Shown: positions 1 through 64,000 of the stretch, piece after piece
Position numbering within the stretch: the first letter of the stretch is position 1
Layout of the letters: each line of letters opens with the position of its first letter
Notes under the pieces: generated by a model
Databases searched by the model: none
Seen by the model: the letters and a program-made list of their open reading frames with translations, nothing else
What the model was told of the DNA's origin: nothing
Virus record (IMG/VR): IMGVR_UViG_3300010002_000010
Location: 27,949 to 91,948 of that record
DNA length: 64,000 nucleotides
Direction: 5' to 3' (one strand)
Source of the DNA: a virus
Taxonomy: Duplodnaviria; Heunggongvirae; Uroviricota; Caudoviricetes
Program-made: the position numbers and the translations under genes

Positions 1-279
1 GATCCAGAAAGCATTCTGTTTACTAAAACATTTTATTGTCAAGTTGTTGATGGTGAAATTATTTATCGCCAGGATCTTTATGAAAAAAATTTAGCAGAAC
101 GTTTACTCGCTGAGAAAAAAACAGAAGCAACCGCTTATATTGCTTATGCCACACCACTAATTAACCGTCATCGTGATGAGCAAGAACTTGGCGATCCAAC
201 AACTTTAACAACAACTCAATACCGCGAACTTCTTCGGAAACGTAACGAAGCAACTACTATTCTTAACTCATTAATTTAA
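1..279 (+). CDS. 3' end of a CDS that runs off the window (C-terminal 92 aa, ...TTQYRELLRKRNEATTILNSLI*); unknown, possibly a late/structural protein because it precedes the lysis cassette
   Basis: Open frame from position 1 to TAA at 277-279; no start within the window. Confidence 0.45.
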   Translation, partial: DPESILFTKTFYCQVVDGEIIYRQDLYEKNLAERLLAEKKTEATAYIAYATPLINRHRDEQELGDPTTLTTTQYRELLRKRNEATTILNSLI

Positions 280-299
280 AATAAAAGGGGATAACTAAA

Positions 300-947
300 A
301 TGGCAATTGAAAATGCAATTTTACCGTTAAATCAAGCACGGATTACAGCAGGATATAAAAACCCAGCATACAAAACAGCTATGGGATTTGGTCACTTTGG
401 TGTTGACATGGCGGATGACAATCGAACAGAGCGATCTGTTTTTGCGCCATTCACCATGAAAGTCACCCATGCCGGTTATGACGATCTTATGGGATATACA
501 ATTATTGGTGTTTCCGTAAACTCAATTGATATTCATAATGGCTTAAAAGCTGGAACTCGCCGGTTAGCTATTCGCATGGCTCACCTTGATGCAATCTATG
601 TTAAAGCTGGAGACATCGTAAAACCAGAAGGAAATGCAATTGCAATTTATGGTGGCACAGGAATTTATGGTGGAGGATCAACTAACCGACATCTTCATGT
701 TGAAGTTGATACGGATATTGATTATCCAAACTATTCACCTACCCCCTCTGCCTCTGCAAATGATATTTGGCGCGGTGGTTTTGATACAACAATTCATCCT
801 ATGGATGTCTTCAAAGTCGATGCACTTGGCGAACGTGGAGTAGCTCAAAAATTTTATTATGCAATTGCTTCAGGAAACTGGGTTCTTGCAGATGATAAAG
901 CAACTCTCGATCTTAATGGAAATCTCGTAATCGCAAAAGGTTTATAA
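300..947 (+). CDS. M23-family (LytM-like) peptidase; putative peptidoglycan hydrolase
   Basis: HLHVEV (HxH zinc motif) and a Gly-rich loop; RBS aaagggg 8 nt upstream; sits in the lysis cassette. Confidence 0.55.
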   Translation: MAIENAILPLNQARITAGYKNPAYKTAMGFGHFGVDMADDNRTERSVFAPFTMKVTHAGYDDLMGYTIIGVSVNSIDIHNGLKAGTRRLAIRMAHLDAIYVKAGDIVKPEGNAIAIYGGTGIYGGGSTNRHLHVEVDTDIDYPNYSPTPSASANDIWRGGFDTTIHPMDVFKVDALGERGVAQKFYYAIASGNWVLADDKATLDLNGNLVIAKGL

Positions 948-965
948 GAAAAGGAGAAAAATAAA

Positions 966-1166
966 ATGGTAAAAATTCCAGATCGTTTTAAAAACTACTT
1001 GTTGTGGTCATCTATTGGTGCATTTGTTTTGCTGGTAGTTCAGGCATTCGGAGTAGAAATTGACGTCGGTAAATATAACGAATTGGTAAATGCTGGCCTT
1101 GGACTTTTAGTCTTGGCTGGCGTTATTAATAATCCCTCCCATGGTACAGGCTTCAAAGATCAATGA
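966..1166 (+). CDS. small two-TM holin
   Basis: 66 aa with two hydrophobic segments (LLWSSIGAFVLLVVQAFGV, LGLLVLAGVI); RBS aaggagaaaa; directly upstream of the lysin. Confidence 0.6.
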   Translation: MVKIPDRFKNYLLWSSIGAFVLLVVQAFGVEIDVGKYNELVNAGLGLLVLAGVINNPSHGTGFKDQ

Positions 1167-1207
1167 CGGGGATTTATTTCCCCTGAATTGGGGATAAGGA
1201 GGCCTAT

Positions 1208-1450
1208 ATGGAAATGGACTTTGGTCAATTTATCTCAGGAATTTTAGGACAGGAATCAATTTTCTTGTCCCTCTTCCTGTATATGTTGTGGCAAATGCTT
1301 CAAGATAAAAAGAAGCAACAGGACTTAATGACAATGCAAGCGGAAGCTCTTCAAGATCTTACCTCAAGCTTTGAGAAATTAACAGACAACCAAGAACGTA
1401 TCACCAATCGGCTAGATGATATTGAAGCTAAAATCGAAAACAAACAATAA
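1208..1450 (+). CDS. BhlA/XhlA-like holin-associated membrane protein (N-terminal TM plus C-terminal coiled coil)
   Basis: 80 aa starting MEMD, one TM then a charged coiled coil; RBS ggataaggagg; lysis-cassette context. Confidence 0.5.
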   Translation: MEMDFGQFISGILGQESIFLSLFLYMLWQMLQDKKKQQDLMTMQAEALQDLTSSFEKLTDNQERITNRLDDIEAKIENKQ

Positions 1451-1466
1451 CTAGGAGGAATTTATT

Positions 1467-2258
1467 ATGGCAGTAACACTTAACTGGTTGCTTGAAAAAG
1501 CAAATAATAAACTTAACAACAAAAACATGGACAAAGACGTTTCAGAGATCACTCGTGAAGTCATCAAAGAGATGTTCGAAAAAGGAATTTTTGTTGGTGT
1601 AGCTCAAGCTTACCGCTCGACTCATGAACAAAATGTAATCTTTTCTCAAGGCCGTACAGTCGCGCAACTTCATGCAAACGGAATTTATAATCTTCCAGGG
1701 AAACCAGGTCCAATTGTAACTCGTGCAAAAGGTGGTCAATCAAATCACAACTACGGAGTTGCGGTTGATTTGTTCCGGTTCTCTAAACATGGCGATCGCG
1801 CAATCTGGGATGTTGATCCAGAATACATGCAGGTTGTCAAAGCAATGAAAGCTCGTGGAATGAAATGGGGCGGAGATTGGAAATCATTTGAAGACAATCC
1901 TCATTTCGAGCTTTTCGATCGTGTTTCTGGTGAATCAAAACCAAAACAAAAAGACGAAAAACCCGCTTCTAAACCAGCTCCAAAACCTGTCGCGAAGCCT
2001 GCAGAAAAACCAAAACCAAAACCAGCTTCTAAACCAAAGCCTGCTGGCGATGGAAAAGCAATTGTAAAATACCCAGGGAAACCACTTGCAAAAGGATCTA
2101 AGGGTGCAGATGTTAAACGGATCCAAAATGCTCTTGGCGTAGAACCAACTGGAAACTTTGGACCAGAAACTCAAGCGAAAGTCAAAGCTTACCAAGGTCG
2201 CAAGAACTTGAAAGCTGACGGAATTGTTGGACAAGCAACTTGGAACATGCTTTTCTGA
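1467..2258 (+). CDS. endolysin: VanY/M15-type L-alanyl-D-glutamate peptidase, Pro/Lys-rich linker, C-terminal PG_binding_1 domain
   Basis: N-terminal peptidase similar to CwlK/Ply500; PAPKPVAKPAEKPKPKP linker; C-terminal motif ADGIVGQATW; RBS ctaggagga. Confidence 0.85.
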   Translation: MAVTLNWLLEKANNKLNNKNMDKDVSEITREVIKEMFEKGIFVGVAQAYRSTHEQNVIFSQGRTVAQLHANGIYNLPGKPGPIVTRAKGGQSNHNYGVAVDLFRFSKHGDRAIWDVDPEYMQVVKAMKARGMKWGGDWKSFEDNPHFELFDRVSGESKPKQKDEKPASKPAPKPVAKPAEKPKPKPASKPKPAGDGKAIVKYPGKPLAKGSKGADVKRIQNALGVEPTGNFGPETQAKVKAYQGRKNLKADGIVGQATWNMLF

Positions 2259-2302
2259 TCTGCACACGGTAAAATTCTGATTTTATTCTGCATAAATAGC
2301 CA

Positions 2303-2333
2303 TAAACAAGAGCACTCGCTCTTGTTTTACATA
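2303..2333 (+). terminator. rho-independent terminator after the lysis genes
   Basis: aacaagagc-actc-gctcttgtt hairpin followed by ttttac. Confidence 0.7.
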
Positions 2334-2350
2334 GCTTCTAGCTATTAAAT

Positions 2351-2376
2351 TTACACATACTAGTAATTAATTTACA
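2351..2376 (+). promoter_or_regulatory. sigma-A-like promoter TTTACA-N17-TACAAT for the recombinase gene
   Basis: tttacacatactagtaattaatttacaat read directly. Confidence 0.45.
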
Positions 2377-2411
2377 ATAAATAGCATTATAATATGAGAG
2401 GAAGTAAAATT

Positions 2412-3401
2412 ATGGCAAAGAAACGTAACTCATTTTTTAACGAAGAAACCTATGCGATCGTAAATAAGAAATCAAAGGATATTGTAGAGGATTATAATCT
2501 CGAACTTAAATCAAAAAAGAAAGCGGAGAAAACTATCTATCAGTATATTGCTGATATTAAAATGTTCCTCTGTTATGTTCATGATAATTTTGATGACAAG
2601 TATCTATTGGATCTTAAGAAACGAGACTTCCGCCGGTTCTTCTTGGCTCTTCAAGATTCAGGAGCTTCGTCTGCACGGATCAACCGCGTCCAATGTTCGC
2701 TTCGGAACATCTTAGAATTTTGTATGGAAGACGATGACGAATACGAAGATTACGAAATCAATGTAATGAAATCCGTCAAAGGTTTGGTAAAAGAAGAAGT
2801 CCGCGAAATCCACTTCCTACCAAATGAAGATGTCGAATTGATCCTAGATTATTTGATTGAAAAACAAAAATACCAGCAAGCTTTATACCTGGCAATTAGC
2901 TATGAATCTGCAGGTCGCCGGAATGAAGTACACCAAGTTAAAAAAACGGACTTCCTAGAAAACAACCGAACCAATATTGTTCAAGGTAAACGCGGTAAAA
3001 AATTCTCATTGCTTTATTTTGGTCGATCAAAAGAAATTGCAAAACTGTATTTCGATCAACGCGGTGAGGATAATATTGATTCTCTTTGGGTTTCTGGTGA
3101 AGGTGAAGATCTTCGGCCTGCAAAATATGAAGCTCTTTATAACTGGGTTATCACATTCCGCCGGATCCTATTGCGTTTAACTGGAAAAGATATTGAGTTC
3201 AATCCCCACAGTTTACGGCATACAAGCCTCGAGAATTATTCTGATGGATCCCATTATGTATTAAAAGAATTGGGAAAAGACAAGTTCGATATTAATGTTC
3301 TTCGTCTGATTGCAAACCATTCGGACATCTCGACTACCGCAAATTATTTGAAAAATAAAGATGAAGAAGAACTTAATAACGCTTTTGGTTTTGGATCATA
3401 A
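2412..3401 (+). CDS. tyrosine site-specific recombinase (phage-integrase family); could be an integrase, a Xer-like resolvase or an SPbeta MrpR-like recombinase-fold regulator
   Basis: C-terminal HSLRHTS (HxxR) and a Tyr in STTANYL; start moved to the ATG at 2412, which has RBS gagaggaag (the track ORF begins at 2394). Confidence 0.8.
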   Translation: MAKKRNSFFNEETYAIVNKKSKDIVEDYNLELKSKKKAEKTIYQYIADIKMFLCYVHDNFDDKYLLDLKKRDFRRFFLALQDSGASSARINRVQCSLRNILEFCMEDDDEYEDYEINVMKSVKGLVKEEVREIHFLPNEDVELILDYLIEKQKYQQALYLAISYESAGRRNEVHQVKKTDFLENNRTNIVQGKRGKKFSLLYFGRSKEIAKLYFDQRGEDNIDSLWVSGEGEDLRPAKYEALYNWVITFRRILLRLTGKDIEFNPHSLRHTSLENYSDGSHYVLKELGKDKFDINVLRLIANHSDISTTANYLKNKDEEELNNAFGFGS

Positions 3402-3421
3402 TAAAAAGAGTGGGGTTTCCC
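3391..3421. terminator. bidirectional rho-independent terminator between convergent genes
   Basis: aaagagtggg-gttt-cccactcttt with T-runs on both strands. Confidence 0.7.
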
Positions 3422-3435
3422 ACTCTTTACATAAA

Positions 3436-3918
3436 TCAATCTTTAATTACTGATCTCCAATAATTTTGAGCTGGTGTGTAAACTGGCGGTGTTTCAATTG
3501 TATGGCCAATATCTACTTCCAATTTATTCATGTCAACCGTGGCAGAGAACTCAAAATTATCAATTGTTTCGGTTGAATAATAGTCTGCCTGCGGATAATT
3601 GACAATAAAGATATAACCTTCTGTCTCATTAAACTTAGCAAATTTTTTATCTAATCCGTCACCCACCGCATCTTTCAAAACTGATGGCCCTTTGTTTTTA
3701 AGATCCCATTCATATTTTTCAAGAGCTCTTAAAAGGTCTGTAACCGATTCGTTTGATTTTGCTATATCCTTTGAAATATATTGATAAAGAGCATGGATCA
3801 TTTTTGTAACAGTAACTTTTTCGGTTTTAAAATGGTATTCCTTAATTGAAGCTTCAATCATTTTATTAACGGCATCAACGGCTTCAATAGCTTTCTTACC
3901 TTCAGTGTTATATTTCAT
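3436..3918 (-). CDS. hypothetical protein (160 aa)
   Basis: ORF with RBS gaggagg; 1-nt overlap with the upstream gene. Confidence 0.6.
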   Translation of the reverse strand: MKYNTEGKKAIEAVDAVNKMIEASIKEYHFKTEKVTVTKMIHALYQYISKDIAKSNESVTDLLRALEKYEWDLKNKGPSVLKDAVGDGLDKKFAKFNETEGYIFIVNYPQADYYSTETIDNFEFSATVDMNKLEVDIGHTIETPPVYTPAQNYWRSVIKD

Positions 3919-4106
3919 TATTTTTCCTCCTCATAACAGATCAACAAACAAGAAAAGTTAATCCCATCTTTATAATACGGTGTTGTTTGATATTGTAATT
4001 CAATCTTCCCAAATCTTTGATATTTTAATATTGCTTCTTCAAGCTGGATCTTAAATATTGTTGAATCTGTATTTACTACAAGATGAGTATAGATAATTTT
4101 CCCCAT
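3918..4106 (-). CDS. hypothetical protein (62 aa)
   Basis: ORF with RBS aaaggaggaag; translationally coupled to its neighbours. Confidence 0.5.
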   Translation of the reverse strand: MGKIIYTHLVVNTDSTIFKIQLEEAILKYQRFGKIELQYQTTPYYKDGINFSCLLICYEEEK

Positions 4107-4282
4107 TATACTTCCTCCTTTTTATAAGCAAACAGAATAACTTCCATTAAAACATTAACAAAAAATATCCCACCAAATACAGATACGATAATAAAATTAT
4201 CCATATTAAAAACAGGTTGAATTAAAAACCAAGTAAAAGCAAGAAAGTACATTGTCATTGTTATAAAAACCGTCTTTGTCAT
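4106..4282 (-). CDS. small hydrophobic membrane protein (58 aa); not in the ORF track
   Basis: MTKTVFITMTMYFLAFTWFLIQPVF...; RBS aaaggatga; its stop overlaps the next start. Confidence 0.4.
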   Translation of the reverse strand: MTKTVFITMTMYFLAFTWFLIQPVFNMDNFIIVSVFGGIFFVNVLMEVILFAYKKEEV

Positions 4283-4308
4283 TTAGATCATCCTTTCTTA
4301 TTATTTAC

Positions 4309-4336
4309 ATTATACTTGATTTTTAAAATAAGTAAA
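4309..4336 (-). promoter_or_regulatory. conserved phage promoter (minus-strand TTTACT-N16-TATAATgtaaa) for the 4282-3436 operon
   Basis: Plus strand reads ttatttacattatacttg...agtaaagaaaa; belongs to the ~25-copy family. Confidence 0.6.
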
Positions 4337-4357
4337 GAAAAATAATAAAATTATTGA

Positions 4358-4420
4358 GCTCTGTATTGCGTTGAGTTGGCGGTATGCCTTACCCATTTAA
4401 TTTCATTGCACCACAGGAGC
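4358..4420. repeat. palindromic hairpin element, copy A (arms GCTCTGTATTGCGTTGAG / GCACCACAGGAGC around a ~30-nt loop)
   Basis: The 17-18-nt arm motif recurs at 11513-11574 and 12963-13025 in both orientations. Confidence 0.55.
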
Positions 4421-4452
4421 AATCTGAAAAGATCCAAATAAAAAAACGTCCC

Positions 4453-4710
4453 TCAATAGAGGAACATCTTTTTGTCTTTGATGAATGGTTCTCCGCTTTT
4501 ATATTCCTTTGTTGATAAAGGACCTGCAAATAATTTCATATTAGAATCCAAAAGCATATATACATTAATTCCCCGGTCGATTCCTTTTACAATGAAAAGT
4601 TCTACAACCTCAAATGCTTTTTTCAATAAAGATCCATATTCCATTTTAGCTTCAATGTACGGAAGAATAATATTTGTTTCTTTGTCCCAGATATATTTTT
4701 CGAGTTTCAT
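4453..4710 (-). CDS. hypothetical protein (85 aa)
   Basis: ORF with an imperfect hairpin plus T-run terminator at ~4437-4470. Confidence 0.5.
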   Translation of the reverse strand: MKLEKYIWDKETNIILPYIEAKMEYGSLLKKAFEVVELFIVKGIDRGINVYMLLDSNMKLFAGPLSTKEYKSGEPFIKDKKMFLY

Positions 4711-4782
4711 TTATAACAGCTCCTTCTTATTTATAATTTAATTATACTATATTATTGAGGATCCGTATATAATTTAAGTAAA

Positions 4783-4808
4783 AAAAAATCCCTCGAAAGG
4801 GATTAATT
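4783..4808 (-). terminator. rho-independent terminator
   Basis: tccctc-gaaa-gggat hairpin flanked by A/T runs. Confidence 0.7.
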
Positions 4809-4809
4809 T

Positions 4810-5208
4810 TTAGATCTTATCATAGAACATTGCTCTGTCAATAGTGCTTTTAATACCATTGATTGGATTTTCCCCAACAATAGTTCTTTTAGTTTTATCA
4901 TTTTGTAAAAGCTTGAATAACAGAGCTTCGTTTTTATTTGATTTAATATAGAACATAGATCCGATTTCTAATTCATTAAGAACCTTCATTCGTTTTTCTT
5001 TTTCTTCTTGCGGGTTAGAGTTTGCAATGACTTCTTTAATTCCAGCAATTGGAATTGAATAAGGAATGCCATTCATTTTTCCAACAAACTTAACTCGCTT
5101 AGCTTCAACGAACTCGCATTCTTGTCCGTTTTTTAGTTTAATAGTATCTCCTTGGTTTGCGGATGCAATCATGTTGATCTGTTCAAAAGTAGGTTGTTGA
5201 GTTGTCAT
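4810..5208 (-). CDS. hypothetical protein (132 aa)
   Basis: ORF with its own promoter and terminator. Confidence 0.6.
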   Translation of the reverse strand: MTTQQPTFEQINMIASANQGDTIKLKNGQECEFVEAKRVKFVGKMNGIPYSIPIAGIKEVIANSNPQEEKEKRMKVLNELEIGSMFYIKSNKNEALLFKLLQNDKTKRTIVGENPINGIKSTIDRAMFYDKI

Positions 5209-5257
5209 TTTAAATTCCTTCTTTCATGTATGGTTTTTTGTTTCTGTCTTCTATTTA

Positions 5258-5286
5258 ATTATACAACAGTGCGCAAAAATTGTAAA
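5258..5286 (-). promoter_or_regulatory. sigma-A-like promoter TTTACA-N17-TATAAT (minus strand)
   Basis: Reverse complement of tgtaaa (5281-5286) and attata (5258-5263); a terminator hairpin (atccc-aatta-aggga) sits immediately upstream at 5291-5318. Confidence 0.65.
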
Positions 5287-5310
5287 TAAAAAAATCCCAA
5301 TTAAGGGATT

Positions 5311-5637
5311 TTAATTTCTAAGATATTCTTCTTCTTCTAAAATAACATCCCAAACATACGGAGAAACATACAGATTTCTAAATGAGTTATTTCCAATTTT
5401 CTTGAAGATCTGATACCAATATGAGTCTCCTCCGTAAGATAACTTTTCTTGATTTTCAAGAACGGATATTGTATTTGTTATTACAACATTATATGCAAAC
5501 TTGAATAGTTCAGCAGACGTATCAGGTATGAACCAAAGACTTCCGGTCGAAGAAACTAACGTAACCGAATTTTCCGCGAGACATGCGAAGCAAAGATTGT
5601 TGTCATCCAGATATTTAATTTGTTGATCTGTTGTCAT
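5311..5637 (-). CDS. hypothetical protein (108 aa), paralog of 5736-6050
   Basis: N-terminus MTTDQQIKYLDDNNLCFACLAENSVTLV aligns with MKTNQDLQHLVEKNLTFVCVTDTSVTLV. Confidence 0.6.
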   Translation of the reverse strand: MTTDQQIKYLDDNNLCFACLAENSVTLVSSTGSLWFIPDTSAELFKFAYNVVITNTISVLENQEKLSYGGDSYWYQIFKKIGNNSFRNLYVSPYVWDVILEEEEYLRN

Positions 5638-5675
5638 TTTAAAAACTCCTCAAAATGTATTTTGTCTTCTATTTA

Positions 5676-5704
5676 ATTATACGTCAGCGCGGAAAAAATG
5701 TAAA
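5676..5704 (-). promoter_or_regulatory. sigma-A-like promoter TTTACA-N17-TATAAT (minus strand)
   Basis: attata at 5676-5681 and tgtaaa at 5699-5704; terminator hairpin directly upstream. Confidence 0.65.
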
Positions 5705-5735
5705 TAAAAAACCCCGATTTCTCGAGGTTTTATTT

Positions 5736-6050
5736 TTATTTCATTTTCTTAATTTCTTCGAAGATCTCATGTTTCACGAAGAAGTTATAAATGTTGTCAT
5801 CCCATTTTGTATCTTCTTCAATTTTCATCCAGAAATTATCCAATCCATAATGAGTTATCATATCTTGTTCTTCAAACTCAGAAACAATATTCTCATTGAC
5901 AAGTTTCTGTACGTCTTCAAAAATTGGATTTTCCATTGGGATGTAATACAGATTATCATTTTTTGGAACGAGTGTTACAGATGTATCTGTGACACACACA
6001 AACGTTAAATTTTTTTCTACGAGATGTTGAAGATCTTGATTTGTTTTCAT
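5736..6050 (-). CDS. hypothetical protein (104 aa), paralog of 5311-5637
   Basis: Paralogy read directly from the N-terminal alignment. Confidence 0.6.
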   Translation of the reverse strand: MKTNQDLQHLVEKNLTFVCVTDTSVTLVPKNDNLYYIPMENPIFEDVQKLVNENIVSEFEEQDMITHYGLDNFWMKIEEDTKWDDNIYNFFVKHEIFEEIKKMK

Positions 6051-6089
6051 TTTAAAAGCCCCTTTGTTTTTTAATTACCTTACAATTTA

Positions 6090-6118
6090 ATTATACGTCA
6101 TATTCCCGCAGATGTAAA
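6090..6118 (-). promoter_or_regulatory. sigma-A-like promoter TTTACA-N17-TATAAT (minus strand)
   Basis: attata at 6090-6095 and tgtaaa at 6113-6118; terminator hairpin at 6121-6148. Confidence 0.65.
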
Positions 6119-6148
6119 TAAAAAAATCCCAATTAAGGGATTTTATTT

Positions 6149-6526
6149 TTACATGAATGTTGTATTGAAAATGTTTTCAAGTTCTTCGAATTGTGAATTA
6201 TTAATGAGATAATGTTTTTCTTCAAGATCTTTGAAACGTCCAACATACGGGATTGAGATTGTATTTGGATTGTTTAAGATGAAATGTCGCGAATCAAGAT
6301 ATGCTCGTTCGTTTACAAAACATAAGATCTCATTGTACGCAGGAATGACTTCAATGACTTTTGTTTTCTCATTGATTGTTACAAACGAATAATTGATATT
6401 ATCCATTTCTTCGTGCATAGAACTAATGATGTCATCCATATTCATTGTTTCTGTTTCTGTCATTTCTGAAAGATCTCGGATTTTCATAATCGATTCGTTC
6501 ATCTGTTCAATTGTCAAGTTTTTCAT
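6149..6526 (-). CDS. hypothetical protein (125 aa)
   Basis: Start moved to the ATG at 6526 (MKNLTIEQ...) with RBS aaaggacg; the track ORF is longer at its 5' end. Confidence 0.55.
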   Translation of the reverse strand: MKNLTIEQMNESIMKIRDLSEMTETETMNMDDIISSMHEEMDNINYSFVTINEKTKVIEVIPAYNEILCFVNERAYLDSRHFILNNPNTISIPYVGRFKDLEEKHYLINNSQFEELENIFNTTFM

Positions 6527-6657
6527 TTTTACACGTCCTTTGTTTTTTTTTGTTTTAATCTTCCTTACATATATAATTATAACATGATCTGCGGGATTTG
6601 TGTTGATTTTATTGAAAATAATTAAAAAAACTTTTTTATTTATTTTTCTAAAAACTA

Positions 6658-6686
6658 TGTACAAAGCCCGTAAATCTTAGTATAAT
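6658..6686 (+). promoter_or_regulatory. plus-strand early promoter TGTACAaagccc-N-TATAAT
   Basis: tgtaca at 6658-6663, 17-nt spacer beginning aagccc, tataat at 6681-6686. Confidence 0.6.
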
Positions 6687-6742
6687 AAATTATAGAGTTA
6701 ATTAACAGCGACTCTAAAAAACTTAGAAACGAGTTGAAAAAA

Positions 6743-6943
6743 ATGAACTTACATGATTTAAATGAGTATCGAAAACAGAAAATGCAGAATGAAAATTATC
6801 AGATTCAAGTTAGATCTTTATTGAATCCAGACGAACTAAAACAATTCAATAAAGCCATTGCACAAGGACAATACATGCAAGCCGTAAACATTGCGACTCC
6901 TGCAATCAACAAGAAGTTACAAGACACATACGGATTGAAATAA
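6743..6943 (+). CDS. hypothetical protein (~66 aa)
   Basis: ATG at 6743 (the track ORF begins at a TTG at 6734); terminator downstream. Confidence 0.5.
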   Translation: MNLHDLNEYRKQKMQNENYQIQVRSLLNPDELKQFNKAIAQGQYMQAVNIATPAINKKLQDTYGLK

Positions 6944-6944
6944 G

Positions 6945-6975
6945 ACAGATCGGCTTCGGCCGATCTTTTTATTTT
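6945..6975 (+). terminator. rho-independent terminator
   Basis: agatcggc-ttcg-gccgatct followed by ttttatttttt. Confidence 0.75.
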
Positions 6976-7612
6976 TTCCCGTTTTTTAAATCTTAAAGTG
7001 CCGTTTTGAAATTGTCAGAATATTCCGAATGTTCCGTTTTTAATGCCGGAAATTTTTTCAATATTCCGAATTTTCGGAATTGTCTGAATATTCATAAAAC
7101 TCGAAGTGCCGTGAATTATCAGAAAATTCTGAATATTCGATCTATTATAATTTTTAAAATATTCTAAATATTCCGACAATTTGAAAACTCGAAAGATTTA
7201 GAATTATCTAAATATTCGAAATTATCTGAACATTCGAAGTTGTCAGAATATTCCGATCATTGTAAATTGTCAGAATATTTCGAATTGATCGACAATTTGG
7301 AATTGTCAGAATATTCAGATCATTCAAAATATTCATAATTTTCCGCCGACGAACCACCGCAAATTATTTTAATATTCCGAATATTACGAATATTCCGACA
7401 ATTCTAAATAGATCGAATTTTCTGAATATTCCGAATAATTTGAATTTTCCGAATTGTCAGACTATTCAGAATTTATTGAATTAACGCCTATGAAAGAATA
7501 TTCCGACAATTCAATTTTTACAATAATCGAAATATTCCGAATATTTTGAAAATTCAAATTGATCGAAAATTCAGAATATTTGTAATATAAAATAACTATT
7601 TTAAAATGTGAA
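6976..7612. repeat. repeat array R1: about 20 copies of the GAATATTC-centred motif (full site approx TTGTCAGAATATTCTGACAA, half-site GAATATTCCGACAATTC) in both orientations
   Basis: Counted directly; contains the variant GTGCCGTGAATT and the GC island CCGCCGACGAACCACCG at 7343-7359. Confidence 0.9.
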
Positions 7613-7621
7613 ATAAAAAAA

Positions 7622-7648
7622 ATGGGATTCTTTCGAATCCCGAATGAT
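7622..7648 (-). terminator. rho-independent terminator for 7656-7907
   Basis: gggattc-tttcg-aatccc with a T-run on the minus strand. Confidence 0.7.
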
Positions 7649-7655
7649 TTGTTTC

Positions 7656-7907
7656 TTAAAGTAAGTTATTCAATTCTTCAACATGTTTTGAAACTCGATT
7701 TGCTTGAAGAATGAAAATTGTCAATCCTTGTGGACTCATTTCATTTTCATGAAACTTAATTACGAAATGATTTGAGATCGGATTGTGAGATAATGTCACT
7801 TCTGAAATCGGATTGTCAAAGTGAAAACGGCCAAACGAATATGTCGCATTTGCATATCCTAATTCTTCAAGTTTTGAAATTACGTTTTGTACTGTTTTGT
7901 AATTCAT
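7656..7907 (-). CDS. hypothetical protein (83 aa), possible helix-turn-helix DNA-binding protein
   Basis: RBS aaaggacg; the N-terminal KTVQNVISKLEELGYANAT segment looks like an HTH (weak). Confidence 0.5.
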   Translation of the reverse strand: MNYKTVQNVISKLEELGYANATYSFGRFHFDNPISEVTLSHNPISNHFVIKFHENEMSPQGLTIFILQANRVSKHVEELNNLL

Positions 7908-8026
7908 TTTTCAACGTCCTTTATTTTGTATTTAAGGTCTTTTGTTTGTCTCAACCTTATATATTAATTATACATCTAAAGCCCACAAAAGTACACAGTT
8001 TTTGGAAATTAAATTGTAAAACTTTT

Positions 8027-8160
8027 AGAAACAATTCTGACAATTTAATATGATCGTGTCAGAATATTCTGACAATTCAAAAAAACTTAATTGTCGGAAT
8101 TTTCAGAATATTAAAACAATGAAGCCGCAATTGTCAGAATTGTTCTAAAAAATAATACAA
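8027..8160. repeat. repeat array R2: about 4 copies of the GAATATTC motif, including the perfect palindrome GTCAGAATATTCTGAC
   Basis: Read directly. Confidence 0.85.
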
Positions 8161-8179
8161 ATTAATTTCCGTAAAACTG

Positions 8180-8208
8180 TGTACAAAGCCCATTTTAAAT
8201 GTTATAAT
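8180..8208 (+). promoter_or_regulatory. plus-strand early promoter TGTACAaagccc-N-TGtTATAAT
   Basis: tgtaca at 8180-8185, tataat at 8203-8208, 17-nt spacer. Confidence 0.65.
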
Positions 8209-8260
8209 ATATATAAGAGGTTAAGTAATTGATCTCAAAAACGAAAAGAGGATGATGAAA

Positions 8261-8434
8261 ATGTTACAAGAAACTGCAAAATGTTTACAAGAACTTTCAG
8301 AAAACGGATTTTACAAATTTGAAAACGAAATGTTCGATTTTGAAAATGTTGTTGAATTAGTAAATCCAATTCTCAAATCTTTGAAAGTTGATTTTGAAGT
8401 AAATAACGAAAAAGAAGAAATCAAAATTTTCTAA
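8261..8434 (+). CDS. hypothetical protein (57 aa)
   Basis: Third in-frame ATG chosen (aagagg RBS, 9-nt spacing); terminator follows at 8436-8465. Confidence 0.5.
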   Translation: MLQETAKCLQELSENGFYKFENEMFDFENVVELVNPILKSLKVDFEVNNEKEEIKIF

Positions 8435-8464
8435 AATGAAAGAGTCGAAAGACTCTTTTCATTT

Positions 8465-8905
8465 TGTTTTCAATTGTCAGACAATTCTGAAAATTCTGAA
8501 TCGATCATTGTTTGAATTTTTGGAATATTCAGACAATTCGAAATATTCAGGAAATTTAGAAAAGTCGTTAAATTCAGAATATTCAGATAATTCAGAATAG
8601 TCGTTAAATTCAGACAATTCAAAATGGCCGCAATATTCGAACAATTCAGAATATTCTGACAATTCGAAATGATCTAAATATTCAGACAATTCAAAATATT
8701 CTGACTAATTAGAATTGGCGCTTAATTCAGAATATTCCGACAATTACGACAATTATGAATATTCTAATAATTCGAAATATTCAGAATTTTCTGATAATTT
8801 GCGGTGGTTCGTCGGCGGGACAAATAGATCGAAGATTGAGAATATTCCGACAATTCAGAATATTGAAAAAATTCACGGCACATTACTCAGAATATTCTGA
8901 CAATT
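8465..8905. repeat. repeat array R3: about 13 copies of the GAATATTC motif; contains TAATTTGCGGTGGTTCGTCGGCGG at 8794-8818
   Basis: Counted directly; the repeat-derived ORFs 8477-8689 and 8715-8900 are artefacts. Confidence 0.9.
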
Positions 8906-8907
8906 CC

Positions 8908-8933
8908 AAAATATAAAAAATCCCAAAATGGGA
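8908..8933 (-). terminator. rho-independent terminator for 8934-9233
   Basis: atccca-aaa-tgggat with a T-run on the minus strand. Confidence 0.7.
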
Positions 8934-9233
8934 TTATTTAAAAGATCTTCTGTATTGAGAAGTGACTTTACGTCTGAGATTTGAGAGCCATGTAGAGTCC
9001 TGTGTCGCTCTGTATGACTCAATAGCATTGTCATAGTCATCTGTATTAACTTCAAAAAAGTAGTGATTTAATACATCTTCATCTGCGACGAGAGCTAGTT
9101 CTTTATGATAGATACTATTTTCTTTTTTGAAAAACCAGATCTCATTTTCTCGTTTTTCAATTTCGTAAAATGCTCCAGAAATGATTGTAGGATTTGTAAT
9201 TGTTTTCATAAGCATAACTATTTTTCGTGGCAT
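8934..9233 (-). CDS. hypothetical protein (~99 aa)
   Basis: Start set to the third ATG (9233), which has 9-nt spacing from aaaaagg. Confidence 0.5.
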   Translation of the reverse strand: MPRKIVMLMKTITNPTIISGAFYEIEKRENEIWFFKKENSIYHKELALVADEDVLNHYFFEVNTDDYDNAIESYRATQDSTWLSNLRRKVTSQYRRSFK

Positions 9234-9360
9234 TTTCATCATCCTTTTTTCTGTATTTTAGATCTGCATGAAACAGCTCATAAGAAAATTGTACTACAAA
9301 ATTTCCGCAATGTACATAGTTTTTAAATAAAAAAAAATAAAAAGAATTTCCATAAAACTA

Positions 9361-9389
9361 TGTACATTTGCGGGAATTACTGTTATAAT
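9361..9389 (+). promoter_or_regulatory. plus-strand early promoter TGTACA-N17-TGtTATAAT
   Basis: tgtaca at 9361-9366, tataat at 9384-9389. Confidence 0.65.
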
Positions 9390-9443
9390 AAATATATAAG
9401 GTTAAGCAATTAATCTTAAATAAAAACGAAATGAGTTGAGAAA

Positions 9444-9686
9444 ATGTTAGTCAAAGAAACAGAGCAAGCTCTGAAAGATCTAATGAAACTTGACAAAGTA
9501 GAATTATTAACAACGAAAGGAAAAATTCAAACTTGGTTCGTGTGTGAAAAAAACGGACAACAAGTCATTCTAAGAACGTTTCACTACATGAGCAATAACA
9601 AAAAGAACGTTTCGATCTGTGAACTAATGACACTTGAAAACGGAAAAACAATTTGGTACCCACGAAAAAAATTCATAAATGTATGA
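9444..9686 (+). CDS. hypothetical protein (80 aa)
   Basis: Conserved leader upstream; terminator at 9688-9716 (aaagagccgcgaggctcttt). Confidence 0.55.
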   Translation: MLVKETEQALKDLMKLDKVELLTTKGKIQTWFVCEKNGQQVILRTFHYMSNNKKNVSICELMTLENGKTIWYPRKKFINV

Positions 9687-9719
9687 AAATGAAAAAGAGC
9701 CGCGAGGCTCTTTTCATTT

Positions 9720-10035
9720 GTCATTTTCAATTGTCGGAATATTCTAAATAATTAGAAAGATCGAAAAATTGAATTGTCAGAATATTCTTTCACAAGCGCT
9801 AATTCACAATATTCTGACAATTCAGAATTGTCATTAAATTCAGAATATTTAGAAAATAAAAAATGTTTTTAGATCATTTTGAATATTCAGATAATTTAAA
9901 ATATTCAAAAGATTGAAAAAATTCGCGGCTCTTAAAACAGAACGTTTTGATAATTCTAAATATTCTGACAATTTCGAATATTCTGAAAATTACGAATATT
10001 CAGAAGATTGAAAAAATTCACAGCACGTTAGCTTT
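9720..10035. repeat. repeat array R4: about 9 copies of the GAATATTC motif
   Basis: Counted directly. Confidence 0.9.
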
Positions 10036-10099
10036 TAAAGATCTAGAAAAAACAACATTATAATAGATAAAAATAATTTAAAGAACTTTTAAAAAAGCT

Positions 10100-10128
10100 A
10101 GCACAAAGCCCGCAGAACGCGTTATAAT
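10100..10128 (+). promoter_or_regulatory. plus-strand early promoter AGCACAaagccc-N-TATAAT
   Basis: Read directly; 17-nt spacer. Confidence 0.55.
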
Positions 10129-10180
10129 ATTATTAAGAGATGAGTTATTGATCTCAAATAAAACGAAATGAGCTGATAAC

Positions 10181-10543
10181 ATGATTATCAACGACACAAA
10201 CACAGAAGCTTACAATCTTCAAAAAAACGCAAAAATGTATCTTTTAAAAGAAGATTCAAAAAAACTCGATCTTTCAAAAGCTTCATATGTTTTCGTAACA
10301 GATTCTCTTAAAGATTCAAAAAACATTAAGTCTGTTTCTTGGCTCGACGAAGATGATTCAGATGAAGTATATTTTCTTTCATACATGACAAATGAAGAAA
10401 TTGAAAATGAGCTTGTTGAAGTTGATTTTTACTTCTTAGAAAGAATTAGAAATTGTTACAGAAATACAAAACAATCTTATCTTCAAAATTACAAAGATGC
10501 TTGCAATGTCTGTGACTTAGAACTTGAAAAATTAACAAAGTGA
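10181..10543 (+). CDS. hypothetical protein (120 aa), paralog of 10685-11035
   Basis: Shared segments ...LSKASYVFV... and ...YQNYKD.C..C.LELEKLTK. Confidence 0.6.
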   Translation: MIINDTNTEAYNLQKNAKMYLLKEDSKKLDLSKASYVFVTDSLKDSKNIKSVSWLDEDDSDEVYFLSYMTNEEIENELVEVDFYFLERIRNCYRNTKQSYLQNYKDACNVCDLELEKLTK

Positions 10544-10684
10544 AATATTAAAAACAAGAGCTTTCGAGCTTTTGTTTTTTTTTATTTTTTTTAAAAATTT
10601 ATAACAAAAATCCCGCAAAACATGTTATAATGATATTAGAGATGAGCTGTTGATCTTAAAAAAAATGAAATGAGATGATTTAAA

Positions 10685-11035
10685 ATGAACTTTGAAAAAA
10701 ACACAGACGCTTCAAGATTAGTTGAGATTGCAGATATGTATCTTCTTCGAGAAGATTCAAAACAGATTGATCTTTCGAAAGCATCATACGTCTTCGTTTT
10801 AAAAGCTTTTGAACATTCAAAAGAAATCTATTGGATAGATCAAGATGATAATTTCAAAGTCGAATGGACGTGCTTAATGAAAAATGAAGATATTGAAAAA
10901 CAACTTGTAAAAGTTAGCTCAGGCTTTTTAGAAAAAGTTATTGCAATTTACAACAACAAAGAACAAACGTATTATCAAAATTATAAAGATGATTGTAAGC
11001 TCTGTGAACTAGAACTTGAAAAACTAACAAAATAA
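10685..11035 (+). CDS. hypothetical protein (116 aa), paralog of 10181-10543
   Basis: Tandem duplication that includes the promoter and leader; terminator at ~11041-11085. Confidence 0.6.
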   Translation: MNFEKNTDASRLVEIADMYLLREDSKQIDLSKASYVFVLKAFEHSKEIYWIDQDDNFKVEWTCLMKNEDIEKQLVKVSSGFLEKVIAIYNNKEQTYYQNYKDDCKLCELELEKLTK

Positions 11036-11164
11036 AAGATCTGAAACAAGAGTTAAAAGCTCTTGTTTTTTTTTATTTATTTTCATTTTTTTTAACACAA
11101 AGCCCGCAAGCTGTGTTATAATTATAAATGTAAGACAAATACAAAACTTGAGAGGATGTTTAAA

Positions 11165-11461
11165 ATGTACTATATTTTAACAAAAGATCTAAATGACGAA
11201 ATGCGAGAATTTTCAATGTTTGCAGTGAGTATTCATTTCAACTTAAGAACTACTAAGAAAGAAACTTACAACGTGTTTGAAGCTATTAATGTAGATGAAA
11301 AAATTCTCATTAAAACATTCGAACAGAAAGAATTTGAAAGTCTTTTCATTGAAACTTCTGAAGAAAATTTCAAGAAATATAAAGATCTTGTTGAAAATGC
11401 AAACTTTGAAGATGCAGAAGATCTTTCAATTAGTCTTGTTGAAGCTCATAACAAAAAATAA
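11165..11461 (+). CDS. hypothetical protein (~98 aa)
   Basis: Start at the ATG at 11165 (gagagg RBS, 9-nt spacing); terminator aatctctc-attt-gagagatt at 11468-11497. Confidence 0.55.
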   Translation: MYYILTKDLNDEMREFSMFAVSIHFNLRTTKKETYNVFEAINVDEKILIKTFEQKEFESLFIETSEENFKKYKDLVENANFEDAEDLSISLVEAHNKK

Positions 11462-11512
11462 TTAATGAAGAATCTCTCATTTGAGAGATTTTTTATTTGC
11501 GGATTTTTAAAT

Positions 11513-11574
11513 GCTCTGAGTTGCAACGAGTAGTATGAACGTCTTACTCAATTAAGTTCGTCGCAACACAGAGC
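11513..11574. repeat. palindromic hairpin element, copy C (GCTCTGAGTTGCAACGA ... TCGTCGCAACACAGAGC, ~28-nt loop)
   Basis: 17-nt imperfect inverted arms between convergent terminators. Confidence 0.6.
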
Positions 11575-11593
11575 TCATTTGATTTTTCAATAT

Positions 11594-11638
11594 AACATTA
11601 AAATATAAAAAAAGAAGATCCGTTAGGATCTTCAATTT
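11594..11638 (-). terminator. rho-independent terminator for 11640-12101
   Basis: gaagatcc-gtta-ggatcttc with a T-run on the minus strand. Confidence 0.7.
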
Positions 11639-11639
11639 A

Positions 11640-12101
11640 TTATTCGTTAACTTCTTCAATGTTTGTGATTTGGAAAGTTGCAAGGGCTTTTTTGTTACGT
11701 CCGCGAAGCAAGTACCAAAGAATGTCATTGCGGAATGTAGTTCCATGTTTTTCATTGTAATATTCCGCAAAATCTTTATTTGAGAAGAACTCTTTAGTTT
11801 CTCCGTCTTCAGTTGTAACACGAACCATTGAAGAGTTACGACGTCCTGGAGTGCTTGAAGTTTTTTGAGCTTGAGCTTCGCGGTTTAATTGAGCGTCTTG
11901 TTCGATTTGTTCAACGATTTCTGATTTTTCCCCAGTCATTTCTGTGTGTTGTAATTCAAGGATTGCAGAAACGAGTTGAGATTGTTTCATTTTCCATGCT
12001 CCGTGAATCTCATAGTTTTTGTCTTTGATGATCTGTTTAAGTTCCGCAACTTTCATTCCTTCGAGTTGAGTCGCTGTGTACGTTGTAGTTGTCTGTGTCA
12101 T
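11640..12101 (-). CDS. hypothetical protein (153 aa) with an N-terminal SAP/Rho-N-like helix pair
   Basis: LEGMKVAELKQIIKDKNYEIHGAWKMKQSQLVSAI resembles a SAP/Rho_N motif (weak). Confidence 0.5.
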   Translation of the reverse strand: MTQTTTTYTATQLEGMKVAELKQIIKDKNYEIHGAWKMKQSQLVSAILELQHTEMTGEKSEIVEQIEQDAQLNREAQAQKTSSTPGRRNSSMVRVTTEDGETKEFFSNKDFAEYYNEKHGTTFRNDILWYLLRGRNKKALATFQITNIEEVNE

Positions 12102-12317
12102 TTTAATTTCCTCCTAGTAGTTGGGTTTGTTTGATTTGTTATTACCTTATATACTTATTATAGGCCATTTTTAATGGGATGTACACTGTTTTATCCAAAT
12201 TCTTTTGTTTTTTTTAAAAAAACTTTTTTCTTTAATTTCCAAAAAACTAACACAGATCTATGGAAATAGTGTATAATAAAGAAGTAAGGTAATTCAAATT
12301 TAAGGAGCTGTTAGAAA

Positions 12318-12674
12318 ATGAAAACTAAGACGTATATTGTGAATCCAAAAGACAAGAATTTTGGAGGGTATCTAGTATTTACAGAAGAATGGTTAGAAGA
12401 TTCAATTACAATGGTTGAAGACGCTTTGGTACCTGGATCTTACTTTGGAGTAAAAACAGAAAACCTAATGGAACTCAAAAAGAAAGAAGCTAAATGGCTT
12501 TTCGATTTTGATGAAGTTACTTCTGTTCCAAAAAGCATTCGCTCGACCTATATCAATTTGCTTCCGTTCAAGTATAGATTTGAAACAGATGATTATCATG
12601 AAAGATTCCATGTTCGAAAATCCATTTTATTAACCGCATACTTCGGCGGGAATCCTGAAACTTATTTAGGATAA
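12318..12674 (+). CDS. hypothetical protein (118 aa)
   Basis: RBS ttaaggagc; promoter AACACA-N17-TATAAT at ~12249-12277. Confidence 0.55.
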   Translation: MKTKTYIVNPKDKNFGGYLVFTEEWLEDSITMVEDALVPGSYFGVKTENLMELKKKEAKWLFDFDEVTSVPKSIRSTYINLLPFKYRFETDDYHERFHVRKSILLTAYFGGNPETYLG

Positions 12675-12696
12675 TTAATAAAAAGTAATATACGGA

Positions 12697-12738
12697 TCTT
12701 GCTCTAAGTGTTATAATATACTTAAGAGCAAGATTTTT
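12697..12738 (+). terminator. terminator hairpin with a TATAAT -10 box in its loop (atcttgctct-aagtgttataatatactta-agagcaagat-tttttt)
   Basis: 10-bp perfect stem plus T-run; TATAAT at 12712-12717 lies in the loop, upstream of the 12761 gene. Confidence 0.6.
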
Positions 12739-12760
12739 TAATTCAAAGGAGGAAATTAAA

Positions 12761-12934
12761 ATGAACAGAGGAAATGCGAGACGCGGAATGAAAGTGCATA
12801 CAACATATTCAGAATATCCTAATGTAAAAGGTATTATTGTTTCAATTGGATATAATTGGGTATTGATTCGAGATGAAAAAGGAAAAGAAGACAGACATCC
12901 GCTTTTATCGGTCGAAGAAATTTTAGGATCCTAA
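12761..12934 (+). CDS. hypothetical small protein (57 aa); not in the ORF track
   Basis: RBS caaaggaggaaattaaa; terminator aggatcc-taac-ggatcct at 12925-12955. Confidence 0.45.
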   Translation: MNRGNARRGMKVHTTYSEYPNVKGIIVSIGYNWVLIRDEKGKEDRHPLLSVEEILGS

Positions 12935-12962
12935 CGGATCCTTTTTTATTTACTTTGAATTA

Positions 12963-13025
12963 GCTCTGTGTCGCAACGAAATACTTTTTGCAAGGGGTAT
13001 GACCAGCTCAACGCAATACAGGAGC
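12963..13025. repeat. palindromic hairpin element, copy B (GCTCTGTGTCGCAACGA ... GCTCAACGCAATACAGGAGC)
   Basis: Same arm motif as copies A and C; lies between convergent terminators. Confidence 0.6.
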
Positions 13026-13026
13026 A

Positions 13027-13057
13027 AATTAAAAATCCCTCTTTCGAGGGATCCTAA
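13027..13057 (-). terminator. rho-independent terminator for the topoisomerase operon
   Basis: atccctc-tttc-gagggat followed by a T-run. Confidence 0.7.
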
Positions 13058-15076
13058 TTAAACTACAACTACATATTTCAATTTTCCTTTTCGAGTTGCA
13101 TATACCCCAGTTGCGGTCCGAACAGCGTTTTCTGAGTAATTGCTTGTGTTAAATTCAACTGTCGCTTTGTCTGTAACTAGTTTAAGTGTTGATTCTTTTT
13201 CTAAGAATAATACCGCATGAATTTTTTGCTTTGTATTCAATGCTTTTTTCAAAACCCGTCGATTAAGATCGAAGTGCTTTTTACTCAATCGAGCAACTTT
13301 ATTATTTTCATAAATTGCCATAATTACATTATGAGTATTATCAACAATTCCATACTCAACAATATCAATGGAGTCCTCTTTGGCAAGTGTCGGTAAATAA
13401 GATCCAAGGGCTTTCGGTTTTGTTTCTTCAATTGCAGAAATGTCTACTTTAAAAGCATCTTGCTCTTCATTGAAGATTAAAATAGATCCGCTGTTTTGAG
13501 TGTTGAAGGTTTTTGCAATCTCATCACCAGGCTTTAACGTTGGTTCAATATCTGTTTTGCGGAATTTATAAGCATATCCTTCTGCGGTAAGATGAACCAC
13601 AACGTTATAATCATTTTCAATTTTTGCTTTTTCCGTCATTTTATTTTTGATTTTAAGTTGTTTTTCTTGTGAGATCTCAATGATTTCAGATTGACGGTCA
13701 ACGCCATATTTATCACTTGTTGATTTTAATCCTTGGAGAATTACTTGATTCATTTTTTTAGGATCATCAATGACAGATTGCAATGAGACAATTTTTGCTT
13801 CCATGTCTTCAATATTCTTGACTTGTTTTTCAATATATTCTTTATTGATATTCCGTAATTTCATGTCAGCAACTTTATCGGCCTGTGCCTCATCAATTTC
13901 AAAACGTTTTGCCAATTTTGGAATAATGTCTTTTTCTTTTGAAAAACGGATAATCTCAATGACTTCATCAATATAATCAATGATTTTAGCCATTCCGTAA
14001 AGTAAATGGAGATCGCTTTTTAATTTCTCAATATCATATGTCATTCCGCGAGAAATACAGTTTGCACGCCATTCAAGCCACTTAATAATTGCTGGCCATA
14101 CTCCCATTACTTTAGGAAGCCCGTCAACGATCATATTCATGTTCGCGGGAAATGATGATTGAAGCGGTGTAAGTTGATAAAGTTTTTCAAGAAGCAATTT
14201 CATGTCTGTTCCTTTTCGAGCGGTAAGTGAAATTCGCATCCCTTTAAAACCAGTTAGATCTTTAATATTCGTGACTTCTTTTAATTTTTCTGTTTTGGCC
14301 AATGCCGTAACTTTTTCAATAATAGCTTCGCGGGTAGTTGAATATGGAATTTCCATAATATCAATTTTGTTTTTGTCAATGATTGCTCGGCCTCTAAGTT
14401 GTGTTGATCCATTTCCCATATGATTGATTTGCTCAAAAATTGCCGGATCATTTACAACAAATCCTTTAGTGGCAAAATCTGGAATTAAAATATTTTTTTC
14501 GCCGGTCTTCATATAATTTTCAATTGCTTGAGTAATCTCTTTTAGATTGAATGACGGAATTGAAGACGCAAAACCAACACCTGTTCCTGAGCTTGCATAT
14601 GCTAAAACAGATGGGAATTTTACTGGAAGTACTTCTGGGATCTTCATTGTTCCATCGTAGTTATCAACAAAGTCAACCATATTTTTATTGAAATTTTGCA
14701 TCATTTCAGTTCCAACATCTGATAATTTTACTTCGGAATAACGAGCCGCGGCCGGTGCCAAGTCCCGTGAGGTATTCTGGCCAAATGATCCTTTACCAAT
14801 GATTGTTGGAATTGCATGCCGATCTTTTTGAACCATTTTAACCATTGACTCGTAAGTGTCTGAGTGAGGGTGGATCTTCATTACTTGACCAGAAATATTA
14901 GCAGACTTTGTAAATTTAAATGCTTTTGCGGTAAATAACGTAAATAAGATCCGGCGATGAACAGGTTTCCATCCATCTCGCAGATCAGGAATTGCACGAT
15001 CCAAAAGAACATAAGTTGAATATACGCCCATGTTATCTGTAATAACTTGTGAAGCTTCAAATTCAGTATTAGCCAT
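13058..15076 (-). CDS. type II DNA topoisomerase, DNA-cleavage subunit (GyrA/ParC N-terminal homolog, T4 gp52-like)
   Basis: LLDRAIPDLRDGWKPVHRRILF and active-site AAARYSEV match GyrA signatures; 672 aa, so it lacks the GyrA C-terminal domain. Confidence 0.85.
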   Translation of the reverse strand: MANTEFEASQVITDNMGVYSTYVLLDRAIPDLRDGWKPVHRRILFTLFTAKAFKFTKSANISGQVMKIHPHSDTYESMVKMVQKDRHAIPTIIGKGSFGQNTSRDLAPAAARYSEVKLSDVGTEMMQNFNKNMVDFVDNYDGTMKIPEVLPVKFPSVLAYASSGTGVGFASSIPSFNLKEITQAIENYMKTGEKNILIPDFATKGFVVNDPAIFEQINHMGNGSTQLRGRAIIDKNKIDIMEIPYSTTREAIIEKVTALAKTEKLKEVTNIKDLTGFKGMRISLTARKGTDMKLLLEKLYQLTPLQSSFPANMNMIVDGLPKVMGVWPAIIKWLEWRANCISRGMTYDIEKLKSDLHLLYGMAKIIDYIDEVIEIIRFSKEKDIIPKLAKRFEIDEAQADKVADMKLRNINKEYIEKQVKNIEDMEAKIVSLQSVIDDPKKMNQVILQGLKSTSDKYGVDRQSEIIEISQEKQLKIKNKMTEKAKIENDYNVVVHLTAEGYAYKFRKTDIEPTLKPGDEIAKTFNTQNSGSILIFNEEQDAFKVDISAIEETKPKALGSYLPTLAKEDSIDIVEYGIVDNTHNVIMAIYENNKVARLSKKHFDLNRRVLKKALNTKQKIHAVLFLEKESTLKLVTDKATVEFNTSNYSENAVRTATGVYATRKGKLKYVVVV

Positions 15077-15094
15077 TTTTTTTAATCTCCTCTA

Positions 15095-15125
15095 AAACTA
15101 ATTTCATTACTCTTATATTATACTT
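15095..15125 (-). promoter_or_regulatory. conserved phage promoter (TTTCAT-N16-TATAATATAAgag) for the GyrA-like gene
   Basis: ctcttatattatacttg reverse-complemented; terminator cgacca-aattgc-tggtcg upstream at ~15140-15178. Confidence 0.55.
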
Positions 15126-15179
15126 GTTTTTTAAAAAAATGAAAGAAAAAAGACGACCAAATTGCTGGTCGCCTACGTT

Positions 15180-15593
15180 TTATTTTCCTAGATAAATTTT
15201 GTCATCGGAAATCAAAGTACAGATCCAATCACAAGCCTGATCCAAGGCCTCAACATTTGAAACCGTAAATTTATTCACATTGTGGTTTTTTCTTGGAATG
15301 GTCATAATTAAAGGAGAAAGGTTGCTCATATCATAATCAGCAATAGTTTCAATATAAAAAGTTCCAAGTCCTGTTTTATTCATTCTTAAATGACCAAAAG
15401 TAATCAATGATCCAGCTTCCTTGAAATATATAACGGGTTGACTGGCCGCTAGTTTTGTTACCATATTGCACCGTTGTTCAAAAAGTCTCATTAACAGCTC
15501 GGGGTTTTTAATATTCTCGTTTGTGATCTTTGCCTCTTTCATTACTTTCTCTTCAATTACGATTTCCCTAATCTCTTTTTGTTCTGCCATCAT
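15180..15593 (-). CDS. hypothetical protein (137 aa) between the two topoisomerase subunit genes
   Basis: Its position matches T4 gene 60, but no sequence match was recognised. Confidence 0.45.
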   Translation of the reverse strand: MMAEQKEIREIVIEEKVMKEAKITNENIKNPELLMRLFEQRCNMVTKLAASQPVIYFKEAGSLITFGHLRMNKTGLGTFYIETIADYDMSNLSPLIMTIPRKNHNVNKFTVSNVEALDQACDWICTLISDDKIYLGK

Positions 15594-15740
15594 GTGCTTT
15601 CATCCCTTTCTTATTAAAATAAATTAGGCCAAAATGCCTATATCTATATTTTTATTATACACTCTTTTTACTGTAATGTATATTAATTTGATCTACAATT
15701 TAAAGTTTTTTGCAATATTCTAAAAATAAAAAAGATAGCG

Positions 15741-17681
15741 TCAAATGACGCTATCAATATATTTATTGAGGTTATTAGAGATGAAGGCTTTTCGATTTGT
15801 TACGTCGTCTCCCATCCAGTCGTTGATCGAGGCAATCATTTTTTCTGCATCTTCGACAGTAATCTTAATAAGGTTACGTGTTTCTTTGTTCATCGCAGTT
15901 TCCGCCATTACTTCTGGCTCCAATTCTCCCAATCCTTTTACCCGTGAAATTACATATTTACCTTTGATCTTTGGCAATTCCTTATTTTTTTGTGCATCTG
16001 TATAGAAATAAGTCATGGTATCGTCTTCATGTTTAATTTCATAAAGTGGAGTTTGAGCAATATAAATCAAACCAGCACTTAAAAGGTCAGGCATCAATCG
16101 ATAAATCATTGTAATTATAAGCGAAGCAATATGGGCTCCATCCGCATCAGCGTCCGTCGCAATAATAATTTTACCAAAATTTAACTTTTTAATATCGAAT
16201 GAATCAAGATCTTTGTTTTTCTTGTCGCCTTTAATTCCACAACCAAGGATCTTGATTAAATCAACAATAACTTTGTTTGATAGGATCGTTACATAATCAG
16301 TTTTTAGACAGTTGAGGATTTTACCTTTTAATGGATGAGCCGCCTGGAAAACAGAATCACGTGCTTCAACGATCGAGGTTAAAGCGGAATCTCCTTCAGC
16401 CACGAATAGTTCAGCATCTTTACCATGAATATCACAATCGACAAATTTATCAATTTTGTTTCCGATACCTTCAATTTTCTCGCTTAACTGTTTTTTGAGC
16501 TTTGCTTTTGCTTTATCATTGTTTGAGTTAAATTTTTGAACTTCCAATAAATGAGCAACCATCTTTTTAAATTGTTTTTGATCTTGAATAGAAATTACTT
16601 CCATTAAGCTCTCAACATATTCTTTTGCTTGCTTTTTATAAAGGTCTTTATTTGTGCTCAGTTTTGTTTGGTTAGCAAACTCAACGTTATTTGATTCAGT
16701 AATTGCAAGGAATGAAATTGAAGATTCAACATCCTCTTTCTTAAAAGCAGTTACACCTTTAGGGAATAGTTTATTGTCTCGACAATGTTTATTCATAAAT
16801 AACCGGACACCATCAAGGATCCCATCATTAATTGTTCCACCTTCTTCAAGGAAAGTCATATTCAAGTAACTTTCATGAACGGTTGATGGCATTGTGGCAA
16901 TAAAAATATCAAAAGAGTTTTTCTCTTCAACTAGACCGCCATCGACAACTTGAACCTCAGTAACTTTTTCAACTTTACCAAGATTGAAAATTGGAGAAGT
17001 TGCTTCGTTTGAAATCATTTCTTCAAAATACTGTTTAGACGATTCATATAAAAATTCTTTTTCTTCCCCTTCAAAAGAGAAAATAAATTTAATACCCAAA
17101 GCACCAACCGCAAAATGTTGTACAATCTCTTCAATCAAATGCTTTTCAAATACAGTGTTCGTATAAATTGATTTATCCAAAACAAATGAGAACTTAGATC
17201 CTGTGTAGATTCCGCGGTAATTTGCTTTTGTTAACTCTCCATCTAAATAGCCACCGTTTACAAATTTAATTTTGTGGTGAGTACTGTTATAGAATGAGTC
17301 AACTTCGAATAATTCAGAAGTATAACAAATTGCGGTATTACCAACACCGTTTGTTCCGGTGCTTGCACGATCGGTAACATCATATTTGGTTCCGGCAAAC
17401 AGTGTTAAAAACAATAGTTCATAGTTTGGAATACCATCTGTTTCACCGTCAATTGGAATCCCTCGACCATTATCTTCAACAGTGATCTTTCGCAATTCGC
17501 CGTCATGTTCGCTTAATGTTACTTTTACAGTAGGATCCTGTTGTTTATTATTCCGAAGTTCATCGGCGGCGTTTGCAATTGTTTCTTTGATTGGATGATA
17601 GAAATTATCACGGGATCCAAACCAAATACTTAATTTTTCACGAGCTTGACTTCTGTCATCTAGTTTTCTGATCTTATCCAC
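15741..17681 (-). CDS. type II DNA topoisomerase, ATPase subunit (GyrB/ParE homolog, T4 gp39-like)
   Basis: GHKL ATPase signature (EDNGRGIP) and TOPRIM (AEGDSAL); 646 aa. Confidence 0.85.
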   Translation of the reverse strand: MDKIRKLDDRSQAREKLSIWFGSRDNFYHPIKETIANAADELRNNKQQDPTVKVTLSEHDGELRKITVEDNGRGIPIDGETDGIPNYELLFLTLFAGTKYDVTDRASTGTNGVGNTAICYTSELFEVDSFYNSTHHKIKFVNGGYLDGELTKANYRGIYTGSKFSFVLDKSIYTNTVFEKHLIEEIVQHFAVGALGIKFIFSFEGEEKEFLYESSKQYFEEMISNEATSPIFNLGKVEKVTEVQVVDGGLVEEKNSFDIFIATMPSTVHESYLNMTFLEEGGTINDGILDGVRLFMNKHCRDNKLFPKGVTAFKKEDVESSISFLAITESNNVEFANQTKLSTNKDLYKKQAKEYVESLMEVISIQDQKQFKKMVAHLLEVQKFNSNNDKAKAKLKKQLSEKIEGIGNKIDKFVDCDIHGKDAELFVAEGDSALTSIVEARDSVFQAAHPLKGKILNCLKTDYVTILSNKVIVDLIKILGCGIKGDKKNKDLDSFDIKKLNFGKIIIATDADADGAHIASLIITMIYRLMPDLLSAGLIYIAQTPLYEIKHEDDTMTYFYTDAQKNKELPKIKGKYVISRVKGLGELEPEVMAETAMNKETRNLIKITVEDAEKMIASINDWMGDDVTNRKAFISNNLNKYIDSVI

Positions 17682-17718
17682 TTACAAAACCCCTTTAAAT
17701 GTTTTTGCTTACTGTTAT

Positions 17719-17750
17719 ATTATACTTAAAAAAAATAAAAAAGAAAGCAA
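17719..17750 (-). promoter_or_regulatory. conserved phage promoter (TATAATATAAcagtaag family) for the GyrB-like gene
   Basis: attata at 17719-17724; terminator aaaggc-cgaa-gccttt at 17752-17772. Confidence 0.55.
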
Positions 17751-17770
17751 AATAAAAAGGCCGAAGCCTT

Positions 17771-18103
17771 TTATTTTTGATCTTCTTTACAAAATTCGCA
17801 ATCATCTGGACCATAAAAGACGGTATTGCATTTAATACAAATATGTGGTATATCTCTAATATCCTCATAAACTTCTAGCACCCATTCTTCTGGGATTCTA
17901 GATAAGTCTGCGGTAATATCGCTTACGGGTTTAATATTATACTCATTTAATGGAATGTAATTAGTATCAACCTCTACTATTTCTCCTGATAGTTCCCATA
18001 ATTTAATTTCGATCGAATCTTCTCCATAATATTCATTAGTTTGGTAATCTGTATGCTCTCTAATATATACTTCTGCAATATCGTCTCTTAATTTAAGCTT
18101 CAC
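17771..18103 (-). CDS. hypothetical protein (110 aa) with a C-terminal Cys4 zinc ribbon
   Basis: CIKCN...CEFC; GTG start with RBS gaggtg. Confidence 0.5.
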   Translation of the reverse strand: MKLKLRDDIAEVYIREHTDYQTNEYYGEDSIEIKLWELSGEIVEVDTNYIPLNEYNIKPVSDITADLSRIPEEWVLEVYEDIRDIPHICIKCNTVFYGPDDCEFCKEDQK

Positions 18104-18212
18104 GTTTTTTCACCTCGTTTTCTTGTTAATTTAATTATAACTTGTATCGATACGCACGTATACTTTTATTGCACAAAAAAAGGAGATATTATCTCCTAAT
18201 TAGGCAAATATT

Positions 18213-18479
18213 TTATTTTTTAAGGTTACCTTGAATTTCAACCTGCCACTCGTGCATCTCATCTTTTGCAATATAGAAACGAGTTTTGCATTCATTACAT
18301 TGGACAGTTCGTTTTCCGCGTTCCATTAAATAAACAAATGGTGAGGAGATCATTAATAGCGGTCCAAAAAGCCAACCAATAATTGGAATCCACGAAATTA
18401 AAGCTCCGGTCCAAAAAACAATAGCCCATGCTCTAATTACCACTTTGATTTTATTTGATTGACAGTTTGGACAGTTCAT
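18213..18479 (-). CDS. hypothetical membrane protein with two CxxC motifs (88 aa)
   Basis: CPNC...CNEC and one TM; RBS aggagg. Confidence 0.5.
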   Translation of the reverse strand: MNCPNCQSNKIKVVIRAWAIVFWTGALISWIPIIGWLFGPLLMISSPFVYLMERGKRTVQCNECKTRFYIAKDEMHEWQVEIQGNLKK

Positions 18480-18550
18480 AATAAATTCCTCCTATTTTTT
18501 TATCTATATAATATATTTCACCTAATGTGAACATATTTAAACATTTAATT

Positions 18551-18766
18551 TTAATTTTTTAGCATTTTTTCCATCTTTTTATAGCCTTCAGCGTTAGTTT
18601 TTTCATCAAAGCCGCGAAAATCTGTTTTTGCTGGATAAACGCTAATAATATCGCCTTCTTTATTTGATTCAAAAACAATAACCCATCCAAAAGTATGAAT
18701 AATCATATTGATCCACCACAATAAACCAGCGTCTTTAAATTCTTTCCAGGTTTTTTTCTCGATCAT
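18551..18766 (-). CDS. hypothetical protein (71 aa)
   Basis: ORF in an operon. Confidence 0.45.
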   Translation of the reverse strand: MIEKKTWKEFKDAGLLWWINMIIHTFGWVIVFESNKEGDIISVYPAKTDFRGFDEKTNAEGYKKMEKMLKN

Positions 18767-19005
18767 TATAATAACCCCGATTCTTTGAGTTCAATAAATT
18801 CAACAATAGAAAGATCTGAAATTAATACTTGTGAAAACGGAATTTCTGTAATTGACGAAATATAGCAGTGCGGGTTTCCATTTTCATATCTGTAAGGAGA
18901 TTTTTTTTCAAGCTCATATTTTACCAAACCTTTATTGACGGCCAAAATAATAATGCTTTCTCCTTCGCGGCTTCTTGAATTATAAAAAACTTTGTAAGCA
19001 TTCAT
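18766..19005 (-). CDS. hypothetical protein (79 aa)
   Basis: RBS ggaggt. Confidence 0.5.
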   Translation of the reverse strand: MNAYKVFYNSRSREGESIIILAVNKGLVKYELEKKSPYRYENGNPHCYISSITEIPFSQVLISDLSIVEFIELKESGLL

Positions 19006-19270
19006 TTAATGACCTCCGCTTTTTACTTAAAAGTTTAAGATCAGTTGATTTGTGTGTTAAAGACATTTTTGATTTACGCCCATTTTCATATTTATATTCT
19101 GCATAAACACTTATCCATAAGACAGGTTTCACACCTGTTCGTATATCCGTTACTTTACCAATTGTTCCCACTCTATGACCACAGTTAGAATTTAGTTTAA
19201 CAAGCACCTGATCCCCAATTTTAAATTTTTGGTATGATAGTCCAAGCTTCTTTTTTAAGCGTTTTTTCAT
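18980..19270 (-). CDS. hypothetical protein (96 aa)
   Basis: RBS aaaggagat. Confidence 0.5.
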   Translation of the reverse strand: MKKRLKKKLGLSYQKFKIGDQVLVKLNSNCGHRVGTIGKVTDIRTGVKPVLWISVYAEYKYENGRKSKMSLTHKSTDLKLLSKKRRSLNECLQSFL

Positions 19271-19395
19271 TTTAATTATCTCCTTTTAAAATCAAATTTT
19301 TATTAATCGCGTTTTTTATAAAAATCACGTTCTAATAAGATTAAACAACTTGCAAGCACTATCAAAAAGAGACCCATGTTGCCCTCCTATAAAAT

Positions 19396-19650
19396 TTACT
19401 TTTTACGTTTCTTTTGAAATTTGTAAGGATCAATATCGAATTGCTTTTTTGCTTTTATATCCCAGTTAAGTTTTCTAATAATCCAATCTTCAAATCTTCC
19501 GCACATTTTTTCGATCCATAAAAATAACAACCAGCAAACATAACCAACCCCCGCCACTAAAAGAAGAGGAGAACATAAAATAAGGCGGATCCATAAAAGT
19601 GAAAGGTCTAAAACCTTATACCTGCGTAATTTGGTCGTAATCATTAACAT
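19396..19650 (-). CDS. hypothetical membrane protein (84 aa)
   Basis: One TM; RBS ggagagg. Confidence 0.5.
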   Translation of the reverse strand: MLMITTKLRRYKVLDLSLLWIRLILCSPLLLVAGVGYVCWLLFLWIEKMCGRFEDWIIRKLNWDIKAKKQFDIDPYKFQKKRKK

Positions 19651-19651
19651 A

Positions 19652-19984
19652 CTAATTATCCTCTCCGTGTTTGGTCACTGTGTAGATTTTTCCGTTTTGA
19701 TCTGTAATTTCATATCCTTTTTCATATACTTCATTAAAATCGGTGATTGTAACCTCATATTCATAAACCATTTCGCGGTCTAATGATGTATTGTAACCTA
19801 AAAATAAAACAACAGCGAGAACGATAAAAAACAATGATATGGGGATTAAAGCATATTCTTCTTCTTTAAATGCTTCAATAATCATAGCGACCACCAAACC
19901 TAAGAAAGCTATTCCAATAATTAAACAAAATATACCAAGAATAGGGTGAAAAGAGTAATACTCTGTTTTTGATAAGATTTCCAT
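19652..19984 (-). CDS. hypothetical membrane protein (110 aa)
   Basis: Two TMs; RBS aaggagg. Confidence 0.5.
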   Translation of the reverse strand: MEILSKTEYYSFHPILGIFCLIIGIAFLGLVVAMIIEAFKEEEYALIPISLFFIVLAVVLFLGYNTSLDREMVYEYEVTITDFNEVYEKGYEITDQNGKIYTVTKHGEDN

Positions 19985-19996
19985 TTCTATTCCTCC

Positions 19997-20368
19997 TTAA
20001 AAAATATGGCCTTCAGAGATTAAACGCTTGCGGAATTTTTTATCTAATTCCTTATATTTTTTAAATTCAGCTTCCTCTTTTTTCTTTTCTTCCGCAATTT
20101 TAATTTCATCTGCAACATCTTTTAAGATACCTGGTTTTTGATTCTCAATATCGTTGAACAAATACTTTTCATCTTTAAGTTCCCTTTTTGCTTGGCTAAA
20201 ATTTAAAACTCGAAGATCAGCTTCTTCTCTTGATGAATTCCATTGCGATCCAATAAAAATTAATTCATCTTCTGTCGTGGATAAAACAAAAACATTGTCA
20301 TTCCAGCTTTCTATTGCGAATGCAATTGTTTTTCCTTTTAGGTTGTCTAGATCGTCAATGATTTTCAT
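19997..20368 (-). CDS. hypothetical protein (123 aa)
   Basis: RBS aaaggagg. Confidence 0.55.
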   Translation of the reverse strand: MKIIDDLDNLKGKTIAFAIESWNDNVFVLSTTEDELIFIGSQWNSSREEADLRVLNFSQAKRELKDEKYLFNDIENQKPGILKDVADEIKIAEEKKKEEAEFKKYKELDKKFRKRLISEGHIF

Positions 20369-20405
20369 CTTAATTCCTCCTTTTAATTTTACAAATATAA
20401 TTAAT

Positions 20406-20546
20406 TTATTTGTTTTCTAGCCATTTAATAAGCGCATCAATATCTTTTTTATTACCCCAAGAAAATGTTTTTGGTCTTACCTCTAAAAGATATTCTTTTA
20501 GCTTTGTTTCTAAATAGTCCAAATATTCATTGGTATATTCTTTCAT
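20406..20546 (-). CDS. small hypothetical protein (46 aa); not in the ORF track
   Basis: RBS aaaggaag with 7-nt spacing; preceded by the GC-rich element at 20577-20716. Confidence 0.35.
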   Translation of the reverse strand: MKEYTNEYLDYLETKLKEYLLEVRPKTFSWGNKKDIDALIKWLENK

Positions 20547-20576
20547 GTCTATTCTTCCTTTCTTTTATAAAATTTC

Positions 20577-20716
20577 CATTTTATTCTATATAAATATATA
20601 CAGTTTGATCTGTATCGCACCATTTTAGCCCTGTATGGCTTCCGGAGCACTTTGAGTTGGCTGGTCTGTAAAATATAGCCTCCGGAGATCACACAGGACG
20701 ATCTGGAGCGAGGTTT
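20577..20716 (-). ncRNA. GC-rich structured intercistronic element E1 (~140 nt), homologous to 42996-43135
   Basis: Shared blocks TTATTCT..., TAGCCCTGTATGGC and CACACAGGACGATCTGGAGC; internal inverted repeats (TCCGGAG/CTCCGGA); stands out in AT-rich DNA. Confidence 0.5.
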
Positions 20717-21319
20717 TTATTTAAGTGTCATTTTTTCAAAACATTTGTCACAAATTGACAAATATGATGATTTTGCCTCGAGGAAAGTATCGCCATCTGT
20801 TACAACATGACCATCAATGATCCGAGCATTGTTTTCGGCGTAATCCAAGCAGTCTGGCATTTGACACTCTGTTACAATGAACTCAATTTTAGGTCGAGCC
20901 TTAATCAAGGTAGTAATTGCTGGGAATTGCTCATTTTTAAAATCTCGATCTAATCCATAAATCTTTGTATTAAGATTTTTAATTTTTGTCCATTCAATAA
21001 TAATCTCCATTTGATCTGGTGTTAAAAATTGAGCTTCATCAATTAAAACGGTTGAATTTTCTTTGATTCTTGAAAGATACACATTTAAAAAAACAACGCC
21101 TTCTTTTGAATTAATTGGAATGGCGGCGACTTCTCTTCCGTCTCGAGAAGTAATTTTTGTAAAATCAAGTGATACACTGTATGAATCTAGCGATCCAGCA
21201 AACAACCAAATCATTTCTATTTTGGTGTTTTTAGAAAGATCTGTTAAATAATCAATTAATTGCTTTGTCTTTCCCGCGCCCATTAAACCTGTAATGAAAT
21301 GTAAATTTTTGTTTTCCAT
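20717..21319 (-). CDS. tdk: thymidine kinase
   Basis: P-loop GLMGAGKT, VLIDEAQF and C-terminal Cys pairs; start set to the ATG at 21319 (7 nt from ggag). Confidence 0.85.
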   Translation of the reverse strand: MENKNLHFITGLMGAGKTKQLIDYLTDLSKNTKIEMIWLFAGSLDSYSVSLDFTKITSRDGREVAAIPINSKEGVVFLNVYLSRIKENSTVLIDEAQFLTPDQMEIIIEWTKIKNLNTKIYGLDRDFKNEQFPAITTLIKARPKIEFIVTECQMPDCLDYAENNARIIDGHVVTDGDTFLEAKSSYLSICDKCFEKMTLK

Positions 21320-21403
21320 CATCAATCTCCTATCAAAGTGCTTTATTCCTTACATTTATATTATACTTGATCTTTCAAAATGAGAAAGAAAAATAAAAAA
21401 AAA

Positions 21404-21580
21404 TTAGAGGATTTTCTTTTCCTCTAACTTTTTTACAATTTCATCTGGATCAACAGGTAGGATCTCATTATAAACGCGGAAATACCTCGTTCTCAAGCAT
21501 TTTACATATTCATCATAAGGTTGATCCTTTGTCATTATACCTTTGTTTTTCATTTGTTCAATTCTTTCCCGTGAGTTCAT
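21404..21580 (-). CDS. small hypothetical protein (58 aa); not in the ORF track
   Basis: Strong RBS gaggagg with 7-nt spacing; a terminator hairpin overlaps its stop codon. Confidence 0.4.
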   Translation of the reverse strand: MNSRERIEQMKNKGIMTKDQPYDEYVKCLRTRYFRVYNEILPVDPDEIVKKLEEKKIL

Positions 21581-21621
21581 TGCAGATCCTCCTCATATTT
21601 TTTTGAAAAAAAGAGCGCGGC

Positions 21622-22686
21622 TTAAGCCACACTCCAATATTTTTTTGCACGTCGTAATGCTTCAGGTAAAACATGAGTCATTTCGAGCATTTCTAAAAGT
21701 TCAATGAGGATCTCTTTTCTGTTTGCATTGTTTTTTACAAGTTTTGGTTCGACTTTATGGGCAATTGCAAATTCAATCATGCGATGTGTAACTTCGACCC
21801 AAAGCTTAATTTCTTTAAAATCGACTGATCCGTGATGTCCGCGAAATTCAACAGTACCATATTTCACATACTTGTTAAGTGTAATTGAGCGATATTTTTG
21901 TCCAAATAAGCTTTGAAGCTTTGTTAATCTTAAGTTTGAATCTTCTAGTTGTAAAATTTCGTCGTCAATCATTCCACGGTTTGTAATTGGTTCGCAATAA
22001 CGAGTTGTCCAGCGATCTTTTTTCAAAAGAAGCGATAATCCTTTTTGATAGCGTCCAAATAGTGCAAAGAAACTTAACAATTGATTTCCGTCTAAATCTG
22101 AAATGTCGTGATGCACATGTAAACCGGTTTTTTTAGTTCCTTTACAGCCAATTCCTTTAAGTGCGGAAGTAACTTTTTCCAGCGCTTTAAAGTCATTGAT
22201 CGGAGGCGAGACAACTTCCCAGCCTTGGATTGATCCGTCCGGCTGTACTTCCCACGTTTTTCCTGCAGGACACGAAGAATATCGATCAGATTTTACGGGA
22301 ACTCCAACGTTATTGATAGCGTCGACTAACTGACTACTACGTAAGTTTGTCGTCACTTCAAGTTCCACACCAAATTTCATTTTCCGATTTGCCCATGCTG
22401 GATTGATAATCTCAACACTTGAAGCTGTTACAACTTCAGACTCGATCGGAATTGAAAATTTGTTTGAAAACGGTGCAGGCAATCCATCAACGAATGAGAA
22501 CAAATATCCTCCAGTTGTGTATTTCCGTCCGGCTTTCGTTGGAATATTCTGTGCTAATGATTTATGAACCCAATCAAAATGACAGATACCATTTTCTTTT
22601 GACCACTTACATGCTTCAAGAACAGAGTCAAAAACTTTGATCTCGTTACCCATGTGTGTCAATCGAACCGCGCGTTTTTTATTCAT
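21622..22686 (-). CDS. glutamine-synthetase-like amidoligase (Amidoligase_2 family) with a ~100-aa N-terminal extension
   Basis: Ordered motifs FGVELEV, EVQPDGS, GWEVVSPP, GLHVHHD and TVEFRGHHGS match the family signature as I recall it; the N-terminal GNEIKVFDSVLEACK...GGYLF segment resembles a NUMOD1-type HTH. Confidence 0.55.
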   Translation of the reverse strand: MNKKRAVRLTHMGNEIKVFDSVLEACKWSKENGICHFDWVHKSLAQNIPTKAGRKYTTGGYLFSFVDGLPAPFSNKFSIPIESEVVTASSVEIINPAWANRKMKFGVELEVTTNLRSSQLVDAINNVGVPVKSDRYSSCPAGKTWEVQPDGSIQGWEVVSPPINDFKALEKVTSALKGIGCKGTKKTGLHVHHDISDLDGNQLLSFFALFGRYQKGLSLLLKKDRWTTRYCEPITNRGMIDDEILQLEDSNLRLTKLQSLFGQKYRSITLNKYVKYGTVEFRGHHGSVDFKEIKLWVEVTHRMIEFAIAHKVEPKLVKNNANRKEILIELLEMLEMTHVLPEALRRAKKYWSVA

Positions 22687-22811
22687 TTGTCAAATACCTC
22701 AGCTTTCATGATAAAATATTTTTCCTTATAAATATATTATACCACAGTTGAGCAAAAAAGTGAACTCTTTTCTTAAATTAGGTTTACTTTAATTTTATTT
22801 TTTCAAAAAAA

Positions 22812-23438
22812 TTATTCTAAATATGAAGATTTAATAATGTCTTGGAGATGAGTTTTTAAGACTCGAATCCGAGAATGAGCCGCCTGTGTGGTAATGCCCT
22901 TAGCCTCCGCATAATCGACAACGGCATTTTTCTTTCGATCAAGGATCAACTCGAGAAGTTCCTTGTCTTTGTCTTTGATGAGAGCGTTTTCAATAATGGA
23001 CAATAGCTCTTTTCCATCATATGTTGATTCAACTGAATCTGATCCATCAATCAAAAGATCTTGTAACTCATCAGCAGACTCTGCTTCCGAAGTAACAACT
23101 TCTTTATTTAGTGAAATTTCTTTTCCGTGATCTTCTCGTTTTTTAGCTTTTGTTGGCTGAAGCACCTTGTCTCGGGCGCGATTCATTCTGTGGTGTAAGT
23201 AAGTTGAAAAACAATTTCCGGTAGTTGAATCATACCGATCATAGGCTACCCAAAGTTGCAAGAAAAATTCTTGTCGCATGTCTTCTTCATTGTATCGATT
23301 GAAAAACATGTTCTTATTCATATCGTGAACATTTTTCTCAATAAGAGGAATAAACATTTCGTGGACTTCTTCATATGTCAAATCTTTTAAAACTTTCTTG
23401 CCATCTTCCATAATGTAAAGCTTCTTTGTTTGATCCAT
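22812..23438 (-). CDS. sigma-70 family RNA polymerase sigma factor
   Basis: Region 2 (FFLQLWVAYDRYD...FSTYLHHRM) and a C-terminal region 4 HTH (GITTQAAHSRIRVLKTHL). Confidence 0.8.
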   Translation of the reverse strand: MDQTKKLYIMEDGKKVLKDLTYEEVHEMFIPLIEKNVHDMNKNMFFNRYNEEDMRQEFFLQLWVAYDRYDSTTGNCFSTYLHHRMNRARDKVLQPTKAKKREDHGKEISLNKEVVTSEAESADELQDLLIDGSDSVESTYDGKELLSIIENALIKDKDKELLELILDRKKNAVVDYAEAKGITTQAAHSRIRVLKTHLQDIIKSSYLE

Positions 23439-23791
23439 CGTTTATTTTCCCCGTTTCGCGCAGTTGGACGATCTCATTTCATGATCGGAAGCTTGATCGT
23501 GGCTAATTGATCCTGATCTGTTCTTATCAAAATGACTGAAAGCGACTGCTATTTTTATTTTTAATCGGCCTTTTATTTTAAAACGGTTTATCCGTCATAG
23601 CCACAATTAATAAAAAATTCTTGCAGGTTTGGTCAATTTTGATCTTCAAACCTACAAAAATTTTACTATAGCTTAGTCGTTTTAACGATTTCGAAATATT
23701 AAACCTCATAAATTAATAATAAGCCTTTTGACTGCCTTTGTATATAGTAATCAGCTAACTTTTTAAAACAAAGTGAAATATTTTTATAGCT

Positions 23792-24352
23792 TTAAGATTT
23801 GGGCTTAATTTTAAGGCATGAAGATATATTTGGGACGTCATCAACGATCCGGTTGTCTAAAATTGCCTTTAAAACGGAGCAACTGCTCTGCTTTCTCTTA
23901 CATTGATCGCAATTTTTTTCCTTGAAAGCAGAAAATTGTTCTGCACTATCAAAAATTCCAACAGCTTTTGATGGCTCCAATGTTATACTAATACGAGGAT
24001 TTGCTTTGTCAATATATAATCTGTCAATAATTGTCAAAGCTACATCATCATCTACAAAAACACCAGCTTTTACCAAACAGTCCAACATTACCTTTAGGAA
24101 ATTTGATGGATCCTTGCGTTTTCTGTCCAGATAAAAAATCAAATGAATATTTATTAGCTGGCCTTTTGGCGGCTTCTCCCAGCCTTGCTTATAAATTTCA
24201 TCCCGCACATAATTTACGAAAAAATCAGTGTAAATTGTGGTTTGGGTTGACGGATATGCTTGAACAAATGTTTTTCCGCTTTGTCGAGCAACCTTAAAAT
24301 TAAGATAAGAGTTGATTGACGGCGGAATTGGAGAGATTAGTTTAAGCTTCAT
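23792..24352 (-). CDS. rusA: RusA-family Holliday-junction resolvase with a Cys-rich C-terminal extension
   Basis: PIPPSINSYL and DPSNFLKVMLDCLVKAGVFVDDD match RusA motifs. Confidence 0.65.
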   Translation of the reverse strand: MKLKLISPIPPSINSYLNFKVARQSGKTFVQAYPSTQTTIYTDFFVNYVRDEIYKQGWEKPPKGQLINIHLIFYLDRKRKDPSNFLKVMLDCLVKAGVFVDDDVALTIIDRLYIDKANPRISITLEPSKAVGIFDSAEQFSAFKEKNCDQCKRKQSSCSVLKAILDNRIVDDVPNISSCLKIKPKS

Positions 24353-24923
24353 GGCAATTTCTCATAATTTGAATAACTTTGTAAACTAAATTTCCTTGTT
24401 TTTGATCTTTTTCAGGAATAACGTAGTCTGCTGAAGCTTCCATATCATAAAAATCGCGGTCATCCGAATCAAAACGGCGATAAAGTTCTTTAATATCATC
24501 ACCACGTTCAATTCCTCGAAGGAAACGGGTTGTGTGAGATACCGCAAGGTAAACAGATTTTACTCTGTTTTTACCATATTTTGTTTTTAATTCATCTAAG
24601 CCACGAGGATCAATTAAAAGATAATAAGGATCTGATGATTTAGCGGCTTCCCAAAGTGCAGGAACCAAAAAACCGTATCTTACGGGAACAAGCAAGTCAT
24701 TTTTTTGCACATGGAATGTTTTTACAAGTGAAAGGTTTCCTTGTAATTCAAGATCATTGAATTTTTCACTGCTTACAAAATCATAATCCTTACCATCAAT
24801 TTCATTTGGCCGAGGATCGCGAGTTGTATATGAAATAATTCCTTTATAAAGAGAACGCTCTTCCAATTCCTTTGCCAATGTTGTTTTACCTGAATTGCTT
24901 TTTCCAACAATTGCAATTATCAT
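24342..24923 (-). CDS. gmk: guanylate kinase
   Basis: P-loop GKSNSGKTT and TTRDPRPNEIDGKDYDFVS. Confidence 0.8.
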   Translation of the reverse strand: MIIAIVGKSNSGKTTLAKELEERSLYKGIISYTTRDPRPNEIDGKDYDFVSSEKFNDLELQGNLSLVKTFHVQKNDLLVPVRYGFLVPALWEAAKSSDPYYLLIDPRGLDELKTKYGKNRVKSVYLAVSHTTRFLRGIERGDDIKELYRRFDSDDRDFYDMEASADYVIPEKDQKQGNLVYKVIQIMRNCHEA

Positions 24924-24961
24924 TAAAAAATTCCTCCAATTGAAACGAGAAAACCAGGGAA

Positions 24962-25483
24962 TTATTTCCCTGATGATCCGCTTCCGCCTAAGCGAGTTAA
25001 ATTTGTTGGTTGGTCATCATCTGTTGTCAGATATTTTTGGAAAATACCTTGTGCAAATCTTTCGCCCGCTAAGATTGTGGCTTCTTGATCTGAATAGTTA
25101 TACAAGCAGACAATAATGTTTCCGTCGTTTTTTGGATTACAGTAATATGAAGCATCAATGATACCCATAGTATTTTTTAGCATCAAGCTAAGCTTAATCC
25201 CCACACTAGATCTTGGTGAGATGACTAAACATTCATCGGGTTGCATAGATGCCTTAACATCTGTGTAAATAGCAACAGATTCACCTGGTTTTAAAATATA
25301 ATTCTCTTTTGCATAAAAATCATATCCGGCAGATCGAGAATCTGAACGCGTTGGAAGCGTTGTTTTTACATTTGGTAAAAATTTATGCTCTGATTCAACT
25401 TCTTCGAAAAACCGACCGCTGAAAACAGCGGTATGTTTATCAAATTTTAATCCTGCATCGTCGTGATCTGACCAAATTTTCAT
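24962..25483 (-). CDS. dut: dUTPase (trimeric dUTPase/dCTP deaminase superfamily)
   Basis: AGYDF, GIIDASYY and C-terminal RLGGSGSSG motifs. Confidence 0.7.
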   Translation of the reverse strand: MKIWSDHDDAGLKFDKHTAVFSGRFFEEVESEHKFLPNVKTTLPTRSDSRSAGYDFYAKENYILKPGESVAIYTDVKASMQPDECLVISPRSSVGIKLSLMLKNTMGIIDASYYCNPKNDGNIIVCLYNYSDQEATILAGERFAQGIFQKYLTTDDDQPTNLTRLGGSGSSGK

Positions 25484-25484
25484 A

Positions 25485-25697
25485 TTATTCTGCCTCTCGT
25501 GCGATAATATCCTTAACTACCGCATGTTGAAGTTCGATTGTTACGATGAAATATTCAAGACCCTTACGTTCTTTTTTGTCGATCGACGTCTTTTTAACAA
25601 GGCGCCCATTTTCTTGTTGAGCCTGTTCGACCAAACCTTCCGCTTCATCAAGAGCCCATGCAAGTTGCGTTGTTTTGTTTCCTAGTAAGATAGCCAT
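25485..25697 (-). CDS. hypothetical protein (70 aa)
   Basis: RBS ggagga. Confidence 0.5.
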   Translation of the reverse strand: MAILLGNKTTQLAWALDEAEGLVEQAQQENGRLVKKTSIDKKERKGLEYFIVTIELQHAVVKDIIAREAE

Positions 25698-25733
25698 TTT
25701 TAATTTCCTCCAGTTAGTTGTTTTAGTTTTTTA

Positions 25734-26243
25734 TTAAAATGGTGCTTTTTCAAATTCGTTGTCTTTCTTTTCATTTTCTTTTTGTAATTCAGCGAAAGTA
25801 AACTTTTTACCGGTAACTTTTTCATACTCGGCAAGATTACTATTAATTACAGGATCCATATTTGAAATAATATCAAGGATAAGCGGAGATTTTAATTTAG
25901 CATTAATATCTCGTGCCAATGCTTGAGATAAACGATCTTTACGAGAGTTTTCAATTTTTGAAACCTCTCTTTGAGCTCCATCAACGTCAATTTTATTTAC
26001 AAGAATTGCATGATTACGGATATAATCTTTTTTATCTGAATAACCAACGAATACCGCGAAGCCAAGATTATTATCCAAGCTAAGAATAGAGACAGTATTA
26101 TATTTAATCAGATTTTTAATGTGTGTTTTAAATTGGTATTTTTTAGCGTTACGCACTTCAGCGGGAGAAAATCGAAGTGGGTCGCTTACAAAAACTACAT
26201 CAGCATATAAAATTTCTTCACCATTATTAAAATTGTATTCCAT
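25734..26243 (-). CDS. hypothetical protein (~169 aa)
   Basis: Start set to the ATG at 26243 (MEYNFNN...) with RBS ggaggg; the track ORF overlaps the upstream gene. Confidence 0.5.
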   Translation of the reverse strand: MEYNFNNGEEILYADVVFVSDPLRFSPAEVRNAKKYQFKTHIKNLIKYNTVSILSLDNNLGFAVFVGYSDKKDYIRNHAILVNKIDVDGAQREVSKIENSRKDRLSQALARDINAKLKSPLILDIISNMDPVINSNLAEYEKVTGKKFTFAELQKENEKKDNEFEKAPF

Positions 26244-26244
26244 A

Positions 26245-26643
26245 TTATTTGCCCTCCGTAATATATCCAAGATCTGGATTTAATTGGCGTTCATGGTTTA
26301 GTTTATTTTTTTCAAGGTAAGCATTTAAAATATCCTGCTCACTCATTCCCAAGGCGTTGAAAATATTTAGCATAAAGTGTAAAGCGTCGATCGCTTCTTC
26401 TTTAACCTTTTGAGTTTGCTCAGCATCTTTGGCGTTATCCCAATCATACTGTTTCCAAGGTTTTGAATATTTTAATTCGCGGGTCATTTCAACAGTTTCT
26501 TCAATTAAAAATGAGGCCTGTTCTTTAATATAAGAAGAATCTTGTTCAGATTTGATCTGAATGTTTTGGCCTAGATTAAATTGAATTCCCAAAGTACGTT
26601 GGAATGCTCGCTGTTTGTCTAGCATAAGTTGTAAATAGTTCAT
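26245..26643 (-). CDS. MazG-like nucleoside triphosphate pyrophosphohydrolase
   Basis: EExxE (EETVEMTRE) and ExxD (EEAIDALHF) metal-binding helices; 132 aa, all-alpha. Confidence 0.6.
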   Translation of the reverse strand: MNYLQLMLDKQRAFQRTLGIQFNLGQNIQIKSEQDSSYIKEQASFLIEETVEMTRELKYSKPWKQYDWDNAKDAEQTQKVKEEAIDALHFMLNIFNALGMSEQDILNAYLEKNKLNHERQLNPDLGYITEGK

Positions 26644-26682
26644 TTTGAATAACCTCCAAGTTTTAATCTCTCTTACTTTTAT

Positions 26683-26712
26683 ATTATACTTGATCTTTTA
26701 AAAGTAGAAAGA
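26683..26712 (-). promoter_or_regulatory. conserved phage promoter (TATAATATAAaagtaag family)
   Basis: cttacttttatattatacttg read directly. Confidence 0.55.
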
Positions 26713-26746
26713 GAAAAGAAGAACTTTTCTCTTTATTTTTTATTTT

Positions 26747-27985
26747 TTATTCTTCATTGTACAGTTTGACTTTCTCGCCTTGTAGATAGATTTCTCCATT
26801 TTTCTGGCCAACAATTTTAATCGTGGTATGATTAATAGATGATCCGCGAGTATTTAAAACAAACTCGGCATCCCGTCGGTAACCATTCAAGATCAGTAAT
26901 GTTCCGCGCTCAAACCAGCTAGGATCCAAGACTTCTTTATCTTTTCCTTTTACCTGAACAACTTTTTTATCATAGTGGGCAAAAGTTCCTTTTGTATAAC
27001 GGATTGTGACAACACCATCTTGAGTTAATACAAAGATCAAGCTTTTGGTTTTGTCTTTATCTACTACTGTTCCCGCAATTGTGCTAATTTGATAGTTCGG
27101 GATTTCACGGCCACGCCATTTTTTCCATTCTCGAACAACAGGAACTTCCGGAAGCTCTTCAAATTTGGAAATATTATAAAGGCTTGACAGATCATAATAG
27201 TCCAGTTCATGTTTATGCTTATAATAAAGCAATGTTGACATTTCCCAAGCTTCAATTGATCCCGAGCATTCATCGATCCAAAATTGTTTACGGTTTTTGG
27301 CAGTAAGAATCTGAACAGTTTCAGGTTTTGCTAACCATTCTTTCAGTCGGCCAATACCTTTTTCATAGTATTTCTTGAATGATTTTTCATCAATTACAAG
27401 CTTTCCTTTTTCAAAAGTGTATTCGACATGATCTTTATATTTTGCAATAAATTCATCTTCGATTTCACGAGTCATTACTGCTTTTTTACCGACCGCTTTA
27501 ATTTTGAAATTATACAATTCCAATTCTGGTCCGTATTCTTCTTTATTAATATGATCGATTACATGCGGAAGATTTGCCATTGTCAATTTTGTTTTTGCTG
27601 GTACCGCAATCTTAACAAAATCAATCATTAGTTTTCTGCGGTCTGATTCAAATTCATCAAATGATCCTGACTTAATTAATGTTACAATTTTCTTATTTGA
27701 AATTCCAGATCCCTCAAATGACGTTTTTTCTAAGAAATTCTCAAAAGAAGTATAAGGACGATTAGCAATGACAGTTGCGACAACATCTTTCCCAAGCCCA
27801 ACAATTGGTTTCAATCCAAACAGGATCTTATTCTCTGATTCAAGTGGCGTAAATCCTGGACGAGATTTATTAATATCTGGCGGAAGAACTTCATCTTTAA
27901 TATTTCCGATCGCTTTTGCAATCTTACCATATTTTGTATTAGTTTCTTTTTCACCTGATAATCCTGAGTTTACGGATAAACAAGC
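26747..27985 (-). CDS. dnaE: DNA polymerase III alpha (DnaE)-like polymerase, exon 2 (C-terminal part: ILPPDIN-like motif, HhH, OB region); 5' boundary approximate
   Basis: VLPPDINKS and LKPIVGLGKDVVATVIANRPY align with DnaE fingers/HhH segments; continues the 29046-31538 frame across the intron. Confidence 0.75.
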   Translation of the reverse strand, partial: ACLSVNSGLSGEKETNTKYGKIAKAIGNIKDEVLPPDINKSRPGFTPLESENKILFGLKPIVGLGKDVVATVIANRPYTSFENFLEKTSFEGSGISNKKIVTLIKSGSFDEFESDRRKLMIDFVKIAVPAKTKLTMANLPHVIDHINKEEYGPELELYNFKIKAVGKKAVMTREIEDEFIAKYKDHVEYTFEKGKLVIDEKSFKKYYEKGIGRLKEWLAKPETVQILTAKNRKQFWIDECSGSIEAWEMSTLLYYKHKHELDYYDLSSLYNISKFEELPEVPVVREWKKWRGREIPNYQISTIAGTVVDKDKTKSLIFVLTQDGVVTIRYTKGTFAHYDKKVVQVKGKDKEVLDPSWFERGTLLILNGYRRDAEFVLNTRGSSINHTTIKIVGQKNGEIYLQGEKVKLYNEE

Positions 27986-29045
27986 TGTTTTCCAAAATAC
28001 AGATCCAAAGAGAAGGCAGATATTCATCTCAATCATCAAGATCAAAGTATAGCCCGCAATGTGTGGAAGTGAGAATGCATCATGTGATCCAAATTTTTCA
28101 ATCTGGCATGGACTATATCTTTACAATGCGATCCAATTATTTAAATTTGAAATAGGGCGCCCGTCGAAAGCTATTTGATCTTTGAATATTTACTTCAATA
28201 TGATTCACCCGCTTATTTAACTCTTTCGCGGCTTCATATATATCTGTAAACTCTTTGATTAAAGATCCATCAATGTTAAAATACAAAATTGGTTTTCCAA
28301 CTAATTCTTGTTTGCGGTTTTTAATTCCGCCCACTTTTGCATTTATAGGACATTGTTTTTTACGCTTTTCGCTGGTTCGATTAATCAGTCCATTTTCTGA
28401 AGCATGTTTCATATTGCCCGCGTTATCTGTCCATTCTAAATTTGTATAATGGTTATTTTGTTTATTACCATCTAAATGGTTAACCACATTAAATTTATTA
28501 GGATCCGGGTTTTTAACAAACGTTTCACATACCAGCCGATGAATATATTTCTCAATTGGTCCTAATCTTGTTCTAAAATATCCATTAGGTAATAGAGTTT
28601 GCTTCTCAATTCGTTCTGGCCGTATATACTTTCTTCCGTCTGTTCCAATATGAATATGATTTAATCGTTTTACTTCACCGTTTTCCGAAACTAAAAAATT
28701 TGAATCATCTGCTGTTGTTTTCCATTCCATAAGAAACTCTCCTTATAAATGGATCGCATTGTACTTTGCTCTTCGAATAACGTACCAATAGTTATCCTAC
28801 TCTACTAACTTCCACAATTTCTGTGTGCTTTCGATAGTCTCTACACCTTCAATTAAGCTAGGCACGGTATTATCGGCTACCCATATTTCAGGGTTTAGAT
28901 TCTCTTAGTCAGCGGCTTCGTCTTTTGGTAAATCCTGTCATTTCCTTGTTAGGCTTGGACAGAAGTCTTATTCAACTGATACCGTTAGCATGATCTTAAG
29001 ATCATACACCCCTGGTTGGGTTCACAAAGTTAACGGGCAAGCTAT
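27986..29045 (-). mobile_element. group I intron (approximate bounds) in the polymerase gene, carrying an HNH homing endonuclease ORF
   Basis: ~1.06 kb interruption between aligned DnaE segments (...SYVWTYCLEPQF | ...ACLSVNSG...LPPDIN); ~310-nt GC-richer non-coding block at 28731-29045. Confidence 0.7.
28137..28730 (-). CDS. HNH homing endonuclease (intron-encoded)
   Basis: HNH-type motif ...VNHLDGNKQNNHYTNLEW...; RBS aaggagag. Confidence 0.75.
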   Translation of the reverse strand: MEWKTTADDSNFLVSENGEVKRLNHIHIGTDGRKYIRPERIEKQTLLPNGYFRTRLGPIEKYIHRLVCETFVKNPDPNKFNVVNHLDGNKQNNHYTNLEWTDNAGNMKHASENGLINRTSEKRKKQCPINAKVGGIKNRKQELVGKPILYFNIDGSLIKEFTDIYEAAKELNKRVNHIEVNIQRSNSFRRAPYFKFK

Positions 29046-31538
29046 TCACCCAAATTGTGGTTCTAGGCAATAAGTCCAAACATAGCTTAAGAATAAAACA
29101 CTTGTCCCAAGATCTTTTCCCTGTTCAAAGAATAATTCTTTTTGCTCCGCAATGAGCTCTTTATTCTGTTTAGCTACGGCTTTCCGGAATTTATTGGCTT
29201 GAGTTAATGTGAACCCTGAGATTTTTTGATCCATCGAGATCTCCATAAGACCTTCTTGTGTATCGCAGATTCCGTATCGATCATTTAGGTGGTTAATTAG
29301 AATATTTTTTTCGTCTTCAGTTAAATTATTTTCGTCCATTTCTTTATACCAAAGAGAAATATCATTCTTAAATTCAACATATTTATCGATCGGTTGTTTT
29401 CCTGAAGTTGTTAATCGCATCAATGAGTTACCCGCAGATAATTCATCAAAAGATTGCGGTTTAATTTTGTTCAGTGCACTAATACCAACATTGGTTTCAA
29501 ATTGGAAAGCATTGAATACCTCACCTTTTGCAAGCATTTCGTACATTTGCGGATCTTGCATCTCTAAAACATCTGGATGAAGATATTTTTCATAAGTCTC
29601 CCGCAGAGTACCTTGCCATTCAATTTTACCGTATTCTTCCAATAAAGCCATAGCTTCACGGATCCGCCCAAGTGCATCAACTGAAAGGAAATCTAATTTT
29701 AAACCGCCCAATGCTTCTGTATCTTTTGCATCGAATTGAGTAACCGCTAATCCTTTTGTTGTTTGCATTAATACATTTTGTTCGATATATCCGTTAGGGA
29801 AAATTACAATTCCTGAAGCGTGCTGAGATCGACCAGAAATTAATCCTTCAATTGAAAGCAAAGCATCTCGCAATCCTTCATGACTATCAACCTCATTAAT
29901 AAACTCTTGAACAGGACGGCGTTTTTCTTCTTCGTTTCCAAAGAGACAATCTCGAATTGGCCAGTTTTCTGCTTTTTCTTTTGGAATTAGGTTTGCAATA
30001 TTCATTGCAATATCTTTATCAATATCTAATCCACGGCAAGCAGTTAATACAGATGATCGGGATTTTTCTGTTGTAAATGTTCCCATGTTCAAAACATTTT
30101 CTTCGCCAAACTCTTTTTTAATAAGTTCAACAATTTCCAATCGTTTTGATCCTTCAGTATCAATGTCAATATCTGGCAACTCTACCCGCTCTTTTGACAA
30201 GAAACGCCAGTGAGGAAGTTTATATTTAATTGGGTTGATTTGAACAATATCTAACAAATAGTTTGTGTAATAACAACTTGCTGATCCACGAGAAACTCCG
30301 ACCAGCGAAACTTTCCACATAATATCAACTACTTGCTTTGTTAAGGTAAAGTAAGAAGATAGCGGTTGGTTAAGTGCTTTGGAAATATGCCAGATCTCAT
30401 TTAGCTCGGTATTAATACGATCAAGGTTTTCATGATTGTATTCTTCGTTCCGTCGAACCATTCCCTCTTCAATTAGCTTCAAATAATAACGGTCAACAAG
30501 GTTTGGGCTGTTTTTAAATTCACCAATATAGTTGTATGCAATGGTAAACTTATCAAATGAAGTTGCTTCTGTAAAGTCTGCTGGAATCTTCGTATTTGGA
30601 ACTTTAATTGGCTGATCCAAACTATATGATTCAATTTTGCTTTGGATCTCAATTGTATTTTTTGCCAACACCCGAAGTAGATTATCTGGGAAAAATTCAA
30701 GCAGTTCATCGTATGACATTACATAAGTTGTTCCATAGAATTGATCGACTTCTCGCTCTCCTTCTGAGGCTTGCAAATATGCGCGGTGTTGATCTTGGAA
30801 ACCTTTATTCAAATAATGGGCATCTGTGGCGACAATACATTTCACATTGTACACTTCTGATAATTTCAAAAGCATGCGGTTTGCCGTGTGTTGATCTTTT
30901 TGGTAAGATGGTTGAAGCTCAAAATAGAAATCAGTTCCAAACAAGCCTTTCATCAAAGTAACAAAATCGTGCATTTTCTTTTTTAATTCCTGCGATGGGT
31001 TTTCATCATAAGCAATTAAATATTGCGGTAGTTCTCCACCAACACAAGCAGTAGTTGCGATAAGATCTCCTGAATATTCTTGCATAATTTCATAAAGATC
31101 ATCTTTATATGTTGGAACACGGAACATACCGTTTTGGTAAAATCCATTTTTCCAAGCTTTTGATGATAGGATTTTAAGAGCTTTATAACCGCGTTCATTT
31201 TTAGCAATTAAAATGAAATGAGGATATTTAATTTTAGTGCCGTTTTCGAGGCTATCTTCTACTTTATCACGGTCAAGAAGATAGATCTCATTACCAAGTC
31301 CAATTGAATAATCATCAGGTAATTTACCTGCTTCTTTTTGCTTTTTAACATATTTTAATAATTTTACATGATTTGACAAAGCTTCATGATCGGTGCAAAC
31401 AAACCCCTTCAAACCAATTTCTGCGGTATAATCAACTAACATTGTGATCTTGTTAATCGCATCACGTAGACGGAAATTGCTTGCATCAGAGTGAGAATGT
31501 GTTAAGAAAATATTTTTATATTCTGGCAGTGTATTCAT
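29046..31538 (-). CDS. dnaE: DNA polymerase III alpha (DnaE)-like polymerase, exon 1 (PHP domain plus palm and fingers)
   Basis: PHP motifs HSHSDAS...CTDHE; C-terminal ...LSYVWTYCLEPQF aligns with DnaE ...VSYQTAWLKAHYPAEF; RBS aggagga. Confidence 0.8.
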   Translation of the reverse strand: MNTLPEYKNIFLTHSHSDASNFRLRDAINKITMLVDYTAEIGLKGFVCTDHEALSNHVKLLKYVKKQKEAGKLPDDYSIGLGNEIYLLDRDKVEDSLENGTKIKYPHFILIAKNERGYKALKILSSKAWKNGFYQNGMFRVPTYKDDLYEIMQEYSGDLIATTACVGGELPQYLIAYDENPSQELKKKMHDFVTLMKGLFGTDFYFELQPSYQKDQHTANRMLLKLSEVYNVKCIVATDAHYLNKGFQDQHRAYLQASEGEREVDQFYGTTYVMSYDELLEFFPDNLLRVLAKNTIEIQSKIESYSLDQPIKVPNTKIPADFTEATSFDKFTIAYNYIGEFKNSPNLVDRYYLKLIEEGMVRRNEEYNHENLDRINTELNEIWHISKALNQPLSSYFTLTKQVVDIMWKVSLVGVSRGSASCYYTNYLLDIVQINPIKYKLPHWRFLSKERVELPDIDIDTEGSKRLEIVELIKKEFGEENVLNMGTFTTEKSRSSVLTACRGLDIDKDIAMNIANLIPKEKAENWPIRDCLFGNEEEKRRPVQEFINEVDSHEGLRDALLSIEGLISGRSQHASGIVIFPNGYIEQNVLMQTTKGLAVTQFDAKDTEALGGLKLDFLSVDALGRIREAMALLEEYGKIEWQGTLRETYEKYLHPDVLEMQDPQMYEMLAKGEVFNAFQFETNVGISALNKIKPQSFDELSAGNSLMRLTTSGKQPIDKYVEFKNDISLWYKEMDENNLTEDEKNILINHLNDRYGICDTQEGLMEISMDQKISGFTLTQANKFRKAVAKQNKELIAEQKELFFEQGKDLGTSVLFLSYVWTYCLEPQFG

Positions 31539-31566
31539 TAATTTTCCTCCTTCTACTTACTTTTAT

Positions 31567-31596
31567 ATTATACTTAAAAAAATAAAAAAATAAAGG
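31567..31596 (-). promoter_or_regulatory. conserved phage promoter (TATAATATAAaagtaag family) for the polymerase gene
   Basis: acttttatattatacttaa read directly. Confidence 0.5.
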
Positions 31597-31620
31597 CCAT
31601 CAGACCTTTATTTAATATTT

Positions 31621-31974
31621 TTATTCTTTTGAAATGTCTACACCATATTTTTTATGAATATCGGCGCGGAATGAATAGGTAGATGGACGATATTCTAAAA
31701 GAATTTTCATTCCAGGATGATCTAAATGCTCTTCAAAGATTTTCAAAAACTCATACTCACTAAGATTATTTAATTTGTTTGATCCACTACCAAAACCCAA
31801 AGCATTAAGCTTAACAATTAAATATCCTTTTGAAAAACGATCAAAATGGTTAGGTCGAAGCGATTCGGCCGCGATTCGATCCAAGAAATTAACAACTGTT
31901 AATACACTCATACCATTAAGTTTTACCGCCGATCGTGAAGCTGTTTCGTATTTAATAATTACATGTTGATCCAT
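31621..31974 (-). CDS. hypothetical protein (117 aa)
   Basis: RBS ggaggt. Confidence 0.5.
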   Translation of the reverse strand: MDQHVIIKYETASRSAVKLNGMSVLTVVNFLDRIAAESLRPNHFDRFSKGYLIVKLNALGFGSGSNKLNNLSEYEFLKIFEEHLDHPGMKILLEYRPSTYSFRADIHKKYGVDISKE

Positions 31975-32131
31975 TATAATACCTCCATAGTTTTTAAAAT
32001 TAAAACAATTGTTCCGCCTGATGCAATAACTGGCAATAGCTTAAAGAAGATTATTGAAAGGAGACCTTCTGCACGTGCAATAATACTGAAAAATAAATTA
32101 ATACAACAAACGATCAATAAAAACATTAACA

Positions 32132-32491
32132 TTATTTTTTCTCCTCAAATTCAAATTGGATCGATAGGTTTTTCATTAGTTTATCTGCTTCTTTATGGCT
32201 CTTCTCAGTATTTTCATGAGCAGTATCTGTTTTAATATCCGCCATAATCATTTCCTTAGCAATTTTCTTGATATTTTCATGATCTGACATAAAAGATTCC
32301 ACCTCATTATAAAAATTCGGATTGTATCTTCGACTATCCCAACTTCCGTTTGACACTATTGTGCATGAAATAATTTTTGTTAATTTTTCACTGAAAATTT
32401 TTCCAGGTTTTTTATATTTTATAACCATTTGAGCGGACTCATCTGTTAGTATATCTTCATACATGCGGAATTTAATTTTTACTTTAATCAT
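32132..32491 (-). CDS. hypothetical protein (~119 aa)
   Basis: Start moved to the ATG at 32491 (gaaggag RBS, 9-nt spacing); the track start is a TTG inside the RBS. Confidence 0.5.
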   Translation of the reverse strand: MIKVKIKFRMYEDILTDESAQMVIKYKKPGKIFSEKLTKIISCTIVSNGSWDSRRYNPNFYNEVESFMSDHENIKKIAKEMIMADIKTDTAHENTEKSHKEADKLMKNLSIQFEFEEKK

Positions 32492-32801
32492 TAGCTTTAT
32501 CTCCTTCAAAATCGGGGAATTTTACTTTTTGGATAAACATGTCGCGATCATAATAGACATCTACTATATTTCCTTTTTTAAGCAAACCTTTAACATTTCG
32601 GGTTGCACACATTTTAATTGTGTTTTTACCTTTTTTTAATTCAACATTGTTATCACAATCAAACTTATCAAATCTAGTAACACTTTTTGTTACTTCCATA
32701 TTTTTATATGATCCAACAACTGTTGAGCTTTCATCTGAACAACCAAAAAGAAAAGCAAAAGCAAACAAAAGAGCAAAAGCAATCAAAATTTTTTTTGTCA
32801 T
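32484..32801 (-). CDS. predicted lipoprotein (105 aa)
   Basis: Signal peptide with a lipobox (FAFLFGC). Confidence 0.6.
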   Translation of the reverse strand: MTKKILIAFALLFAFAFLFGCSDESSTVVGSYKNMEVTKSVTRFDKFDCDNNVELKKGKNTIKMCATRNVKGLLKKGNIVDVYYDRDMFIQKVKFPDFEGDKAND

Positions 32802-32830
32802 TTAGATCTCCTCCATTTAAAATGATGATT

Positions 32831-33457
32831 TTATTCCGGGTTTTCTTCCACTTCTAGCAAATCAATTGTTCCGTTGAGTAAAACTTCTTCACAAAGTACG
32901 GCAACTTTTTCTCGCGGTCCAAAGTATTCTCCAGCAAACAAACTTTGGTCTTGCCAGATTTTAATCATTTGGCCATCTCGCATAGAATAAATCTCGCGGA
33001 CTTCTTCTTTAATTTGTCCTTTTGCATTAATAATAATATCAAAGACAGATCGGTCTTGATAATTTACTGTATGCAATTTAGGTTTTCCATCAACAATTGT
33101 TTCGTATACCTCTACAATATTTTTAAGTTTTAACTTGTTAATATCATCAACATAAAGAACATCTTTATTTGATACTGAGTTTAAGAAATTAAGATCTACA
33201 GTTTCATGCTCAAGAACAATTGGAGATTCCTCGCTATGTTTTTCATATCCAAGCATAGCCAATACAGGTTTTACCTCTGATGGGTGCAAGCGGAATCTTG
33301 GAGAAAAATTAGTGTTTACCGCAAAAATTTTACCACGGTTATTGTTAACTTTATAAATCATCATTGGATAAGGCCCAAAATGATGGGCGACTAATTTTGA
33401 TAAAAAGCTAAAAGCACTTTGATTTGTTGATCCTGTTTTCATATAAGACGTTGCCAT
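32831..33457 (-). CDS. hypothetical protein (~208 aa)
   Basis: Start at the ATG at 33457 with RBS ggaggaaaaataat. Confidence 0.5.
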   Translation of the reverse strand: MATSYMKTGSTNQSAFSFLSKLVAHHFGPYPMMIYKVNNNRGKIFAVNTNFSPRFRLHPSEVKPVLAMLGYEKHSEESPIVLEHETVDLNFLNSVSNKDVLYVDDINKLKLKNIVEVYETIVDGKPKLHTVNYQDRSVFDIIINAKGQIKEEVREIYSMRDGQMIKIWQDQSLFAGEYFGPREKVAVLCEEVLLNGTIDLLEVEENPE

Positions 33458-33458
33458 A

Positions 33459-33953
33459 TTATTTTTCCTCCATTTTAAAGTTATCCATTGCAATATTTAC
33501 CAAAAGATCCGCTCGGTTGTTACCTTCATTATCTGAGTGGCCTTTTACTTTTACAAAATCGATCCATTCAAACTTTTCCATTTCTAAGAGCAGTCGTTCC
33601 CATAATTCTTTATTAGCGACAGGTTTTTTGGCAGTTGTTCTCCAACCATTCATTTGCCAAAGTTTATAACTTTCTTTTTTGATCGCATTAATTACATACG
33701 CGGAATCCGAATGAATTACAACCGGAACCTCTTTTTTGGTAATTGCTACCATGGCGGCGATAATAGCTTTCATCTCCATCTGGTTATTTGTTACCCCGAC
33801 TTCTGCTCGAGAATATTCTTTTTCGTGACCTTTGAAAGTAAGAATACATGCCCAAGCACCAATTGCATTTTTCTTGCCGTTCCCGCGAACTCCGCCATCT
33901 ACCCAGCAATGAATGGCAGTTTTCTTTGTATCAATAAATCCTGTTTTGTTCAT
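33459..33953 (-). CDS. rnhA: ribonuclease HI
   Basis: DGG..G...G, TNN.MEM.A, HSDS.Y and KGH..N.GN..AD RNase HI signature blocks. Confidence 0.85.
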   Translation of the reverse strand: MNKTGFIDTKKTAIHCWVDGGVRGNGKKNAIGAWACILTFKGHEKEYSRAEVGVTNNQMEMKAIIAAMVAITKKEVPVVIHSDSAYVINAIKKESYKLWQMNGWRTTAKKPVANKELWERLLLEMEKFEWIDFVKVKGHSDNEGNNRADLLVNIAMDNFKMEEK

Positions 33954-34804
33954 TTGAATTCCCTCCAGAATTTTATTTGCAGTTTCTTATAAACAATTCT
34001 ATTTCTTGAATATTCAATAATTGTTGTTCTTGGAACACTATAACCTTTTTCCAATAATTTTTTACCCAAATCATCAGCGCCACGGCCAGATAAAACCTCA
34101 TTTGTTTCAAGAATTTGAGCAAACATTATTTTTGAATTTGGATTATCTTTTCCAAATTTACCGTACATAGAATTTTTGGCGCCGGTTCGATCCGTTGGAT
34201 TTTCTTTTTTAGTTTTACTAATTTTTTCAAGGGTTTTTTTAGAATGTTTTTTTCCAAAAAATGGATTGTTTGATCCTGAGAAATCAATGCTTTTAGTTCT
34301 CATACCGTTTTTATCGCCGGTAATCTTATGACCTTGACCAAACATACTATTCCCTGATCCAGCCATTTGTTCACTTCGCATTTTTCGAATGCGGTTCATT
34401 TGTTTATCAGAATATCCTGCGTATGGATTTCCTTGATAGCCACCATCTTTTAGATTATACCAATCTCGATCTTTAACGGCGTCAAAAACTGTGTTAATAT
34501 AATGACGCTCCATTATTTCAAGATCCTCATAGGTTTTGCAAAGATGTATAATTCTTCTTTCAAAGCTCTCTTTACCATGTTTTTTGATAGCTTTTGCAAG
34601 AACAGTTCCACTGCCTAAATATGCTTTCATCCAACTAGTATGTTGGCCAACATATTTTCTTCCGTTGTTTTTATTTATAGTCACATAAATAAAACCTGCA
34701 TACATTTCTCTATCAATGCTTTCAAAATCATGGTTTTCCATATCCTGACAGATCAAACGATATTCGTCATCATTGTCAGGATTCCAATTGGAATGGCCAT
34801 TCAT
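33950..34804 (-). CDS. free-standing GIY-YIG homing endonuclease with NUMOD3-like repeats
   Basis: GFIYVTINKNNGRKYVGQ (GIY...YVG); three N.x(F/Y)G.....K repeats (NSMFGQGHK, NNPFFGKKHSKKT, NSMYGKFGK). Confidence 0.8.
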   Translation of the reverse strand: MNGHSNWNPDNDDEYRLICQDMENHDFESIDREMYAGFIYVTINKNNGRKYVGQHTSWMKAYLGSGTVLAKAIKKHGKESFERRIIHLCKTYEDLEIMERHYINTVFDAVKDRDWYNLKDGGYQGNPYAGYSDKQMNRIRKMRSEQMAGSGNSMFGQGHKITGDKNGMRTKSIDFSGSNNPFFGKKHSKKTLEKISKTKKENPTDRTGAKNSMYGKFGKDNPNSKIMFAQILETNEVLSGRGADDLGKKLLEKGYSVPRTTIIEYSRNRIVYKKLQIKFWREFK

Positions 34805-34806
34805 TT

Positions 34807-35265
34807 TTATAAAACTCCTTCCGCGATCAGTCTACTTACAATGTGCTCAACTGATTCTTTTGAAGTATCAACAGTGATTACATTCAGACGAGAATTTTTG
34901 ACTTCTTTCTCATAAACTTCTTTATGATAATTAAAATCTAAAACTTCATGGCCTGATCTCCAGCATCTTTCAACAAGAACATCAGTATCACAATCAAGGT
35001 AAATGGTTTGTGTCATTGGTCTTTTCCGCGATGACATCATTTCCAAAGCATCCAGCATAACCAATCCAGATTCCATCGATTCATATGATCGAATTAGATC
35101 CTCGCTTCGGTTAAAAATCTTGGCATAGGTTTTAAATCCAATTGGACCACGATCTACAATGACGTGTTGATAATTTGTTTGGCGGTTAATTTCATCCCAC
35201 ATAGTTCCTTTACCTGATCGGTCAACACCTTCGAGGATAATCATTTTGCAATATTTGTCTTCCAT
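34807..35265 (-). CDS. thymidylate-kinase-like P-loop dNMP kinase
   Basis: IILEGVDRSGKGT P-loop typical of Tmk; short at 152 aa. Confidence 0.55.
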   Translation of the reverse strand: MEDKYCKMIILEGVDRSGKGTMWDEINRQTNYQHVIVDRGPIGFKTYAKIFNRSEDLIRSYESMESGLVMLDALEMMSSRKRPMTQTIYLDCDTDVLVERCWRSGHEVLDFNYHKEVYEKEVKNSRLNVITVDTSKESVEHIVSRLIAEGVL

Positions 35266-35287
35266 ATAATCAATTCCTTTCCTTTAT

Positions 35288-35318
35288 ATTATACTTATTT
35301 TCTATTTTTAGTAAAGAA
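35288..35318 (-). promoter_or_regulatory. conserved phage promoter (TTTACT-N16-TATAATATAAagg)
   Basis: cctttatattatacttattttctatttttagtaaagaaa read directly. Confidence 0.55.
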
Positions 35319-35357
35319 AATCCAGCCAAATTTTAAATATAAGGCTGGATAGCTTTT

Positions 35358-35726
35358 TTACTCTTCGAATTGAACTTTTTTAATGTCTGCTTCTAAACGT
35401 TCTAAAATTGCTCTCAACTCTGAGTAACGTGGGTTTCTAGATAGATCAATAATCTCTCGGAATGATTCAACAGGAATGATCGCGGCTTGCATACGAATTT
35501 CGCGACCCGGCATTTCTGTTGGGAATCCATTATTTGATTGTGAGAATGGAACAAAAGCATCTTGAACTTTTACACGGAACATATCTGAATTTAAAGCTTT
35601 TTCAGCAATCATTTGGGACATTCGTTTTTTTACAAGATCCATAAAATTAGCATCATGTTTAAAAGCATCCCATTCATATGGTGGAACAGTATACATTGAA
35701 TTAAGAACCAAATTTTGTAATGACAT
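35358..35726 (-). CDS. hypothetical protein (122 aa)
   Basis: RBS ggagga. Confidence 0.5.
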   Translation of the reverse strand: MSLQNLVLNSMYTVPPYEWDAFKHDANFMDLVKKRMSQMIAEKALNSDMFRVKVQDAFVPFSQSNNGFPTEMPGREIRMQAAIIPVESFREIIDLSRNPRYSELRAILERLEADIKKVQFEE

Positions 35727-35728
35727 TA

Positions 35729-35968
35729 TTAAATTCCTCCAATTTCTACTACGCTATTTTGATGTTGTTCGATTTTATCGATTTCATCAACCAAGAAAAT
35801 TACATCTTCACAAAGATTTTTTATACCATGTGAATAATCTTTTTTATCTTCATTACTTAATTGATCGTTTTTAAGTTTCCCCGATGATTTAATAATATCT
35901 TGAATTATTCCATCAAGAGCTTGCTTTCTGCCAATAAGTTCATAATGATCTCTTGAAAATCGGGCCAT
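35729..35968 (-). CDS. hypothetical protein (79 aa)
   Basis: ORF in an operon. Confidence 0.45.
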   Translation of the reverse strand: MARFSRDHYELIGRKQALDGIIQDIIKSSGKLKNDQLSNEDKKDYSHGIKNLCEDVIFLVDEIDKIEQHQNSVVEIGGI

Positions 35969-36216
35969 TATTTATCACCTAATTCATTTTCAAGTTCGTC
36001 AAGAGCCGTTTGAGCAAACTCTTTGCTTGCATTGATTGACTTAGAAGAAATTTCATTGAAAAATAAGAGCCGCTGTTTAGGATTCATTGGTTCTAATTCA
36101 GGAAATACTTTTTCTGCTAATTGAGCAACGCGATTAACCACATTTGATCGCTCTTCACCTTCGGTTGTTAAAGCAAGAATTACACCAGCTAAATAGAATT
36201 TTTGTTTGTTTTCCAT
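35968..36216 (-). CDS. hypothetical protein (82 aa)
   Basis: RBS aaggagga. Confidence 0.5.
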   Translation of the reverse strand: MENKQKFYLAGVILALTTEGEERSNVVNRVAQLAEKVFPELEPMNPKQRLLFFNEISSKSINASKEFAQTALDELENELGDK

Positions 36217-36357
36217 TTTAATTTTCCTCCTTGATATTGATCCATTGTATAAAAAGTAAGATGAATCCAGCTAAAATTACTGCAATCATTTTGCTCTCCT
36301 TATGATTATATTATACTTGTCTTTTAAATTAATGAAAGACAAGTATAATTATTTTTT

Positions 36358-38151
36358 TTAAAAAATCAAAGGTAAATTATCAACGCCATTGGATCCAAAA
36401 GTGCCATTGTTTTCTTTTTCTGGCGATTCACCAATAAAAATATCCGAAACTACAATTTGTGTGGTTTTAGATCCGCCCCAATTATTTTCTCCAGCCTTAC
36501 CAACAGCGTTAATCACAAAACCACTATTAAATCCTGTTGTCAGTTGTTCAATCAATTCAAGAGAAGCCGCGTAAATGATTAATTCAACGCCAGATTTATA
36601 AAAAGTAACTAATCCACCACGAACACGAATATCTGCGGTTTTTACTTCAAGATTGGAAACGCCAATTAAAGGCTCGGTTACCTTTCCGCCAAACAAATGT
36701 TTGTTTTCATACAGTGCATCAATTGTTTCTCGATCAACAGATTTGTCCATCCAGACATCAACTTCATAAACAATTTCTTCCGGGAACTCAATTGCTTTTA
36801 CTTTATCAATAAACTGATCCAGCTTATTTTCAGGGATTGCAATACCAAAAGCATTTGCGTGACCTTGAGCAAACGTAACAAGTTTTGTTTCATTAGCCCA
36901 ATCTTTTAATGATGGAAGAATTTTATCCCATCCACGACCAGATCCTAAATAATGAGGTTCTCCATTGTATTCATCTTTAATTAGAACAAAGGCGGGTTTT
37001 TGATATTTTTGTGCCAATTTATTGGCGACTAATCCGGTTACTGATCCTTCTTTCATTCTTTCAGTAAAACCGATTACCAATCCCAAATTCATTAATCGAT
37101 CGCCTGACATCGCCGTCATAATTTTTTTGACCGCCGAGTTTTGACGCGTTTTTACTTTTTGGCAGAGATCAGCAATATGAGCATATGGTGTGGTGGTTTC
37201 ATCAACCATATTAAATTTGCCTGTTTGCTTATCTTTTCGCTTTTTGGTAACGATCATGGTTTCTGGCAGATTAATGTCATTCAAGGCAATGAACAATGTT
37301 TCCTTTTCTGACATCTTACCAACACGAGCCACCGCGTTAATTAGCGGAATAATTGAAAACGAAAGATCAATTGGGGCAATATTTTCAACAGATCCGAATT
37401 GCGACGTCAACACCTCAGTTAAAAATTTGTTTTTAATGTTTGCCAATCCAGTAAAAACAATATTTCGAATTTCAGGATCTGAAATATCAGAAGCATCTCC
37501 AACTTGTCCAACGGCCGCGAGATCCTCTAAGCCTTTAGAATAATCATGACCATATGTTTCATCGTATGCTTGACAAAAACGTAAAACCATGCCAGCTCCA
37601 ACTAATTTTGGGTTTGCATTAATATTTCCATTATTCTGATTATTCAAAATAACACCGCTCGCTGTTACTTTGCCATCTTCAATTTCATGGTGATCGATAA
37701 CAAGAACACGAATCTTATGTGTTTTTTCAAGTTTTTCAATTGCACCAATATCATTTGATCCAGCATCGGGGACAATCAACAAACCGGGATTTGATTTAAC
37801 CACTTGGCTAATAATCTTATCAGTTAATCCGTGGGTTTTTGCATCATGGAAATAATAATCAATTTCAATGTCAGGATCTAACCGTTTTAAATATTGGTAC
37901 ATAATACTTGCGGAAGTATATCCATCTGCATCGGGGTCAACTACAATACCAATTTTAAATTTGTTTGCAATGGATCCTACCAGTCGCCGAATACCGTCCA
38001 TTACATTTCTTACTTCCCAAAAGTTTAAATCCTTTGAATCGTTTGGATTTAAGAATTGCTCCATATCTTGAATATCTCTTGTCTCCAAAACTTTTTGAAC
38101 AACGTTGTATTGATTTGATACTGTTCTTTCTTTCAGTACAAATTTACCCAT
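36358..38151 (-). CDS. recJ: RecJ-like single-strand DNA exonuclease (DHH/DHHA1 phosphoesterase)
   Basis: VVDPDADGYTSASIM and VIDHHE (DHH motifs); 597 aa. Confidence 0.75.
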   Translation of the reverse strand: MGKFVLKERTVSNQYNVVQKVLETRDIQDMEQFLNPNDSKDLNFWEVRNVMDGIRRLVGSIANKFKIGIVVDPDADGYTSASIMYQYLKRLDPDIEIDYYFHDAKTHGLTDKIISQVVKSNPGLLIVPDAGSNDIGAIEKLEKTHKIRVLVIDHHEIEDGKVTASGVILNNQNNGNINANPKLVGAGMVLRFCQAYDETYGHDYSKGLEDLAAVGQVGDASDISDPEIRNIVFTGLANIKNKFLTEVLTSQFGSVENIAPIDLSFSIIPLINAVARVGKMSEKETLFIALNDINLPETMIVTKKRKDKQTGKFNMVDETTTPYAHIADLCQKVKTRQNSAVKKIMTAMSGDRLMNLGLVIGFTERMKEGSVTGLVANKLAQKYQKPAFVLIKDEYNGEPHYLGSGRGWDKILPSLKDWANETKLVTFAQGHANAFGIAIPENKLDQFIDKVKAIEFPEEIVYEVDVWMDKSVDRETIDALYENKHLFGGKVTEPLIGVSNLEVKTADIRVRGGLVTFYKSGVELIIYAASLELIEQLTTGFNSGFVINAVGKAGENNWGGSKTTQIVVSDIFIGESPEKENNGTFGSNGVDNLPLIF

Positions 38152-38165
38152 TTAATTTGATCTCC

Positions 38166-39233
38166 TTATTTGCCTACCGCAATTTTATTTTTCCAAAGCT
38201 TTTCAAATATTTCAATGCCTTTATCTGTTGGTGAGTCTTTAAGCTCTAAATCATTTTCAATGTCCCACAAAATGAAAACATTAAAATATGATGACAGACG
38301 ATCAATAAAGACTTTTTCAATTTTCTCCGCGTAAAACTTTTCTCGCGGTGAACCAATCTCATCAAATTCTTTATCTGTACCAATCACAATATTTTCAATA
38401 CCAAGCGAAACCAAAATTCTGATCTGGGTATCTGTAATCGAACTACCTGATAATGCTGTTCCAATTGACATATTGGGTTTAAATGAAGCCAACTGTAAAA
38501 CCGATTTCTCAGATTCAAACAGTGCAAGAGTTTTATACCTCTTAATATGATCTAAATTTTTATTTAAACCATATAAGGCACCCCCTGTAGGGTGTTTAAG
38601 GATCTTGTTTTTATAGAAAACAGGCATATACTTTCTTCCCTCTTCTACATCTTCTTCATTTAGATTCCGCGCGCGAACACCGATCAAATTATTATCAATA
38701 TCAAAATGCGGAATTATAATTTGATTACTCATAATTGAAAATTTAATTTCGAAATCCTTCATTACGTTAGTTGAGATTCCTTCTTTGATCCAATCCATAT
38801 GAGGATAATCATAATATGAATTTAAAATGCTTTTATCCAGTGGATTAATTGTGATTATTTCTTCTTTGTTTTCAAACTTTTTAAAAAAGGACATATCAAT
38901 TTCATCTTCTTCGTTTGATCCAAAACCAATTTTAAAACCGGAATTAATATTGAATTTATCACAAATATAATGAAATGCTTGTCCAAATTTCATATGCTTG
39001 GCTCTTTCAATTAATCCAAATACGTTGAATGAGCAGGAACATTCGCTAAAGCAGTGGAATCTTTTTGATTCGGCGTAATAGACCAACTTGTGTTTTCCAG
39101 TATGTGCTGGATTATGGCAGACAGATCTAGAAAATAAATCATCTCCTTGTTCATATGGTTCTCCACCAAGATCATCAAGTAATGATTTAATATCTATAAT
39201 TGAAAGGGTGTCGATTACTTGATTTGCATTCAT
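38166..39233 (-). CDS. dnaG: DNA primase (DnaG-like: zinc-binding plus TOPRIM)
   Basis: CHNPAH...CFSECSC zinc motif followed by a TOPRIM-like region; adjacent to the helicase gene. Confidence 0.7.
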   Translation of the reverse strand: MNANQVIDTLSIIDIKSLLDDLGGEPYEQGDDLFSRSVCHNPAHTGKHKLVYYAESKRFHCFSECSCSFNVFGLIERAKHMKFGQAFHYICDKFNINSGFKIGFGSNEEDEIDMSFFKKFENKEEIITINPLDKSILNSYYDYPHMDWIKEGISTNVMKDFEIKFSIMSNQIIIPHFDIDNNLIGVRARNLNEEDVEEGRKYMPVFYKNKILKHPTGGALYGLNKNLDHIKRYKTLALFESEKSVLQLASFKPNMSIGTALSGSSITDTQIRILVSLGIENIVIGTDKEFDEIGSPREKFYAEKIEKVFIDRLSSYFNVFILWDIENDLELKDSPTDKGIEIFEKLWKNKIAVGK

Positions 39234-39267
39234 GCTATCACCTTTCCTTATTTCTTATTACTTATAT

Positions 39268-39298
39268 ATTATACTTACTTTTCAGAAAATAGAAAAAA
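39268..39298 (-). promoter_or_regulatory. conserved phage promoter (TATAATATATaagtaat family)
   Basis: cttatatattatacttactttt read directly. Confidence 0.5.
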
Positions 39299-39321
39299 AC
39301 AGGGATAAAAAATATCCCCGT

Positions 39322-40998
39322 TTAGAAAATTAACTCTTCTGGTGCATCTTCTTTATAAGCTGATACCGATTCAGATAATGAATCTAAAATTACAGGGACT
39401 TCTCTTTCAACTTCAACCCCATGATCCAAATCTTCTGGTTGTAATTCTGGCGGCTCTGTCTGAAGCTCATCATCAAAATTAATAATTGTCTGTTTAATTT
39501 TGTCTTGCAAAATAAAGTCAAGATCCGTTACAAATAATACTTCCTCACGAAGTGTACCTAAATTCATATGAGTCCAAATAATAATATTATCTCGACCACC
39601 ACGGTTTTTGTAAACCCAATGAGAAAAGTTTGGTGTTTTGAAAAATCCACCTTCAAGGATATGCTTCAGTTCTTTTCGGTCATCATCCCGAACTTTAAAC
39701 GAGATCAATCCAAAATCAACCTTATCGGCAGTAGCTGATCCGCCACGCAAACTTGACGTATCACGGTTTTCCTTGTCTTTTGAGCTACGGTTTAACTGTG
39801 TTGAAGTTGTGATATACACATTATATTTATTGGCTAGGATTTTAAGAGCCGCCGAAAATTGCACTAAAATCTGATCTTCCCGAAGATTTGATCCAAATGC
39901 TGTTTGCATTGTACGAGAAAGTTTTGGCGTCATTTGAATATAGTCAAACGCAACCAGCTTAACTCCGTTCTCAATAATATGCTTTTCGATCAACATTTCA
40001 ATATCAGCAATAGAAAAATCGTCAATGTATTCCGCGTAAAGAGGTGCTCGACCTAATACCTCAATGCCCATTTCTAATCTTTCACGAGTTTTCCGATCGT
40101 AAAAACCATCTTTAATAACTTCTTCATCAATACCTGTAATAAATGCAAGCATTGTTGTTTGAAGCTCTTCTTTTTCTAGCTCAGTTGAGATAAAAAGTGT
40201 TGGCTCTGCATTTCCGTTGAAAGTCCAACCGCGGTCATATTCATAGATCATATCACAAGAAGCATTACAAATATCCATGATTGATTGCCGAGATTTACCT
40301 CCACCTGTGCCAGCCGAACGAAGCATTAATTTTTTGCCTCGCATTCCGCGGAAAACAGTATTGTAATAACTATTACGGAAAGGATAACCAAACTCTGGTT
40401 GCTCTTGCAGTTTATCCAGTAATGATCCAAGATCATCACCAGCACGGAATGAAACTGATTCTCTGCCCACTTGCCAAGAATCACGGATTTTCATCATTTT
40501 TAAAGTGTAATGCTCGATAATATCCTGGGTGCTCATTTTATCAATTACTTCAACACCCTGCTGAATGACACTAAGATCCTGATTGTTGTAATCACAAAGA
40601 TCAGACACATCAATTCCACTTTCAAGATACATCCGAAGCAAACTGAATTTTTTTAGCCGATCATAATTTGATCGGAATGTTTTTGTGTTTGTGTTTTCAA
40701 TACATTTTCTGACATACTCCAAGCCATTACCTTTTTCCCACTTTTTATAAAGGCTTGGATATGGCGCCAAATAATTATCAATATCAACCTCAGTAATCTT
40801 TGTTGTTTCTGATGAAGAGTATACCAGGTTGTTGATTGCATTGAAAATGATCTGATGAAATTCTTGTGCAAAATCCCGATCGCTTAAATCAACTTCGGGG
40901 CTACGAAGCTGTTGTGGGTTAATACAAAGATTACCAATAACTGAAAAAACTGATCGCTTTTGATTTAAAGCTGACGGTGTTTCGATTTTACTGCTCAT
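39322..40998 (-). CDS. dnaB: replicative DNA helicase (DnaB family)
   Basis: DnaB-like N-terminal domain; Walker A LRSAGTGGGKS; 558 aa. Confidence 0.8.
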   Translation of the reverse strand: MSSKIETPSALNQKRSVFSVIGNLCINPQQLRSPEVDLSDRDFAQEFHQIIFNAINNLVYSSSETTKITEVDIDNYLAPYPSLYKKWEKGNGLEYVRKCIENTNTKTFRSNYDRLKKFSLLRMYLESGIDVSDLCDYNNQDLSVIQQGVEVIDKMSTQDIIEHYTLKMMKIRDSWQVGRESVSFRAGDDLGSLLDKLQEQPEFGYPFRNSYYNTVFRGMRGKKLMLRSAGTGGGKSRQSIMDICNASCDMIYEYDRGWTFNGNAEPTLFISTELEKEELQTTMLAFITGIDEEVIKDGFYDRKTRERLEMGIEVLGRAPLYAEYIDDFSIADIEMLIEKHIIENGVKLVAFDYIQMTPKLSRTMQTAFGSNLREDQILVQFSAALKILANKYNVYITTSTQLNRSSKDKENRDTSSLRGGSATADKVDFGLISFKVRDDDRKELKHILEGGFFKTPNFSHWVYKNRGGRDNIIIWTHMNLGTLREEVLFVTDLDFILQDKIKQTIINFDDELQTEPPELQPEDLDHGVEVEREVPVILDSLSESVSAYKEDAPEELIF

Positions 40999-41497
40999 TT
41001 AGGCGGGCCTCCATATTTTCCATGTTCACAATTTTTTTATTGCGAAGGTCATTTTGTGTATTGTTTATTGCCGGTCTTTTCATGGTCACAACTTTTGTTT
41101 CACTTTTTTGCAAAGTTGTTTCTGACCGTCTGCGGATCAGATCTTTATAATAATCAATCATTTCATCATAAATATATGGCACCAAAGCAAGACCAGCGCT
41201 AGAATACATTGTTTTTTTCTGGATCCGAATAATATAGTCAATTGTCAATCGGATATTTTTGTACGAATACTTGCGCTCTTCATGGAAGGTTTTGATTTGA
41301 CGAAGCATCAATCCTGTTGGATAAGTTATATTAAATGTTTCTTGAATGAAAGCATAAAGTTCTTTCCGATCATGTTCGTTTTTTTCTTTTTTGGAAGCAC
41401 AAGCAAAACAGTAATTCTTACCGCCGATTTGTTCCATTTTACTTTTTGGGTGCTTCTGATTACAATATCCATAACATTTTAGTAATCGTTCTGCCAA
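40988..41497 (-). CDS. hypothetical zinc-ribbon protein (possible helicase-associated factor)
   Basis: CYGYC...CFAC; TTG start with RBS aaagggg; 8-nt overlap with dnaB. Confidence 0.45.
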   Translation of the reverse strand: MAERLLKCYGYCNQKHPKSKMEQIGGKNYCFACASKKEKNEHDRKELYAFIQETFNITYPTGLMLRQIKTFHEERKYSYKNIRLTIDYIIRIQKKTMYSSAGLALVPYIYDEMIDYYKDLIRRRSETTLQKSETKVVTMKRPAINNTQNDLRNKKIVNMENMEARLNEQ

Positions 41498-41524
41498 TTA
41501 AATCTACCCCTTTCATACATATAT

Positions 41525-41555
41525 ATTATACTTAAATTTTTCAATTAGTAAAGAA
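41525..41555 (-). promoter_or_regulatory. conserved phage promoter (TTTACT-N-TATAATATAT)
   Basis: acatatatattatacttaaatttttcaattagtaaagaaaa read directly. Confidence 0.55.
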
Positions 41556-41572
41556 AAAACCTCCGAAGAGGT

Positions 41573-42058
41573 TTATAAATCTCTTAAAATTTCAAGATAG
41601 GTCTCCTTACGAAGACGAAGCCGCTCTTTTAAGACCATATTTTTTTCGTGTTTAAGATCAACGTTGACCTCTTCAATTTTCTGTCTAAGCTTTCTTTCAA
41701 CATTTGTTTCTGATTTTAGCGGTGAATCCCAGTTAATGGCCACCAAATTTAATTCCAAATCTAGTTGGGCAATTGCAAAAGAATTATGAGCTTCAAACTG
41801 CTCGGTAAGTTTTAGTAATTTTTCTTTTAGCTTAAAATGTTCTACTTCCGAATTTTCAAACTGTTGGGCTTTTGATAGATCGACTGTTGTTGTAAAAGTG
41901 ACATGACCAAGCGGATCCATGTTAATTTGTTTTACAAAATGGGGCTTTGATGAAGTTGCGGAATAAAACAATACAATAAACTGATTTCGTTTTTCAAATT
42001 GTTCTTTTACTTTTAGAAACCCGGTTAATACTTGGGCTGTTTTTTCAACATGACTCAT
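41573..42058 (-). CDS. hypothetical protein (161 aa)
   Basis: RBS ggaggt; ATGA overlap with the upstream gene. Confidence 0.5.
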   Translation of the reverse strand: MSHVEKTAQVLTGFLKVKEQFEKRNQFIVLFYSATSSKPHFVKQINMDPLGHVTFTTTVDLSKAQQFENSEVEHFKLKEKLLKLTEQFEAHNSFAIAQLDLELNLVAINWDSPLKSETNVERKLRQKIEEVNVDLKHEKNMVLKERLRLRKETYLEILRDL

Positions 42059-42342
42059 TCAGAAAAACCTCCAAAATAAATATAGTTTCGAATAGCATCT
42101 GTGGCAACCGCAATCCCAATAATGAAGAACATAAGATCAATCTCGTTTACATTTAAACCTAATCCTCGTAAAAAATCAATCATTAAAAATGATCCGACAT
42201 AAGCAGTAAGCGTAAACAAAACCAATACAAATATAAATTTAATTAAGACCGCCAATATTTTTTTAATAGTTTCCATAATATTACCTCCAATTTTATTAAA
42301 CAGGTTTACCGTCTTTCCATACAATTTCAAATTCAGATTCAT
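42055..42342 (-). CDS. hypothetical membrane protein (95 aa)
   Basis: Two TMs. Confidence 0.5.
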   Translation of the reverse strand: MNLNLKLYGKTVNLFNKIGGNIMETIKKILAVLIKFIFVLVLFTLTAYVGSFLMIDFLRGLGLNVNEIDLMFFIIGIAVATDAIRNYIYFGGFSE

Positions 42343-42661
42343 TCATTGGCGTTCCGCCACCACCATATTTTGATCCATAAGATTCATAGCAATCTTTTTG
42401 TTCTTGTACTTCACTAGCATTTTGAAGCCAAGTATAACTAGTACCGGTGCGAGGATTTTCTCTTACTCTATAATATAGGCCCTCTCTAATGTGTTCATAA
42501 TTGCTAGTTGCTTTTACATAAGTGTCAGATTTTGATCCGCCAAGATGAACAAGTTTTTGCCAAAGTCCATTTTCAGGTGATTTTAGCTTTTTAGCCAATA
42601 AAGATTCAAGATCTTCTAAAGTTAATTTTTTAATAACTTTGTTTAATTGTCTGCGGTTCAT
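42296..42661 (-). CDS. hypothetical protein (121 aa)
   Basis: RBS tggaggc. Confidence 0.5.
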   Translation of the reverse strand: MNRRQLNKVIKKLTLEDLESLLAKKLKSPENGLWQKLVHLGGSKSDTYVKATSNYEHIREGLYYRVRENPRTGTSYTWLQNASEVQEQKDCYESYGSKYGGGGTPMNESEFEIVWKDGKPV

Positions 42662-42678
42662 AATATGGCCTCCATTTT

Positions 42679-42975
42679 TTATTGAATATCTTTTTTGTAT
42701 AATTCATATTTATCTTCAAAATCCCTTGAAACAAATTTCGAGGCTTTTTGTATTCTATTGAACCAATAATCAGATATTGCATTAACAACTAATCTCGCAT
42801 TTTGTCTTACTAAAACACCTTTTTCATTCTTATGGGGTAAAGATATATTTCCCGCTTTATTTGCTTTTTTAAGTTTTTCTAAACAGTATAAGCATTCTTC
42901 TTCCATTTCTGATTGAAAAGGATCAAAGACTTCCAACATGTCATTTGTCATAAAATCTCTAAGTTTAGATTCCAT
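42679..42975 (-). CDS. hypothetical protein (98 aa)
   Basis: RBS gaggtg; preceded by the GC-rich element E2. Confidence 0.5.
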   Translation of the reverse strand: MESKLRDFMTNDMLEVFDPFQSEMEEECLYCLEKLKKANKAGNISLPHKNEKGVLVRQNARLVVNAISDYWFNRIQKASKFVSRDFEDKYELYKKDIQ

Positions 42976-42995
42976 TATTACACCTCGTAAAATTT

Positions 42996-43135
42996 ATATT
43001 TTATTCTGCATACGGTGTTTTAAATTGAGCCAGATCGCGTTAAACTAGCCCTGTATGACCTCCTAGCGGCCCTGAACCACTTCATTTAAGTTCAGGACTG
43101 TTAGGAAGCCACACATCGCGATCTGGAAGCAATTT
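42996..43135 (-). ncRNA. GC-rich structured intercistronic element E2, homolog of 20577-20716
   Basis: TAGCCCTGTATGACCTCC..., CCTGAAC/GTTCAGG stem and CACACATCGCGATCTGGAAGC shared with E1; CCAGATCGCG/CGCGATCTGG inverted repeat. Confidence 0.5.
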
Positions 43136-43140
43136 TATTT

Positions 43141-43611
43141 TTAAATGCGGTTTTCTGGTTTTTCTTCATGATAATTGTATATTTCTTTATACTCGTAATT
43201 TTCAATTACATAAATTGACATAACAACATCATTATCTTTGGAAACATACGATCGGCCTTTTTCATAATTCTCGATTGAGGCGCAATGCTCTCCGCATTTA
43301 TAAGTCGTTCTACAAGGTTCTCCCGTTTCTTTATTTTTTAAAATAATGTGTAGTGCAGAATACATTCTTTTTCTTGAATCCAAATTTACTGGTAACCATT
43401 CTTTTTTCCCGCTGACATTATTTTTTAAAATTTTTAAATTCTTTTCTTCACGAAGATCTCCTAAACTACTAACGTAGATTTCTCCAGCATTCGATTTTCC
43501 TAAAATAATTTGAACAGTATTCCCATTATCTTGAACATATTGAAAACCATATTCAAATTGCTTTTCTTCCATTCCTTTAATAATTTCGCTAAAAGTCATT
43601 TGCAATGCCAT
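43141..43611 (-). CDS. hypothetical protein (156 aa)
   Basis: RBS aggagga. Confidence 0.55.
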   Translation of the reverse strand: MALQMTFSEIIKGMEEKQFEYGFQYVQDNGNTVQIILGKSNAGEIYVSSLGDLREEKNLKILKNNVSGKKEWLPVNLDSRKRMYSALHIILKNKETGEPCRTTYKCGEHCASIENYEKGRSYVSKDNDVVMSIYVIENYEYKEIYNYHEEKPENRI

Positions 43612-43638
43612 TTTATTTCCTCCTTCTACTTACTTTTA

Positions 43639-43668
43639 TATTATACTTACAAATTCAGATCTGTAAAA
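43639..43668 (-). promoter_or_regulatory. conserved phage promoter (TATAATATAAaagtaag family)
   Basis: cttacttttatattatacttac read directly; terminator ataagcc-cgaa-ggcttat at 43683-43707. Confidence 0.55.
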
Positions 43669-43704
43669 GAAAAAAGCAAAAAAAATAAGCCCGAAGGCTT
43701 ATTC

Positions 43705-43998
43705 TTATCTTTTTGTTAATGTTACCATGTATTTAAGAGCAGTACTCATTTTTTTAACAGGTCGAACACCAACCGGAATGTTGTCATTAGATCCTGAGTA
43801 AACATCTTCATAAACACAGAAGTTGTCTTTTTCATCTTCTGGGCACTCAATTACAAATGAGCGGTTGCCGTAGAAAAACATTACAGTTTCATCAATCGAT
43901 ATTACTTGTGTAAAACAATGTCCGTTGGCTCCTTCTTTTAAAAGTTTTTCTCCTTTCTCTTTGATCTGTTCAACAATGTTTCTTGTGTAGTCTGTCAT
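43705..43998 (-). CDS. hypothetical protein (~97 aa)
   Basis: Start at the ATG at 43998 with RBS ggagga; has a long GC-rich 5' leader. Confidence 0.5.
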   Translation of the reverse strand: MTDYTRNIVEQIKEKGEKLLKEGANGHCFTQVISIDETVMFFYGNRSFVIECPEDEKDNFCVYEDVYSGSNDNIPVGVRPVKKMSTALKYMVTLTKR

Positions 43999-44019
43999 TT
44001 TAATTCCTCCAATTAATGT

Positions 44020-44100
44020 ATTTAGGAGCATCTTCCGTCTTGGCGTCAATCTAGGTCGCTCAGGCTAATTGCCGTCGTGGCGTACTCCGCTCGGAAAGAT
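44020..44100 (-). ncRNA. GC-rich structured 5' leader between the TGTACA promoter and the 43998 start codon
   Basis: ~80-nt GC-rich block (ggcgtcaatctaggtcgctcaggc...gccgtcgtggcgtactccgctcgg) downstream of the -10 at 44127. Confidence 0.4.
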
Positions 44101-44126
44101 CTTATTTGCTTGCTCTCTATATATTA

Positions 44127-44155
44127 ATTATACTCTGTATTCCCACAACTGTACA
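44127..44155 (-). promoter_or_regulatory. TGTACA-N17-TATAAT promoter (minus strand)
   Basis: attata at 44127-44132 and tgtaca at 44150-44155. Confidence 0.6.
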
Positions 44156-44197
44156 CTGTTTTATGGGATTTAATTAAAAAAAATAAGGCCAAAGGCC

Positions 44198-44566
44198 TCA
44201 TTTCTTTACACTTTGAATATTAATTTCATGTATTGCGGAATACAATGAATGACTATTATCCATGTATTGAGATACTTTTTCCGCGAATATATCTTTTTCA
44301 TATTGTGTTTCGTACTTGTTATATTCTCTTGCGAAATAGTTCGCATCATTAAGAGAAAAATCACTGGTGTATTCAAAATCTAGTTTTGTTGTCGATGAAA
44401 TAATATCCCAACTTGTATTAGGATCTTGTTCATCATATCCTGTTAATTGTTCCCATTCTTTACACAATACAGGAAAATCAATATCGATTACTTTATCAAC
44501 AACCTCATTATTTTCTTTTCCAAAAATATGAATTGTCCCCGTGAAAACTCTATCTTCGTTTGTCAT
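44198..44566 (-). CDS. hypothetical protein (122 aa)
   Basis: RBS aaagggga; terminator aggcc-aaa-ggcct downstream. Confidence 0.55.
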   Translation of the reverse strand: MTNEDRVFTGTIHIFGKENNEVVDKVIDIDFPVLCKEWEQLTGYDEQDPNTSWDIISSTTKLDFEYTSDFSLNDANYFAREYNKYETQYEKDIFAEKVSQYMDNSHSLYSAIHEINIQSVKK

Positions 44567-44678
44567 TTTAATATCCCCTTTGATTGATTTATCTTACATA
44601 TATAAATATAACACAATCGAGGCCAAAATGATACAGTAAATAGAAAAAACCTGGAAAGAATCCAGGTTTGTAAGATTT

Positions 44679-44921
44679 TTACATTTTTGTTCCAAGTCGT
44701 TCAATGATCTTGTCTTTTGTAAATACAAGCTCTTCTCCATCAACTAAGACAGGCATTGACATGACGCCAAGTGCAATTGCGGTTTTTTTACCTTCTGGCG
44801 TTTCAGTGTCAACAATTTCAACTTGATCTGCAAGACCAACAATTTTTAAAAAGTTTTTTACTTCAGTACATGGACGGCAATCTGGTTTTGTTAAGAGTTT
44901 CATAATAATTAATTTCCCCAT
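44679..44921 (-). CDS. nrdH: NrdH-like glutaredoxin-like redoxin
   Basis: LTKPDCRPC resembles the NrdH YTKPDCVQC motif; alternative start at 44903; last gene of the nrd operon. Confidence 0.6.
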   Translation of the reverse strand: MGKLIIMKLLTKPDCRPCTEVKNFLKIVGLADQVEIVDTETPEGKKTAIALGVMSMPVLVDGEELVFTKDKIIERLGTKM

Positions 44922-45346
44922 TCTTCTAATGTGTTCTCAATTTTTTCTTTTTCGTTTTGATCTAATTTATTCAAATTAAATCGCTGTTCAAACTTTATTT
45001 CCCCAATTACGTTACAACCATAATAACGACAGATTTTAGAAATGCTATCTACCGCCATACAATATTTTGGATAAATGGTATTTCCAGATCCAAAAACTAA
45101 TACCTGTTTGCCATATAATCGATGAGCATTATCAAGTATATACTTTTTAATATCTGCGGGGATTTTTCCATCTTTCCAAGTATATGATCCAAAAGCAATC
45201 AGATCATAGTTATTTAATTCAATTGTTTTGTCCGGGGTTGTAACCCAAGCTTCCGGGAATTTACTTTTTAAGTAATCCGCGAAAGTTTGAGTGTTGCCCG
45301 TAAGACTAGAAACAATGATTACTTTTGGTTTTAGAGATCGTCCCAT
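44909..45346 (-). CDS. nrdI: NrdI flavodoxin-like protein
   Basis: SLTGNT FMN-binding motif; ~145 aa; between nrdF and nrdH. Confidence 0.8.
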   Translation of the reverse strand: MGRSLKPKVIIVSSLTGNTQTFADYLKSKFPEAWVTTPDKTIELNNYDLIAFGSYTWKDGKIPADIKKYILDNAHRLYGKQVLVFGSGNTIYPKYCMAVDSISKICRYYGCNVIGEIKFEQRFNLNKLDQNEKEKIENTLEEWGN

Positions 45347-46386
45347 GCAGTAACATCTCCGCTCTCATCTTTTGATGATCCTACTTTTGCATAGTTATTT
45401 TCTTTTTGCTCAAAGAAATCCGATTTTACATTGTTAAAGTTTTCTGGCGAGTAAGCAGTGATCCAATCCATCGGATTCTTTTTGGTTTCAAAGATCGAAT
45501 CGAGGCCGTATAGATCTAAAAGCATATTTGCTTTGTACTCGACATATTTTTTTACGGAATAAATATCAATGTCATAAAAATCTTGATATAGATCATCGCA
45601 GAACTCTTTTTCAAGTTTAACCACTTCCCGCATAAACCCATAAACAAAGTCTGAAAACTCTTTTGTATTTTCTTCTGGGTATTGAGTCATAATATCTCGA
45701 ACCAGCAATGATTGGAACATTGAATGTTGAACCTCATCGCGCTGGATAAATCGGATCATCTGACCGGCACCATTCATTTTTCCATTGCGGTTAAAGTGAT
45801 AGAACGGTGTAAATCCATTAGTAAAGCAGATTCCTTCAAGAACAGACATTGCCACTAAACTTTTTAAGAACGTAGAAATATCCTGTTTTTCAATGAAATT
45901 ATCAAAAATATCCATCATGATCTTATTCCGGGCAAGCATAGTTGGCAGTTCTTTTGGATGTTTAAAAGCTTCATTAGCTTCCTCAATTGGAACAAGCGAG
46001 GTTAAATTATACGTATAAGATTGGTTATGGATCGATTCCATAAAAGCAATATTTGCTAATGTTGCTTTAATCGCAGGATCTTTCACAAAGTAAAAAGCAT
46101 ACATATCAAATTGCGTGGCAATCGAATCTAAAACAGATAGGACACCAATTGCTTTCTTATATACTTCTTTTTCTTTCTGATCCATTTTGTTATGCCAATC
46201 GCTTCGATCCTGAGCCATTGAAACCTCATCAGGGATCCAGAAATTCTCCACCAGCGTTTGATAAATACCGTAATACGCCTTATTTGAAATGTCATCCCAG
46301 AAAAGGATTCCACTTTGGTTATCGAACATTCGATCTGCTCGATTTGGTAAATTTTCATTAAATAGTCTTACTTTTGAGTTTTCCAT
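45331..46386 (-). CDS. nrdF: ribonucleotide reductase class Ib beta subunit
   Basis: Di-iron ligand blocks FMESIHNQSY, EGICFTNGF and IQRDEVQH. Confidence 0.9.
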   Translation of the reverse strand: MENSKVRLFNENLPNRADRMFDNQSGILFWDDISNKAYYGIYQTLVENFWIPDEVSMAQDRSDWHNKMDQKEKEVYKKAIGVLSVLDSIATQFDMYAFYFVKDPAIKATLANIAFMESIHNQSYTYNLTSLVPIEEANEAFKHPKELPTMLARNKIMMDIFDNFIEKQDISTFLKSLVAMSVLEGICFTNGFTPFYHFNRNGKMNGAGQMIRFIQRDEVQHSMFQSLLVRDIMTQYPEENTKEFSDFVYGFMREVVKLEKEFCDDLYQDFYDIDIYSVKKYVEYKANMLLDLYGLDSIFETKKNPMDWITAYSPENFNNVKSDFFEQKENNYAKVGSSKDESGDVTAWDDL

Positions 46387-46417
46387 GATTACCTCCTGTA
46401 TTAATTGTTACTATTAT

Positions 46418-46448
46418 ATTATACTTAAATTCTTGAAAACGTAAAGAA
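46418..46448 (-). promoter_or_regulatory. conserved phage promoter (TTTACG-N16-TATAATATAAtag) for nrdF
   Basis: ctattatattatacttaaattcttgaaaacgtaaagaaaa read directly. Confidence 0.55.
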
Positions 46449-46486
46449 AACAAGAGACCGAAATCTCTTGTTTAATTTATATTCAA

Positions 46487-47419
46487 TTAAGAACTACATG
46501 CTAAACAGTTATCTTCATATTTTTTATCCCAAGTACGAGTGTAGTAAGATGTCTTAATACCTTTTTTCCAAGCTCGAACATGAAGCGAAAGCAACTTTTT
46601 AGCCGATGTTCCTTGTGGTACATAGAAATTAAATGATGATGCTTGATCGACAAAAATCTGACGAGCCGCGTTATGGTCAATAGCAAATTCATGGGCAAGA
46701 CCTTCATCAGCTTTTTTCATTTTCATAGTTGGTTTGTAGTAATGCCATGTTACAGGGTTTAGGTTTGGCACAATCAATGGAAGCATGAAATCTTTTTTGC
46801 GCTCCATGAAGATTACATCAAAGATTGGATCAATTCCGGCGGTAGATCCAGCAATTACCGAAGTGGCTCCGGTTGGCGCAGGTGATCGAAGATAACCATT
46901 CCGCATACAGCGTGAAGCCATTTTTTGAACAATCTCCCATAAAGGGTGATTCAAATGACCATCTGCTTTTCGTTTTTCAAACCATTCACCAGTCTGCCAT
47001 TCAGATCCTTCAAATACTTTATAAGATCCTTTTTCTTTTCCAAGAATTGATGAGTTCATGATTGTATAAAGCATGATTTCTTCCTCAAGTTCCTGAATGT
47101 ATTTTGTGGCTTCTTCTGAATCCCAATCGAGTTGTTTATCAGCAAGCAAAGCCGCGATTCCTTGTTCTCCAGCACCAACAGCTCGATATTTTTTATTGGT
47201 AAACTCTGCTTGTGGAACAGGTGCTGTTTGTAATGAAATTACATTATCCAACGCTCGCATTTGAATTGCGATAATACGATCAAGAACGTCATCACGGACA
47301 ACATTATTCAGAACCAACGATGAAAGGTTACAGGTAACTAGATCACCAATTGATTTAGTAATGATTACTTTTTCATTAGCCCAATCAATCTCTTGTTGTT
47401 CAACATTTGATGGGGACAT
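46487..47419 (-). CDS. nrdE: ribonucleotide reductase alpha subunit NrdE, exon 2 (C-terminal part; true 5' splice boundary lies a few codons inside the frame, near ...QEIDW)
   Basis: ...EIDW...LVTCNLSSLVL matches the post-SNLC-x-EI region and the second catalytic Cys loop. Confidence 0.8.
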   Translation of the reverse strand: MSPSNVEQQEIDWANEKVIITKSIGDLVTCNLSSLVLNNVVRDDVLDRIIAIQMRALDNVISLQTAPVPQAEFTNKKYRAVGAGEQGIAALLADKQLDWDSEEATKYIQELEEEIMLYTIMNSSILGKEKGSYKVFEGSEWQTGEWFEKRKADGHLNHPLWEIVQKMASRCMRNGYLRSPAPTGATSVIAGSTAGIDPIFDVIFMERKKDFMLPLIVPNLNPVTWHYYKPTMKMKKADEGLAHEFAIDHNAARQIFVDQASSFNFYVPQGTSAKKLLSLHVRAWKKGIKTSYYTRTWDKKYEDNCLACSS

Positions 47420-48361
47420 GTTCTGCCCAATTTCAGTCCTGCATATTCCCTCTAGCTCGCTATGCTAGAAGCGTCACTCTTGGTGACTGCTATATGTTGC
47501 CATATAGAGTAGACTATATCATGATCTTAAATTAAGATCCCTTGCTTTTCCATTTAAGAGGTTTTACACTACCTTATTACGGTAACACCTCACCCCAATA
47601 GCTTGGGCTGTACTCTACTCCCTTAACCTTTCGGCGGTTTCGATAGTCGTTCGGCATTTATTAATCAATCTTATCAAGCATATTTCCAATCAGGATATTT
47701 TTCACTTTTTAACTTATACAGAACGCCACTCTTACTTTTATATCCTAACTTCTTCGCGGCTTCAGTAATACTTTCATATTCAATACTATTAATAATACAT
47801 TTTTTGGAATTTGCTTCTTTTACGCTGTTAATCATTTTTTGTGATTTTGGTTTACCATATTGATGGTTTCCAGATCCAGACATTTGATCCACTCTCATTT
47901 GTCTAATTCCTTCTTTATTTGGATGACCTGTAAAAACATCACCACCAATTGAAGAGAGTTTAATATTATAGAAGTCTTTTGAATTTACGGCATCGAACAT
48001 TAAAATATAATATTCTTCAACTTCTCTTAACTCTTTTTCATTATCACATTCATCAATAATGATCTTGTAAAAGTTTTCTTTCCCATATTTATTGATTGCT
48101 CTTTTTAAATAAACTCCGCTTCCTAAATACTTTTCCCATGAGTTTATTCTTGAATAAACACATTTTCCAACATATTTTTTACCAGTAAGTTTATTAATTG
48201 TGATATAAACAAAACCATATTTCAAGTTTTTATTCTCCATTCTTAAATGCCAATAAAAGAATGATAAGATTGATTAAATTTAGCACGGGATTGTCCTCAT
48301 GGGATATTCCCCGTTTAACAAGGTTTTTCGATAAGCTTTTCAGCTTAAAGGTGCTAAGAAA
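47420..48361 (-). mobile_element. group I intron (approximate bounds) in nrdE, carrying a GIY-YIG endonuclease ORF
   Basis: Exon 1 ends ...YSSNLC followed by a stop; the obligatory xEI continuation is found ~940 nt downstream; non-coding blocks flank the GIY-YIG ORF. Confidence 0.75.
47674..48240 (-). CDS. GIY-YIG homing endonuclease (intron-encoded)
   Basis: YGFVYITINKLTGKKYVGK (GIY...YVG motif); 188 aa. Confidence 0.8.
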   Translation of the reverse strand: MENKNLKYGFVYITINKLTGKKYVGKCVYSRINSWEKYLGSGVYLKRAINKYGKENFYKIIIDECDNEKELREVEEYYILMFDAVNSKDFYNIKLSSIGGDVFTGHPNKEGIRQMRVDQMSGSGNHQYGKPKSQKMINSVKEANSKKCIINSIEYESITEAAKKLGYKSKSGVLYKLKSEKYPDWKYA

Positions 48362-49783
48362 TTAACACAGGTTAGATGAGTAAATCATACCGGCATGTTT
48401 ATTTGGGTTATTACGGTTTACTGTATCGCGGTAGAACATATATGGTGTTCCTGTTTCAAGCTGAGAAATCTCAAACTTTTTAACAAGATCCAAAGCGTTT
48501 ACACGTGTTTTTGCTAATTCTTGGTTATCAATACATAATTGGTAATGATAAGTCCAAGCATGATCTGTTGGATTTGGTTTTTCTTTCTCACCAAGAAGCT
48601 TATTATCGTAAAAGTCTTCTAAATGGAATCCCATAACATCTTTGATTTCATGCGGATCAAACAAATACCAGTCGCCTCGTTTTTCAATTTGACGCATAAA
48701 TTCATCTGGAATTGTGATCCCTGTGAATAATTCATGAGCCCGTTCTGCCTTGTCACCGGTATTTAATCGCAACTCAAGGAAACGAACAATATCTTTATGC
48801 CAAATATCAAGATAAACAGCGATCGCACCAGGACGAACACCTAATTGATCGACTGAAACGGCTGTGTTATTTAATTGGCGGATCCAAGGAATTACACCTG
48901 ATCCAACACCATGGAACCCTTTAATCGAAGATCCTCGACCGCGAACTTTACCAAGATAGACACCAAGTCCAGCACCATTTTTACTGAAAGTTGCAATATC
49001 TGTATTGTCATCATAGATCCCGCGAAGTGAATCAGGTGTTGTAACAACGTAACAACTCGATAAACCCCCATCAATTCGTCCCGCATTTGATAATGTTGGT
49101 GTCGCCAGTGTGAGATAAAGATTTGATAATGCAAAGTACAATTCTTTGACATGATCCATTCGATCTTTTTTCTCTTCCATCATTAATGTCAAAGCCGCGA
49201 TCATAAACCGTTCTTGCGGTAGCTCATAAATCGATTTATCAAAATCTTTTACCAAATACCGATTTGCAAGTGCTTGGATTCCAGCAAAATCAAATAGTTC
49301 ATCTTTTGATGGATCAATCATTTGACCAGCAAGGATTAGATCTTCCCGGGTATAATTTTTTAATAATTCAGGTGTGTAAAGACGTTTATCTGTCAACGTT
49401 TTAATGAGGCCATAAAAATCACCATACATTAGTTTTGAATCATAAAAACGGTTTTTAGAGGCTCGCTTGTATAATTCTTGTTGAAAAATATATCGTGCCA
49501 TTTTTGTCCAGTTTACATTCAGTAATGTTTCGCTAGAAACTACACCATCTTCGTTTTTGATCCGATTAGCCAGAACAGTAGATTCTTGAATTAAAATCTT
49601 GCGGATGTCTTTGGCTTCAATATCCGGTCGTTGAGAAATTAAGCGGATTACTTTTTCAGCATATTCGCTTTTTGTTTCTTCTGGTAGTTTAACTTTTTCA
49701 AATCCTTTTCCAATAAAATCCATTAAACGTGAAGCGCTAAATTCCATTGATCGTTGCCCGTTATCTTTTAAAACCGTTGTCAT
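48362..49783 (-). CDS. nrdE: ribonucleotide reductase alpha subunit NrdE, exon 1 (N-terminal 473 aa ending SSNLC)
   Basis: Class I RNR alpha architecture ending at the active-site SNLC; RBS aaaggagag. Confidence 0.85.
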   Translation of the reverse strand: MTTVLKDNGQRSMEFSASRLMDFIGKGFEKVKLPEETKSEYAEKVIRLISQRPDIEAKDIRKILIQESTVLANRIKNEDGVVSSETLLNVNWTKMARYIFQQELYKRASKNRFYDSKLMYGDFYGLIKTLTDKRLYTPELLKNYTREDLILAGQMIDPSKDELFDFAGIQALANRYLVKDFDKSIYELPQERFMIAALTLMMEEKKDRMDHVKELYFALSNLYLTLATPTLSNAGRIDGGLSSCYVVTTPDSLRGIYDDNTDIATFSKNGAGLGVYLGKVRGRGSSIKGFHGVGSGVIPWIRQLNNTAVSVDQLGVRPGAIAVYLDIWHKDIVRFLELRLNTGDKAERAHELFTGITIPDEFMRQIEKRGDWYLFDPHEIKDVMGFHLEDFYDNKLLGEKEKPNPTDHAWTYHYQLCIDNQELAKTRVNALDLVKKFEISQLETGTPYMFYRDTVNRNNPNKHAGMIYSSNLC

Positions 49784-49844
49784 ATTAGTTTTACTCTCCT
49801 TTTAAAATACAGTATAGCGAGGAAATTAATCCCCGCTATCTTTT

Positions 49845-50897
49845 TTATGCTTCTGTTTGTGTTAGATCTTCTAATTGAAGAATTGCTTCTTGAAGTGTTC
49901 CAGTTTGATCCTTACGAGCATCCATAAGTTTTTTACCTGGTCCAAATACTTTTTCAATCGTACGTGTAAGCTCTTCCATGCGACCAGCTTTAGCAAGGAT
50001 TCCGCCAAGTTCTTTTGCTCGTTTCATTAAATCATCGAAATTAGCACCGTCAGCTTTTGCAAAATCATTTTCATGCTTTTCAGATACTTTTTGATCTTCA
50101 CCAATAAGATCGATTGCATCTTTCAATGCTTTTTTATATGCTTCAGCGTCTAGTGGAATTACTGGGGCAATTCCTTCAAAAGTAGATCCGGCTTGCCATT
50201 GAAGCGACTCTCGCAGGTGGATTACTCGCTGTTCATTCATTTCCGAGTCAACCGTCATATTCATAAAGAGAATGTTATCAACCATTTTGTTAATTGGTGC
50301 CATAACTTTTTCTTTAAGATCTGGTACAAACTTTTGGAACTCGTAGTATTCTTCTTTTGATTTTTTATCCGTTTTAAGAGTCATTGTTTCATCAATTGCA
50401 GATTCAAGCATTCCTGATTTAGGAATTTTTACAGTCTCTTTAATTGCGTGGCCAATAAATACAGGTGTATAACCAGCTTTTTCAATTTTTTGGAGACCGT
50501 CAACCCAGCTCTTTTTAAGATCTGTCCAGTCTTTACCCCATTCAACTTGACCAAATTCAGTTGTACCATATTTAGCAAGAATATGAAGCTCAAGCATTTT
50601 GTAGAGGTTTTCAACTGTATCAACCGCGACTACATCGTACCGCTCTTTAAGTTCTTTTTTCGTACGAAGCTGAGACATAACAGAAAGATAATCAGACCAA
50701 GTTTTAATATTTTGAACGTGTGCGCCGATCAAAACTTTATGACGGTTTTCAGTGGCTAGGAATAAAACTCGATCTCCATATAATCGACTTACGAAAGTTG
50801 TTTTACCAATCTTTGGTACTCCGAAAAGAAAGTTTGAATAAGATGAGATGTCAGATGATGCTTTTACCGGTTGTAGTTCTAAAAGATTAATTGCCAT
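49845..50897 (-). CDS. AAA_24-family ATPase (Sak4/RecA-like phage recombination-replication ATPase)
   Basis: Walker A FGVPKIGKTTF near the N-terminus; start at the ATG at 50897 with RBS aaatggagg. Confidence 0.55.
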   Translation of the reverse strand: MAINLLELQPVKASSDISSYSNFLFGVPKIGKTTFVSRLYGDRVLFLATENRHKVLIGAHVQNIKTWSDYLSVMSQLRTKKELKERYDVVAVDTVENLYKMLELHILAKYGTTEFGQVEWGKDWTDLKKSWVDGLQKIEKAGYTPVFIGHAIKETVKIPKSGMLESAIDETMTLKTDKKSKEEYYEFQKFVPDLKEKVMAPINKMVDNILFMNMTVDSEMNEQRVIHLRESLQWQAGSTFEGIAPVIPLDAEAYKKALKDAIDLIGEDQKVSEKHENDFAKADGANFDDLMKRAKELGGILAKAGRMEELTRTIEKVFGPGKKLMDARKDQTGTLQEAILQLEDLTQTEA

Positions 50898-50940
50898 TTT
50901 TGTTTCCTCCATTTAATTACGTTTTATTTCTTACTTTTAT

Positions 50941-50970
50941 ATTATACTTACATTCTATGATTATTAAAGG
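50941..50970 (-). promoter_or_regulatory. conserved phage promoter (TATAATATAAaagtaag family)
   Basis: cttacttttatattatacttaca read directly. Confidence 0.5.
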
Positions 50971-50975
50971 TTTTT

Positions 50976-51314
50976 TTATAATTCAATAAACAATTTTTCA
51001 AGATCATTTACATGAACAGCGCGGTCATCCAAATAGTAATGGGCAAATATTTTTCGTCCCTGACTACCTGCGATAAAGTAAGGATCTTCCGGATTCTCAT
51101 TAATATAATGAAATGGGATTTCATTTTCAATTAAAAACTCGTGCGCTTTAATCAAATGCTCACCTGATCGAGCCGTCCAGACAATAACCAAATGACCTTT
51201 TTCAAATGCCTGTTTCATAAATTCCAAAGTTCGAGGCTTAATAGCCCCGATACTTGGAAACCCTTCTTCAACAATTGTTCCATCAAAATCCACTGCCAAT
51301 GTTAATCGTTTCAA
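50976..51314 (-). CDS. HAD-superfamily phosphatase (possible nucleotidase)
   Basis: N-terminal DxDxT motif (LAVDFDGTIV); 112 aa. Confidence 0.55.
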   Translation of the reverse strand: MKRLTLAVDFDGTIVEEGFPSIGAIKPRTLEFMKQAFEKGHLVIVWTARSGEHLIKAHEFLIENEIPFHYINENPEDPYFIAGSQGRKIFAHYYLDDRAVHVNDLEKLFIEL

Positions 51315-51338
51315 AATAACTCCTCCAGTTATTAAAAC

Positions 51339-51752
51339 TTATTTTTCTTCTTCAGGTGTTTTTACAACCATTGTTACGATCGAATCATTTTTTGTTGGTG
51401 TAACAGGTCCAACATCCATTAAAGTAATATTGCCTTTTGCAATTGTTGGTTTTTTATTTTTATTTTTTTTAGTGTAATAAATGATCTGACCAAGCACAAC
51501 AACAGCCAAAGCAAAGTTTGCTAGCTCAGTTAAGAAATAACCAATTCCGTTGGGTGTTGTGATTAGCAAGTAAGTTGCATTTGACATCATACAGATCAGG
51601 AATCCAATAAGCAATACCCAAAAAGCAACCGACATATCTTTTACTGATTTTGTACGGTAAGTTTTAATGATCTGCGGTAGATATGTTAACGAGATCAAAA
51701 TTGTCGCTAGTACAGGAGCAATCACCGTTGCCCAGATTTTAAATAATTCCAT
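51339..51752 (-). CDS. PQ-loop (SemiSWEET/MtN3-like) three-TM membrane protein
   Basis: Three TMs with LPQIIKTYRTKS after TM1 (PQ motif); 137 aa. Confidence 0.5.
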   Translation of the reverse strand: MELFKIWATVIAPVLATILISLTYLPQIIKTYRTKSVKDMSVAFWVLLIGFLICMMSNATYLLITTPNGIGYFLTELANFALAVVVLGQIIYYTKKNKNKKPTIAKGNITLMDVGPVTPTKNDSIVTMVVKTPEEEK

Positions 51753-52282
51753 TATAAAGTTCCTCCAAATTCTTGATGATTATTAAGATCATCCACAATG
51801 TGTTTTAATGCTTCAATAGCTTCATAAGCATTGTTATAAATATCTCCGTAAGTTTGAACTAATCCTTTTGTATAAAGATTAATATAGAAGCGGTTGTCTC
51901 CGGTGCCATCTTTTCTAATATCGGAATAAATACCGATGATCGTTCGAAGTTTTGGCAATGATGAATGTCGACCTTCTGAATCAATCAGTGCGGAGAAATA
52001 TCCGATCTCTGAAGCAACTCCAGCATCAATTTCGACACCATCTAAACATGCAATCAATACATTTGATTCGTAAAGGTGTTTTGAATCTGCTTCAGCAATT
52101 GCCTTAGCAGTGATTACCGCATCATTTTTTGATTTATCATTAATATCTGCGTTTTCTTGCGGTACATAAAGATCAACATTAACCGCTTCACGAATTTCGC
52201 TTGCAATTTGATCTGTGTACAAGAACATTGCCTCTGAGAAAAAATTTGTCGCCAGGTAAACTTTCGGTAATGATTTTTTCAT
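51752..52282 (-). CDS. nucleoside 2-deoxyribosyltransferase-family protein (NDT/Rcl-like)
   Basis: KVYLATNFF (YLAxPxF-like) and LDGVEIDAGVASEIGYFSA; start at the ATG at 52282 with RBS atggagga. Confidence 0.55.
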   Translation of the reverse strand: MKKSLPKVYLATNFFSEAMFLYTDQIASEIREAVNVDLYVPQENADINDKSKNDAVITAKAIAEADSKHLYESNVLIACLDGVEIDAGVASEIGYFSALIDSEGRHSSLPKLRTIIGIYSDIRKDGTGDNRFYINLYTKGLVQTYGDIYNNAYEAIEALKHIVDDLNNHQEFGGTL

Positions 52283-52326
52283 TTTAATTTCCTCCATAGG
52301 AAAAGGGGAACAAGTCCCCTTCAGAT

Positions 52327-53151
52327 TTATTTTTTATCAACGATTACTGATCCAGCACCATCAACTTCAACATACGATCCATTCCATTTTTTAGCTTTTT
52401 CATATTCAACCAATTCTTTTGTGATTGATTTTGAAATTTCCACGTTAGCTTTAGCTTCCGCTTGAGCCTTGATTAATTTTTGTTCAGCTTCTGAGGTTGC
52501 TTGAACTTTTTTCTGTTCAGCCTCAGCTTTTGCAATTGCAAGATCTGTTTTCTTTTTATCAAGTTCTTGTGAAGCCTTTACTCGAGAATCAATTGCGGTT
52601 TGAGTTGCTTGGTCAGGTTTTGGTGCTCCAAGACCGATTTCTGAAATTTCAAAGCCTTTATCTAAAATGTTTTTAGAAAACAATTCTTTGATCTCAGCTT
52701 GGGCTTTACCAGATTTATTTCCGTAAATATCAATCAAACTGTAATTAGAGATTACATTTCGAGTTGCATCAAGCAAACGGCGTTTGATATATCCTTTTTC
52801 CAGTTCCTCAACAGGCAAAGATCCAAACTCTTTATAAATCGCAACTACATCAGTAGAGCTAATTGAATATGTGTAGTTAATATCCATTTCAATGTTTTTA
52901 CCGTCTGAAGTAGACACTACCATATTTTTAGAATCAACAGTACGAGATTTAGTTGGATATTCATTTACTTTATCGAACAATCCGATCACATGCCAACCAG
53001 GTGTTAAGACTTCATCTTTAACTCCACCAGATGCGGAATAAACAATGCCTACATTACCGTTATCAATTTTCTCTGTAAACAGTAAGAAGAATGCTAATCC
53101 TAAAATTAAACCTAAGCCAACAAGTGCTCCGCCTTTTTGTCCTGTACTCAT
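52327..53151 (-). CDS. SPFH/band-7 (stomatin/prohibitin-like) membrane protein
   Basis: N-terminal TM, SPFH core and a C-terminal Ala/Glu/Lys-rich coiled coil. Confidence 0.75.
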   Translation of the reverse strand: MSTGQKGGALVGLGLILGLAFFLLFTEKIDNGNVGIVYSASGGVKDEVLTPGWHVIGLFDKVNEYPTKSRTVDSKNMVVSTSDGKNIEMDINYTYSISSTDVVAIYKEFGSLPVEELEKGYIKRRLLDATRNVISNYSLIDIYGNKSGKAQAEIKELFSKNILDKGFEISEIGLGAPKPDQATQTAIDSRVKASQELDKKKTDLAIAKAEAEQKKVQATSEAEQKLIKAQAEAKANVEISKSITKELVEYEKAKKWNGSYVEVDGAGSVIVDKK

Positions 53152-53154
53152 AAG

Positions 53155-53316
53155 TTAAAAACCGTCCTCTTCATTATATTCATCATCGAGGTTTTCTCGA
53201 AGTGATTCTTTTTTATCTTCTATAACCGATCCAATTTCTTTAAAGAACGGTGATAACCAAACCCAAATTCCAAAAGTGATAATAAGGAATACAATCATCA
53301 TAAAAATCTGTCTCAT
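53155..53316 (-). CDS. small membrane protein (53 aa), translationally coupled upstream partner of the SPFH gene; not in the ORF track
   Basis: MRQIFMMIVFLIITFGIWVWLSPFF...; RBS aaagagg; ATGA overlap with 53313-53528. Confidence 0.4.
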   Translation of the reverse strand: MRQIFMMIVFLIITFGIWVWLSPFFKEIGSVIEDKKESLRENLDDEYNEEDGF

Positions 53317-53528
53317 TGTTGAACCTCTTTAAATTCTTGAATGAGTGGAAGCGCGGCTTTAATAATGATCTCAATATCTTTTAACTTGGTGGCCATTAGT
53401 TCAGCACGATTAGAAAAATCAATGGCGACTACGCTATCTTTAATTTTTTCAATTTGGGCTTCAATTGCAACCATTTTACCAAGCTTTTCATAATCTTCAT
53501 CTTTGATCGTGATACCTAGAAATTCCAT
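53313..53528 (-). CDS. hypothetical protein (71 aa)
   Basis: ORF in an operon. Confidence 0.45.
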   Translation of the reverse strand: MEFLGITIKDEDYEKLGKMVAIEAQIEKIKDSVVAIDFSNRAELMATKLKDIEIIIKAALPLIQEFKEVQQ

Positions 53529-53578
53529 GTTTTTACCTCCAAATGATAATAATTAGGAGGGCCGTAGCCCTCACTTAA

Positions 53579-54541
53579 TTAAAAGTCGAAATCAGGAACC
53601 TCGTCACCAGTTGGTGTTGATGGTTTTTCAACTGTTTTTTCAGGTTTTGTTTCAGTTTTTTCCTCTTTGCTACCAAAACCAGTACTTGGTGTATCAGAAG
53701 CTTCAGCCTTAGACTTAAGCTCAGCACGTTTACGAGCCAATACTTTTTTCATTTCCTCGACTTCTTCATCAGTATAACAAGCAGGTTCTTCGATTGGAGA
53801 ATTACCACCGATCAATTCAAGGTTAGAAACATATTTTGTAATTGCAGAACTTTCAGCAACTTCAGAAGATCCGAATGCGTGAGTTGAGCCAGTATCTTCA
53901 GCAGGTGTTTGAGTAAGATCAACATAGTTATTAATGCGAAGTGTGAACAATGCCATTAATACCCCATCAAATCCACCGTAAACACCTTCGAAAGCTTCGG
54001 CCATTGAATCATCGATCTCAACTTTCTTAAATTCAACGACGTTATTTCCATAAGCGACAGATGAAAGTTTAACTGCTTTTTTACCAGTTGGTTCTTGCTC
54101 AGAATCAAGGATGTCTGTCATACCTTCGTAAATAGCTTCAACTGAAAGTAATGCACGATCCGTTAAATCAGCATCAGCTTCGAGGCGGTTGAAGAATACG
54201 CCTTTAATTTCGTTAAAGCTTCGGAATTTACCATCAGCAGTGTAATATTCGTTGAGGCCCATTTCACCTTGAATGCGAATGCGATCGGCATTTTCACGGC
54301 CATGTTTTTCAATCGATTTGTATTCGTTCATTACAGTTACGATTGATTTGTGCAATTTTGATGTTGCCATTACAAGAACTTTAGCGCGGTGATTATTCAC
54401 TTTACCATCTTGTTTAACTTCAACTTCAACATATCCACCAACATACTCTTTACCAGCACGACTAGTTTTTGTTTCCAATTCGATTGCTTTGATCGTACCA
54501 ACAAGCTCAACATTGTTTTTCAATTGACGTAAGTTTTCCAT
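53579..54541 (-). CDS. single-stranded-DNA-binding-protein-like protein (OB fold with acidic C-terminal tail)
   Basis: N-terminal OB-like VELVGTIKAIELETKTSRAGKEYVGGYVEVEV; C-terminus ...GDEVPDFDF resembles the SSB acidic tip; start at the ATG at 54541. Confidence 0.5.
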   Translation of the reverse strand: MENLRQLKNNVELVGTIKAIELETKTSRAGKEYVGGYVEVEVKQDGKVNNHRAKVLVMATSKLHKSIVTVMNEYKSIEKHGRENADRIRIQGEMGLNEYYTADGKFRSFNEIKGVFFNRLEADADLTDRALLSVEAIYEGMTDILDSEQEPTGKKAVKLSSVAYGNNVVEFKKVEIDDSMAEAFEGVYGGFDGVLMALFTLRINNYVDLTQTPAEDTGSTHAFGSSEVAESSAITKYVSNLELIGGNSPIEEPACYTDEEVEEMKKVLARKRAELKSKAEASDTPSTGFGSKEEKTETKPEKTVEKPSTPTGDEVPDFDF

Positions 54542-54602
54542 TTTAAATAATTCCTCCATAGTGTTATCTGCTTAGCAGATTTATTTGTTTTGTTACTTTT
54601 AT

Positions 54603-54720
54603 ATTATACTTAACTTTTTCATTTAGTAATGAAAATTGTTAAATATTTTTTATAAGAGAGTTTTTTAATTTTCTCTCTTACTGTTATATTATACTTGCAA
54701 AGTAGAATTAGTAAAGATAA
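54603..54720 (-). promoter_or_regulatory. two tandem conserved phage promoters (-10 boxes at 54603-54608 and 54688-54693)
   Basis: gttacttttatattatacttaac and ctgttatattatacttgcaaagtagaattagtaaagataa read directly. Confidence 0.55.
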
Positions 54721-54723
54721 TTT

Positions 54724-55230
54724 TCAATCTTTTTTAATCCACTTTTGAATTTTGATCGGGTAATCATTGCGGTCTAAATCATCAATAAGGGTTTCCTCTA
54801 CCATTTCAAATCCAGATAGATCCATATTAAAATAAGCATCCGCTTTTTCATATGAATGTTGGATCTCGGTGCGCCATAAAATTCGTATTTTACTTTGCAT
54901 TAATTCATAGATCTGCCCACCACCTATCACTATGGCTCCATTTGTTAGCCCCTGGAGCTCATGGTGAAGATTATCCAAGTTTGTGAAGAAAACAGTTCTA
55001 CCGTGTGATACAGAGCGATATGGTGCGAAGTTTTCTCCTCCGCGAGTTAAAACAATGTTTTTTCGATCTTTTAGCGGTACTGCTAACGATTTCAAGGTAT
55101 TTCTACCCATAATGACCGCCTTGCCCTTAGTTTTACTAATAAAGTGTTTCATGTCATCTCTAAAAGAACCGAGCAAATGGTTCTCATATCCAATGGCATT
55201 GTTTTGATCGCAAATAACAATCATTTCCAT
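54724..55230 (-). CDS. folA: dihydrofolate reductase
   Basis: VIMGRNTLKSLAVPLKDRKNIVLTR matches the DHFR core (IMGRKT...PLPGRxNIVLS); RBS aggagg. Confidence 0.8.
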   Translation of the reverse strand: MEMIVICDQNNAIGYENHLLGSFRDDMKHFISKTKGKAVIMGRNTLKSLAVPLKDRKNIVLTRGGENFAPYRSVSHGRTVFFTNLDNLHHELQGLTNGAIVIGGGQIYELMQSKIRILWRTEIQHSYEKADAYFNMDLSGFEMVEETLIDDLDRNDYPIKIQKWIKKD

Positions 55231-55335
55231 TTGAACTTACCTCCTACATATTTACGGCAAGAAAAAGAAGTAGAGCCGCTATAAAAGCCAGCACAAAACG
55301 GTAATCAATCTTTTTTAATAGCTTCTCTACTTTTT

Positions 55336-55674
55336 TCATAATTTAGACTCCGGAATTACAGGTAGACACTTCCGTAATAATTCGGTTTTTTTAATATATT
55401 CTTGTTCAGCCTTACTGTTTTCAGATTGCACGCGGTAACCCTCAAGTTCCCATAATCTGTTCTCCAAGCGTTTTTCCACGATCTCTTTACCAATTTCAAA
55501 ATCAAAATTTGCTGGATCAATACATGCGGATGATTCCATGATCTCAAATCCATTTTCAAGAGTCATATGGCCAACGAGAGTTTTTCCCAATTGAAAATAG
55601 TTAAACTTTGCCGTTGTCATTAAGGTGGTAACATCGGCACTTGTTACTGATTTCTTGGTAACATTTGATTTCAT
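55336..55674 (-). CDS. hypothetical protein (~112 aa)
   Basis: Start at the ATG at 55674 with RBS atggagga. Confidence 0.5.
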   Translation of the reverse strand: MKSNVTKKSVTSADVTTLMTTAKFNYFQLGKTLVGHMTLENGFEIMESSACIDPANFDFEIGKEIVEKRLENRLWELEGYRVQSENSKAEQEYIKKTELLRKCLPVIPESKL

Positions 55675-55688
55675 AATAGTTTCCTCCA

Positions 55689-56051
55689 TTATCCTTCAAA
55701 TTTTTTCGCGGCTTTAAGACTTACCATTGTTTCATTAATACATTCATAATCTATATAAACATTTGCAAGGATCCGACCAAAAGCATCATATTCTGTTGAT
55801 TGAATAACGACCTCTTTGTTTTCGATTAATCCAATTAACAAACTGCGGGCTTCATAAGCTTTTCTCTTTTCTTCGAGATTTTTAGATCGCATCTCTGGTG
55901 CATTGATATGAAGCATTCTTACATGAACATCTTCACGAATCATTTTAAATCCTAGATCTAGTCTTCCGACGAAAGTATCTCCGTCAATAACTCGATCAAC
56001 ATACATCTTATAATAATAAAGGTTATTTTCTTTAAAGTCATTCTGATCCAT
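55689..56051 (-). CDS. thermonuclease (staphylococcal nuclease-like)
   Basis: VIDGDTF...R and INAPE match the SNase catalytic core. Confidence 0.65.
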   Translation of the reverse strand: MDQNDFKENNLYYYKMYVDRVIDGDTFVGRLDLGFKMIREDVHVRMLHINAPEMRSKNLEEKRKAYEARSLLIGLIENKEVVIQSTEYDAFGRILANVYIDYECINETMVSLKAAKKFEG

Positions 56052-56244
56052 TTAAACCCAACGTCTCCCGTTCTACAAAGTCTAATACTTCTTCAGCGAC
56101 ATCTACAATGCTTTGATCGTGAATTAATAAATCAGATTCCGCGATATTATTCATTGCTTCCATCATTACCCAAGTGGAATCTTTTCTTTTCCACTTAGAT
56201 AATGTAGGGGCAACGTCCTTCTCAATTACTTTTTTAATATCCAT
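56038..56244 (-). CDS. hypothetical protein (68 aa)
   Basis: ORF in an operon. Confidence 0.45.
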   Translation of the reverse strand: MDIKKVIEKDVAPTLSKWKRKDSTWVMMEAMNNIAESDLLIHDQSIVDVAEEVLDFVERETLGLNGSE

Positions 56245-56261
56245 TCCTAACTTCCTTTACA

Positions 56262-57635
56262 TTAAAAACGTTGAATTGGCATATCCGCATAATGCTCATC
56301 ATATAAAACAGGTTTTTGAGCGATTTTCCGTTCTTTTACCAATACATCATCATTATTAATTCCGTAATCAATTGCATAAAGAATATCCAATGGATCAATA
56401 ACAACCGTATCGGCATTAATAGGAATAACAATTTCAGGAGCTTTTTCAGCAATGATAATTTTCTTCTGTACTGCTCTTTTATTTTTATAATTAGCAATAC
56501 GTTTTTCTCCGTAAATTACTGATAATTGTAAATCAGATTTATCACTCATTTGAGCATTTTCAAAATTATCAGTTAAAATTTTTTTTTTATCATAGGCTCG
56601 ATCATACTCACCTGTAATAAAATCAAATCCAATTTCATAGCGGAAAGCGTCTTCAATCATATTACCCAAATAAGATTGCGATTGATTATCAATATTATAA
56701 CCGACAGTATATTTTTCTTCATTTTCTTTGACCGCTGGGAAAGTAAACTCTTTATCATTTGCCCAAAGAACTCGCGGATCTTTAGCATCTTTATTACCAA
56801 AAGTATAACCAATCCAAAGTACAGTATCTTTTCGTTGTCGTTGCTCTGATAAAGTTTTTGCAATTTTTCTTTTCCAATAATTATCTTCCTTGAGATTCTC
56901 ACCTGGGAAATCATTGGCATGCAATAATGCGTTTTTATTTTTATAAGCCCATTGAGCCTGGTGTTTTGGTTTTACCTGAACATAAAGCGGAGATAACGGT
57001 AAATTAGGATTATCGTATTCAATTGCAATGTCAACACCCATAAAGACATCTTCGCTAATTGAAGCATATCTCGCGGTAAGAGGTAGATTGCCTTTTGTAA
57101 TCGCATTCCGAATATTTTTTAAGACAACAGCTTCCATTAAGAATGGTTGAAGAATACGGACACCAATACCAATTTCCCATAGCCATTTTCTATCTGATTC
57201 AACAACGATCCCCATAATAAATAAGATCTCTTCTTTATTAAATCCTAAAAGATATTCATCGTTTAATTCATTAACCATTCCTTCGGTAATATCTAAAACG
57301 ATTTGGATTCCTTTGTCGTCAACAAGCTTGGTGATTGACATATTCATAGAAGACGGATCTTTTTTATAATGCTCTCCATCTTTTTCGACAGGATCAATTG
57401 TCGATCGAATATGCTTAATTACATCTGGATGAATGTAATCCAACAAACGCGGTGAGGCAAATGAATAGGCATCAAATAATTCTCGGAAATATTTTTTCAT
57501 ACCATTCTTTGTTCCATCATAATTTGGTGTAAAATCATATTTATTTTCAAAATAATCTTTTACCGCGAAAACATTGTTCGAAGCCATTGCTTCTCGTGCT
57601 CGTTTGTGCAATTCATTTAGGTTATATTTTGTCAT
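56262..57635 (-). CDS. hypothetical protein (457 aa)
   Basis: Large ORF next to thyA; no motif recognised. Confidence 0.55.
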   Translation of the reverse strand: MTKYNLNELHKRAREAMASNNVFAVKDYFENKYDFTPNYDGTKNGMKKYFRELFDAYSFASPRLLDYIHPDVIKHIRSTIDPVEKDGEHYKKDPSSMNMSITKLVDDKGIQIVLDITEGMVNELNDEYLLGFNKEEILFIMGIVVESDRKWLWEIGIGVRILQPFLMEAVVLKNIRNAITKGNLPLTARYASISEDVFMGVDIAIEYDNPNLPLSPLYVQVKPKHQAQWAYKNKNALLHANDFPGENLKEDNYWKRKIAKTLSEQRQRKDTVLWIGYTFGNKDAKDPRVLWANDKEFTFPAVKENEEKYTVGYNIDNQSQSYLGNMIEDAFRYEIGFDFITGEYDRAYDKKKILTDNFENAQMSDKSDLQLSVIYGEKRIANYKNKRAVQKKIIIAEKAPEIVIPINADTVVIDPLDILYAIDYGINNDDVLVKERKIAQKPVLYDEHYADMPIQRF

Positions 57636-57685
57636 CTCTTATTCCTCCAATTAAATTCCGGAGAAATTAATCTCCGGATTATAGT

Positions 57686-58519
57686 TTAAATTGCAATATC
57701 AGGGATTTTTAATACAGGTCGTTCAGCGTAGATCAATTTAAAATCATCTGCCGTCCAAGAATAAAAATCTGTTTTATCGGGGTTAAAGATAAATGCTGGC
57801 TTCGGCAATACTTCTCGCTTAAGCAACTCAAGCGCAATATCTTCATATTTGTTATAGACGTGACAATCTCCAATTGTATGGATCAATCGACCGGGTTTTA
57901 ACCCAGCATGTTGAGCAACCATAATATTTAGGATTGCAAACATTACTACATCAAAATTCCATGCGGTGATAAAGTCTTGAGATCGTTGTTTTACCATTAA
58001 ATCAAGTTTACCATTCTGTACAAAGAATTGAAGATTATGCACACAAGGCGGTAGATTCATTTCTGGTAAATCATTTACATTCCATAGTTCAATCATAATC
58101 CGCCGTGATGTTGGATTATGAACAACTTCATGCAGTACGAAGTCCATTTGATTATCAAATCCAAGAATTGGTTGACCTACTTGATACCCGTAAGTTTTTC
58201 CAATTGATCCGTCTTCATCTGCCCATTCATTCCAAATCTTAGCATTGAGCGTATTGATATTATTATCACGCCGTACATAAGTCCAATCCACTTCTTCAAA
58301 AGCGGTTTTTACAAATGATGGCCGAAGTGTTGTGGCGGGAAACTCAACCGATAGATCATACTCATGTTGAATACCAAAGATTCGTTTAGTCATAACTGGT
58401 GTGCCATCTTTCCATTTAGCACGGTTATCAACTTCCCACTCTTGCTTCATAATTTTACCTAAAATCTCTTTTAAATAGAGATCAGCTGTTGTTCCTTTAA
58501 TAAAACTGCTTGTGTCCAA
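57686..58519 (-). CDS. thyA: thymidylate synthase (ThyA family; a dUMP hydroxymethylase cannot be excluded)
   Basis: PPCVHNLQFFV (catalytic Cys), QRSQD and WNFD (dUMP-specific Asn); co-occurs with DHFR. Confidence 0.75.
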   Translation of the reverse strand: MDTSSFIKGTTADLYLKEILGKIMKQEWEVDNRAKWKDGTPVMTKRIFGIQHEYDLSVEFPATTLRPSFVKTAFEEVDWTYVRRDNNINTLNAKIWNEWADEDGSIGKTYGYQVGQPILGFDNQMDFVLHEVVHNPTSRRIMIELWNVNDLPEMNLPPCVHNLQFFVQNGKLDLMVKQRSQDFITAWNFDVVMFAILNIMVAQHAGLKPGRLIHTIGDCHVYNKYEDIALELLKREVLPKPAFIFNPDKTDFYSWTADDFKLIYAERPVLKIPDIAI

Positions 58520-58550
58520 TTTATTTTCCTCCTTGCTTTCTTACTTTTAT

Positions 58551-58578
58551 ATTATACTTGCCAATTTAAAAATGTAAA
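58551..58578 (-). promoter_or_regulatory. conserved phage promoter TTTACA-N16-TATAATATAAaagtaag for thyA
   Basis: attata at 58551-58556 and tgtaaa at 58573-58578. Confidence 0.65.
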
Positions 58579-58592
58579 GAAAAAGAGAAGAA

Positions 58593-59633
58593 TTAATCTT
58601 CTCTTAAATCATATTTCTCGCCAACTTTAATGATCTTAGATACAATACCATTGACAGTGCTTTCAAATTTCGATTTATCGATCTTCAATTCTTTTTGAAC
58701 TTCCACGTTACTGTATTGACTACGAAGCATCTCCAATACTTCAGCTTCTAATAAGGTAAGATTTGCTTTCTGCACCGTTTTTTGGAAATCAATTAATACT
58801 AAATCAAATTCACTGTTAGGATCATATTTTGGCTTGAAATACATAAGACCTTTAACATTAATTACCGTTTCTTTTCCATCAGGAGCAACAAACGTAAACT
58901 TTTTACCTTTGATATGAGTCTTGTTTGTAAAATCAAATACATCCATGTCTGGTACATTTGATTCTTCCGCGTTAGTTCGGTATGCAAATGTTCCCAGCAA
59001 AGCATCTTTTGAATAAAGCATATCCTGTCGGATCTCACCGCTCGTATTCGTTAGTAAATAGCGGTTAATTTTTGAGTTACCACTTTTTAGCTCTTTTGTT
59101 ACAAAATCTAGTGTATGCTGGTAATTTCGTAAAACTTCACCAACAAAACCCTCACGATCTAAATCACGTTTTGTAACGTGTTGATCTTTTGATTTTTTAA
59201 AGTTTTCTTGGTCTCGGACTAGGAAATGGATAACTTCTTCAAACGATCCTGTTTCACCGCCGAATGCTTCAATCGAAGCCTCACGACCAACCTTTTCTTG
59301 GAAATATCTTTCGTCAGTATGGAATACATATACCGTCTTATCTTTATCGTCTTCTGCTTTGATCTCATCAGAATTTAAAAGATAGTTTGCCATTTTTTCT
59401 AATGTCTTACAAACGTTGTTACTTTCTGAGGTAAAATCTGTTACGTTAATATTTGGTTTAAAATAATCAGCAAAGTATTCCGGGAAGAAATCACTTTCTC
59501 CAAGCAGTTTCTCAACGTGCTCTTTACGATCCACTAATTTTGTTTTAGTATAATCTACTTTTGATGAAATTTCGTGTGCTGTTGTACCATCCAGTTCTCC
59601 TACAAATGTTTGTTGTGTACTAAATTTACCCAT
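58593..59633 (-). CDS. hypothetical protein (346 aa) with a C-terminal HTH-like segment
   Basis: C-terminal LTLLEAEVLEMLRSQYSNVEVQKEL resembles a sigma-region-4/LuxR-type HTH (weak). Confidence 0.5.
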   Translation of the reverse strand: MGKFSTQQTFVGELDGTTAHEISSKVDYTKTKLVDRKEHVEKLLGESDFFPEYFADYFKPNINVTDFTSESNNVCKTLEKMANYLLNSDEIKAEDDKDKTVYVFHTDERYFQEKVGREASIEAFGGETGSFEEVIHFLVRDQENFKKSKDQHVTKRDLDREGFVGEVLRNYQHTLDFVTKELKSGNSKINRYLLTNTSGEIRQDMLYSKDALLGTFAYRTNAEESNVPDMDVFDFTNKTHIKGKKFTFVAPDGKETVINVKGLMYFKPKYDPNSEFDLVLIDFQKTVQKANLTLLEAEVLEMLRSQYSNVEVQKELKIDKSKFESTVNGIVSKIIKVGEKYDLRED

Positions 59634-59713
59634 CTTACTTCTCCTTCTTAATAATAAAATTTATTTTTTTTTTTATTTTTCAGTTCATTAGATTTCTAAT
59701 TACTTACATTTAT

Positions 59714-59745
59714 ATTATACTTATAAAAACAAATATGTAAAGAAA
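59714..59745 (-). promoter_or_regulatory. conserved phage promoter (TTTACA-N-TATAATATAAatg)
   Basis: cattatattatacttataaaaacaaatatgtaaagaaaaagc read directly. Confidence 0.55.
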
Positions 59746-59772
59746 AAGCAAGACCGTAAGGCCTTACTTTTT

Positions 59773-60585
59773 TCACCATTGAACTTGAATTGATCTACGT
59801 CCAAAACTTAATGCGGTATCTACATTCCCCATGTAAATATCGATCCGATTGCCTTTGATGGCCGATCCTGTGTCTTCAGCAATATATTGCCCAGATACTC
59901 CAGGAAAATCAGATTTAATATTTACGACTGTACCCAATGGAATAATGTTAGGATCTACGGCGATTGTTCTTCCAGCAGAAACTTGTGTTCCTGAGGCAGT
60001 TATTCCGCCATATTTCTTACTAGCATTTGGATCACCATTGGCATAAGTGGAATATGCCGAAGCGGAAAATACTTGCCAACCTGAGGTTGCTTCTGGTTTA
60101 GCAGTTTTTACAGTTTTTTCCTTAATAGGTTGCTCCGTTTCTCTAATTACAGGCTTATCTTGGATGTCGGGTTTCTTTGCCTGTACCTTAGGTTTTTCGA
60201 TCGGGATAACCTTTTTAGGTTTCACTTTGGAAACTGTTTTAGCCTGTTCTCTCTGGTTGGCTTTAGCCTTTTTTACGGCACTTAGTTCCTTTTTGAGTTG
60301 ATCGATTTCTCGCAATGCTCGGTTAATCTTTTCCGTATCTTGATCCTTACCATCTTGCATCTCTTTAACTGAGTCCTGGTAATTTACAATACGTTCTTTC
60401 AGGGTGTTGGTCTCATCTTTCAGAACATTTCGTTCTTTACGAATATTCTGATTTTCTTTTTCCATATTTAACATTTCTTTAGTGTGTTCTGTCTGGATCG
60501 TCTCTAACTTAGCTTCATGATACGAACCAACACTAGCCCCGCCAATTAGCAATGCTAATAGACTAGCAATGATGGTTTTTTTCAT
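59773..60585 (-). CDS. secreted 3D-domain protein (YuiC/YabE-like, MltA-type fold), coiled-coil N-terminal half
   Basis: Signal peptide; C-terminal ASAYS...ASG...GRTIAVDPNIIPLGT...AEDTGSAIKGNRIDIY is the 3D-domain pattern. Confidence 0.6.
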   Translation of the reverse strand: MKKTIIASLLALLIGGASVGSYHEAKLETIQTEHTKEMLNMEKENQNIRKERNVLKDETNTLKERIVNYQDSVKEMQDGKDQDTEKINRALREIDQLKKELSAVKKAKANQREQAKTVSKVKPKKVIPIEKPKVQAKKPDIQDKPVIRETEQPIKEKTVKTAKPEATSGWQVFSASAYSTYANGDPNASKKYGGITASGTQVSAGRTIAVDPNIIPLGTVVNIKSDFPGVSGQYIAEDTGSAIKGNRIDIYMGNVDTALSFGRRSIQVQW

Positions 60586-60647
60586 TACTATACACTTCCC
60601 TTTATATTATTATCCCGATAATTTCTTACCGGGATTTATTATTTATA

Positions 60648-61940
60648 TTAATAGCTTACTTCATCTTTATCAAAGCGAATTGCATTAAATGAAGGTAAGC
60701 GTAATGATTTACGTCCATCTTTATTTTGAGATTCCTCAAAATACTTAACTTCAACGATCTTACCAATTACTTGACTAGGATCTTCCCAGAAAGCCTGTTT
60801 CTCATGTTCTTTTAATCCAGGTACATCAACTGTATTTCCTTTATATTCAACAACGATTGATCCGCAATAATTACCACGAATGCCTTCTTTAATTCCAACA
60901 CAACGGAGATCAGCCGTTTTGAATTGTTTTAAACGTAATAAAGCAGGTGTTCGTTTAGTTTCATAATGACCAGATAAAGGATTAAGCATGATTCCTTCTT
61001 TTCCTTCATTAATGATGTCAATCCAAACAGTTTCAATTTCTTCTACCTTATCACTTAATAGCAATACAGGTGTCACTGTTAAAGCATCACATGGCCAAAG
61101 ATCCATTTGAATAGTATCTAAAAATTTACGTCGTTCTTCATAATTTTCTTTTGATTTACCAGCATAAAACTCATCAACCGGAACGGAATCAAAAATAACC
61201 AATTGGAGATCATTTTTTAATGGATCGTCATCACGGCGAACAACGCCAGATGTTTTGCGGAACAATTCAGGAATAGTTAGATCCTCTTCTGTTTTTAGTA
61301 AGATCTCGCCATCATAAATACGGTTATCTGGTAAGATTTTAATTGCTTCATTAAGCATTTTATCCATTCCAGCAACTTCTTTTCCTGATCGAAGTAAGAT
61401 CTTTGCACGGCCGTTTTCAATGAATAAAGTACCGCGGACACCATCGATTTTTTCGGTAATGGCACACAATTCTTTAATTTTTGTTTTACCTGGTTCATAG
61501 TTCTTAGCCTTTTGAACGTCATGTGAGTAAATAAATTTATTACCATAAACTTTGTTCAATGTTGATTTGCTAATTCCAATTGGAAGATCTTTTGTAAGGA
61601 TTGATAAAGCAGTATCATACTCTTCTTGGGTATCAAGCTCTGCCAAAAATCGTTGGACCGTTAGCAAAGTACGATGGGATCCAGTATTATTTACATAGAC
61701 ATGATCCATTACTCCAAAGATACTATAGAAGCCGCGAATAGATTCAACACCTTCAAACGAGATCTTTTTGTTTAATCCTTTTTTAGTCAATCCAGTTGTA
61801 AATCCTTTGTCAAAGACAAATTTCATTACGGTACGGAATTGATCGTTATCTTTATATTGCAAGAGGATTTGTTTCTTTTGGCTCGCGGTAGTCGCGGCTT
61901 TAAGCTTTTCAAATACAATTGCAAGTTGTTGTAGGTTCAT
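60648..61940 (-). CDS. lig: ATP-dependent DNA ligase
   Basis: Adenylation motif I KIDGVRG; motifs EGIML and LRLPSFNAIRFDKD; RBS atggagga. Confidence 0.85.
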   Translation of the reverse strand: MNLQQLAIVFEKLKAATTASQKKQILLQYKDNDQFRTVMKFVFDKGFTTGLTKKGLNKKISFEGVESIRGFYSIFGVMDHVYVNNTGSHRTLLTVQRFLAELDTQEEYDTALSILTKDLPIGISKSTLNKVYGNKFIYSHDVQKAKNYEPGKTKIKELCAITEKIDGVRGTLFIENGRAKILLRSGKEVAGMDKMLNEAIKILPDNRIYDGEILLKTEEDLTIPELFRKTSGVVRRDDDPLKNDLQLVIFDSVPVDEFYAGKSKENYEERRKFLDTIQMDLWPCDALTVTPVLLLSDKVEEIETVWIDIINEGKEGIMLNPLSGHYETKRTPALLRLKQFKTADLRCVGIKEGIRGNYCGSIVVEYKGNTVDVPGLKEHEKQAFWEDPSQVIGKIVEVKYFEESQNKDGRKSLRLPSFNAIRFDKDEVSY

Positions 61941-61963
61941 TTTGTTTCCTCCATTTGTTTAGA

Positions 61964-62122
61964 TCAGAATTTGTTAAAGAAGACGCTTGCGATAAAAAGT
62001 ACAACCATATCAATTGCTACTCCAATAATCAACGGTGAAAATACTAACCACCATGGCCAATCAATGATTGCCATTAGTTTCAATGTGACAAAAACAACTG
62101 TTAAGACTCCAAAAAGTGTCAT
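61964..62122 (-). CDS. small two-TM membrane protein (52 aa); not in the ORF track
   Basis: Strong RBS aaaggag with 8-nt spacing; MTLFGVLTVVFVTLKLMAIIDWPWWLVFSPLIIGVAIDMVVLF...; preferred over the overlapping plus-strand ORF 61971-62198. Confidence 0.45.
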   Translation of the reverse strand: MTLFGVLTVVFVTLKLMAIIDWPWWLVFSPLIIGVAIDMVVLFIASVFFNKF

Positions 62123-62158
62123 AAATCATTCTCCTTTCTTACTTGTTCTTACTGTTAC

Positions 62159-62190
62159 ATTATACTTGCTTATTCAGAAAAGTAAAAGAA
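62159..62190 (-). promoter_or_regulatory. conserved phage promoter (TTTACT-N16-TATAATgtaacagtaag)
   Basis: cttactgttacattatacttgcttattcagaaaagtaaaagaaa read directly. Confidence 0.55.
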
Positions 62191-62216
62191 AAACCTAATA
62201 TTTTAATAATATTAGG

Positions 62217-62639
62217 TCAATCTTCTTGAATACGATCCATTAGATCCTTGGCAATTTCATAGCATTGAGCATCAAAAAATTCATCACCAATATTGTTTTT
62301 ATTTTTAGCAGTCAATACCCACTTAACCATAAGATAGGTTAATAGTTGCGGGTGAACTCGATTGGTGTAAATATAAATGGTGTTTGAATTTTGTGAGTAT
62401 AATCCTCCACCCGTTTTAAATTCATTAAGGATCGATTTCTTATGAATGAAAGAAGCCGGATCAATATTAAACTCTTTACCGATATACTCAAACCACTGTT
62501 CGATCTTATTTTTAGTATAATAATTTGAAACGTTTTTCTTAAAAACTACCAGTGAGTAAAGGGTTTTCATTTCTGGAAGTAATTTGTAAAAAGCATTTTC
62601 ATCGCTAGGATTAGCGGGTGCAATAACAAGAGTAGACAT
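62217..62639 (-). CDS. hypothetical protein (140 aa)
   Basis: ORF with a promoter upstream. Confidence 0.55.
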   Translation of the reverse strand: MSTLVIAPANPSDENAFYKLLPEMKTLYSLVVFKKNVSNYYTKNKIEQWFEYIGKEFNIDPASFIHKKSILNEFKTGGGLYSQNSNTIYIYTNRVHPQLLTYLMVKWVLTAKNKNNIGDEFFDAQCYEIAKDLMDRIQED

Positions 62640-62662
62640 TTTTAGCCTCCATATTCTGTGCC

Positions 62663-62950
62663 TTAAGCACGTAAACGTTCGCGACGGGCAATTTGACGAT
62701 CAATACTATCACGGGTATGCTTCATGATGGTAACCAATACCCAATTCTTACCTTTTTTATGGAAAACTAGTTCCTGTGAATATCGGGTATAAACATGACG
62801 GGTATGAGCATTTACATTGACAATTTTTTTAATTTTTGAAAAATGTAGATCCTGTTTAATCCGGCTTTTGATTGCCGATTCCGATAGGTTTTGAACTCGT
62901 TCTTTATACCGTTCAATAAAATGTGGGCCAATTACAAAGTGTTCAAACAT
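62663..62950 (-). CDS. hypothetical protein (~95 aa)
   Basis: Start at the ATG at 62950 with RBS aggaggt; 8-nt overlap with the upstream gene. Confidence 0.5.
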   Translation of the reverse strand: MFEHFVIGPHFIERYKERVQNLSESAIKSRIKQDLHFSKIKKIVNVNAHTRHVYTRYSQELVFHKKGKNWVLVTIMKHTRDSIDRQIARRERLRA

Positions 62951-63263
62951 GATTTTTACCTCCTGATTTTTGTTTTGATCGGTTATTTCGTTTTTGTTTG
63001 CGATCCAATTTTTTAGCTTCACGAGCCAATCTTGCTTCTCGACGGTGTTCTCGTCGCGCTAAATTAATTGAGTCAACCTTATTATTAAACTCAACCACAT
63101 CTTTTAATTCCTGTTTGGTTACCCGATTTTCATTACCTACCGGTTTACCACTTGTATCGAGAATAATCTTATTGTATTCCTCGATCAATTCTTTTTCAGC
63201 TTCATCAACTACCAGGTAACCGCTTTTATCTAATACTTCATCGCTCAAAATCATTTTTATCAA
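62943..63263 (-). CDS. hypothetical basic protein (106 aa) with a Lys/Arg-rich C-terminus
   Basis: Start ambiguous between 63263 and 63254; basic tail ...RREHRREARLAREAKKLDRKQKRNNRSKQK. Confidence 0.5.
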   Translation of the reverse strand: MIKMILSDEVLDKSGYLVVDEAEKELIEEYNKIILDTSGKPVGNENRVTKQELKDVVEFNNKVDSINLARREHRREARLAREAKKLDRKQKRNNRSKQKSGGKNHV

Positions 63264-63285
63264 TTCCTTTCATCTGTATACTTTC

Positions 63286-63316
63286 ATTATACTTGATCTT
63301 TTTAATTAGGAAAGAT
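63286..63316 (-). promoter_or_regulatory. conserved phage promoter variant (TATAATgaaagtatac)
   Basis: ctttcattatacttgatcttttta read directly. Confidence 0.45.
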
Positions 63317-63637
63317 AATTGTCAAAACTTTTAATTTCTTTTACACAGGCAAGCAATGGTCTTTTGCTTGACTGTAACATATCTGAGCTTGCGAGGATAT
63401 GTAATCTCTTGAACTTATACGAGGCAACTTAATATTATATTTAGGATCAGGTTCAAGACATTGTTTCTCAGAAACAAGTTTCTTCGAAAGGGTTAATTTT
63501 TATTATTTTTTTTATTATTTTATTTTTAATCTTATTAATGAGTATATTTAGCCTATATAACTAAAACTTCCTTCGAAAATTAATAACAGCATATTTTAGT
63601 CCTCACTGTTAAACATTGATTAGATCAACATTTTTCT

Positions 63638-63685
63638 ACGGCCACTGCTGGCCTTGCCTGGTAGTTTTTTATTTTACATCCGATT
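63638..63685 (+). terminator. plus-strand terminator-like compound hairpin followed by a T-run
   Basis: ctac-ggcca-ctgc-tggcc-ttgcctg-gtag then ttttttatttt. Confidence 0.4.
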
Positions 63686-63888
63686 TCCAGAATCCCTGAT
63701 GCACGGCGATGAATGATGATATGAAGTGTTGGGCTTCATTTTCATAACCTGCTGATTTTGATCTTGCAACCGCTCAGCTCACGTCTTTCTCCTTGGAGAA
63801 TTTGGTTTTTGATAAAGGAGAGACCATAGCATGCAACTCCTTCAAATGTTTCCATTTGAATGGTGTTCTATTCTGTTGTCAACTGTTA

Positions 63889-63925
63889 TATTATACTTAA
63901 AAAAAAGCATTTGTAAAGGTCATTT
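63889..63925 (-). promoter_or_regulatory. conserved phage promoter TTTACA-N-TATAATATAAcag reading leftward into a ~560-nt region with no ORF
   Basis: caactgttatattatacttaaaaaaaagcatttgtaaaggtca read directly. Confidence 0.5.
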
Positions 63926-64000
63926 ACAAATACTTTTAAAAGAATATTCAGACTAATCCAAATATTTAGGTTCTATTTTTTTTTTTTTTTTTTTTTTTTT

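What the first reader, a model, noticed from the sequence alone, without database searches (positions are those of the whole stretch)
26747..31538. DnaE-type (Pol III alpha) replicative polymerase interrupted by a group I intron with an HNH endonuclease
The 830-aa ORF (PHP domain HSHSDAS...CTDHE) ends at ...SYVWTYCLEPQF, which aligns with DnaE ...SYQTAWLKAHYPAEF. The alignment resumes at ...ACLSVNSG...VLPPDINKS (DnaE MAAVMTAD...ILPPDIN) about 1.06 kb downstream in the next ORF. The gap holds an HNH ORF (28137-28730) and about 400 nt of GC-richer non-coding sequence, as expected for a group I ribozyme core.

Together with the intron in nrdE and a free-standing GIY-YIG gene (33950-34804), the replication module carries three homing endonucleases. 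A DnaE-type rather than family-A polymerase, with the helicase-primase-RecJ order nearby, resembles SPbeta-group Bacillus phages (yorI-yorL); this is from memory.
Basis: partly seen in the sequence, partly recalled or inferred. Interest (0 to 1): 0.5.

Follow-up and report, generated by a model that had tools for sequence, protein, structure and literature searches.

The report
Self-splicing intron splits phage DNA polymerase
The DNA polymerase gene of this Geobacillus-phage-GR1-like virus is interrupted by a 967-base self-splicing group I intron that carries its own HNH homing-endonuclease gene; this is a real but ordinary selfish element, with relatives in the same gene of many other phages.

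Summary
The core claim holds; its details needed correction. On the minus strand, a DnaE-type (Pol III alpha-like) polymerase gene is split into exon 1 (29048-31538) and exon 2 (26747-28080) by a 967-nt group I intron (28081-29047).

- **Splice test:** Joining U29048 to A28080 gives a 1274-aa protein. It reads ...KPQFG-Y-AFSLPHIAGY... and is colinear, without indels, with uninterrupted homologues (about 60% identity) and with solved DnaE structures.
- **Ribozyme core:** The intron has P1 with a U·G splice-site pair, P3-P9, P7.1/P7.2 (an IA2 trait) and a terminal G. P1, P3, P7 and a loop-loop contact covary across homologous introns.
- **Rfam:** The window copy scores only 24 bits (threshold 50) because the ORF fills the P8 loop. 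An ORF-less sibling at the same site scores 72 bits.
- **Endonuclease:** The intron ORF (28137-28730) resembles I-HmuI and has its own ribosome-binding site.

- The protein alignment was about 20 residues out of register.
- The intron's 3' end was about 95 nt off.
- The closest cultured phage is Geobacillus phage GR1, then Staphylococcus Sextaecvirus phages. SPbeta was not among the closest cultured phages.

Homologous polymerase genes carry introns of this family at three or more sites. The case is a new member of a known kind. Splicing and homing are inferred, not shown.

The parts
29048..31538 (-). Polymerase exon 1: 830 codons plus the first base (U29048) of codon 831. Holds the PHP, palm (DNA_pol3_alpha) and finger domains. 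A GAAGGAGG ribosome-binding site lies upstream of the ATG.
28081..29047 (-). Group I intron, 967 nt, IA2-like. It starts at G29047 after the splice-site U29048 and ends at the terminal G28081.
29034..29052 (-). P1 hairpin. Exon UGGGU (29052-29048) plus intron GA pair with the internal guide sequence UUGCCCG (29040-29034). [quoted passage not shown]
   Evidence: Read from the sequence. Guide sequences covary with the exon sequence at different insertion sites, and U·G is present in 12 of 12 (the guide sequences were picked by eye).
29024..29030 (-). P3 5' strand, ACUUUGU. It pairs with 28763-28769.
   Evidence: 7 of 7 pairs form here; 6 of 7 pairs show compensatory changes in the family.
28988..29020 (-). 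Two hairpins between the P3 5' strand and J3/4: CCC-AACCA-GGG (29020-29010) and GUAUGAUC-UUAA-GAUCAUGC (29007-28988). Loop ACCA (29016-29013) pairs with the P7.2 loop UGGU (28787-28784).
28845..28985 (-). P4-P6 domain. P4 is ACGGUAU (28985-28979) with AUACCGU (28870-28864). The extended P5 region is 28871-28978. P6 is GCC (28863-28861) with GGU (28847-28845).
   Evidence: This segment is the one shared with Enterocloster phage CB473P3 and with 46 viral contigs.
28834..28841 (-). P7 5' strand, G(A)GACUAU with a bulged A. It pairs with AUAGUCC at 28110-28116.
28775..28833 (-). P7.1 region (expanded; contains CACA/UGUG at 28827-28813), a GUA linker, and P7.2 (GGAUAAC 28797-28791 with GUUAUUC 28781-28775).
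   Evidence: The L002 homologue has GAGUGAC/GUCGCUC, a compensatory change. The IA2 criterion comes from PMC3428280 and PMC4227781.
28763..28769 (-). P3 3' strand, GCAAAGU.
28125..28760 (-). P8: a 10-bp stem, AAUGCGAUCC (28760-28751) with GGAUCGCAUU (28134-28125). Its 616-nt terminal loop holds the endonuclease gene.
   Evidence: 10 of 10 pairs
28137..28730 (-). Intron ORF of 197 aa: an I-HmuI-like HNH endonuclease (NUMOD4 plus HNH_3). An AAGGAG ribosome-binding site lies at 28744-28739.
28110..28124 (-). J8/7 (GUAAAGAU) and the P7 3' strand (AUAGUCC), together forming the conserved AAGAUAUAGUC element.
28081..28106 (-). P9 hairpin CCAGAUU-GAAA-AAUUUGG (28106-28089), then the tail AUCACAU and the terminal G28081 (3' splice site).
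26747..28080 (-). Polymerase exon 2: the last two bases of codon 831 (Tyr), 443 further codons and the stop codon. It holds the end of the finger domain (YAFSLPHIAGY...), HHH_6 and the C-terminal region. No ribosome-binding site precedes any in-frame start codon near its 5' end.

Best explanation
The replicative polymerase gene of this phage is a C-family, DnaE/Pol III alpha-like gene. It is interrupted in phase 1 of the Tyr codon of the conserved finger-domain motif FG-Y-(A/S)FS..H by a mobile IA2-like group I intron.

Proposed mechanism:
1. The gene is transcribed as one pre-mRNA.
2. The intron RNA folds. [quoted passage not shown]
3. It excises itself by two guanosine-initiated transesterifications.
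4. U29048 is joined to A28080, so that a single 1274-aa polymerase is translated.
5. The 197-aa ORF in the P8 loop is translated from its own ribosome-binding site. Its product is an I-HmuI-type HNH endonuclease.
6. By analogy with I-HmuI, I-BasI and I-PfoP3I, this enzyme nicks intron-less polymerase alleles of co-infecting relatives near the insertion site. Recombinational repair then copies the intron in (homing).

Shown here: the exon and intron boundaries, the conserved and covarying RNA structure, and the family membership of the ORF. Inferred: that splicing occurs, that the endonuclease is active, and that the intron homes.
For: - **Junction.** The conceptual splice gives ...EPQFGYAFSLPHIAGYTLILMIEMNIC.... 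This matches uninterrupted 1260-1280-aa homologues column for column and DnaE crystal-structure sequences.
- **Same-site relatives.** Homologues truncated at exactly ...PQFG exist. One (L003) has an ORF-less intron there that scores 71.9 bits on Rfam RF00028. Another (L002) has an intron with a homologous HNH ORF, 43% identical.
- **Core helices.** All core helices are present in the window with 3-10 Watson-Crick or G·U pairs each.
- **P3 and P7 covariation.** With fixed offsets in 17 distinct family members, 95.4% of cells pair, against 32-51% when the partner is slid. Six of seven P3 pairs show compensatory changes.
- **P1 covariation.** Guide sequences follow the exon sequence at different insertion sites, and the U·G pair is invariant.
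- **Tertiary contact.** A loop-loop contact covaries: 89% paired, against 15-51% when slid.
- **Family conservation.** The core sequence family occurs in 46 viral contigs and 83 cultured-phage records.
- **Endonuclease.** The ORF matches I-HmuI, HNH_3, NUMOD4 and PHROG HNH families and has an AAGGAG ribosome-binding site.
- **Exon 2.** It has no ribosome-binding site of its own.
- **Precedent.** Phage DNA polymerase genes are classical hosts of group I introns that encode nicking HNH enzymes (PMC3984707, PMC3428280).
Against: - There are no RNA data; splicing is inferred.
- The window copy scores only 24.3 bits on Rfam RF00028 (threshold 50) and nothing at gathering level. The 616-nt P8 loop, and a 5' domain that the model does not describe, would explain this.
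- The HNH_3 Pfam score (24.4) is just under the curated cut-off (24.8).
- The residue aligned with I-HmuI's DH motif is NH here. Activity is therefore not guaranteed.
- P10 is weak.
- The guide sequences used in the P1 count were chosen by eye.
Confidence: 0.9

Rival explanations
1. The intron is a decayed remnant that no longer splices. The polymerase is then either made as two separate polypeptides that assemble, or the gene is dead.
For: The sub-threshold Rfam score in the window; there is no experimental evidence of splicing; PHROGs contains families made only of such polymerase fragments.
Against: - Every core helix is intact.
- The covarying positions are satisfied in this copy.
- Exon 1 stops one codon after the splice site.
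- Exon 2 lacks both a ribosome-binding site and the first 11 conserved residues if started at its first TTG.
- Both exons remain about 60% identical to uninterrupted homologues along their full length.
- No other DnaE-type polymerase ORF was seen among the window ORFs that were scanned.
Confidence: 0.06
2. This is a 'fractured gene': a free-standing HNH gene inserted between two gene halves that are rejoined at the protein level by a split intein (the arrangement described in PMC2677866).
For: A homing endonuclease gene lies between the two halves of a DnaE-type gene. Inteins do occur in this polymerase family (Staphylococcus phage 6ec; P0106 carries Hint and LAGLIDADG domains).
Against: - There is no extra coding sequence. 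Exon 1 ends exactly at ...FG and exon 2 resumes at YAFS, with no intein-like residues.
- Pfam finds no Hint domain in either half.
- The flanks of the ORF are a conserved, covarying group I ribozyme.
Confidence: 0.01
3. The intron is real, but the 3' splice site is the G at 28089, which is the end of the Rfam alignment.
For: The Rfam alignment in the window ends at G28089.
Against: - With G28089 as the intron end, the only in-frame donor that follows a U (CAAUU|) gives ...EPQLSHDAFSLPH... instead of the ...PQFGYAFSLPH of uninterrupted homologues. A donor after U29048 is out of frame with exon 2 (sequence; motif).
- G28089 closes the P9 stem.
- The 28081 junction reproduces the homologue sequence exactly.
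- All same-site homologues also end in G at the equivalent position.
Confidence: 0.02

Closest known systems
Group I introns with nicking HNH endonucleases in phage DNA polymerase genes: SPO1 (I-HmuI), SP82 (I-HmuII), Bastille (I-BasI), Pf-WMP3 (I-PfoP3I)
   Same: An IA2-type self-splicing intron in a conserved motif of the replicative polymerase gene of a tailed phage. The ORF is of the I-HmuI family (PDB 1U3E, E 5.8e-6). The literature is summarised in PMC3428280 and PMC3984707.
   Different: Those host genes encode family-A (Pol I-like) polymerases and share one insertion site. Here the host is a C-family (DnaE/Pol III alpha-like) polymerase and the site is the FG|Y(A/S)FS motif of the fingers. 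Endonuclease activity is untested here.
Staphylococcus phage vB_SepS_SEP9 DNA polymerase (KF929199, CDS annotated as a join)
   Same: The same polymerase family, about 52% identical. The gene is already annotated as interrupted by an intervening sequence.
   Different: The SEP9 insertion is at LP|DIDID (residue 456/457 in our numbering). It is about 318 nt and ORF-less. Rfam finds no match there at E <= 0.001.
Enterocloster phages CB473P1-3 and CB457P1-2 (OP172753-OP172757)
   Same: In CB473P3 a homologous intron (74-80% identity over the P4-P6 region) sits at the same codon position of a DnaE-type gene. A second intron with an I-HmuI-like ORF sits at LP|DIDID. The four other records match the same intron core, but their insertion sites were not read.
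   Different: The polymerase is only 32-38% identical. The P8 loop has a short or no ORF. The gene pieces are annotated as hypothetical proteins.
Staphylococcus phage Twort IA2 introns (orf142, nrdE with I-TwoI)
   Same: P7.1 and P7.2 are linked by GUA. The P7 and J8/7 sequences resemble Twort's; this resemblance is recalled from memory and was not tested here.
   Different: The 5' domain differs. Here the P3 5' strand directly follows P1, two hairpins precede J3/4, and one of them kisses the P7.2 loop.
Inteins in DnaE (Synechocystis split DnaE intein; the intein in Staphylococcus phage 6ec polymerase)
   Same: A selfish element in a conserved site of a C-family polymerase.
   Different: Those elements are removed at the protein level. 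This one has no intein sequence and is removed at the RNA level.

Membership tests
Group I intron (Rfam RF00028) | Score at or above the family's gathering threshold (50 bits) | tested here: not met
   The window copy scores 24.3 bits, E 0.0013, covering only P8'-J8/7-P7'-P9. An ORF-less homologue at the same site (L003) scores 71.9 bits. The failure is explained by the 616-nt P8 loop.
Group I intron | [quoted passage not shown] | tested here: met
   UGGGU|GA pairs with UUGCCCG, and U29048 pairs with G29038. In the family 92.9% of cells pair and U·G is present in 12 of 12; the guide sequences were picked by eye.
Group I intron | P3/P7 pseudoknot core with the conserved J8/7-P7 element | tested here: met
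   P3 7 of 7 and P7 6 of 6 plus the flanking G-C pair in the window. In the family 95.4% pair, against 32-51% when slid, with compensatory changes in 7 pairs. The AAGAUAUAGUC element is present.
Group I intron | P4-P6 domain | tested here: met
   P4 7 of 7 and P6 3 of 3, with an extended P5. The P4-P5 motif is shared with 46 viral contigs. RNAalifold recovers P4 and P6. Covariation within P4 is not informative because the helix is nearly invariant.
Group I intron | Terminal G at the 3' splice site, with exon ligation restoring the host reading frame | tested here: met
   G28081. The splice restores ...FGYAFSLPH... without indels.
Group I intron | Guanosine-dependent self-splicing | not testable with these tools
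   Requires in vitro transcription and splicing, or RT-PCR.
Subgroup IA2 | P7.1 and P7.2 hairpins between P7 and P3', linked by G-U-A (criterion from PMC3428280 and PMC4227781) | tested here: met
   The P7.1 region is 28833-28801, followed by GUA, then P7.2 at 28797-28775 (7 of 7 pairs; compensatory change in L002). Other subgroup criteria, such as the P2 and P9 architecture, were not checked. The 5' domain is atypical.
HNH homing endonuclease, I-HmuI type | HNH (beta-beta-alpha-metal) motif with a conserved His and Asn residues | tested here: inconclusive
   - Pfam HNH_3 scores 24.4 bits, against a cut-off of 24.8.
- phmmer against I-HmuI (1U3E) gives E 5.8e-6, aligning HRLV...VVNHLDGNKQNNHYTNLEW with HRLV...VVDHKDGNKDNNLSTNLRW.
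- PHROG HNH families give E 1e-31.
- The Asp preceding the His in I-HmuI is Asn here and in the L002 and PG-2021_4 homologues.
HNH homing endonuclease | Site-specific nicking or cleavage of the intron-less allele, and homing | not testable with these tools
   Needs an enzyme assay and phage crosses.
C-family (DnaE / Pol III alpha) DNA polymerase | PHP, palm (DNA_pol3_alpha, with the PDIDID aspartates), fingers and HhH domains in order | tested here: met
   Pfam E 1.8e-50, 2.9e-28, 5.8e-22 and 1.9e-18. The ELPDIDIDTEG motif is present. The sequence aligns to the DnaE structures 5LEW, 3E0D and 2HNH.
SPbeta-like phage replication module (yorI-yorL) | Closest similarity and synteny to SPbeta-group phages | tested here: not met
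   - The best cultured match is Geobacillus phage GR1 (62% aa). Every other record is below 60%, and the next-ranked are Sextaecvirus and Enterococcus phages.
- Gene order matches GR1.
- The only nucleotide-level hit from 24 kb of the window is to GR1.
- SPbeta itself was not examined directly.

The most novel reading that the evidence does not exclude
This copy belongs to a distinct IA2-like intron lineage that may not have been described.
- Its 5' domain departs from the textbook order P1-P2-P3-P4. The P3 5' strand follows P1 directly, and two hairpins sit between P3 and J3/4.
- The first hairpin forms a covarying 4-5-bp kissing contact with the P7.2 loop.
- The lineage has colonised at least three sites of C-family phage polymerase genes: LP|DIDID, FG|Y and SLP|H. 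The last two are only six codons apart and are sometimes both occupied. A further insertion at about residue 615 in PMBT8 was not characterised.
- Standard Rfam scanning misses the ORF-bearing members. As a result, phage annotation and PHROGs list 'half polymerases' as separate proteins.
Probability: 0.3. Interest if true: 0.45.

Novelty: new member of a known kind. Interest (0 to 1): 0.3.

Why it matters
**Annotation.** The two ORFs and the HNH gene should be annotated as one 1274-aa polymerase (a join of 31538..29048 and 28080..26747) plus an intron-encoded endonuclease. They are not a truncated polymerase plus a 'DNA-binding protein'. PHROG families phrog_7513, phrog_12219, phrog_20695 and phrog_21652 appear to be built from such fragments. 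The same correction applies to several deposited phage genomes, for example the Enterocloster CB473P phages, PMBT8 and PG-2021_4.

**Biology.** The case extends the familiar pattern of a group I intron with a nicking HNH enzyme in the phage polymerase gene from family-A polymerases to C-family (DnaE-type) polymerases. It also shows a hot spot of insertion sites around the FGY(A/S)FSxxH finger motif and the catalytic PDIDID motif. That hot spot would suit studies of competition between neighbouring homing elements. None of this would surprise a specialist.

Tried and rejected
- **Rfam at gathering threshold** over the whole window found nothing. The E-value mode gave only a partial 24-bit match.
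- **The Rfam-implied 3' end (G28089)** was rejected. No donor after a U then restores the homologue sequence, and that G is part of P9.
- **My first P3 proposals** were abandoned because they did not covary across 16 homologues. These were GGUGU with G(U/C)(G/A)C(A/C), and xGC before UAACGG with GCA. RNAalifold then pointed to the true P3.
- **Structure-aware alignment.** mafft-qinsi was not installed. A full-length covariance model (about 350 positions) would exceed the calibration limit and was not built. Fixed-offset mini-alignments were used instead.
- **Megablast** of the polymerase region and of 24 kb of the window against cultured phages found no close relative.
- **Literature searches** for a group I intron in a phage DnaE/Pol III alpha gene found no paper in the held library that describes one. 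The only precedent found is the SEP9 GenBank join annotation.
- **Split-intein or 'fractured gene' reading** was rejected: there are no intein residues.
- **Weak hit.** A CRISPR-DR7 match at 27808-27839 (E 0.028, below threshold) lies inside exon 2 and is taken as chance.
- **SPbeta affiliation** was not supported.


Full report
**What is in the sequence.** All genes in this part of the window run on the minus strand.
- ORF 29046-31538 (830 aa) carries PHP, DNA_pol3_alpha and DNA_pol3_finger domains.
- ORF 26747-28045 (432 aa) carries the HHH_6 domain of Pol III alpha.
- ORF 28137-28730 (197 aa) between them matches HNH_3 and NUMOD4.

**Locating the junction.** In the exon-2 frame the sequence stays open upstream of the listed TTG start and reads ...AFSLPHIAGYT-LILMIEMN.... 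Joining U29048, the first base of the TGA that ends the 830-aa ORF, to A28080 removes 967 nt. The result is a 1274-aa protein reading ...YVWTYCLEPQFG-Y-AFSLPHIAGYTLILMIEMNICLLFGSVFWKTACLSVNSG....

A search of the large protein collection found dozens of uninterrupted homologues.
- They are 1260-1280 aa long, 55-61% identical and cover 99% of the query. Sources include Priestia megaterium, Bacillus wiedmannii, B. subtilis and Staphylococcus equorum records.
- In a MAFFT alignment the spliced sequence matches them column for column across the junction, KPQFGY(A/S)FSLPHIAGYT, with no gap.
- phmmer against PDB chains aligns the same stretch straight through Mycobacterium tuberculosis DnaE1 (L-PFADYAFNKSHAAGY) and Thermus aquaticus DnaE (LEAFANYGFNKSHAAAY).

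The insertion therefore lies in phase 1 of the Tyr codon of the conserved finger motif Y(A/G)FNKSH. The true 3' boundary is 28081, not about 27986.

**Is the intervening sequence a group I intron?** Rfam at gathering threshold finds nothing in the window. In E-value mode RF00028 gives 24.3 bits (E 0.0013) over 28089-28257. That match covers the 3' strand of P8, the AAGAUAUAGUC element and a GAAA-capped P9.

The homologue search also returned polymerase fragments that end exactly at ...KPQFG (P0115, P0120).
- The contig of P0120 (L003) has only about 300 nt between the two polymerase halves. That stretch scores 71.9 bits on RF00028, E 1.6e-16, above the 50-bit threshold.
- Its ends (GGGU|GAAC...AAGUG|AUGCAUUU) are the same as those in the window.
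- The contig of P0115 (L002) has the same intron carrying a 201-aa HNH ORF that is 43% identical to the window ORF.
- Megablast of the window region against cultured phages hit only Enterocloster phage CB473P3. The hit lies in the intron's P4-P6 region. There too the intron follows ...FG-[U] of a DnaE-type gene that is annotated as hypothetical proteins.

**Structure.** A 21-nt P4-P5 motif finds 46 viral contigs. RNAalifold on nine ORF-less or ORF-deleted family members revealed P3. In the window:

| Element | Sequence and window coordinates |
|---|---|
| P1 | UGGGU\|GA with UUGCCCG; U29048·G29038 wobble pair |
| P3 | ACUUUGU (29030-29024) with GCAAAGU (28769-28763) |
| P4 | ACGGUAU (28985-28979) with AUACCGU (28870-28864) |
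| P6 | GCC (28863-28861) with GGU (28847-28845) |
| P7 | G(A)GACUAU (28841-28834) with AUAGUCC (28116-28110) |
| P7.2 | GGAUAAC (28797-28791) with GUUAUUC (28781-28775) |
| P8 | 10 bp closing a 616-nt loop |
| P9 | CCAGAUU-GAAA-AAUUUGG (28106-28089) |
| Terminal G | 28081 |

All of these pair fully.

I extracted strands at fixed offsets from conserved anchors in 17 distinct family members and counted pairs.
- **P3 plus P7:** 95.4% paired, against 32-51% when the partner is slid. Six of seven P3 pairs have double (compensatory) changes. The distal P7 pair is A-U, G-C or U-A.
- **P1:** guide sequences follow the exon sequence at different insertion sites (GGGU/GCCC, GGCU/GGUC, GGAU/GUCC, GCCU/GGGC, ACCU/GGGU). 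The U·G pair is invariant. I picked the guide sequences by eye, so this count is biased.

P7.1 and P7.2 lie between P7 and P3' and are linked by GUA. That is the criterion used in the literature for subgroup IA2 (PMC3428280, PMC4227781). The 297-nt 5' part folds better than its shuffles (z = -2.8). It is 40% G+C, against 33.6% for the window.

**The intron ORF.** It fills the P8 loop. An AAGGAG ribosome-binding site lies 8 nt upstream of the ATG, and the stop codon lies 2 nt before the P8 3' strand. It matches I-HmuI (PDB 1U3E, E 5.8e-6), with HRLV...VVNHLDGNKQNNHYTNLEW aligned to the I-HmuI HNH motif. It also matches PHROG HNH endonuclease families (E 1e-31). The Pfam HNH_3 score is marginally below the curated cut-off (24.4 against 24.8). 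By contrast, no in-frame start near the 5' end of exon 2 has a ribosome-binding site, whereas the polymerase start has GAAGGAGG. This argues against independent translation of exon 2.

**Context and relatives.** tblastn of exon 1 against cultured phages gives Geobacillus phage GR1 as the best hit, at 62% identity, with an uninterrupted 1262-aa polymerase. Staphylococcus Sextaecvirus phages (6ec, SEP9 and others) and Enterococcus phages follow at about 50%.

Gene order in the window matches GR1:
- DnaB-like helicase, a possible primase, and a DHH/RecJ-like protein;
- P-loop kinase and RNase H;
- the polymerase, then dUTPase_2;
- guanylate kinase and RusA;
- amidoligase.

The only nucleotide-level hit from 24 kb of the window is also to GR1. 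SPbeta was not among the closest cultured phages, though it was never compared directly.

**Other insertions in this polymerase family.** Positions use the numbering of the spliced window protein.

| Site | Element | Where found |
|---|---|---|
| about residue 165 | intein | phage 6ec |
| 456\|457 (LP\|DIDID) | intron | SEP9 (GenBank CDS already a join), PMBT8, CB473P3, L008, L034 |
| about 615 | insertion | PMBT8 |
| 830/831 (FG\|Y) | intron | window, L002, L003, CB473P3, L019, L036, L051 and others |
| 836\|837 (SLP\|H) | intron | L004, the second intron of L002, Staphylococcus phage PG-2021_4 |

A blastn search with the intron core finds 83 cultured-phage records. They include phages of Enterocloster, Enterococcus, Mammaliicoccus, Clostridium and Lactobacillus, Bacillus phage G, and Bacillus phage 0305phi8-36 (in its recA gene). 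Most of these matches carry no annotation.

**Comparison with what is known.** Group I introns with nicking HNH endonucleases in phage DNA polymerase genes are textbook cases: SPO1, SP82, Bastille and Pf-WMP3. A review lists polymerases, ribonucleotide reductases and terminases as the usual phage targets (PMC3984707, PMC3428280). Those hosts are family-A polymerases. I found no paper in the held library that describes such an intron in a C-family phage polymerase. The SEP9 record, however, already annotates one. This is therefore a new member of a known kind.

**Rivals.**
- A decayed, non-splicing intron with two separate polypeptides is unlikely. The core is intact, and exon 2 lacks translation signals.
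- A split-intein 'fractured gene' is excluded, because no intein residues are present.
- An alternative 3' splice site at G28089 does not restore the homologue sequence.

**Limits.** Splicing, endonuclease activity and homing are inferred from sequence and comparison. No RNA or enzyme data exist here. The decisive experiments are listed under next steps.

Noticed in passing
window 46487-49783 (minus strand): The class Ib ribonucleotide reductase large-subunit gene (nrdE) is also split, into 48362-49783 and 46487-47419. The 942-nt gap holds an I-TevI-like GIY-YIG ORF (47674-48240; I-TevI DNA-binding domain E 7.8e-8) and a sub-threshold Rfam group I match (35.6 bits, E 4e-7, at 47490-47614). This intron does not carry the P4-P5 motif of the polymerase intron family.
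   Followed up: partly
window 33950-34804 (minus strand): A free-standing SegE-like GIY-YIG endonuclease gene with NUMOD3, 284 aa. It sits between the P-loop kinase gene (34807-35265) and the RNase H gene (33459-33953). Those two genes are directly adjacent in Geobacillus phage GR1, which suggests a mobile insertion.
   Followed up: partly
window 29013-29016 with 28784-28787; family loci L001-L062: A covarying 4-5-bp loop-loop (kissing) contact between the first hairpin after P3 and the P7.2 loop. Examples are ACCA/UGGU here, and ACUCA/UGAGU, GCUAA/UUAGC, GUUCA/UGAAC and AUCA/UGAU elsewhere. In 13 distinct sequences 89% of cells pair, against 15-51% when the partner is slid.
   Followed up: yes
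window 28988-29030: An unusual helix order: P1, then the P3 5' strand, then two hairpins, then J3/4 and P4. The P3 columns of the Rfam model pair poorly in the ORF-less homologue L003. I did not check whether this topology is already catalogued for IA introns.
   Followed up: partly
L002 7461-7562; L004 6488-7609; L062 (MZ417338.1) about 3229-4170: A second intron insertion site lies only six codons downstream (after ...YAFSLP|H). L002 carries introns at both sites. L004 and Staphylococcus phage PG-2021_4 carry only the downstream one; PG-2021_4's copy is of the same ribozyme family and has a homologous HNH ORF (40% identity).
   Followed up: partly
L008, L034, L059 (SEP9), L058 (PMBT8), L001 (CB473P3): Introns also sit at the catalytic palm motif LP|DIDID of DnaE-type phage polymerases. 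The L008 and L034 copies belong to the same ribozyme family. The SEP9 and PMBT8 insertions, of about 318 nt, gave no Rfam match at E <= 0.001.
   Followed up: partly
PHROGs phrog_7513, phrog_12219, phrog_20695, phrog_21652: Several PHROG families correspond to polymerase fragments bounded by the intron sites. For example, phrog_20695, labelled 'DNA binding protein', equals exon 2. This indicates widespread mis-annotation of intron-split DnaE-type polymerases in phage genomes.
   Followed up: no
L001 (OP172757.1 51885-62018): The polymerase of Enterocloster phage CB473P3 is annotated as three 'hypothetical proteins' plus an I-HmuI-like endonuclease. tblastn shows one DnaE-type gene with two introns, at sites 456|457 and 831|832.
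   Followed up: partly
window 13058-17681 (minus strand): The phage encodes its own DNA gyrase B (15741-17681) and gyrase/topoisomerase IV A (13058-15076) subunits downstream of the replication module.
   Followed up: no
window 27808-27839 (minus strand): A weak match to CRISPR-DR7 (25.7 bits, E 0.028, below the 37-bit threshold) inside polymerase exon 2. It is a single copy and is taken as chance.
   Followed up: no

Follow-up and report, generated by a model that had tools for sequence, protein, structure and literature searches.

In enterobacterial operons, REP-type hairpins such as those of malE-malF are short (~35 nt), are bound by host proteins and occur in hundreds of copies, and little sequence specificity is needed for RNase III cleavage or for a hairpin to act as a barrier to exonucleases. 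The classic RNase III sites of Bacillus subtilis are characterized in PMC4838370, in statements citing Panganiban and Whiteley (1983) and Mitra and Bechhofer (1994), as relatively stable stem-loops with small internal bulges, and the early mRNA of phage SP82 is presented there as carrying such sites. In SP82 phage mRNA, mutation of the ribosome-binding site (RBS) led to a shorter half-life (Hue et al. 1995, as cited in PMC7509114), and polypurine or Shine-Dalgarno-like 5' stabilizers of Bacillus messages are represented by SP82 (Hue et al. 1995) and STAB-SD (Agaisse & Lereclus 1996), both as cited in PMC2358910. Here we describe a pair of intercistronic hairpins, E1 and E2, in an uncultured phage, which resemble these systems in several respects and depart from them in others.

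The window, by which we mean the whole 64-kb stretch of phage DNA that was analyzed, has a G+C content of 33.6% and carries almost all of its phage genes on the minus strand. It encodes a DNA polymerase III alpha-like polymerase, a DnaB-like helicase, a DHH phosphoesterase, gyrase/topoisomerase subunits and a ligase, in addition to a ribonucleotide reductase, a thymidine kinase, an endolysin, a sigma-like protein (22812-23438) and a tyrosine-recombinase-like protein. The nearest deposited phage is Geobacillus phage GR1 (L161), with 62% identity in the polymerase, the next closest being Staphylococcus and Enterococcus siphoviruses of 85-93 kb; a distant-mode nucleotide search of the INPHARED phage collection with 1.7 kb around E2 returned no matches. 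Transcription in the window is predicted to be punctuated by 16 near-consensus sigma-70-type promoters belonging to one family and by many ordinary intrinsic terminators.

E2 is a GC-rich hairpin of ~100 nt with ~35 interrupted base pairs, located at 43030-43126 on the minus (sense) strand in the spacer between the stop codon of a 156-aa ORF (43141-43611, minus) and the RBS GAGGTG (42981-42986, minus) of the downstream ORF (42679-42975, minus; ATG at 42973-42975), exactly where the initial annotation had placed it. Its RNA fold reaches -55.3 kcal/mol (z = -6.29), a stability attained by 0 of 200 dinucleotide shuffles, and ranks first in a 120-nt sliding fold scan of the whole window (mean -19.4, sd 5.4), the runner-up at 20601-20720 being its paralog E1. 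The hairpin is closed by P1, formed by the 10-bp inverted repeat CCAGATCGCG/CGCGATCTGG previously noted as ~70 nt apart, which is present at 43117-43126 and 43030-43039 with a spacing of 77 nt and occurs once in the window as compared to 0 expected from 100 shuffles. The CCAGAUC part of the 5' arm of P1 (CCAGAUCGCG, 43117-43126, minus) is invariant in 8/8 family members, and the register of the partner in the 3' arm (CGCGAUCUGG, 43030-43039, minus) differs in other lineages. An asymmetric 12-nt internal loop (GGGCUAGUUUAA, 43040-43051, minus), a junction variable across lineages, lies between P1 and P2. The P2/P3 stem pairs the 5' arm UGUGUGGCUUCCUA (43102-43115, minus), in which UGUGUG and CC are invariant, with the 3' arm UAGGAGGUCAUACA (43052-43065, minus), in which GGA and CAUA are invariant and a Shine-Dalgarno-like AGGAGGU is sequestered. 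The structure is capped by an apical stem-loop (GUCCUGAACU, a 10-nt loop and GGUUCAGGGC; 43069-43098, minus), in place of which unrelated sequence stands in E1; it includes the 7-bp stem CCTGAAC/GTTCAGG that had been reported with a 12-nt loop, and which indeed forms the apex of a more extensive imperfect inverted repeat of 26 nt (43052-43077 and 43090-43115). P2, P3 and the apical stem of E2 stack into ~26 bp broken by 1x1 mismatches, a duplex of at least about two turns of double-stranded RNA interrupted by small internal loops only, as expected of an RNase III substrate; the duplex of E1 measures ~20 bp plus P1.

The element has more than one part. The interval 42996-43135 originally assigned to it holds the hairpin, but its 42996-43012 portion belongs to a separate AT-rich palindromic box at 42988-43012 (minus; TATGCAGAATAAAATATAAATTTTA, core palindrome TAAAAT-N4-ATTTTA), which is nearly invariant in 8/8 elements and ends 1 nt before the RBS. 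Accordingly, both repeats described initially are real, but the hairpin is longer than was stated and the element runs on into the AT-rich box. The corresponding box of E1 (TATATAGAATAAAATGGAAATTTTA) lies at 20568-20592 (minus), and in general ~20-27 nt separate the hairpin from the box, which directly precedes the RBS.

The proposal that E2 is the second copy of a structured intercistronic element was borne out by the identification of E1 (20600-20716, minus; hairpin at ~20615-20711) as a genuine paralog, lying directly after the thymidine kinase gene (20717-21325) on the same strand and in the same stop-codon-to-RBS setting. E1 and E2 are ~22 kb apart and align without gaps over 136 nt at 75% identity. 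The proteins flanking the two elements showed no homology when E1 and E2 were compared, so that the pair does not represent a duplicated gene module. Utilizing a covariance model of the family (R1), exactly two copies, E1 and E2, were found in the window, with the full match to E2, comprising hairpin and short flanks, at 43020-43135 (minus; 139 bits, E = 1e-36). Searching 5.8 billion proteins revealed only three other relatives of the 156-aa protein encoded upstream of E2, and likewise three close relatives of the thymidine kinase; the contigs encoding them have an intergenic gap of 162-173 nt in the same place, with an ortholog of E2 or E1 inside. The family thus assembled consists of 8 distinct sequences from four phage lineages (that of the window and three others, also uncultured), all from read-archive assemblies or one JGI sample, and by the family covariance model each genome has exactly two copies, at orthologous sites.

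Model R1 detected no further copies in helicase-sharing IMG/VR relatives (43-61% identity), in GR1 or in 50 kb of SPbeta, and none in a further 10 kb of the late region of the same phage. The first exact-pattern scans demanded CATACAGGGCTA, which is not invariant in the family, and the JGI metagenome scan used such an over-strict pattern; in viral contigs and JGI metagenomes it produced only chance matches in coding regions of unrelated, mostly GC-rich contigs. Among IMG/VR viral contigs, one looser pattern gave more than 119 matches without the rest of the motif, another gave none, and another gave a single match in coding sequence, while a looser pattern applied to one genome per GTDB species yielded one exact match, in a Peribacteraceae metagenome-assembled genome (MAG), at which model R1 was negative. 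Taken together, the element is real, conserved and previously uncatalogued, and its distribution is limited to a small clade of uncultured phages of Bacillota type.

Established classes do not accommodate the element. Rfam 15 gave no match at the gathering score in the whole window, and at E values up to 10 only a chance match of E2 to a miRNA hairpin (23 bits, with a gathering score of 63) and none for E1; ARAGORN found no tRNA or tmRNA genes in the window. A small protein-coding ORF was rejected, as no frame is conserved across the homologs: each sense frame of E2 contains 3-6 stops, and the open stretch of 52-55 codons that the window, L160 and L157 show in their E1 copies is interrupted in L159. 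An intrinsic terminator was likewise rejected because the stem lacks a following U-tract in all eight copies (the sequence there is CUCAAUUUAAAAC in E2 and AUACAGAUCAAACUG in E1) and because neither element was called by the terminator scan, which nevertheless detected ordinary terminators nearby.

The folds of all eight sequences share one architecture, namely P1 with an invariant CCAGAU, P2 formed by UGUGUG and CAUACA with one G-U pair fixed in 8/8 sequences, P3 starting from CC/GG, and a variable tip. Standard pairs occupy 78% of the pair cells in the alignment, as compared to 34-45% when the partners are slid by 1-3 columns, and the observed pairing was reached by 0 of 500 shuffles. Six pairs are altered on both sides in the family alignment. 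The pairwise comparison of E1 with E2 for compensatory changes, suggested at the outset, shows an internal stem that has changed on both sides with pairing kept, from UA/AU in E2 to GC/GC in E1. The partner of P1 has itself moved: AUCUGG lies directly after P2 in L155 and L159; it is displaced by ~8 nt in the window, L153 and L154 (E2 copies), where the stem is extended by CGCG/CGCG; and the E1 elements of the window, L160 and L157 have lost two P1 pairs, compensated by a new CGC/GCG extension. The hairpin also exceeds the third codon positions of the adjacent gene in identity in six of six comparisons (for example, 0.98 vs 0.72 and 0.89 vs 0.65). From these patterns of sequence change we conclude that the element is under purifying selection for its folded structure, with few independent covariation events because the sample comprises only four lineages and two paralogs derived from one old duplication.

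At 43640-43667 (minus) lies a sigma-70-like promoter (TTTACA, 16 nt, TATAAT; 11/12 consensus matches) from which the 156-aa ORF, E2 and the genes beyond it would be transcribed, and the first terminator-like site predicted downstream of it by the terminator scan is at 41557-41574. E1 and E2 each lie 3' of the first gene behind a strong predicted promoter, and the scan placed no terminator-like site between either promoter and the genes downstream of the elements; nor was a convincing sigma-70 promoter match found on the sense strand inside or after the element. The stem begins 5-14 nt after the stop codon of the upstream gene (14 nt before P1 in the case of E2). In every lineage the upstream gene is constant for a given element, E2 being anchored to the 156-aa ORF throughout, whereas the downstream gene varies: three unrelated genes, of 98, 99 and 84 aa, follow E2 across the lineages, and an extra 46-aa ORF follows E1 in the window only. 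Such anchoring to the upstream gene amid a changing downstream gene is what a 3'-UTR-like determinant acting for the upstream cistron would show.

We tentatively favor the reading that E1 and E2 are intercistronic mRNA hairpins that serve as RNase III-type processing and stability determinants, a proposal that we hold to be quite possible though somewhat short of probable. It is based on structure, conservation, position and the absence of a terminator tail, from which we infer that the element would be transcribed through and cleaved, with an effect on message stability or expression. In the proposed mechanism, the element would be transcribed within a polycistronic operon, in the spacer after the promoter-proximal gene, and its long, slightly interrupted stem would be the kind of substrate that host RNase III cuts, while a hairpin left uncut would constitute a barrier to 3'-to-5' exonucleases. 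The outcome would be separation of the upstream cistron from the downstream cistrons, with the 3' end of the former shielded by the hairpin. More speculatively, the 3' arm of the stem would come to lie at the head of the downstream fragment, and GGAGG in it might bind 30S subunits and protect the new 5' end in the way described for the SP82 polypurine 5' stabilizer; this Shine-Dalgarno-like GGAGG is strong in only five of the eight copies and is replaced by GGAC in L157.

The invariance of CCAGAUC, of UGUGUG/CAUA and of the fixed G-U pair despite moved pairing partners hints at recognition by something more specific, and because such blocks are unexplained by a generic nuclease substrate, a specific-binding model stays alive. 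According to that model, which we consider unlikely but the most serious competitor, the element is a regulatory RNA whose conserved base (CCAGAUC and UGUGUG/CAUACA with the fixed G-U) is bound by a specific phage or host protein, and which would govern downstream translation, the processivity of RNA polymerase in a put/nut-like manner, or coupling to termination on the upstream ORF. It would account for an apical part that is free to vary and for two copies per genome, each behind the first gene of an operon, and, judging from the coordinates, the stem base would lie within reach of a ribosome that stops at the end of the upstream ORF. Against this, the neighboring ORFs carry no PHROG or Pfam annotation and yielded no candidate binding protein, no alternative fold hides a conserved RBS, since the downstream RBS and gene differ between lineages, and an antiterminator would have no terminator immediately downstream to act on. 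A more far-reaching version, which strikes us as a long shot, takes the hairpin base as a specific recognition module, to which a phage protein would bind or which would be sensed by a ribosome as it terminates translation of the upstream ORF, or the excised ~100-nt hairpin as a stable trans-acting ncRNA, which would act, for example, as a double-stranded RNA decoy; combined with the AT box, the hairpin would form a portable regulatory cassette marking gene-swap junctions. Termination itself might enter in another way: in GR1, the syntenic site 3' of thymidine kinase is occupied by an ordinary intrinsic terminator with a promoter behind it in place of the element, and the AT palindrome follows ordinary terminators at 2270-2294 and 7588-7603, in GR1 and upstream of SPbeta aimR, so that E1 and E2 could be non-canonical attenuators or terminators with a promoter-associated AT box, equivalent to the ordinary terminator-plus-promoter cassettes of the group. 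We regard this as improbable in view of the missing U-tracts and terminator calls described above, and of the distance of only 12-25 nt from the AT box to the start codon, into which no -35/-10 pair fits.

In a further reading, the element acts at the level of DNA, as an imperfect palindrome with AT-rich sequence next to it. It could then bind a protein or extrude a cruciform, signal replication or priming, or be a conserved recombination linker for gene swaps, reminiscent of the stem-loop-plus-promoter cassettes reported at shuffling junctions in T4-type phages. Folded with DNA parameters, the strands are of similar stability (-23.7 vs -21.0 kcal/mol), both folds being significant (z about -4.8); the replication genes lie between the two direct copies, which are 22 kb apart; sequence blocks are invariant independently of pairing; and the gene right after the AT box has been replaced by unrelated genes in different lineages. 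With RNA parameters, however, the sense strand is more stable than the antisense strand in 8/8 sequences, by 3.5-11.6 kcal/mol, and one-sided changes are mostly switches between Watson-Crick and G-U pairs on the sense strand, on which G-U oppositions outnumber A-C oppositions by 5 to 2 in E2 and similarly in E1, a modest excess. There are moreover no iterons, the element always fills the exact spacer from stop codon to RBS in the direction of transcription, and selection for pairing is not expected of a mere recombination linker, all of which makes the DNA-level reading quite unlikely in our estimation. Because the DNA folds are about equal on both strands and the G-U excess is modest, action of E1 and E2 as RNA rather than DNA is favored, not proven. 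A dispersed MITE- or REP-like repeat was also considered and rejected, and the related idea of a selfish or decaying repeat without function for the phage appears very improbable: a GC-rich, palindromic intergenic repeat in two copies is what it would predict, but the copies number only two, occupy fixed orthologous sites in four lineages, recur in none of the other phages, metagenomes and genomes scanned, are conserved above the level of third codon positions and show compensated changes, and no target-site duplication or terminal inverted repeat beyond the hairpin was noticed, albeit without a dedicated search. We retain processing and stabilization of the message as the preferred, if tentative, function of E1 and E2, with part of the probability assigned to none of these readings.

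GR1 itself, scanned for a comparable outlier hairpin, contains none, its strongest candidate having z = -3.8. A small GR1 hairpin without U-tract at 42650-42675, right after a stop codon and two genes downstream of thymidine kinase, has the 9-mer GUCCUGAAC in common with the tip of E2 and GGAGGAAAG in its loop; model R1 does not match it, and the shared 9-mer may be due to chance (~0.4 expected per 50 kb).

Several other features of the window and its relatives were observed in the course of the analysis. A GC-rich 5' leader of ~70 nt (44030-44100, minus) lies between a sigma-70-like promoter (44127-44155) and a 97-aa ORF (43705-43998), and combines three small hairpins with a closing stem, AUCUUUCCG/CGGAAGAU. 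L153, L154 and L155 have it in almost invariant form, although the nearby 156-aa ORF is only ~66% identical in L155, and it has no Rfam match; since the family covariance model is negative there, the leader is a different element from E1 and E2, and looks like a separate candidate cis-regulatory RNA. The large-subunit gene of ribonucleotide reductase is split in the window (46487-49783, minus) into ORFs 48362-49783 and 46487-47419, the 940-nt gap between them holding a 188-aa ORF (47674-48240), and is intact (789 aa) in L153 and L154; the gap is presumably an intron with a homing endonuclease, although Rfam intron models gave no match in it at the gathering score. The DnaB-like helicase is called with 424 aa in L153 (12927-14201), followed by extra ORFs, as compared to 558 aa in the window (39322-40998), so that a further insertion or split gene seems likely in the L153 lineage. 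Degenerate repeats of 9-nt periodicity (GAATATTCAGACAATTC...) extend over several hundred bases in three blocks ~1 kb apart at 7046-10055, amid short ORFs and terminators, and could be repetitive coding sequence or an iteron-like array.

The AT-rich palindrome reaches well beyond E1 and E2. TAAAAT-N4-ATTTTA occurs six times in the window (2270-2285, 7588-7603, 20568-20583, 32818-32833, 42988-43003 and 54877-54892) as compared to 0.17 expected, a ~35-fold enrichment, and is similarly enriched in GR1 (at 6618, 17362, 27052 and 37319) and in the IMG/VR relatives; its usual setting is just 3' of a terminator, or just 5' of a -35 box or an RBS. In view of this wide occurrence, the palindrome is a motif in its own right, with a broader distribution than E1 and E2, next to which it happens to lie. 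Its role is probably that of a regulatory site in DNA common to these phages, either UP-element-like or protein-binding, and, being found across a much wider phage group that includes GR1, the IMG/VR relatives and SPbeta, it may be the more general regulatory signal. In SPbeta (L162) it is found at 36171, upstream of aimR and 9 nt upstream of SPBRE, the operator of the tyrosine-recombinase-fold repressor MrpR (PMC10516654). Like SPBRE, the AT box is AT-rich, partly palindromic, ~20 bp long and recurrent just upstream of RBSs or promoters, and the phage of the window resembles SPbeta in its replication genes and in encoding a tyrosine-recombinase-like protein (2394-3401). Identity of the two sites was nevertheless rejected because their sequences are unrelated, SPBRE reading CAAATACAAAnAATATGTATATA in six SPbeta upstream regions and the AT box TATGCAGAATAAAAT-N2-AAATTTTA. 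MrpR is a precedent for a recombinase-fold protein that acts as a DNA-binding repressor (PMC10516654). The recombinase-like gene of the window (2394-3401, plus) has counterparts with 53-64% identity in GR1 and in the Enterococcus and Staphylococcus relatives, and the AT box at 2270-2294 lies ~100 nt upstream of its start codon.

If the preferred reading of E1 and E2 as processing and stability determinants is true, they would add one more phage case in which relative expression within an operon is set by RNA structure, a form of control with very few documented cases in Gram-positive phages, SP82 being the classic one. As a clean, selection-supported and uncatalogued RNA family, the element could join motif libraries, and it offers a defined substrate for probing how RNase III and RNase J act in a phage of Bacillota; coming from an uncultured phage, it is of limited practical use.

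Among described systems, E1 and E2 are most readily compared with the R sites of T7 and sites A-C of SP82, which are likewise intercistronic, located on the sense strand and present as several related copies per genome, and which likewise combine a long stem and small internal loops with the lack of a terminator tail, the copies sharing both sequence and structure. In contrast to those sites, the present phage has two copies only, the likeness drawn here is one of structure and position, and cleavage is a prediction. The GGAGG-like polypurine tract in the 3' arm of the hairpin, with no start codon after it, recalls the SP82 and STAB-SD stabilizers, and a cut within the stem, should the hypothetical processing occur, would leave the tract near the 5' end of the downstream fragment, as in SP82 and STAB-SD; unlike those stabilizers, it is strong in only part of the family (5/8 copies) and is base-paired in the intact hairpin. 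Finally, at ~100 nt, in two copies and specific to one phage clade, E1 and E2 differ from the REP hairpins, with which they nevertheless have in common the character of a GC-rich intercistronic palindrome able to protect the upstream message and to give unequal expression within an operon.

What the first reader, a model, noticed from the sequence alone, without database searches (positions are those of the whole stretch)
50976..52282. Nucleoside salvage/transport-like module: HAD phosphatase, PQ-loop (SemiSWEET-like) membrane protein and nucleoside 2-deoxyribosyltransferase-family enzyme
Three consecutive co-oriented genes lie just downstream of the nrd operon:
- a 112-aa DxDxT HAD phosphatase (nucleotidase-like);
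- a 137-aa three-TM protein with a PQ motif after TM1, the SemiSWEET/PnuC superfamily fold used for sugar and nicotinamide-riboside/nucleoside uptake;
- a protein with nucleoside deoxyribosyltransferase/Rcl-like motifs (YLATNFF, GYFSA).

Together with Tdk, Tmk-like, Gmk, Dut and MazG, this suggests the phage rewires deoxynucleoside pools by import, base exchange and dephosphorylation. That goes beyond the usual RNR/TS set. A PQ-loop transporter in a phage is unusual.
Basis: partly seen in the sequence, partly recalled or inferred. Interest (0 to 1): 0.6.

Follow-up and report, generated by a model that had tools for sequence, protein, structure and literature searches.

The report
Phage SemiSWEET-like protein coupled to deoxyribosyltransferase
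A phage carries a small sugar-transporter-like membrane protein whose gene is locked to, and in one relative fused with, a deoxynucleoside base-swapping enzyme, which suggests an undescribed way for phages to move DNA building blocks across the host membrane.

Summary
They encode an EfPDT-like nucleoside 2-deoxyribosyltransferase (NDT) with all six catalytic residues, a 3-TM PQ-loop/SemiSWEET-like protein, and a BT0820-type HAD phosphatase.

The new result is genetic linkage. The PQ gene starts on the NDT stop codon (ATAATG). Twelve dereplicated relatives have NDT directly upstream of PQ. All four close NDT homologues sampled independently have it too. One phage has the reverse order, one metagenomic protein is a PQ-NDT fusion, and one phage couples PQ to thymidine kinase instead. 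Distant PQ-loop genes in bacteria and giant viruses lack this linkage.

The clade is tiny, appears phage-restricted, and lacks the Trp/Asn sugar pocket of SemiSWEETs.

The best reading is a passive facilitator for deoxynucleosides or bases working with NDT and kinases in salvage. Substrate and direction are inferred, not shown.

Corrections: the module lies upstream of nrd in the direction of transcription, there is no PnuC or NT5C match, "MazG" is a dimeric-dUTPase-type protein, and "Tmk" is marginal.

The parts
51752..52282 (-). Nucleoside 2-deoxyribosyltransferase (NDT), 176 aa, EfPDT-like. An alternative upstream ATG lies at 52297.
   Evidence: PF05014 E=1.5e-13, above cut-off. phrog_1817 E=6.5e-30. 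PDB 7M5H (E. faecalis EfPDT) E=1.8e-20. All six EfPDT catalytic residues (Tyr5, Asp60, Asp80, Glu86, Asn130', Tyr132'; PMC12372993) are conserved, including the NLY motif. GGAGGA lies 8 nt before ATG 52282.
51339..51752 (-). PQ-loop / SemiSWEET-like 3-TM membrane protein, 137 aa: core residues 1-98 plus a disordered cytoplasmic tail, residues 101-137.
   Evidence: PF04193 E=7.7e-8, above cut-off. Family profile vs PDB: E. coli SemiSWEET 4X5M E=7.4e-8 over all 3 TMs, and the top six hits are all SemiSWEETs. AF2 model has helices 2-34, 42-65 and 69-98. Hydropathy and positive-inside rule give N-out/C-in. The ATG overlaps the NDT stop (ATAATG), with GGAGGA inside the NDT 3' end.
50976..51314 (-). 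Capless HAD phosphatase, BT0820 family, 112 aa, TTG start. An accessory member of the module.
   Evidence: NCBIfam NF046079 E=1.1e-21, below the equivalog cut-off. PDB 2OBB E=3e-13 with DFDGT, WTARS and K...DD motifs aligned. phrog_1238 E=9e-28. Present after PQ in L004/5, L006 and L163-L166; absent in GR1, L007, L011 and L012. GGAGGAG lies before the TTG.
52327..53151 (-). SPFH/Band_7 membrane protein, a conserved upstream neighbour. Context only, not shown to be functionally linked.
   Evidence: PF01145 E=7e-30. Found directly or nearly directly upstream of NDT in L004, L163, L164, L165 and L166, and 2 kb upstream in L007.
49845..50912 (-). Sak4-like AAA_24 ATPase, lying between the module and nrdE. 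Possibly in the same transcription unit.
   Evidence: PF13479 E=1.7e-29 and phrog_124. Syntenic in GR1, L004, L006, L007, L011, L012 and L163-L166.
52306..52319 (-). Weak terminator-like hairpin between SPFH and NDT.
   Evidence: Consensus scan only; sequence.
49814..49839 (-). Strong terminator-like hairpin (10-bp stem) after AAA_24. A plausible end of an NDT-PQ-HAD-AAA_24 transcript.
   Evidence: Consensus scan only.
20717..21325 (-). Thymidine kinase. A distal partner that could trap deoxynucleosides.
   Evidence: PF00265 E=2.5e-16. In L009 a TK gene overlaps the start of the PQ gene.
55689..56051 (-). Staphylococcal-nuclease-like protein. A possible source of 3'-dNMPs for the HAD (inference).
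   Evidence: The 95%-identical orthologue in L004 carries PF00565 SNase. The window copy was not scanned itself.

Best explanation
The locus is a phage deoxynucleoside-salvage cassette. Its conserved core is a catalytically intact, EfPDT-like NDT, co-translated with a phage-specific SemiSWEET-like membrane protein. A small BT0820-type HAD phosphatase is a frequent third member. I propose that the PQ protein forms a homodimeric passive facilitator, as SemiSWEETs do, for 2'-deoxynucleosides and/or their free bases. I propose that it hands substrate to, or takes product from, cytoplasmic NDT sitting at its C-terminal face. Net flux would be driven by metabolic trapping. NDT moves deoxyribose onto the bases the AT-rich phage needs. 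Thymidine kinase, the Gmk-like and Tmk-like kinases, and host kinases then phosphorylate the products. The HAD would convert nuclease-derived dNMPs, possibly 3'-dNMPs from the SNase-like enzyme, back to kinase- and NDT-competent deoxynucleosides. Shown: family identities, catalytic residues, topology, translational coupling, conserved linkage, one fusion and one TK pairing. Inferred: that PQ transports anything, its substrate, the direction, dimerisation, contact with NDT and the HAD substrate.
For: Identities. Coupling: the NDT stop overlaps the PQ start, with an SD inside NDT. The same overlap occurs in L004, L006, L007, GR1, L164, L165 and L166. Conservation: NDT lies directly upstream of PQ in 12 dereplicated loci whose AAA_24 identity falls to 37% and whose PQ identity falls to 39%. 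The slot after PQ and the upstream genes vary. Reverse test: 4 of 4 close NDT homologues chosen only for contig length have a PQ-family gene immediately downstream (E=1e-30 to 1e-38). Independent arrangements: Lietuvens has PQ, a small ORF, then NDT. L103/L104/L010 have a divergent NDT with a large insertion, different flanks, and PQ. L167/P0139 is a single 287-aa PQ::NDT polypeptide, an uninterrupted ORF whose contig was seen in two samples. In L009 a thymidine kinase gene overlaps PQ, with ThyX nearby and NDT 12 kb away. Specificity: about 140 distant PQ-loop loci from bacteria, archaea, giant viruses and metagenomes have no NDT, TK or HAD nearby. All three GenBank phages with this PQ clade encode NDT, while this NDT type hits only 72 of 50,697 phage records. 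Topology puts the C-terminus, and therefore the fused NDT, in the cytoplasm. Conserved polar residues lie inside the TMs: N58, Y72, E76 and N79. Precedents: SWEETs are bidirectional uniporters, and AtSWEET13 was crystallised with dCMP in its cavity (PMC8961523, PMC7176098). PnuC with NadR is a transporter-kinase trapping pair encoded by adjacent genes (PMC2330246). The window encodes TK, Gmk-like, dUTPase, ThyA, DHFR and NrdIEF.
Confidence: 0.5

Rival explanations
1. Same parts, opposite direction: a disposal route. The HAD dephosphorylates dNMPs released from host DNA. The PQ facilitator lets the deoxynucleosides or the bases released by NDT leave the cell. This would resemble phage T5, which makes a 5'-deoxyribonucleotidase and excretes host DNA breakdown products (my own knowledge; no paper found).
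For: SWEET-type carriers are bidirectional uniporters (PMC8961523). HAD follows PQ in seven lineages. An SNase-like nuclease is nearby. NDT releases a free base in each cycle.
Against: The phage invests in anabolic salvage and de novo enzymes: TK, Gmk-like, ThyA, DHFR and RNR. The TK-PQ pairing in L009 fits trapping of an incoming nucleoside, not export. HAD is missing from the GR1, L007, L011 and L012 lineages, which keep NDT-PQ.
Confidence: 0.15
2. PQ is not a transporter here. It is a membrane anchor or scaffold that tethers NDT, and perhaps a dNTP-synthesis or replication complex together with the neighbouring SPFH protein, to the membrane.
For: The fusion P0139 physically tethers NDT to the membrane. 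An SPFH/Band_7 scaffold gene is a conserved neighbour. The sugar-pocket Trp and Asn are lost. Variable cytoplasmic tails could be docking sites.
Against: The PQ hinge motif and several polar intramembrane residues (N58, Y72, N79) are invariant or nearly so down to 35% identity. That is unexpected for a passive anchor, for which one TM would suffice. TK pairing again points to a small-molecule link.
Confidence: 0.12
3. PQ is an ordinary sugar SemiSWEET that carries 2-deoxyribose or another sugar. NDT acts mainly as a nucleosidase, and the sugar or sugar phosphate is the traded metabolite after HAD action.
For: The best PDB and HMM matches are sugar SemiSWEETs. NDTs hydrolyse slowly without an acceptor (general enzymology; my knowledge). 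HAD could dephosphorylate deoxyribose phosphate.
Against: The TM2 Trp and TM3 Asn required for sugar transport (PMC8961523) align to M55 or N58 and to E76. The NCBIfam SemiSWEET score is far below cut-off, 27.6 vs 80. There is no benefit to the phage from moving deoxyribose. TK pairing is unexplained.
Confidence: 0.08
4. PQ imports nicotinamide riboside or another pyridine nucleoside, as a PnuC analogue, for NAD+ salvage or to counter NAD-depleting defence.
For: In Bacillus phage vB_BcoS-136 the PQ gene lies 3-4 kb from prs and nicotinamide phosphoribosyltransferase. PnuC forms a pore structurally similar to SWEETs (PMC7176098).
Against: No PnuC model matched. No NAD-salvage gene was seen in the window or in the other clade loci. 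Linkage is to NDT and TK, which act on 2'-deoxynucleosides.
Confidence: 0.03
5. The adjacency is inherited synteny with no functional meaning.
For: Ten of the NDT-PQ loci share one backbone, YorF-SPFH-NDT-PQ-AAA_24-RNR.
Against: The stop/start overlap is kept while flanking genes are swapped. NDT and PQ subtypes occur in mosaic combinations: L007 and L164-166. There are three further arrangements outside that backbone plus a fusion. Linkage is absent in about 140 distant PQ-loop loci.
Confidence: 0.02

Closest known systems
Bacterial SemiSWEET sugar uniporters (E. coli 4X5M, T. yellowstonii 4RNG, L. biflexa 4QNC; TC 2.A.123, Pfam PQ-loop/MtN3)
   Same: About 90-100-aa three-TM bundle, a PQ motif in TM1, and a basic TM1-TM2 loop. 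Profile match to 4X5M is E=7.4e-8 over all three TMs. It presumably forms a homodimeric pore.
   Different: It belongs to a phage-restricted clade with only 35 representatives at E<=1e-10 among 1.84 billion proteins. The sugar-pocket Trp and Asn are replaced (M55 or N58; E76), and new invariant residues appear at N58, G71-Y72 and N79. It has a longer TM2-TM3 loop and a variable cytoplasmic tail. It is genetically coupled to NDT or TK rather than to sugar genes. It scores below the NCBIfam SemiSWEET cut-off.
Enterococcus faecalis purine 2'-deoxyribosyltransferase EfPDT (PDB 7M5H; type I NDT, tetramer)
   Same: E=1.8e-20. All six active-site residues are conserved, including Tyr in place of Met in the NLM motif, and the N-terminal 100 residues are very similar.
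   Different: It is phage-encoded. The insertion region (residues about 95-125) differs. Specificity and oligomeric state are unknown. It is co-translated with a membrane protein, and in P0139 fused to it.
PnuC-NadR nicotinamide riboside uptake (facilitated diffusion plus kinase trapping)
   Same: The proposed logic is the same: a small passive carrier whose flux is driven by a cytoplasmic enzyme encoded next to it (nadR-pnuC clusters, PMC2330246). The TK-PQ pair in L009 is the closest parallel.
   Different: No PnuC HMM match. PnuC has 7-8 TMs, and its homology to SWEETs is disputed (PMC7176098). The partner here is mostly a transferase rather than a kinase.
BT0820 (PDB 2OBB) capless HAD phosphatase family; phrog_1238
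   Same: E=3e-13 to 2OBB with all four HAD motifs aligned. The family is widespread in phages, in 384 records.
   Different: It is below the NCBIfam equivalog cut-off. The substrate is unknown. Database labels ('phosphoheptose isomerase', 'putative 5'-nucleotidase', PNK phosphatase) conflict.
Phage-encoded NDTs in general (Lactococcus 949 group, Bacillus, Vibrio, Kayvirus; dZ-phage NDT-M2)
   Same: Same Pfam and PHROG family. One phage NDT has been shown to be a dA-preferring type I enzyme (bioRxiv 10.1101/2025.10.22.683976).
   Different: Those NDTs have no PQ-loop partner. This window shows no PurZ/PurA P-loop motif, so the dZ link does not apply.

Membership tests
SemiSWEET / PQ-loop (PF04193, TC 2.A.123) | Significant match to the family model | tested here: met
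   PF04193 32.4 bits vs cut-off 22, E=7.7e-8. Family profile vs E. coli SemiSWEET 4X5M is E=7.4e-8 over the full length, and the top six PDB hits are all SemiSWEETs.
SemiSWEET / PQ-loop (PF04193, TC 2.A.123) | Single three-TM helix bundle of about 90-100 aa with a PQ motif in TM1 | tested here: met
   Helices 2-34, 42-65 and 69-98. Three hydropathy peaks. P26-Q27 are invariant in 13 sequences.
SemiSWEET / PQ-loop (PF04193, TC 2.A.123) | NCBIfam SemiSWEET_2 subfamily cut-off | tested here: not met
   27.6 bits vs cut-off 80, with only TM1 matched.
SemiSWEET / PQ-loop (PF04193, TC 2.A.123) | TM2 Trp and TM3 Asn that form the sugar site (PMC8961523) | tested here: not met
   In the profile alignments, Trp aligns with M55 (4RNG, 4QNC) or N58 (4X5M), and Asn aligns with E76 (Tyr in the GR1 type). 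The register in TM3 could be off by one turn (N79), so this rests on low-identity alignments.
SemiSWEET / PQ-loop (PF04193, TC 2.A.123) | Structural similarity to solved SemiSWEET/SWEET bundles | tested here: inconclusive
SemiSWEET / PQ-loop (PF04193, TC 2.A.123) | Homodimeric pore and facilitated diffusion of a solute | not testable with these tools
   Needs multimer modelling, cross-linking and transport assays.
Nucleoside 2-deoxyribosyltransferase (EC 2.4.2.6, PF05014) | Match to the family model and to a characterised enzyme | tested here: met
   PF05014 51.3 bits vs 28.8. 7M5H EfPDT E=1.8e-20 and 7O62 DpNDT E=7e-8.
Nucleoside 2-deoxyribosyltransferase (EC 2.4.2.6, PF05014) | Glu nucleophile plus Tyr, Asp, Asp and the trans-subunit Asn-x-Tyr/Met | tested here: met
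   Y, D, D, E, N and Y are all conserved at the EfPDT positions 5, 60, 80, 86, 130 and 132.
Nucleoside 2-deoxyribosyltransferase (EC 2.4.2.6, PF05014) | Acts on deoxynucleosides rather than dNMPs (i.e. not DNPH1/Rcl or MilB type) | tested here: inconclusive
   No DNPH1 or MilB chain appears at E<=1 in the PDB search, and the nearest relatives are true transferases. Phosphate-binding motifs were not examined residue by residue.
Nucleoside 2-deoxyribosyltransferase (EC 2.4.2.6, PF05014) | Transglycosylation activity and base specificity (type I vs II) | not testable with these tools
   Needs enzymology.
HAD phosphatase, BT0820 family (NF046079) | HAD motifs I-IV (DxDxT, T/S, K, DD) | tested here: met
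   D9-F-D11-G-T13, W-T47-A-R-S, and K...Y-L-D96-D97 aligned to 2OBB.
HAD phosphatase, BT0820 family (NF046079) | NCBIfam equivalog cut-off | tested here: not met
   77.6 bits vs cut-off 165. It is a related family member, not an equivalog.
   No NT5C family is listed at E<=1 in Pfam. There is a weak PHROG similarity to PNK phosphatase (phrog_415, E=2.5e-6).
PnuC nicotinamide-riboside transporter | Match to a PnuC model; 7-8 TM architecture | tested here: not met
   No PnuC family at E<=1, and only 3 TMs.

The most novel reading that the evidence does not exclude
The PQ dimer and NDT form a physical complex that works as a vectorial deoxyribosyl-transfer machine. A deoxynucleoside or base passing through the SemiSWEET-like pore is delivered straight into the NDT active site. 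Uptake would then be chemically coupled to base exchange, a group-translocation-like step with the displaced base possibly leaving by the same pore. This would be the first nucleoside or base substrate and the first defined physiological role for a prokaryote-type SemiSWEET, and the first phage-encoded nucleoside transporter.
Probability: 0.15. Interest if true: 0.8.

Novelty: new variant of a known kind. Interest (0 to 1): 0.62.

Why it matters
Phage auxiliary genes for nucleotide metabolism are well known, but they are almost all soluble enzymes. Phage-encoded solute carriers are rare. I found no paper on a phage SemiSWEET or PQ-loop protein. The physiological roles of bacterial SemiSWEETs are also poorly defined.

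A small clade of SemiSWEET-like proteins is locked to a deoxyribosyltransferase, fused to it once, and paired with thymidine kinase once. This gives a concrete, cheaply testable hypothesis for a new substrate class in this fold. It also suggests how phages of Bacillus-like hosts tap or vent deoxynucleoside pools.

At about 95 aa it would be a minimal nucleoside or base carrier. That would be of interest for nucleoside-analogue biocatalysis, where NDTs are already used. The result also shows that standard Pfam annotation misses most members of the clade (3 of 4).

Tried and rejected
2. Search for bacterial members or prophage copies in 185k species genomes. This gave only distant TM1-level hits with no NDT, TK or HAD nearby.
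3. Metagenome and second IMG/VR scans added few clade members. L161 and L102 were uninformative.
4. Search for more PQ-NDT fusions. None appeared among the top 120 homologues of NDT or of the fusion itself, so the fusion remains n=1.
5. A remembered link between PnuC-like proteins, NrdR and deoxynucleoside uptake could not be confirmed in the paper found, so I dropped it.
6. I found no searchable paper for BT0820 or for the T5 deoxyribonucleotidase. The T5 precedent is cited from my own knowledge only.
7. The dZ (diaminopurine) reading of the NDT is rejected, because there is no PurA/PurZ P-loop motif in any frame.
8. A holin or lysis role for the 3-TM protein was considered and rejected. The gene sits in the replication and nucleotide module, not a lysis cassette, and matches a transporter family.
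9. My early view of the HAD as rarely present was revised. It is present in 7 lineages, including all four found through NDT, but absent from the GR1-type lineages.
Full report
OBSERVATION

The window is a 33.6% G+C phage replication and nucleotide-metabolism region, transcribed almost entirely from the minus strand. Three consecutive minus-strand ORFs lie at the reported position:
- NDT at 51752-52282.
- A 137-aa membrane protein at 51339-51752.
- A 112-aa HAD protein at 50976-51314, with a TTG start preceded by GGAGGAG.

The NDT stop and the membrane-protein start overlap (ATAATG). The Shine-Dalgarno sequence for the second gene lies inside the end of the first, which is a classic translational-coupling arrangement.

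In the direction of transcription the order is SPFH/Band_7, NDT, PQ, HAD, Sak4-like AAA_24 ATPase, then nrdE. The nrdE gene is split by a GIY-YIG endonuclease gene and is followed by nrdF and nrdI. The module is therefore upstream of nrd, not downstream. Terminator-like hairpins suggest an NDT-PQ-HAD-AAA_24 unit, but this is a consensus scan only.

WHAT THE THREE PROTEINS ARE

NDT. It scores PF05014 E=1.5e-13 and phrog_1817 E=6.5e-30. Its closest solved relative is Enterococcus faecalis EfPDT (7M5H, E=1.8e-20), a purine-specific type I tetrameric NDT. The active site of EfPDT is Tyr5, Asp60, Asp80, Glu86, Asn130' and Tyr132' (PMC12372993). All six residues are conserved in the window protein, including the unusual NLY variant of the NLM motif. 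It is therefore very probably an active deoxyribosyl-transferring enzyme. Base specificity cannot be read from sequence.

Membrane protein. It scores PF04193 PQ-loop E=7.7e-8, above the gathering cut-off. A profile built from 13 family members matches E. coli SemiSWEET (4X5M) at E=7.4e-8 across all three helices, and the six best PDB hits are all SemiSWEETs. AlphaFold gives three long helices with core pLDDT of 71-82 and a disordered tail at residues 101-137. Hydropathy and the positive-inside rule give N-out/C-in topology. Structure searches with the monomer were not discriminating.

There is an important difference from sugar SemiSWEETs. The TM2 Trp and TM3 Asn that SemiSWEETs need for sugar transport (PMC8961523) align with M55 or N58 and with E76 (Tyr in the GR1 type). 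The clade has its own invariant polar residues: N58, G71-Y72 and N79. It also falls far below the NCBIfam SemiSWEET cut-off. No PnuC model matches, and PnuC-SWEET homology is itself disputed (PMC7176098).

HAD. It belongs to the BT0820 family: NF046079 E=1e-21 (below the equivalog cut-off) and PDB 2OBB E=3e-13, with all four HAD motifs aligned. Homologues occur in 384 phage records under conflicting labels. No NT5C-type nucleotidase model matched.

WINDOW CONTEXT

Thymidine kinase, a guanylate-kinase-like protein, dUTPase, ThyA, DHFR, NrdI and NrdE/F are confirmed. The "MazG" is a PF08761 dimeric-dUTPase-type protein. The "Tmk-like" protein scores 26.7 bits against a cut-off of 27.

THE MAIN NEW RESULT: LINKAGE OF PQ TO NDT

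The window has no close relative among GenBank phages. Only three distinct GenBank phages encode this PQ clade:
- In Geobacillus phage GR1, NDT and PQ overlap in the same order and are followed by AAA_24 and RNR.
- In Sporosarcina phage Lietuvens the order is reversed, as PQ, a 66-aa ORF, then NDT. The pair follows RNR, PhoH and dUTPase.
- In Bacillus phage vB_BcoS-136 the two genes lie 13 kb apart.

Contigs carrying PQ homologues of 58-66% identity (L004-L007) all show NDT ending where PQ begins. IMG/VR and metagenome scans added four more cases:
- L011 and L012.
- The L103/L104/L010 lineage. Its NDT is highly diverged and carries a large insertion, and its flanking genes are different.

Reverse test. 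I took four close NDT homologues (50-62% identity), chosen only because they sit on long contigs. All four have a PQ-family gene immediately downstream, scoring E=1e-30 to 1e-38 with an HMM built from the family. All four also have the HAD. The precomputed Pfam annotation had missed three of these four PQ genes.

Mosaic combinations occur. L007 has a GR1-type NDT with a window-type PQ, and L164-166 show the converse. The slot after PQ varies between HAD, HAD with an extra domain, and unrelated small ORFs. The NDT-PQ junction persists throughout.

Two findings outside this pattern are the most informative:
- An exhaustive profile search of 1.84 billion representative proteins found only 35 family members at E<=1e-10. 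One of them, P0139 (287 aa), is a single polypeptide with an N-terminal PQ domain and a C-terminal NDT domain (PF04193 E=9e-9; PF05014 E=6.5e-15). Its DNA (L167) is an uninterrupted 864-nt ORF with a ribosome-binding site, and the contig was recorded in two samples. The predicted topology puts the NDT domain in the cytoplasm.
- In L009 the gene overlapping the PQ start is thymidine kinase (PF00265 E=1e-34), not NDT. ThyX lies nearby, and an NDT lies 12 kb away on the same contig.

By contrast, about 140 distant PQ-loop loci show no NDT, TK or HAD in their flanks. These come from bacteria, archaea, giant viruses and other metagenomic contigs. Most phage NDTs have no PQ partner.

Tally of dereplicated clade loci:

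| Arrangement | Loci |
|---|---|
| NDT directly upstream of PQ | 12 |
| PQ, small ORF, NDT | 1 |
| PQ::NDT fusion | 1 |
| TK-PQ (NDT elsewhere on the contig) | 1 |
| NDT 13 kb from PQ | 1 |
| Uninformative | 2 |

Caveat: ten of the twelve share one syntenic backbone, with AAA_24 identity falling to 37%. The number of independent events is therefore about five, not fourteen.

MECHANISM

NDT and TK have one thing in common: both use 2'-deoxynucleosides. SWEET-type carriers are passive, bidirectional uniporters (PMC8961523). A SWEET cavity can hold a deoxynucleotide, as shown by AtSWEET13 crystallised with dCMP.

The most economical reading is that the PQ protein is a dimeric facilitator for deoxynucleosides and/or free bases. 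Flux would be driven by cytoplasmic conversion. NDT re-partitions deoxyribose among bases, and TK and other kinases trap the products. The logic resembles PnuC-NadR.

The HAD, together with the nearby SNase-like nuclease, could turn nuclease-derived dNMPs back into deoxynucleosides. If the nuclease behaves like staphylococcal nuclease these would be 3'-dNMPs. This step is inference.

Direction is not determined. An export or disposal role (T5-like, from my own knowledge) is the main rival. A pure scaffold role, a sugar or deoxyribose role, and an NR-import role are less likely, for the reasons given under the rival explanations.

COMPARISON AND NOVELTY

Each family is known, and GenBank records already label such genes "PQ loop repeat protein" and "nucleoside 2-deoxyribosyltransferase". 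Full-text searches found no description of phage SemiSWEETs or of their coupling to NDT.

I file the membrane protein as a divergent PQ-loop/SemiSWEET-family member by sequence and architecture. I do not file it as a sugar SemiSWEET, because the defining sugar-pocket residues were tested and not met. The finding is a new variant of a known kind.

VERDICT

Interest is 0.62.

Noticed in passing
window 46487-49783 (-): nrdE is split into two ORFs (48362-49783 for the N-terminal part, 46487-47419 for the C-terminal barrel) with a GIY-YIG homing-endonuclease-like gene (47674-48240) between them. This is likely an intron or split-gene arrangement. Relatives L004, L007 and GR1 have an intact nrdE of 788-789 aa.
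   Followed up: partly
window 26747-31538 (-): A PHP-domain DNA polymerase III alpha-like gene appears to be split (29046-31538 and 26747-28045) by an HNH/NUMOD-like endonuclease ORF (28137-28730). This was judged by eye from the translations, not by HMM.
   Followed up: no
window 52327-53316 (-); L004, L007, L163-L166: An SPFH/Band_7 protein, preceded by a 51-57-aa single-TM ORF (53155-53316 in the window), is a conserved neighbour just upstream of NDT-PQ in most relatives. It is possibly a membrane-microdomain partner of the PQ protein.
   Followed up: partly
L007, L164-L166 vs window and L001: NDT and PQ subtypes are mosaic. L007 pairs a GR1-type NDT (68% identity) with a window-type PQ (58%). 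L164-166 pair window-type NDTs (53-59%) with L010/GR1-like PQs. This implies recombination at or near the gene junction while adjacency is kept.
   Followed up: partly
L164 5146-5730: The HAD orthologue here is 194 aa, with an extra C-terminal domain of about 80 aa and unknown function. A 92-aa acidic ORF separates it from PQ.
   Followed up: no
P0131, P0133, P0143, P0148, P0150; window PQ residues 101-137: Clade members carry unrelated C-terminal cytoplasmic tails of 30-80 aa on an otherwise conserved 95-aa core. In the window protein the tail is predicted to be disordered.
   Followed up: no
L163-L166 gene tables: The precomputed Pfam annotation lists no PQ-loop hit for three of four clade members that score E~1e-30 with a clade HMM. 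Domain-based surveys will therefore undercount this family.
   Followed up: yes
L168 2773-3549: The TK-PQ phage (IMG/VR 3300043749 contig) encodes an Anti-Pycsar Apyc1-like metallo-beta-lactamase-fold protein about 2 kb upstream of its NDT.
   Followed up: no
L003 (Bacillus phage vB_BcoS-136): Here the PQ gene sits between a PNK/RNA-ligase pair and ClpP, 3-4 kb from prs and nicotinamide phosphoribosyltransferase. This context differs from all other clade members.
   Followed up: partly
window 33950-35265 (-): The marginal Tmk-like gene (34807-35265) is immediately followed by another GIY-YIG-type endonuclease-like ORF (33950-34804). The window therefore holds at least three homing-endonuclease-like genes.
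   Followed up: no
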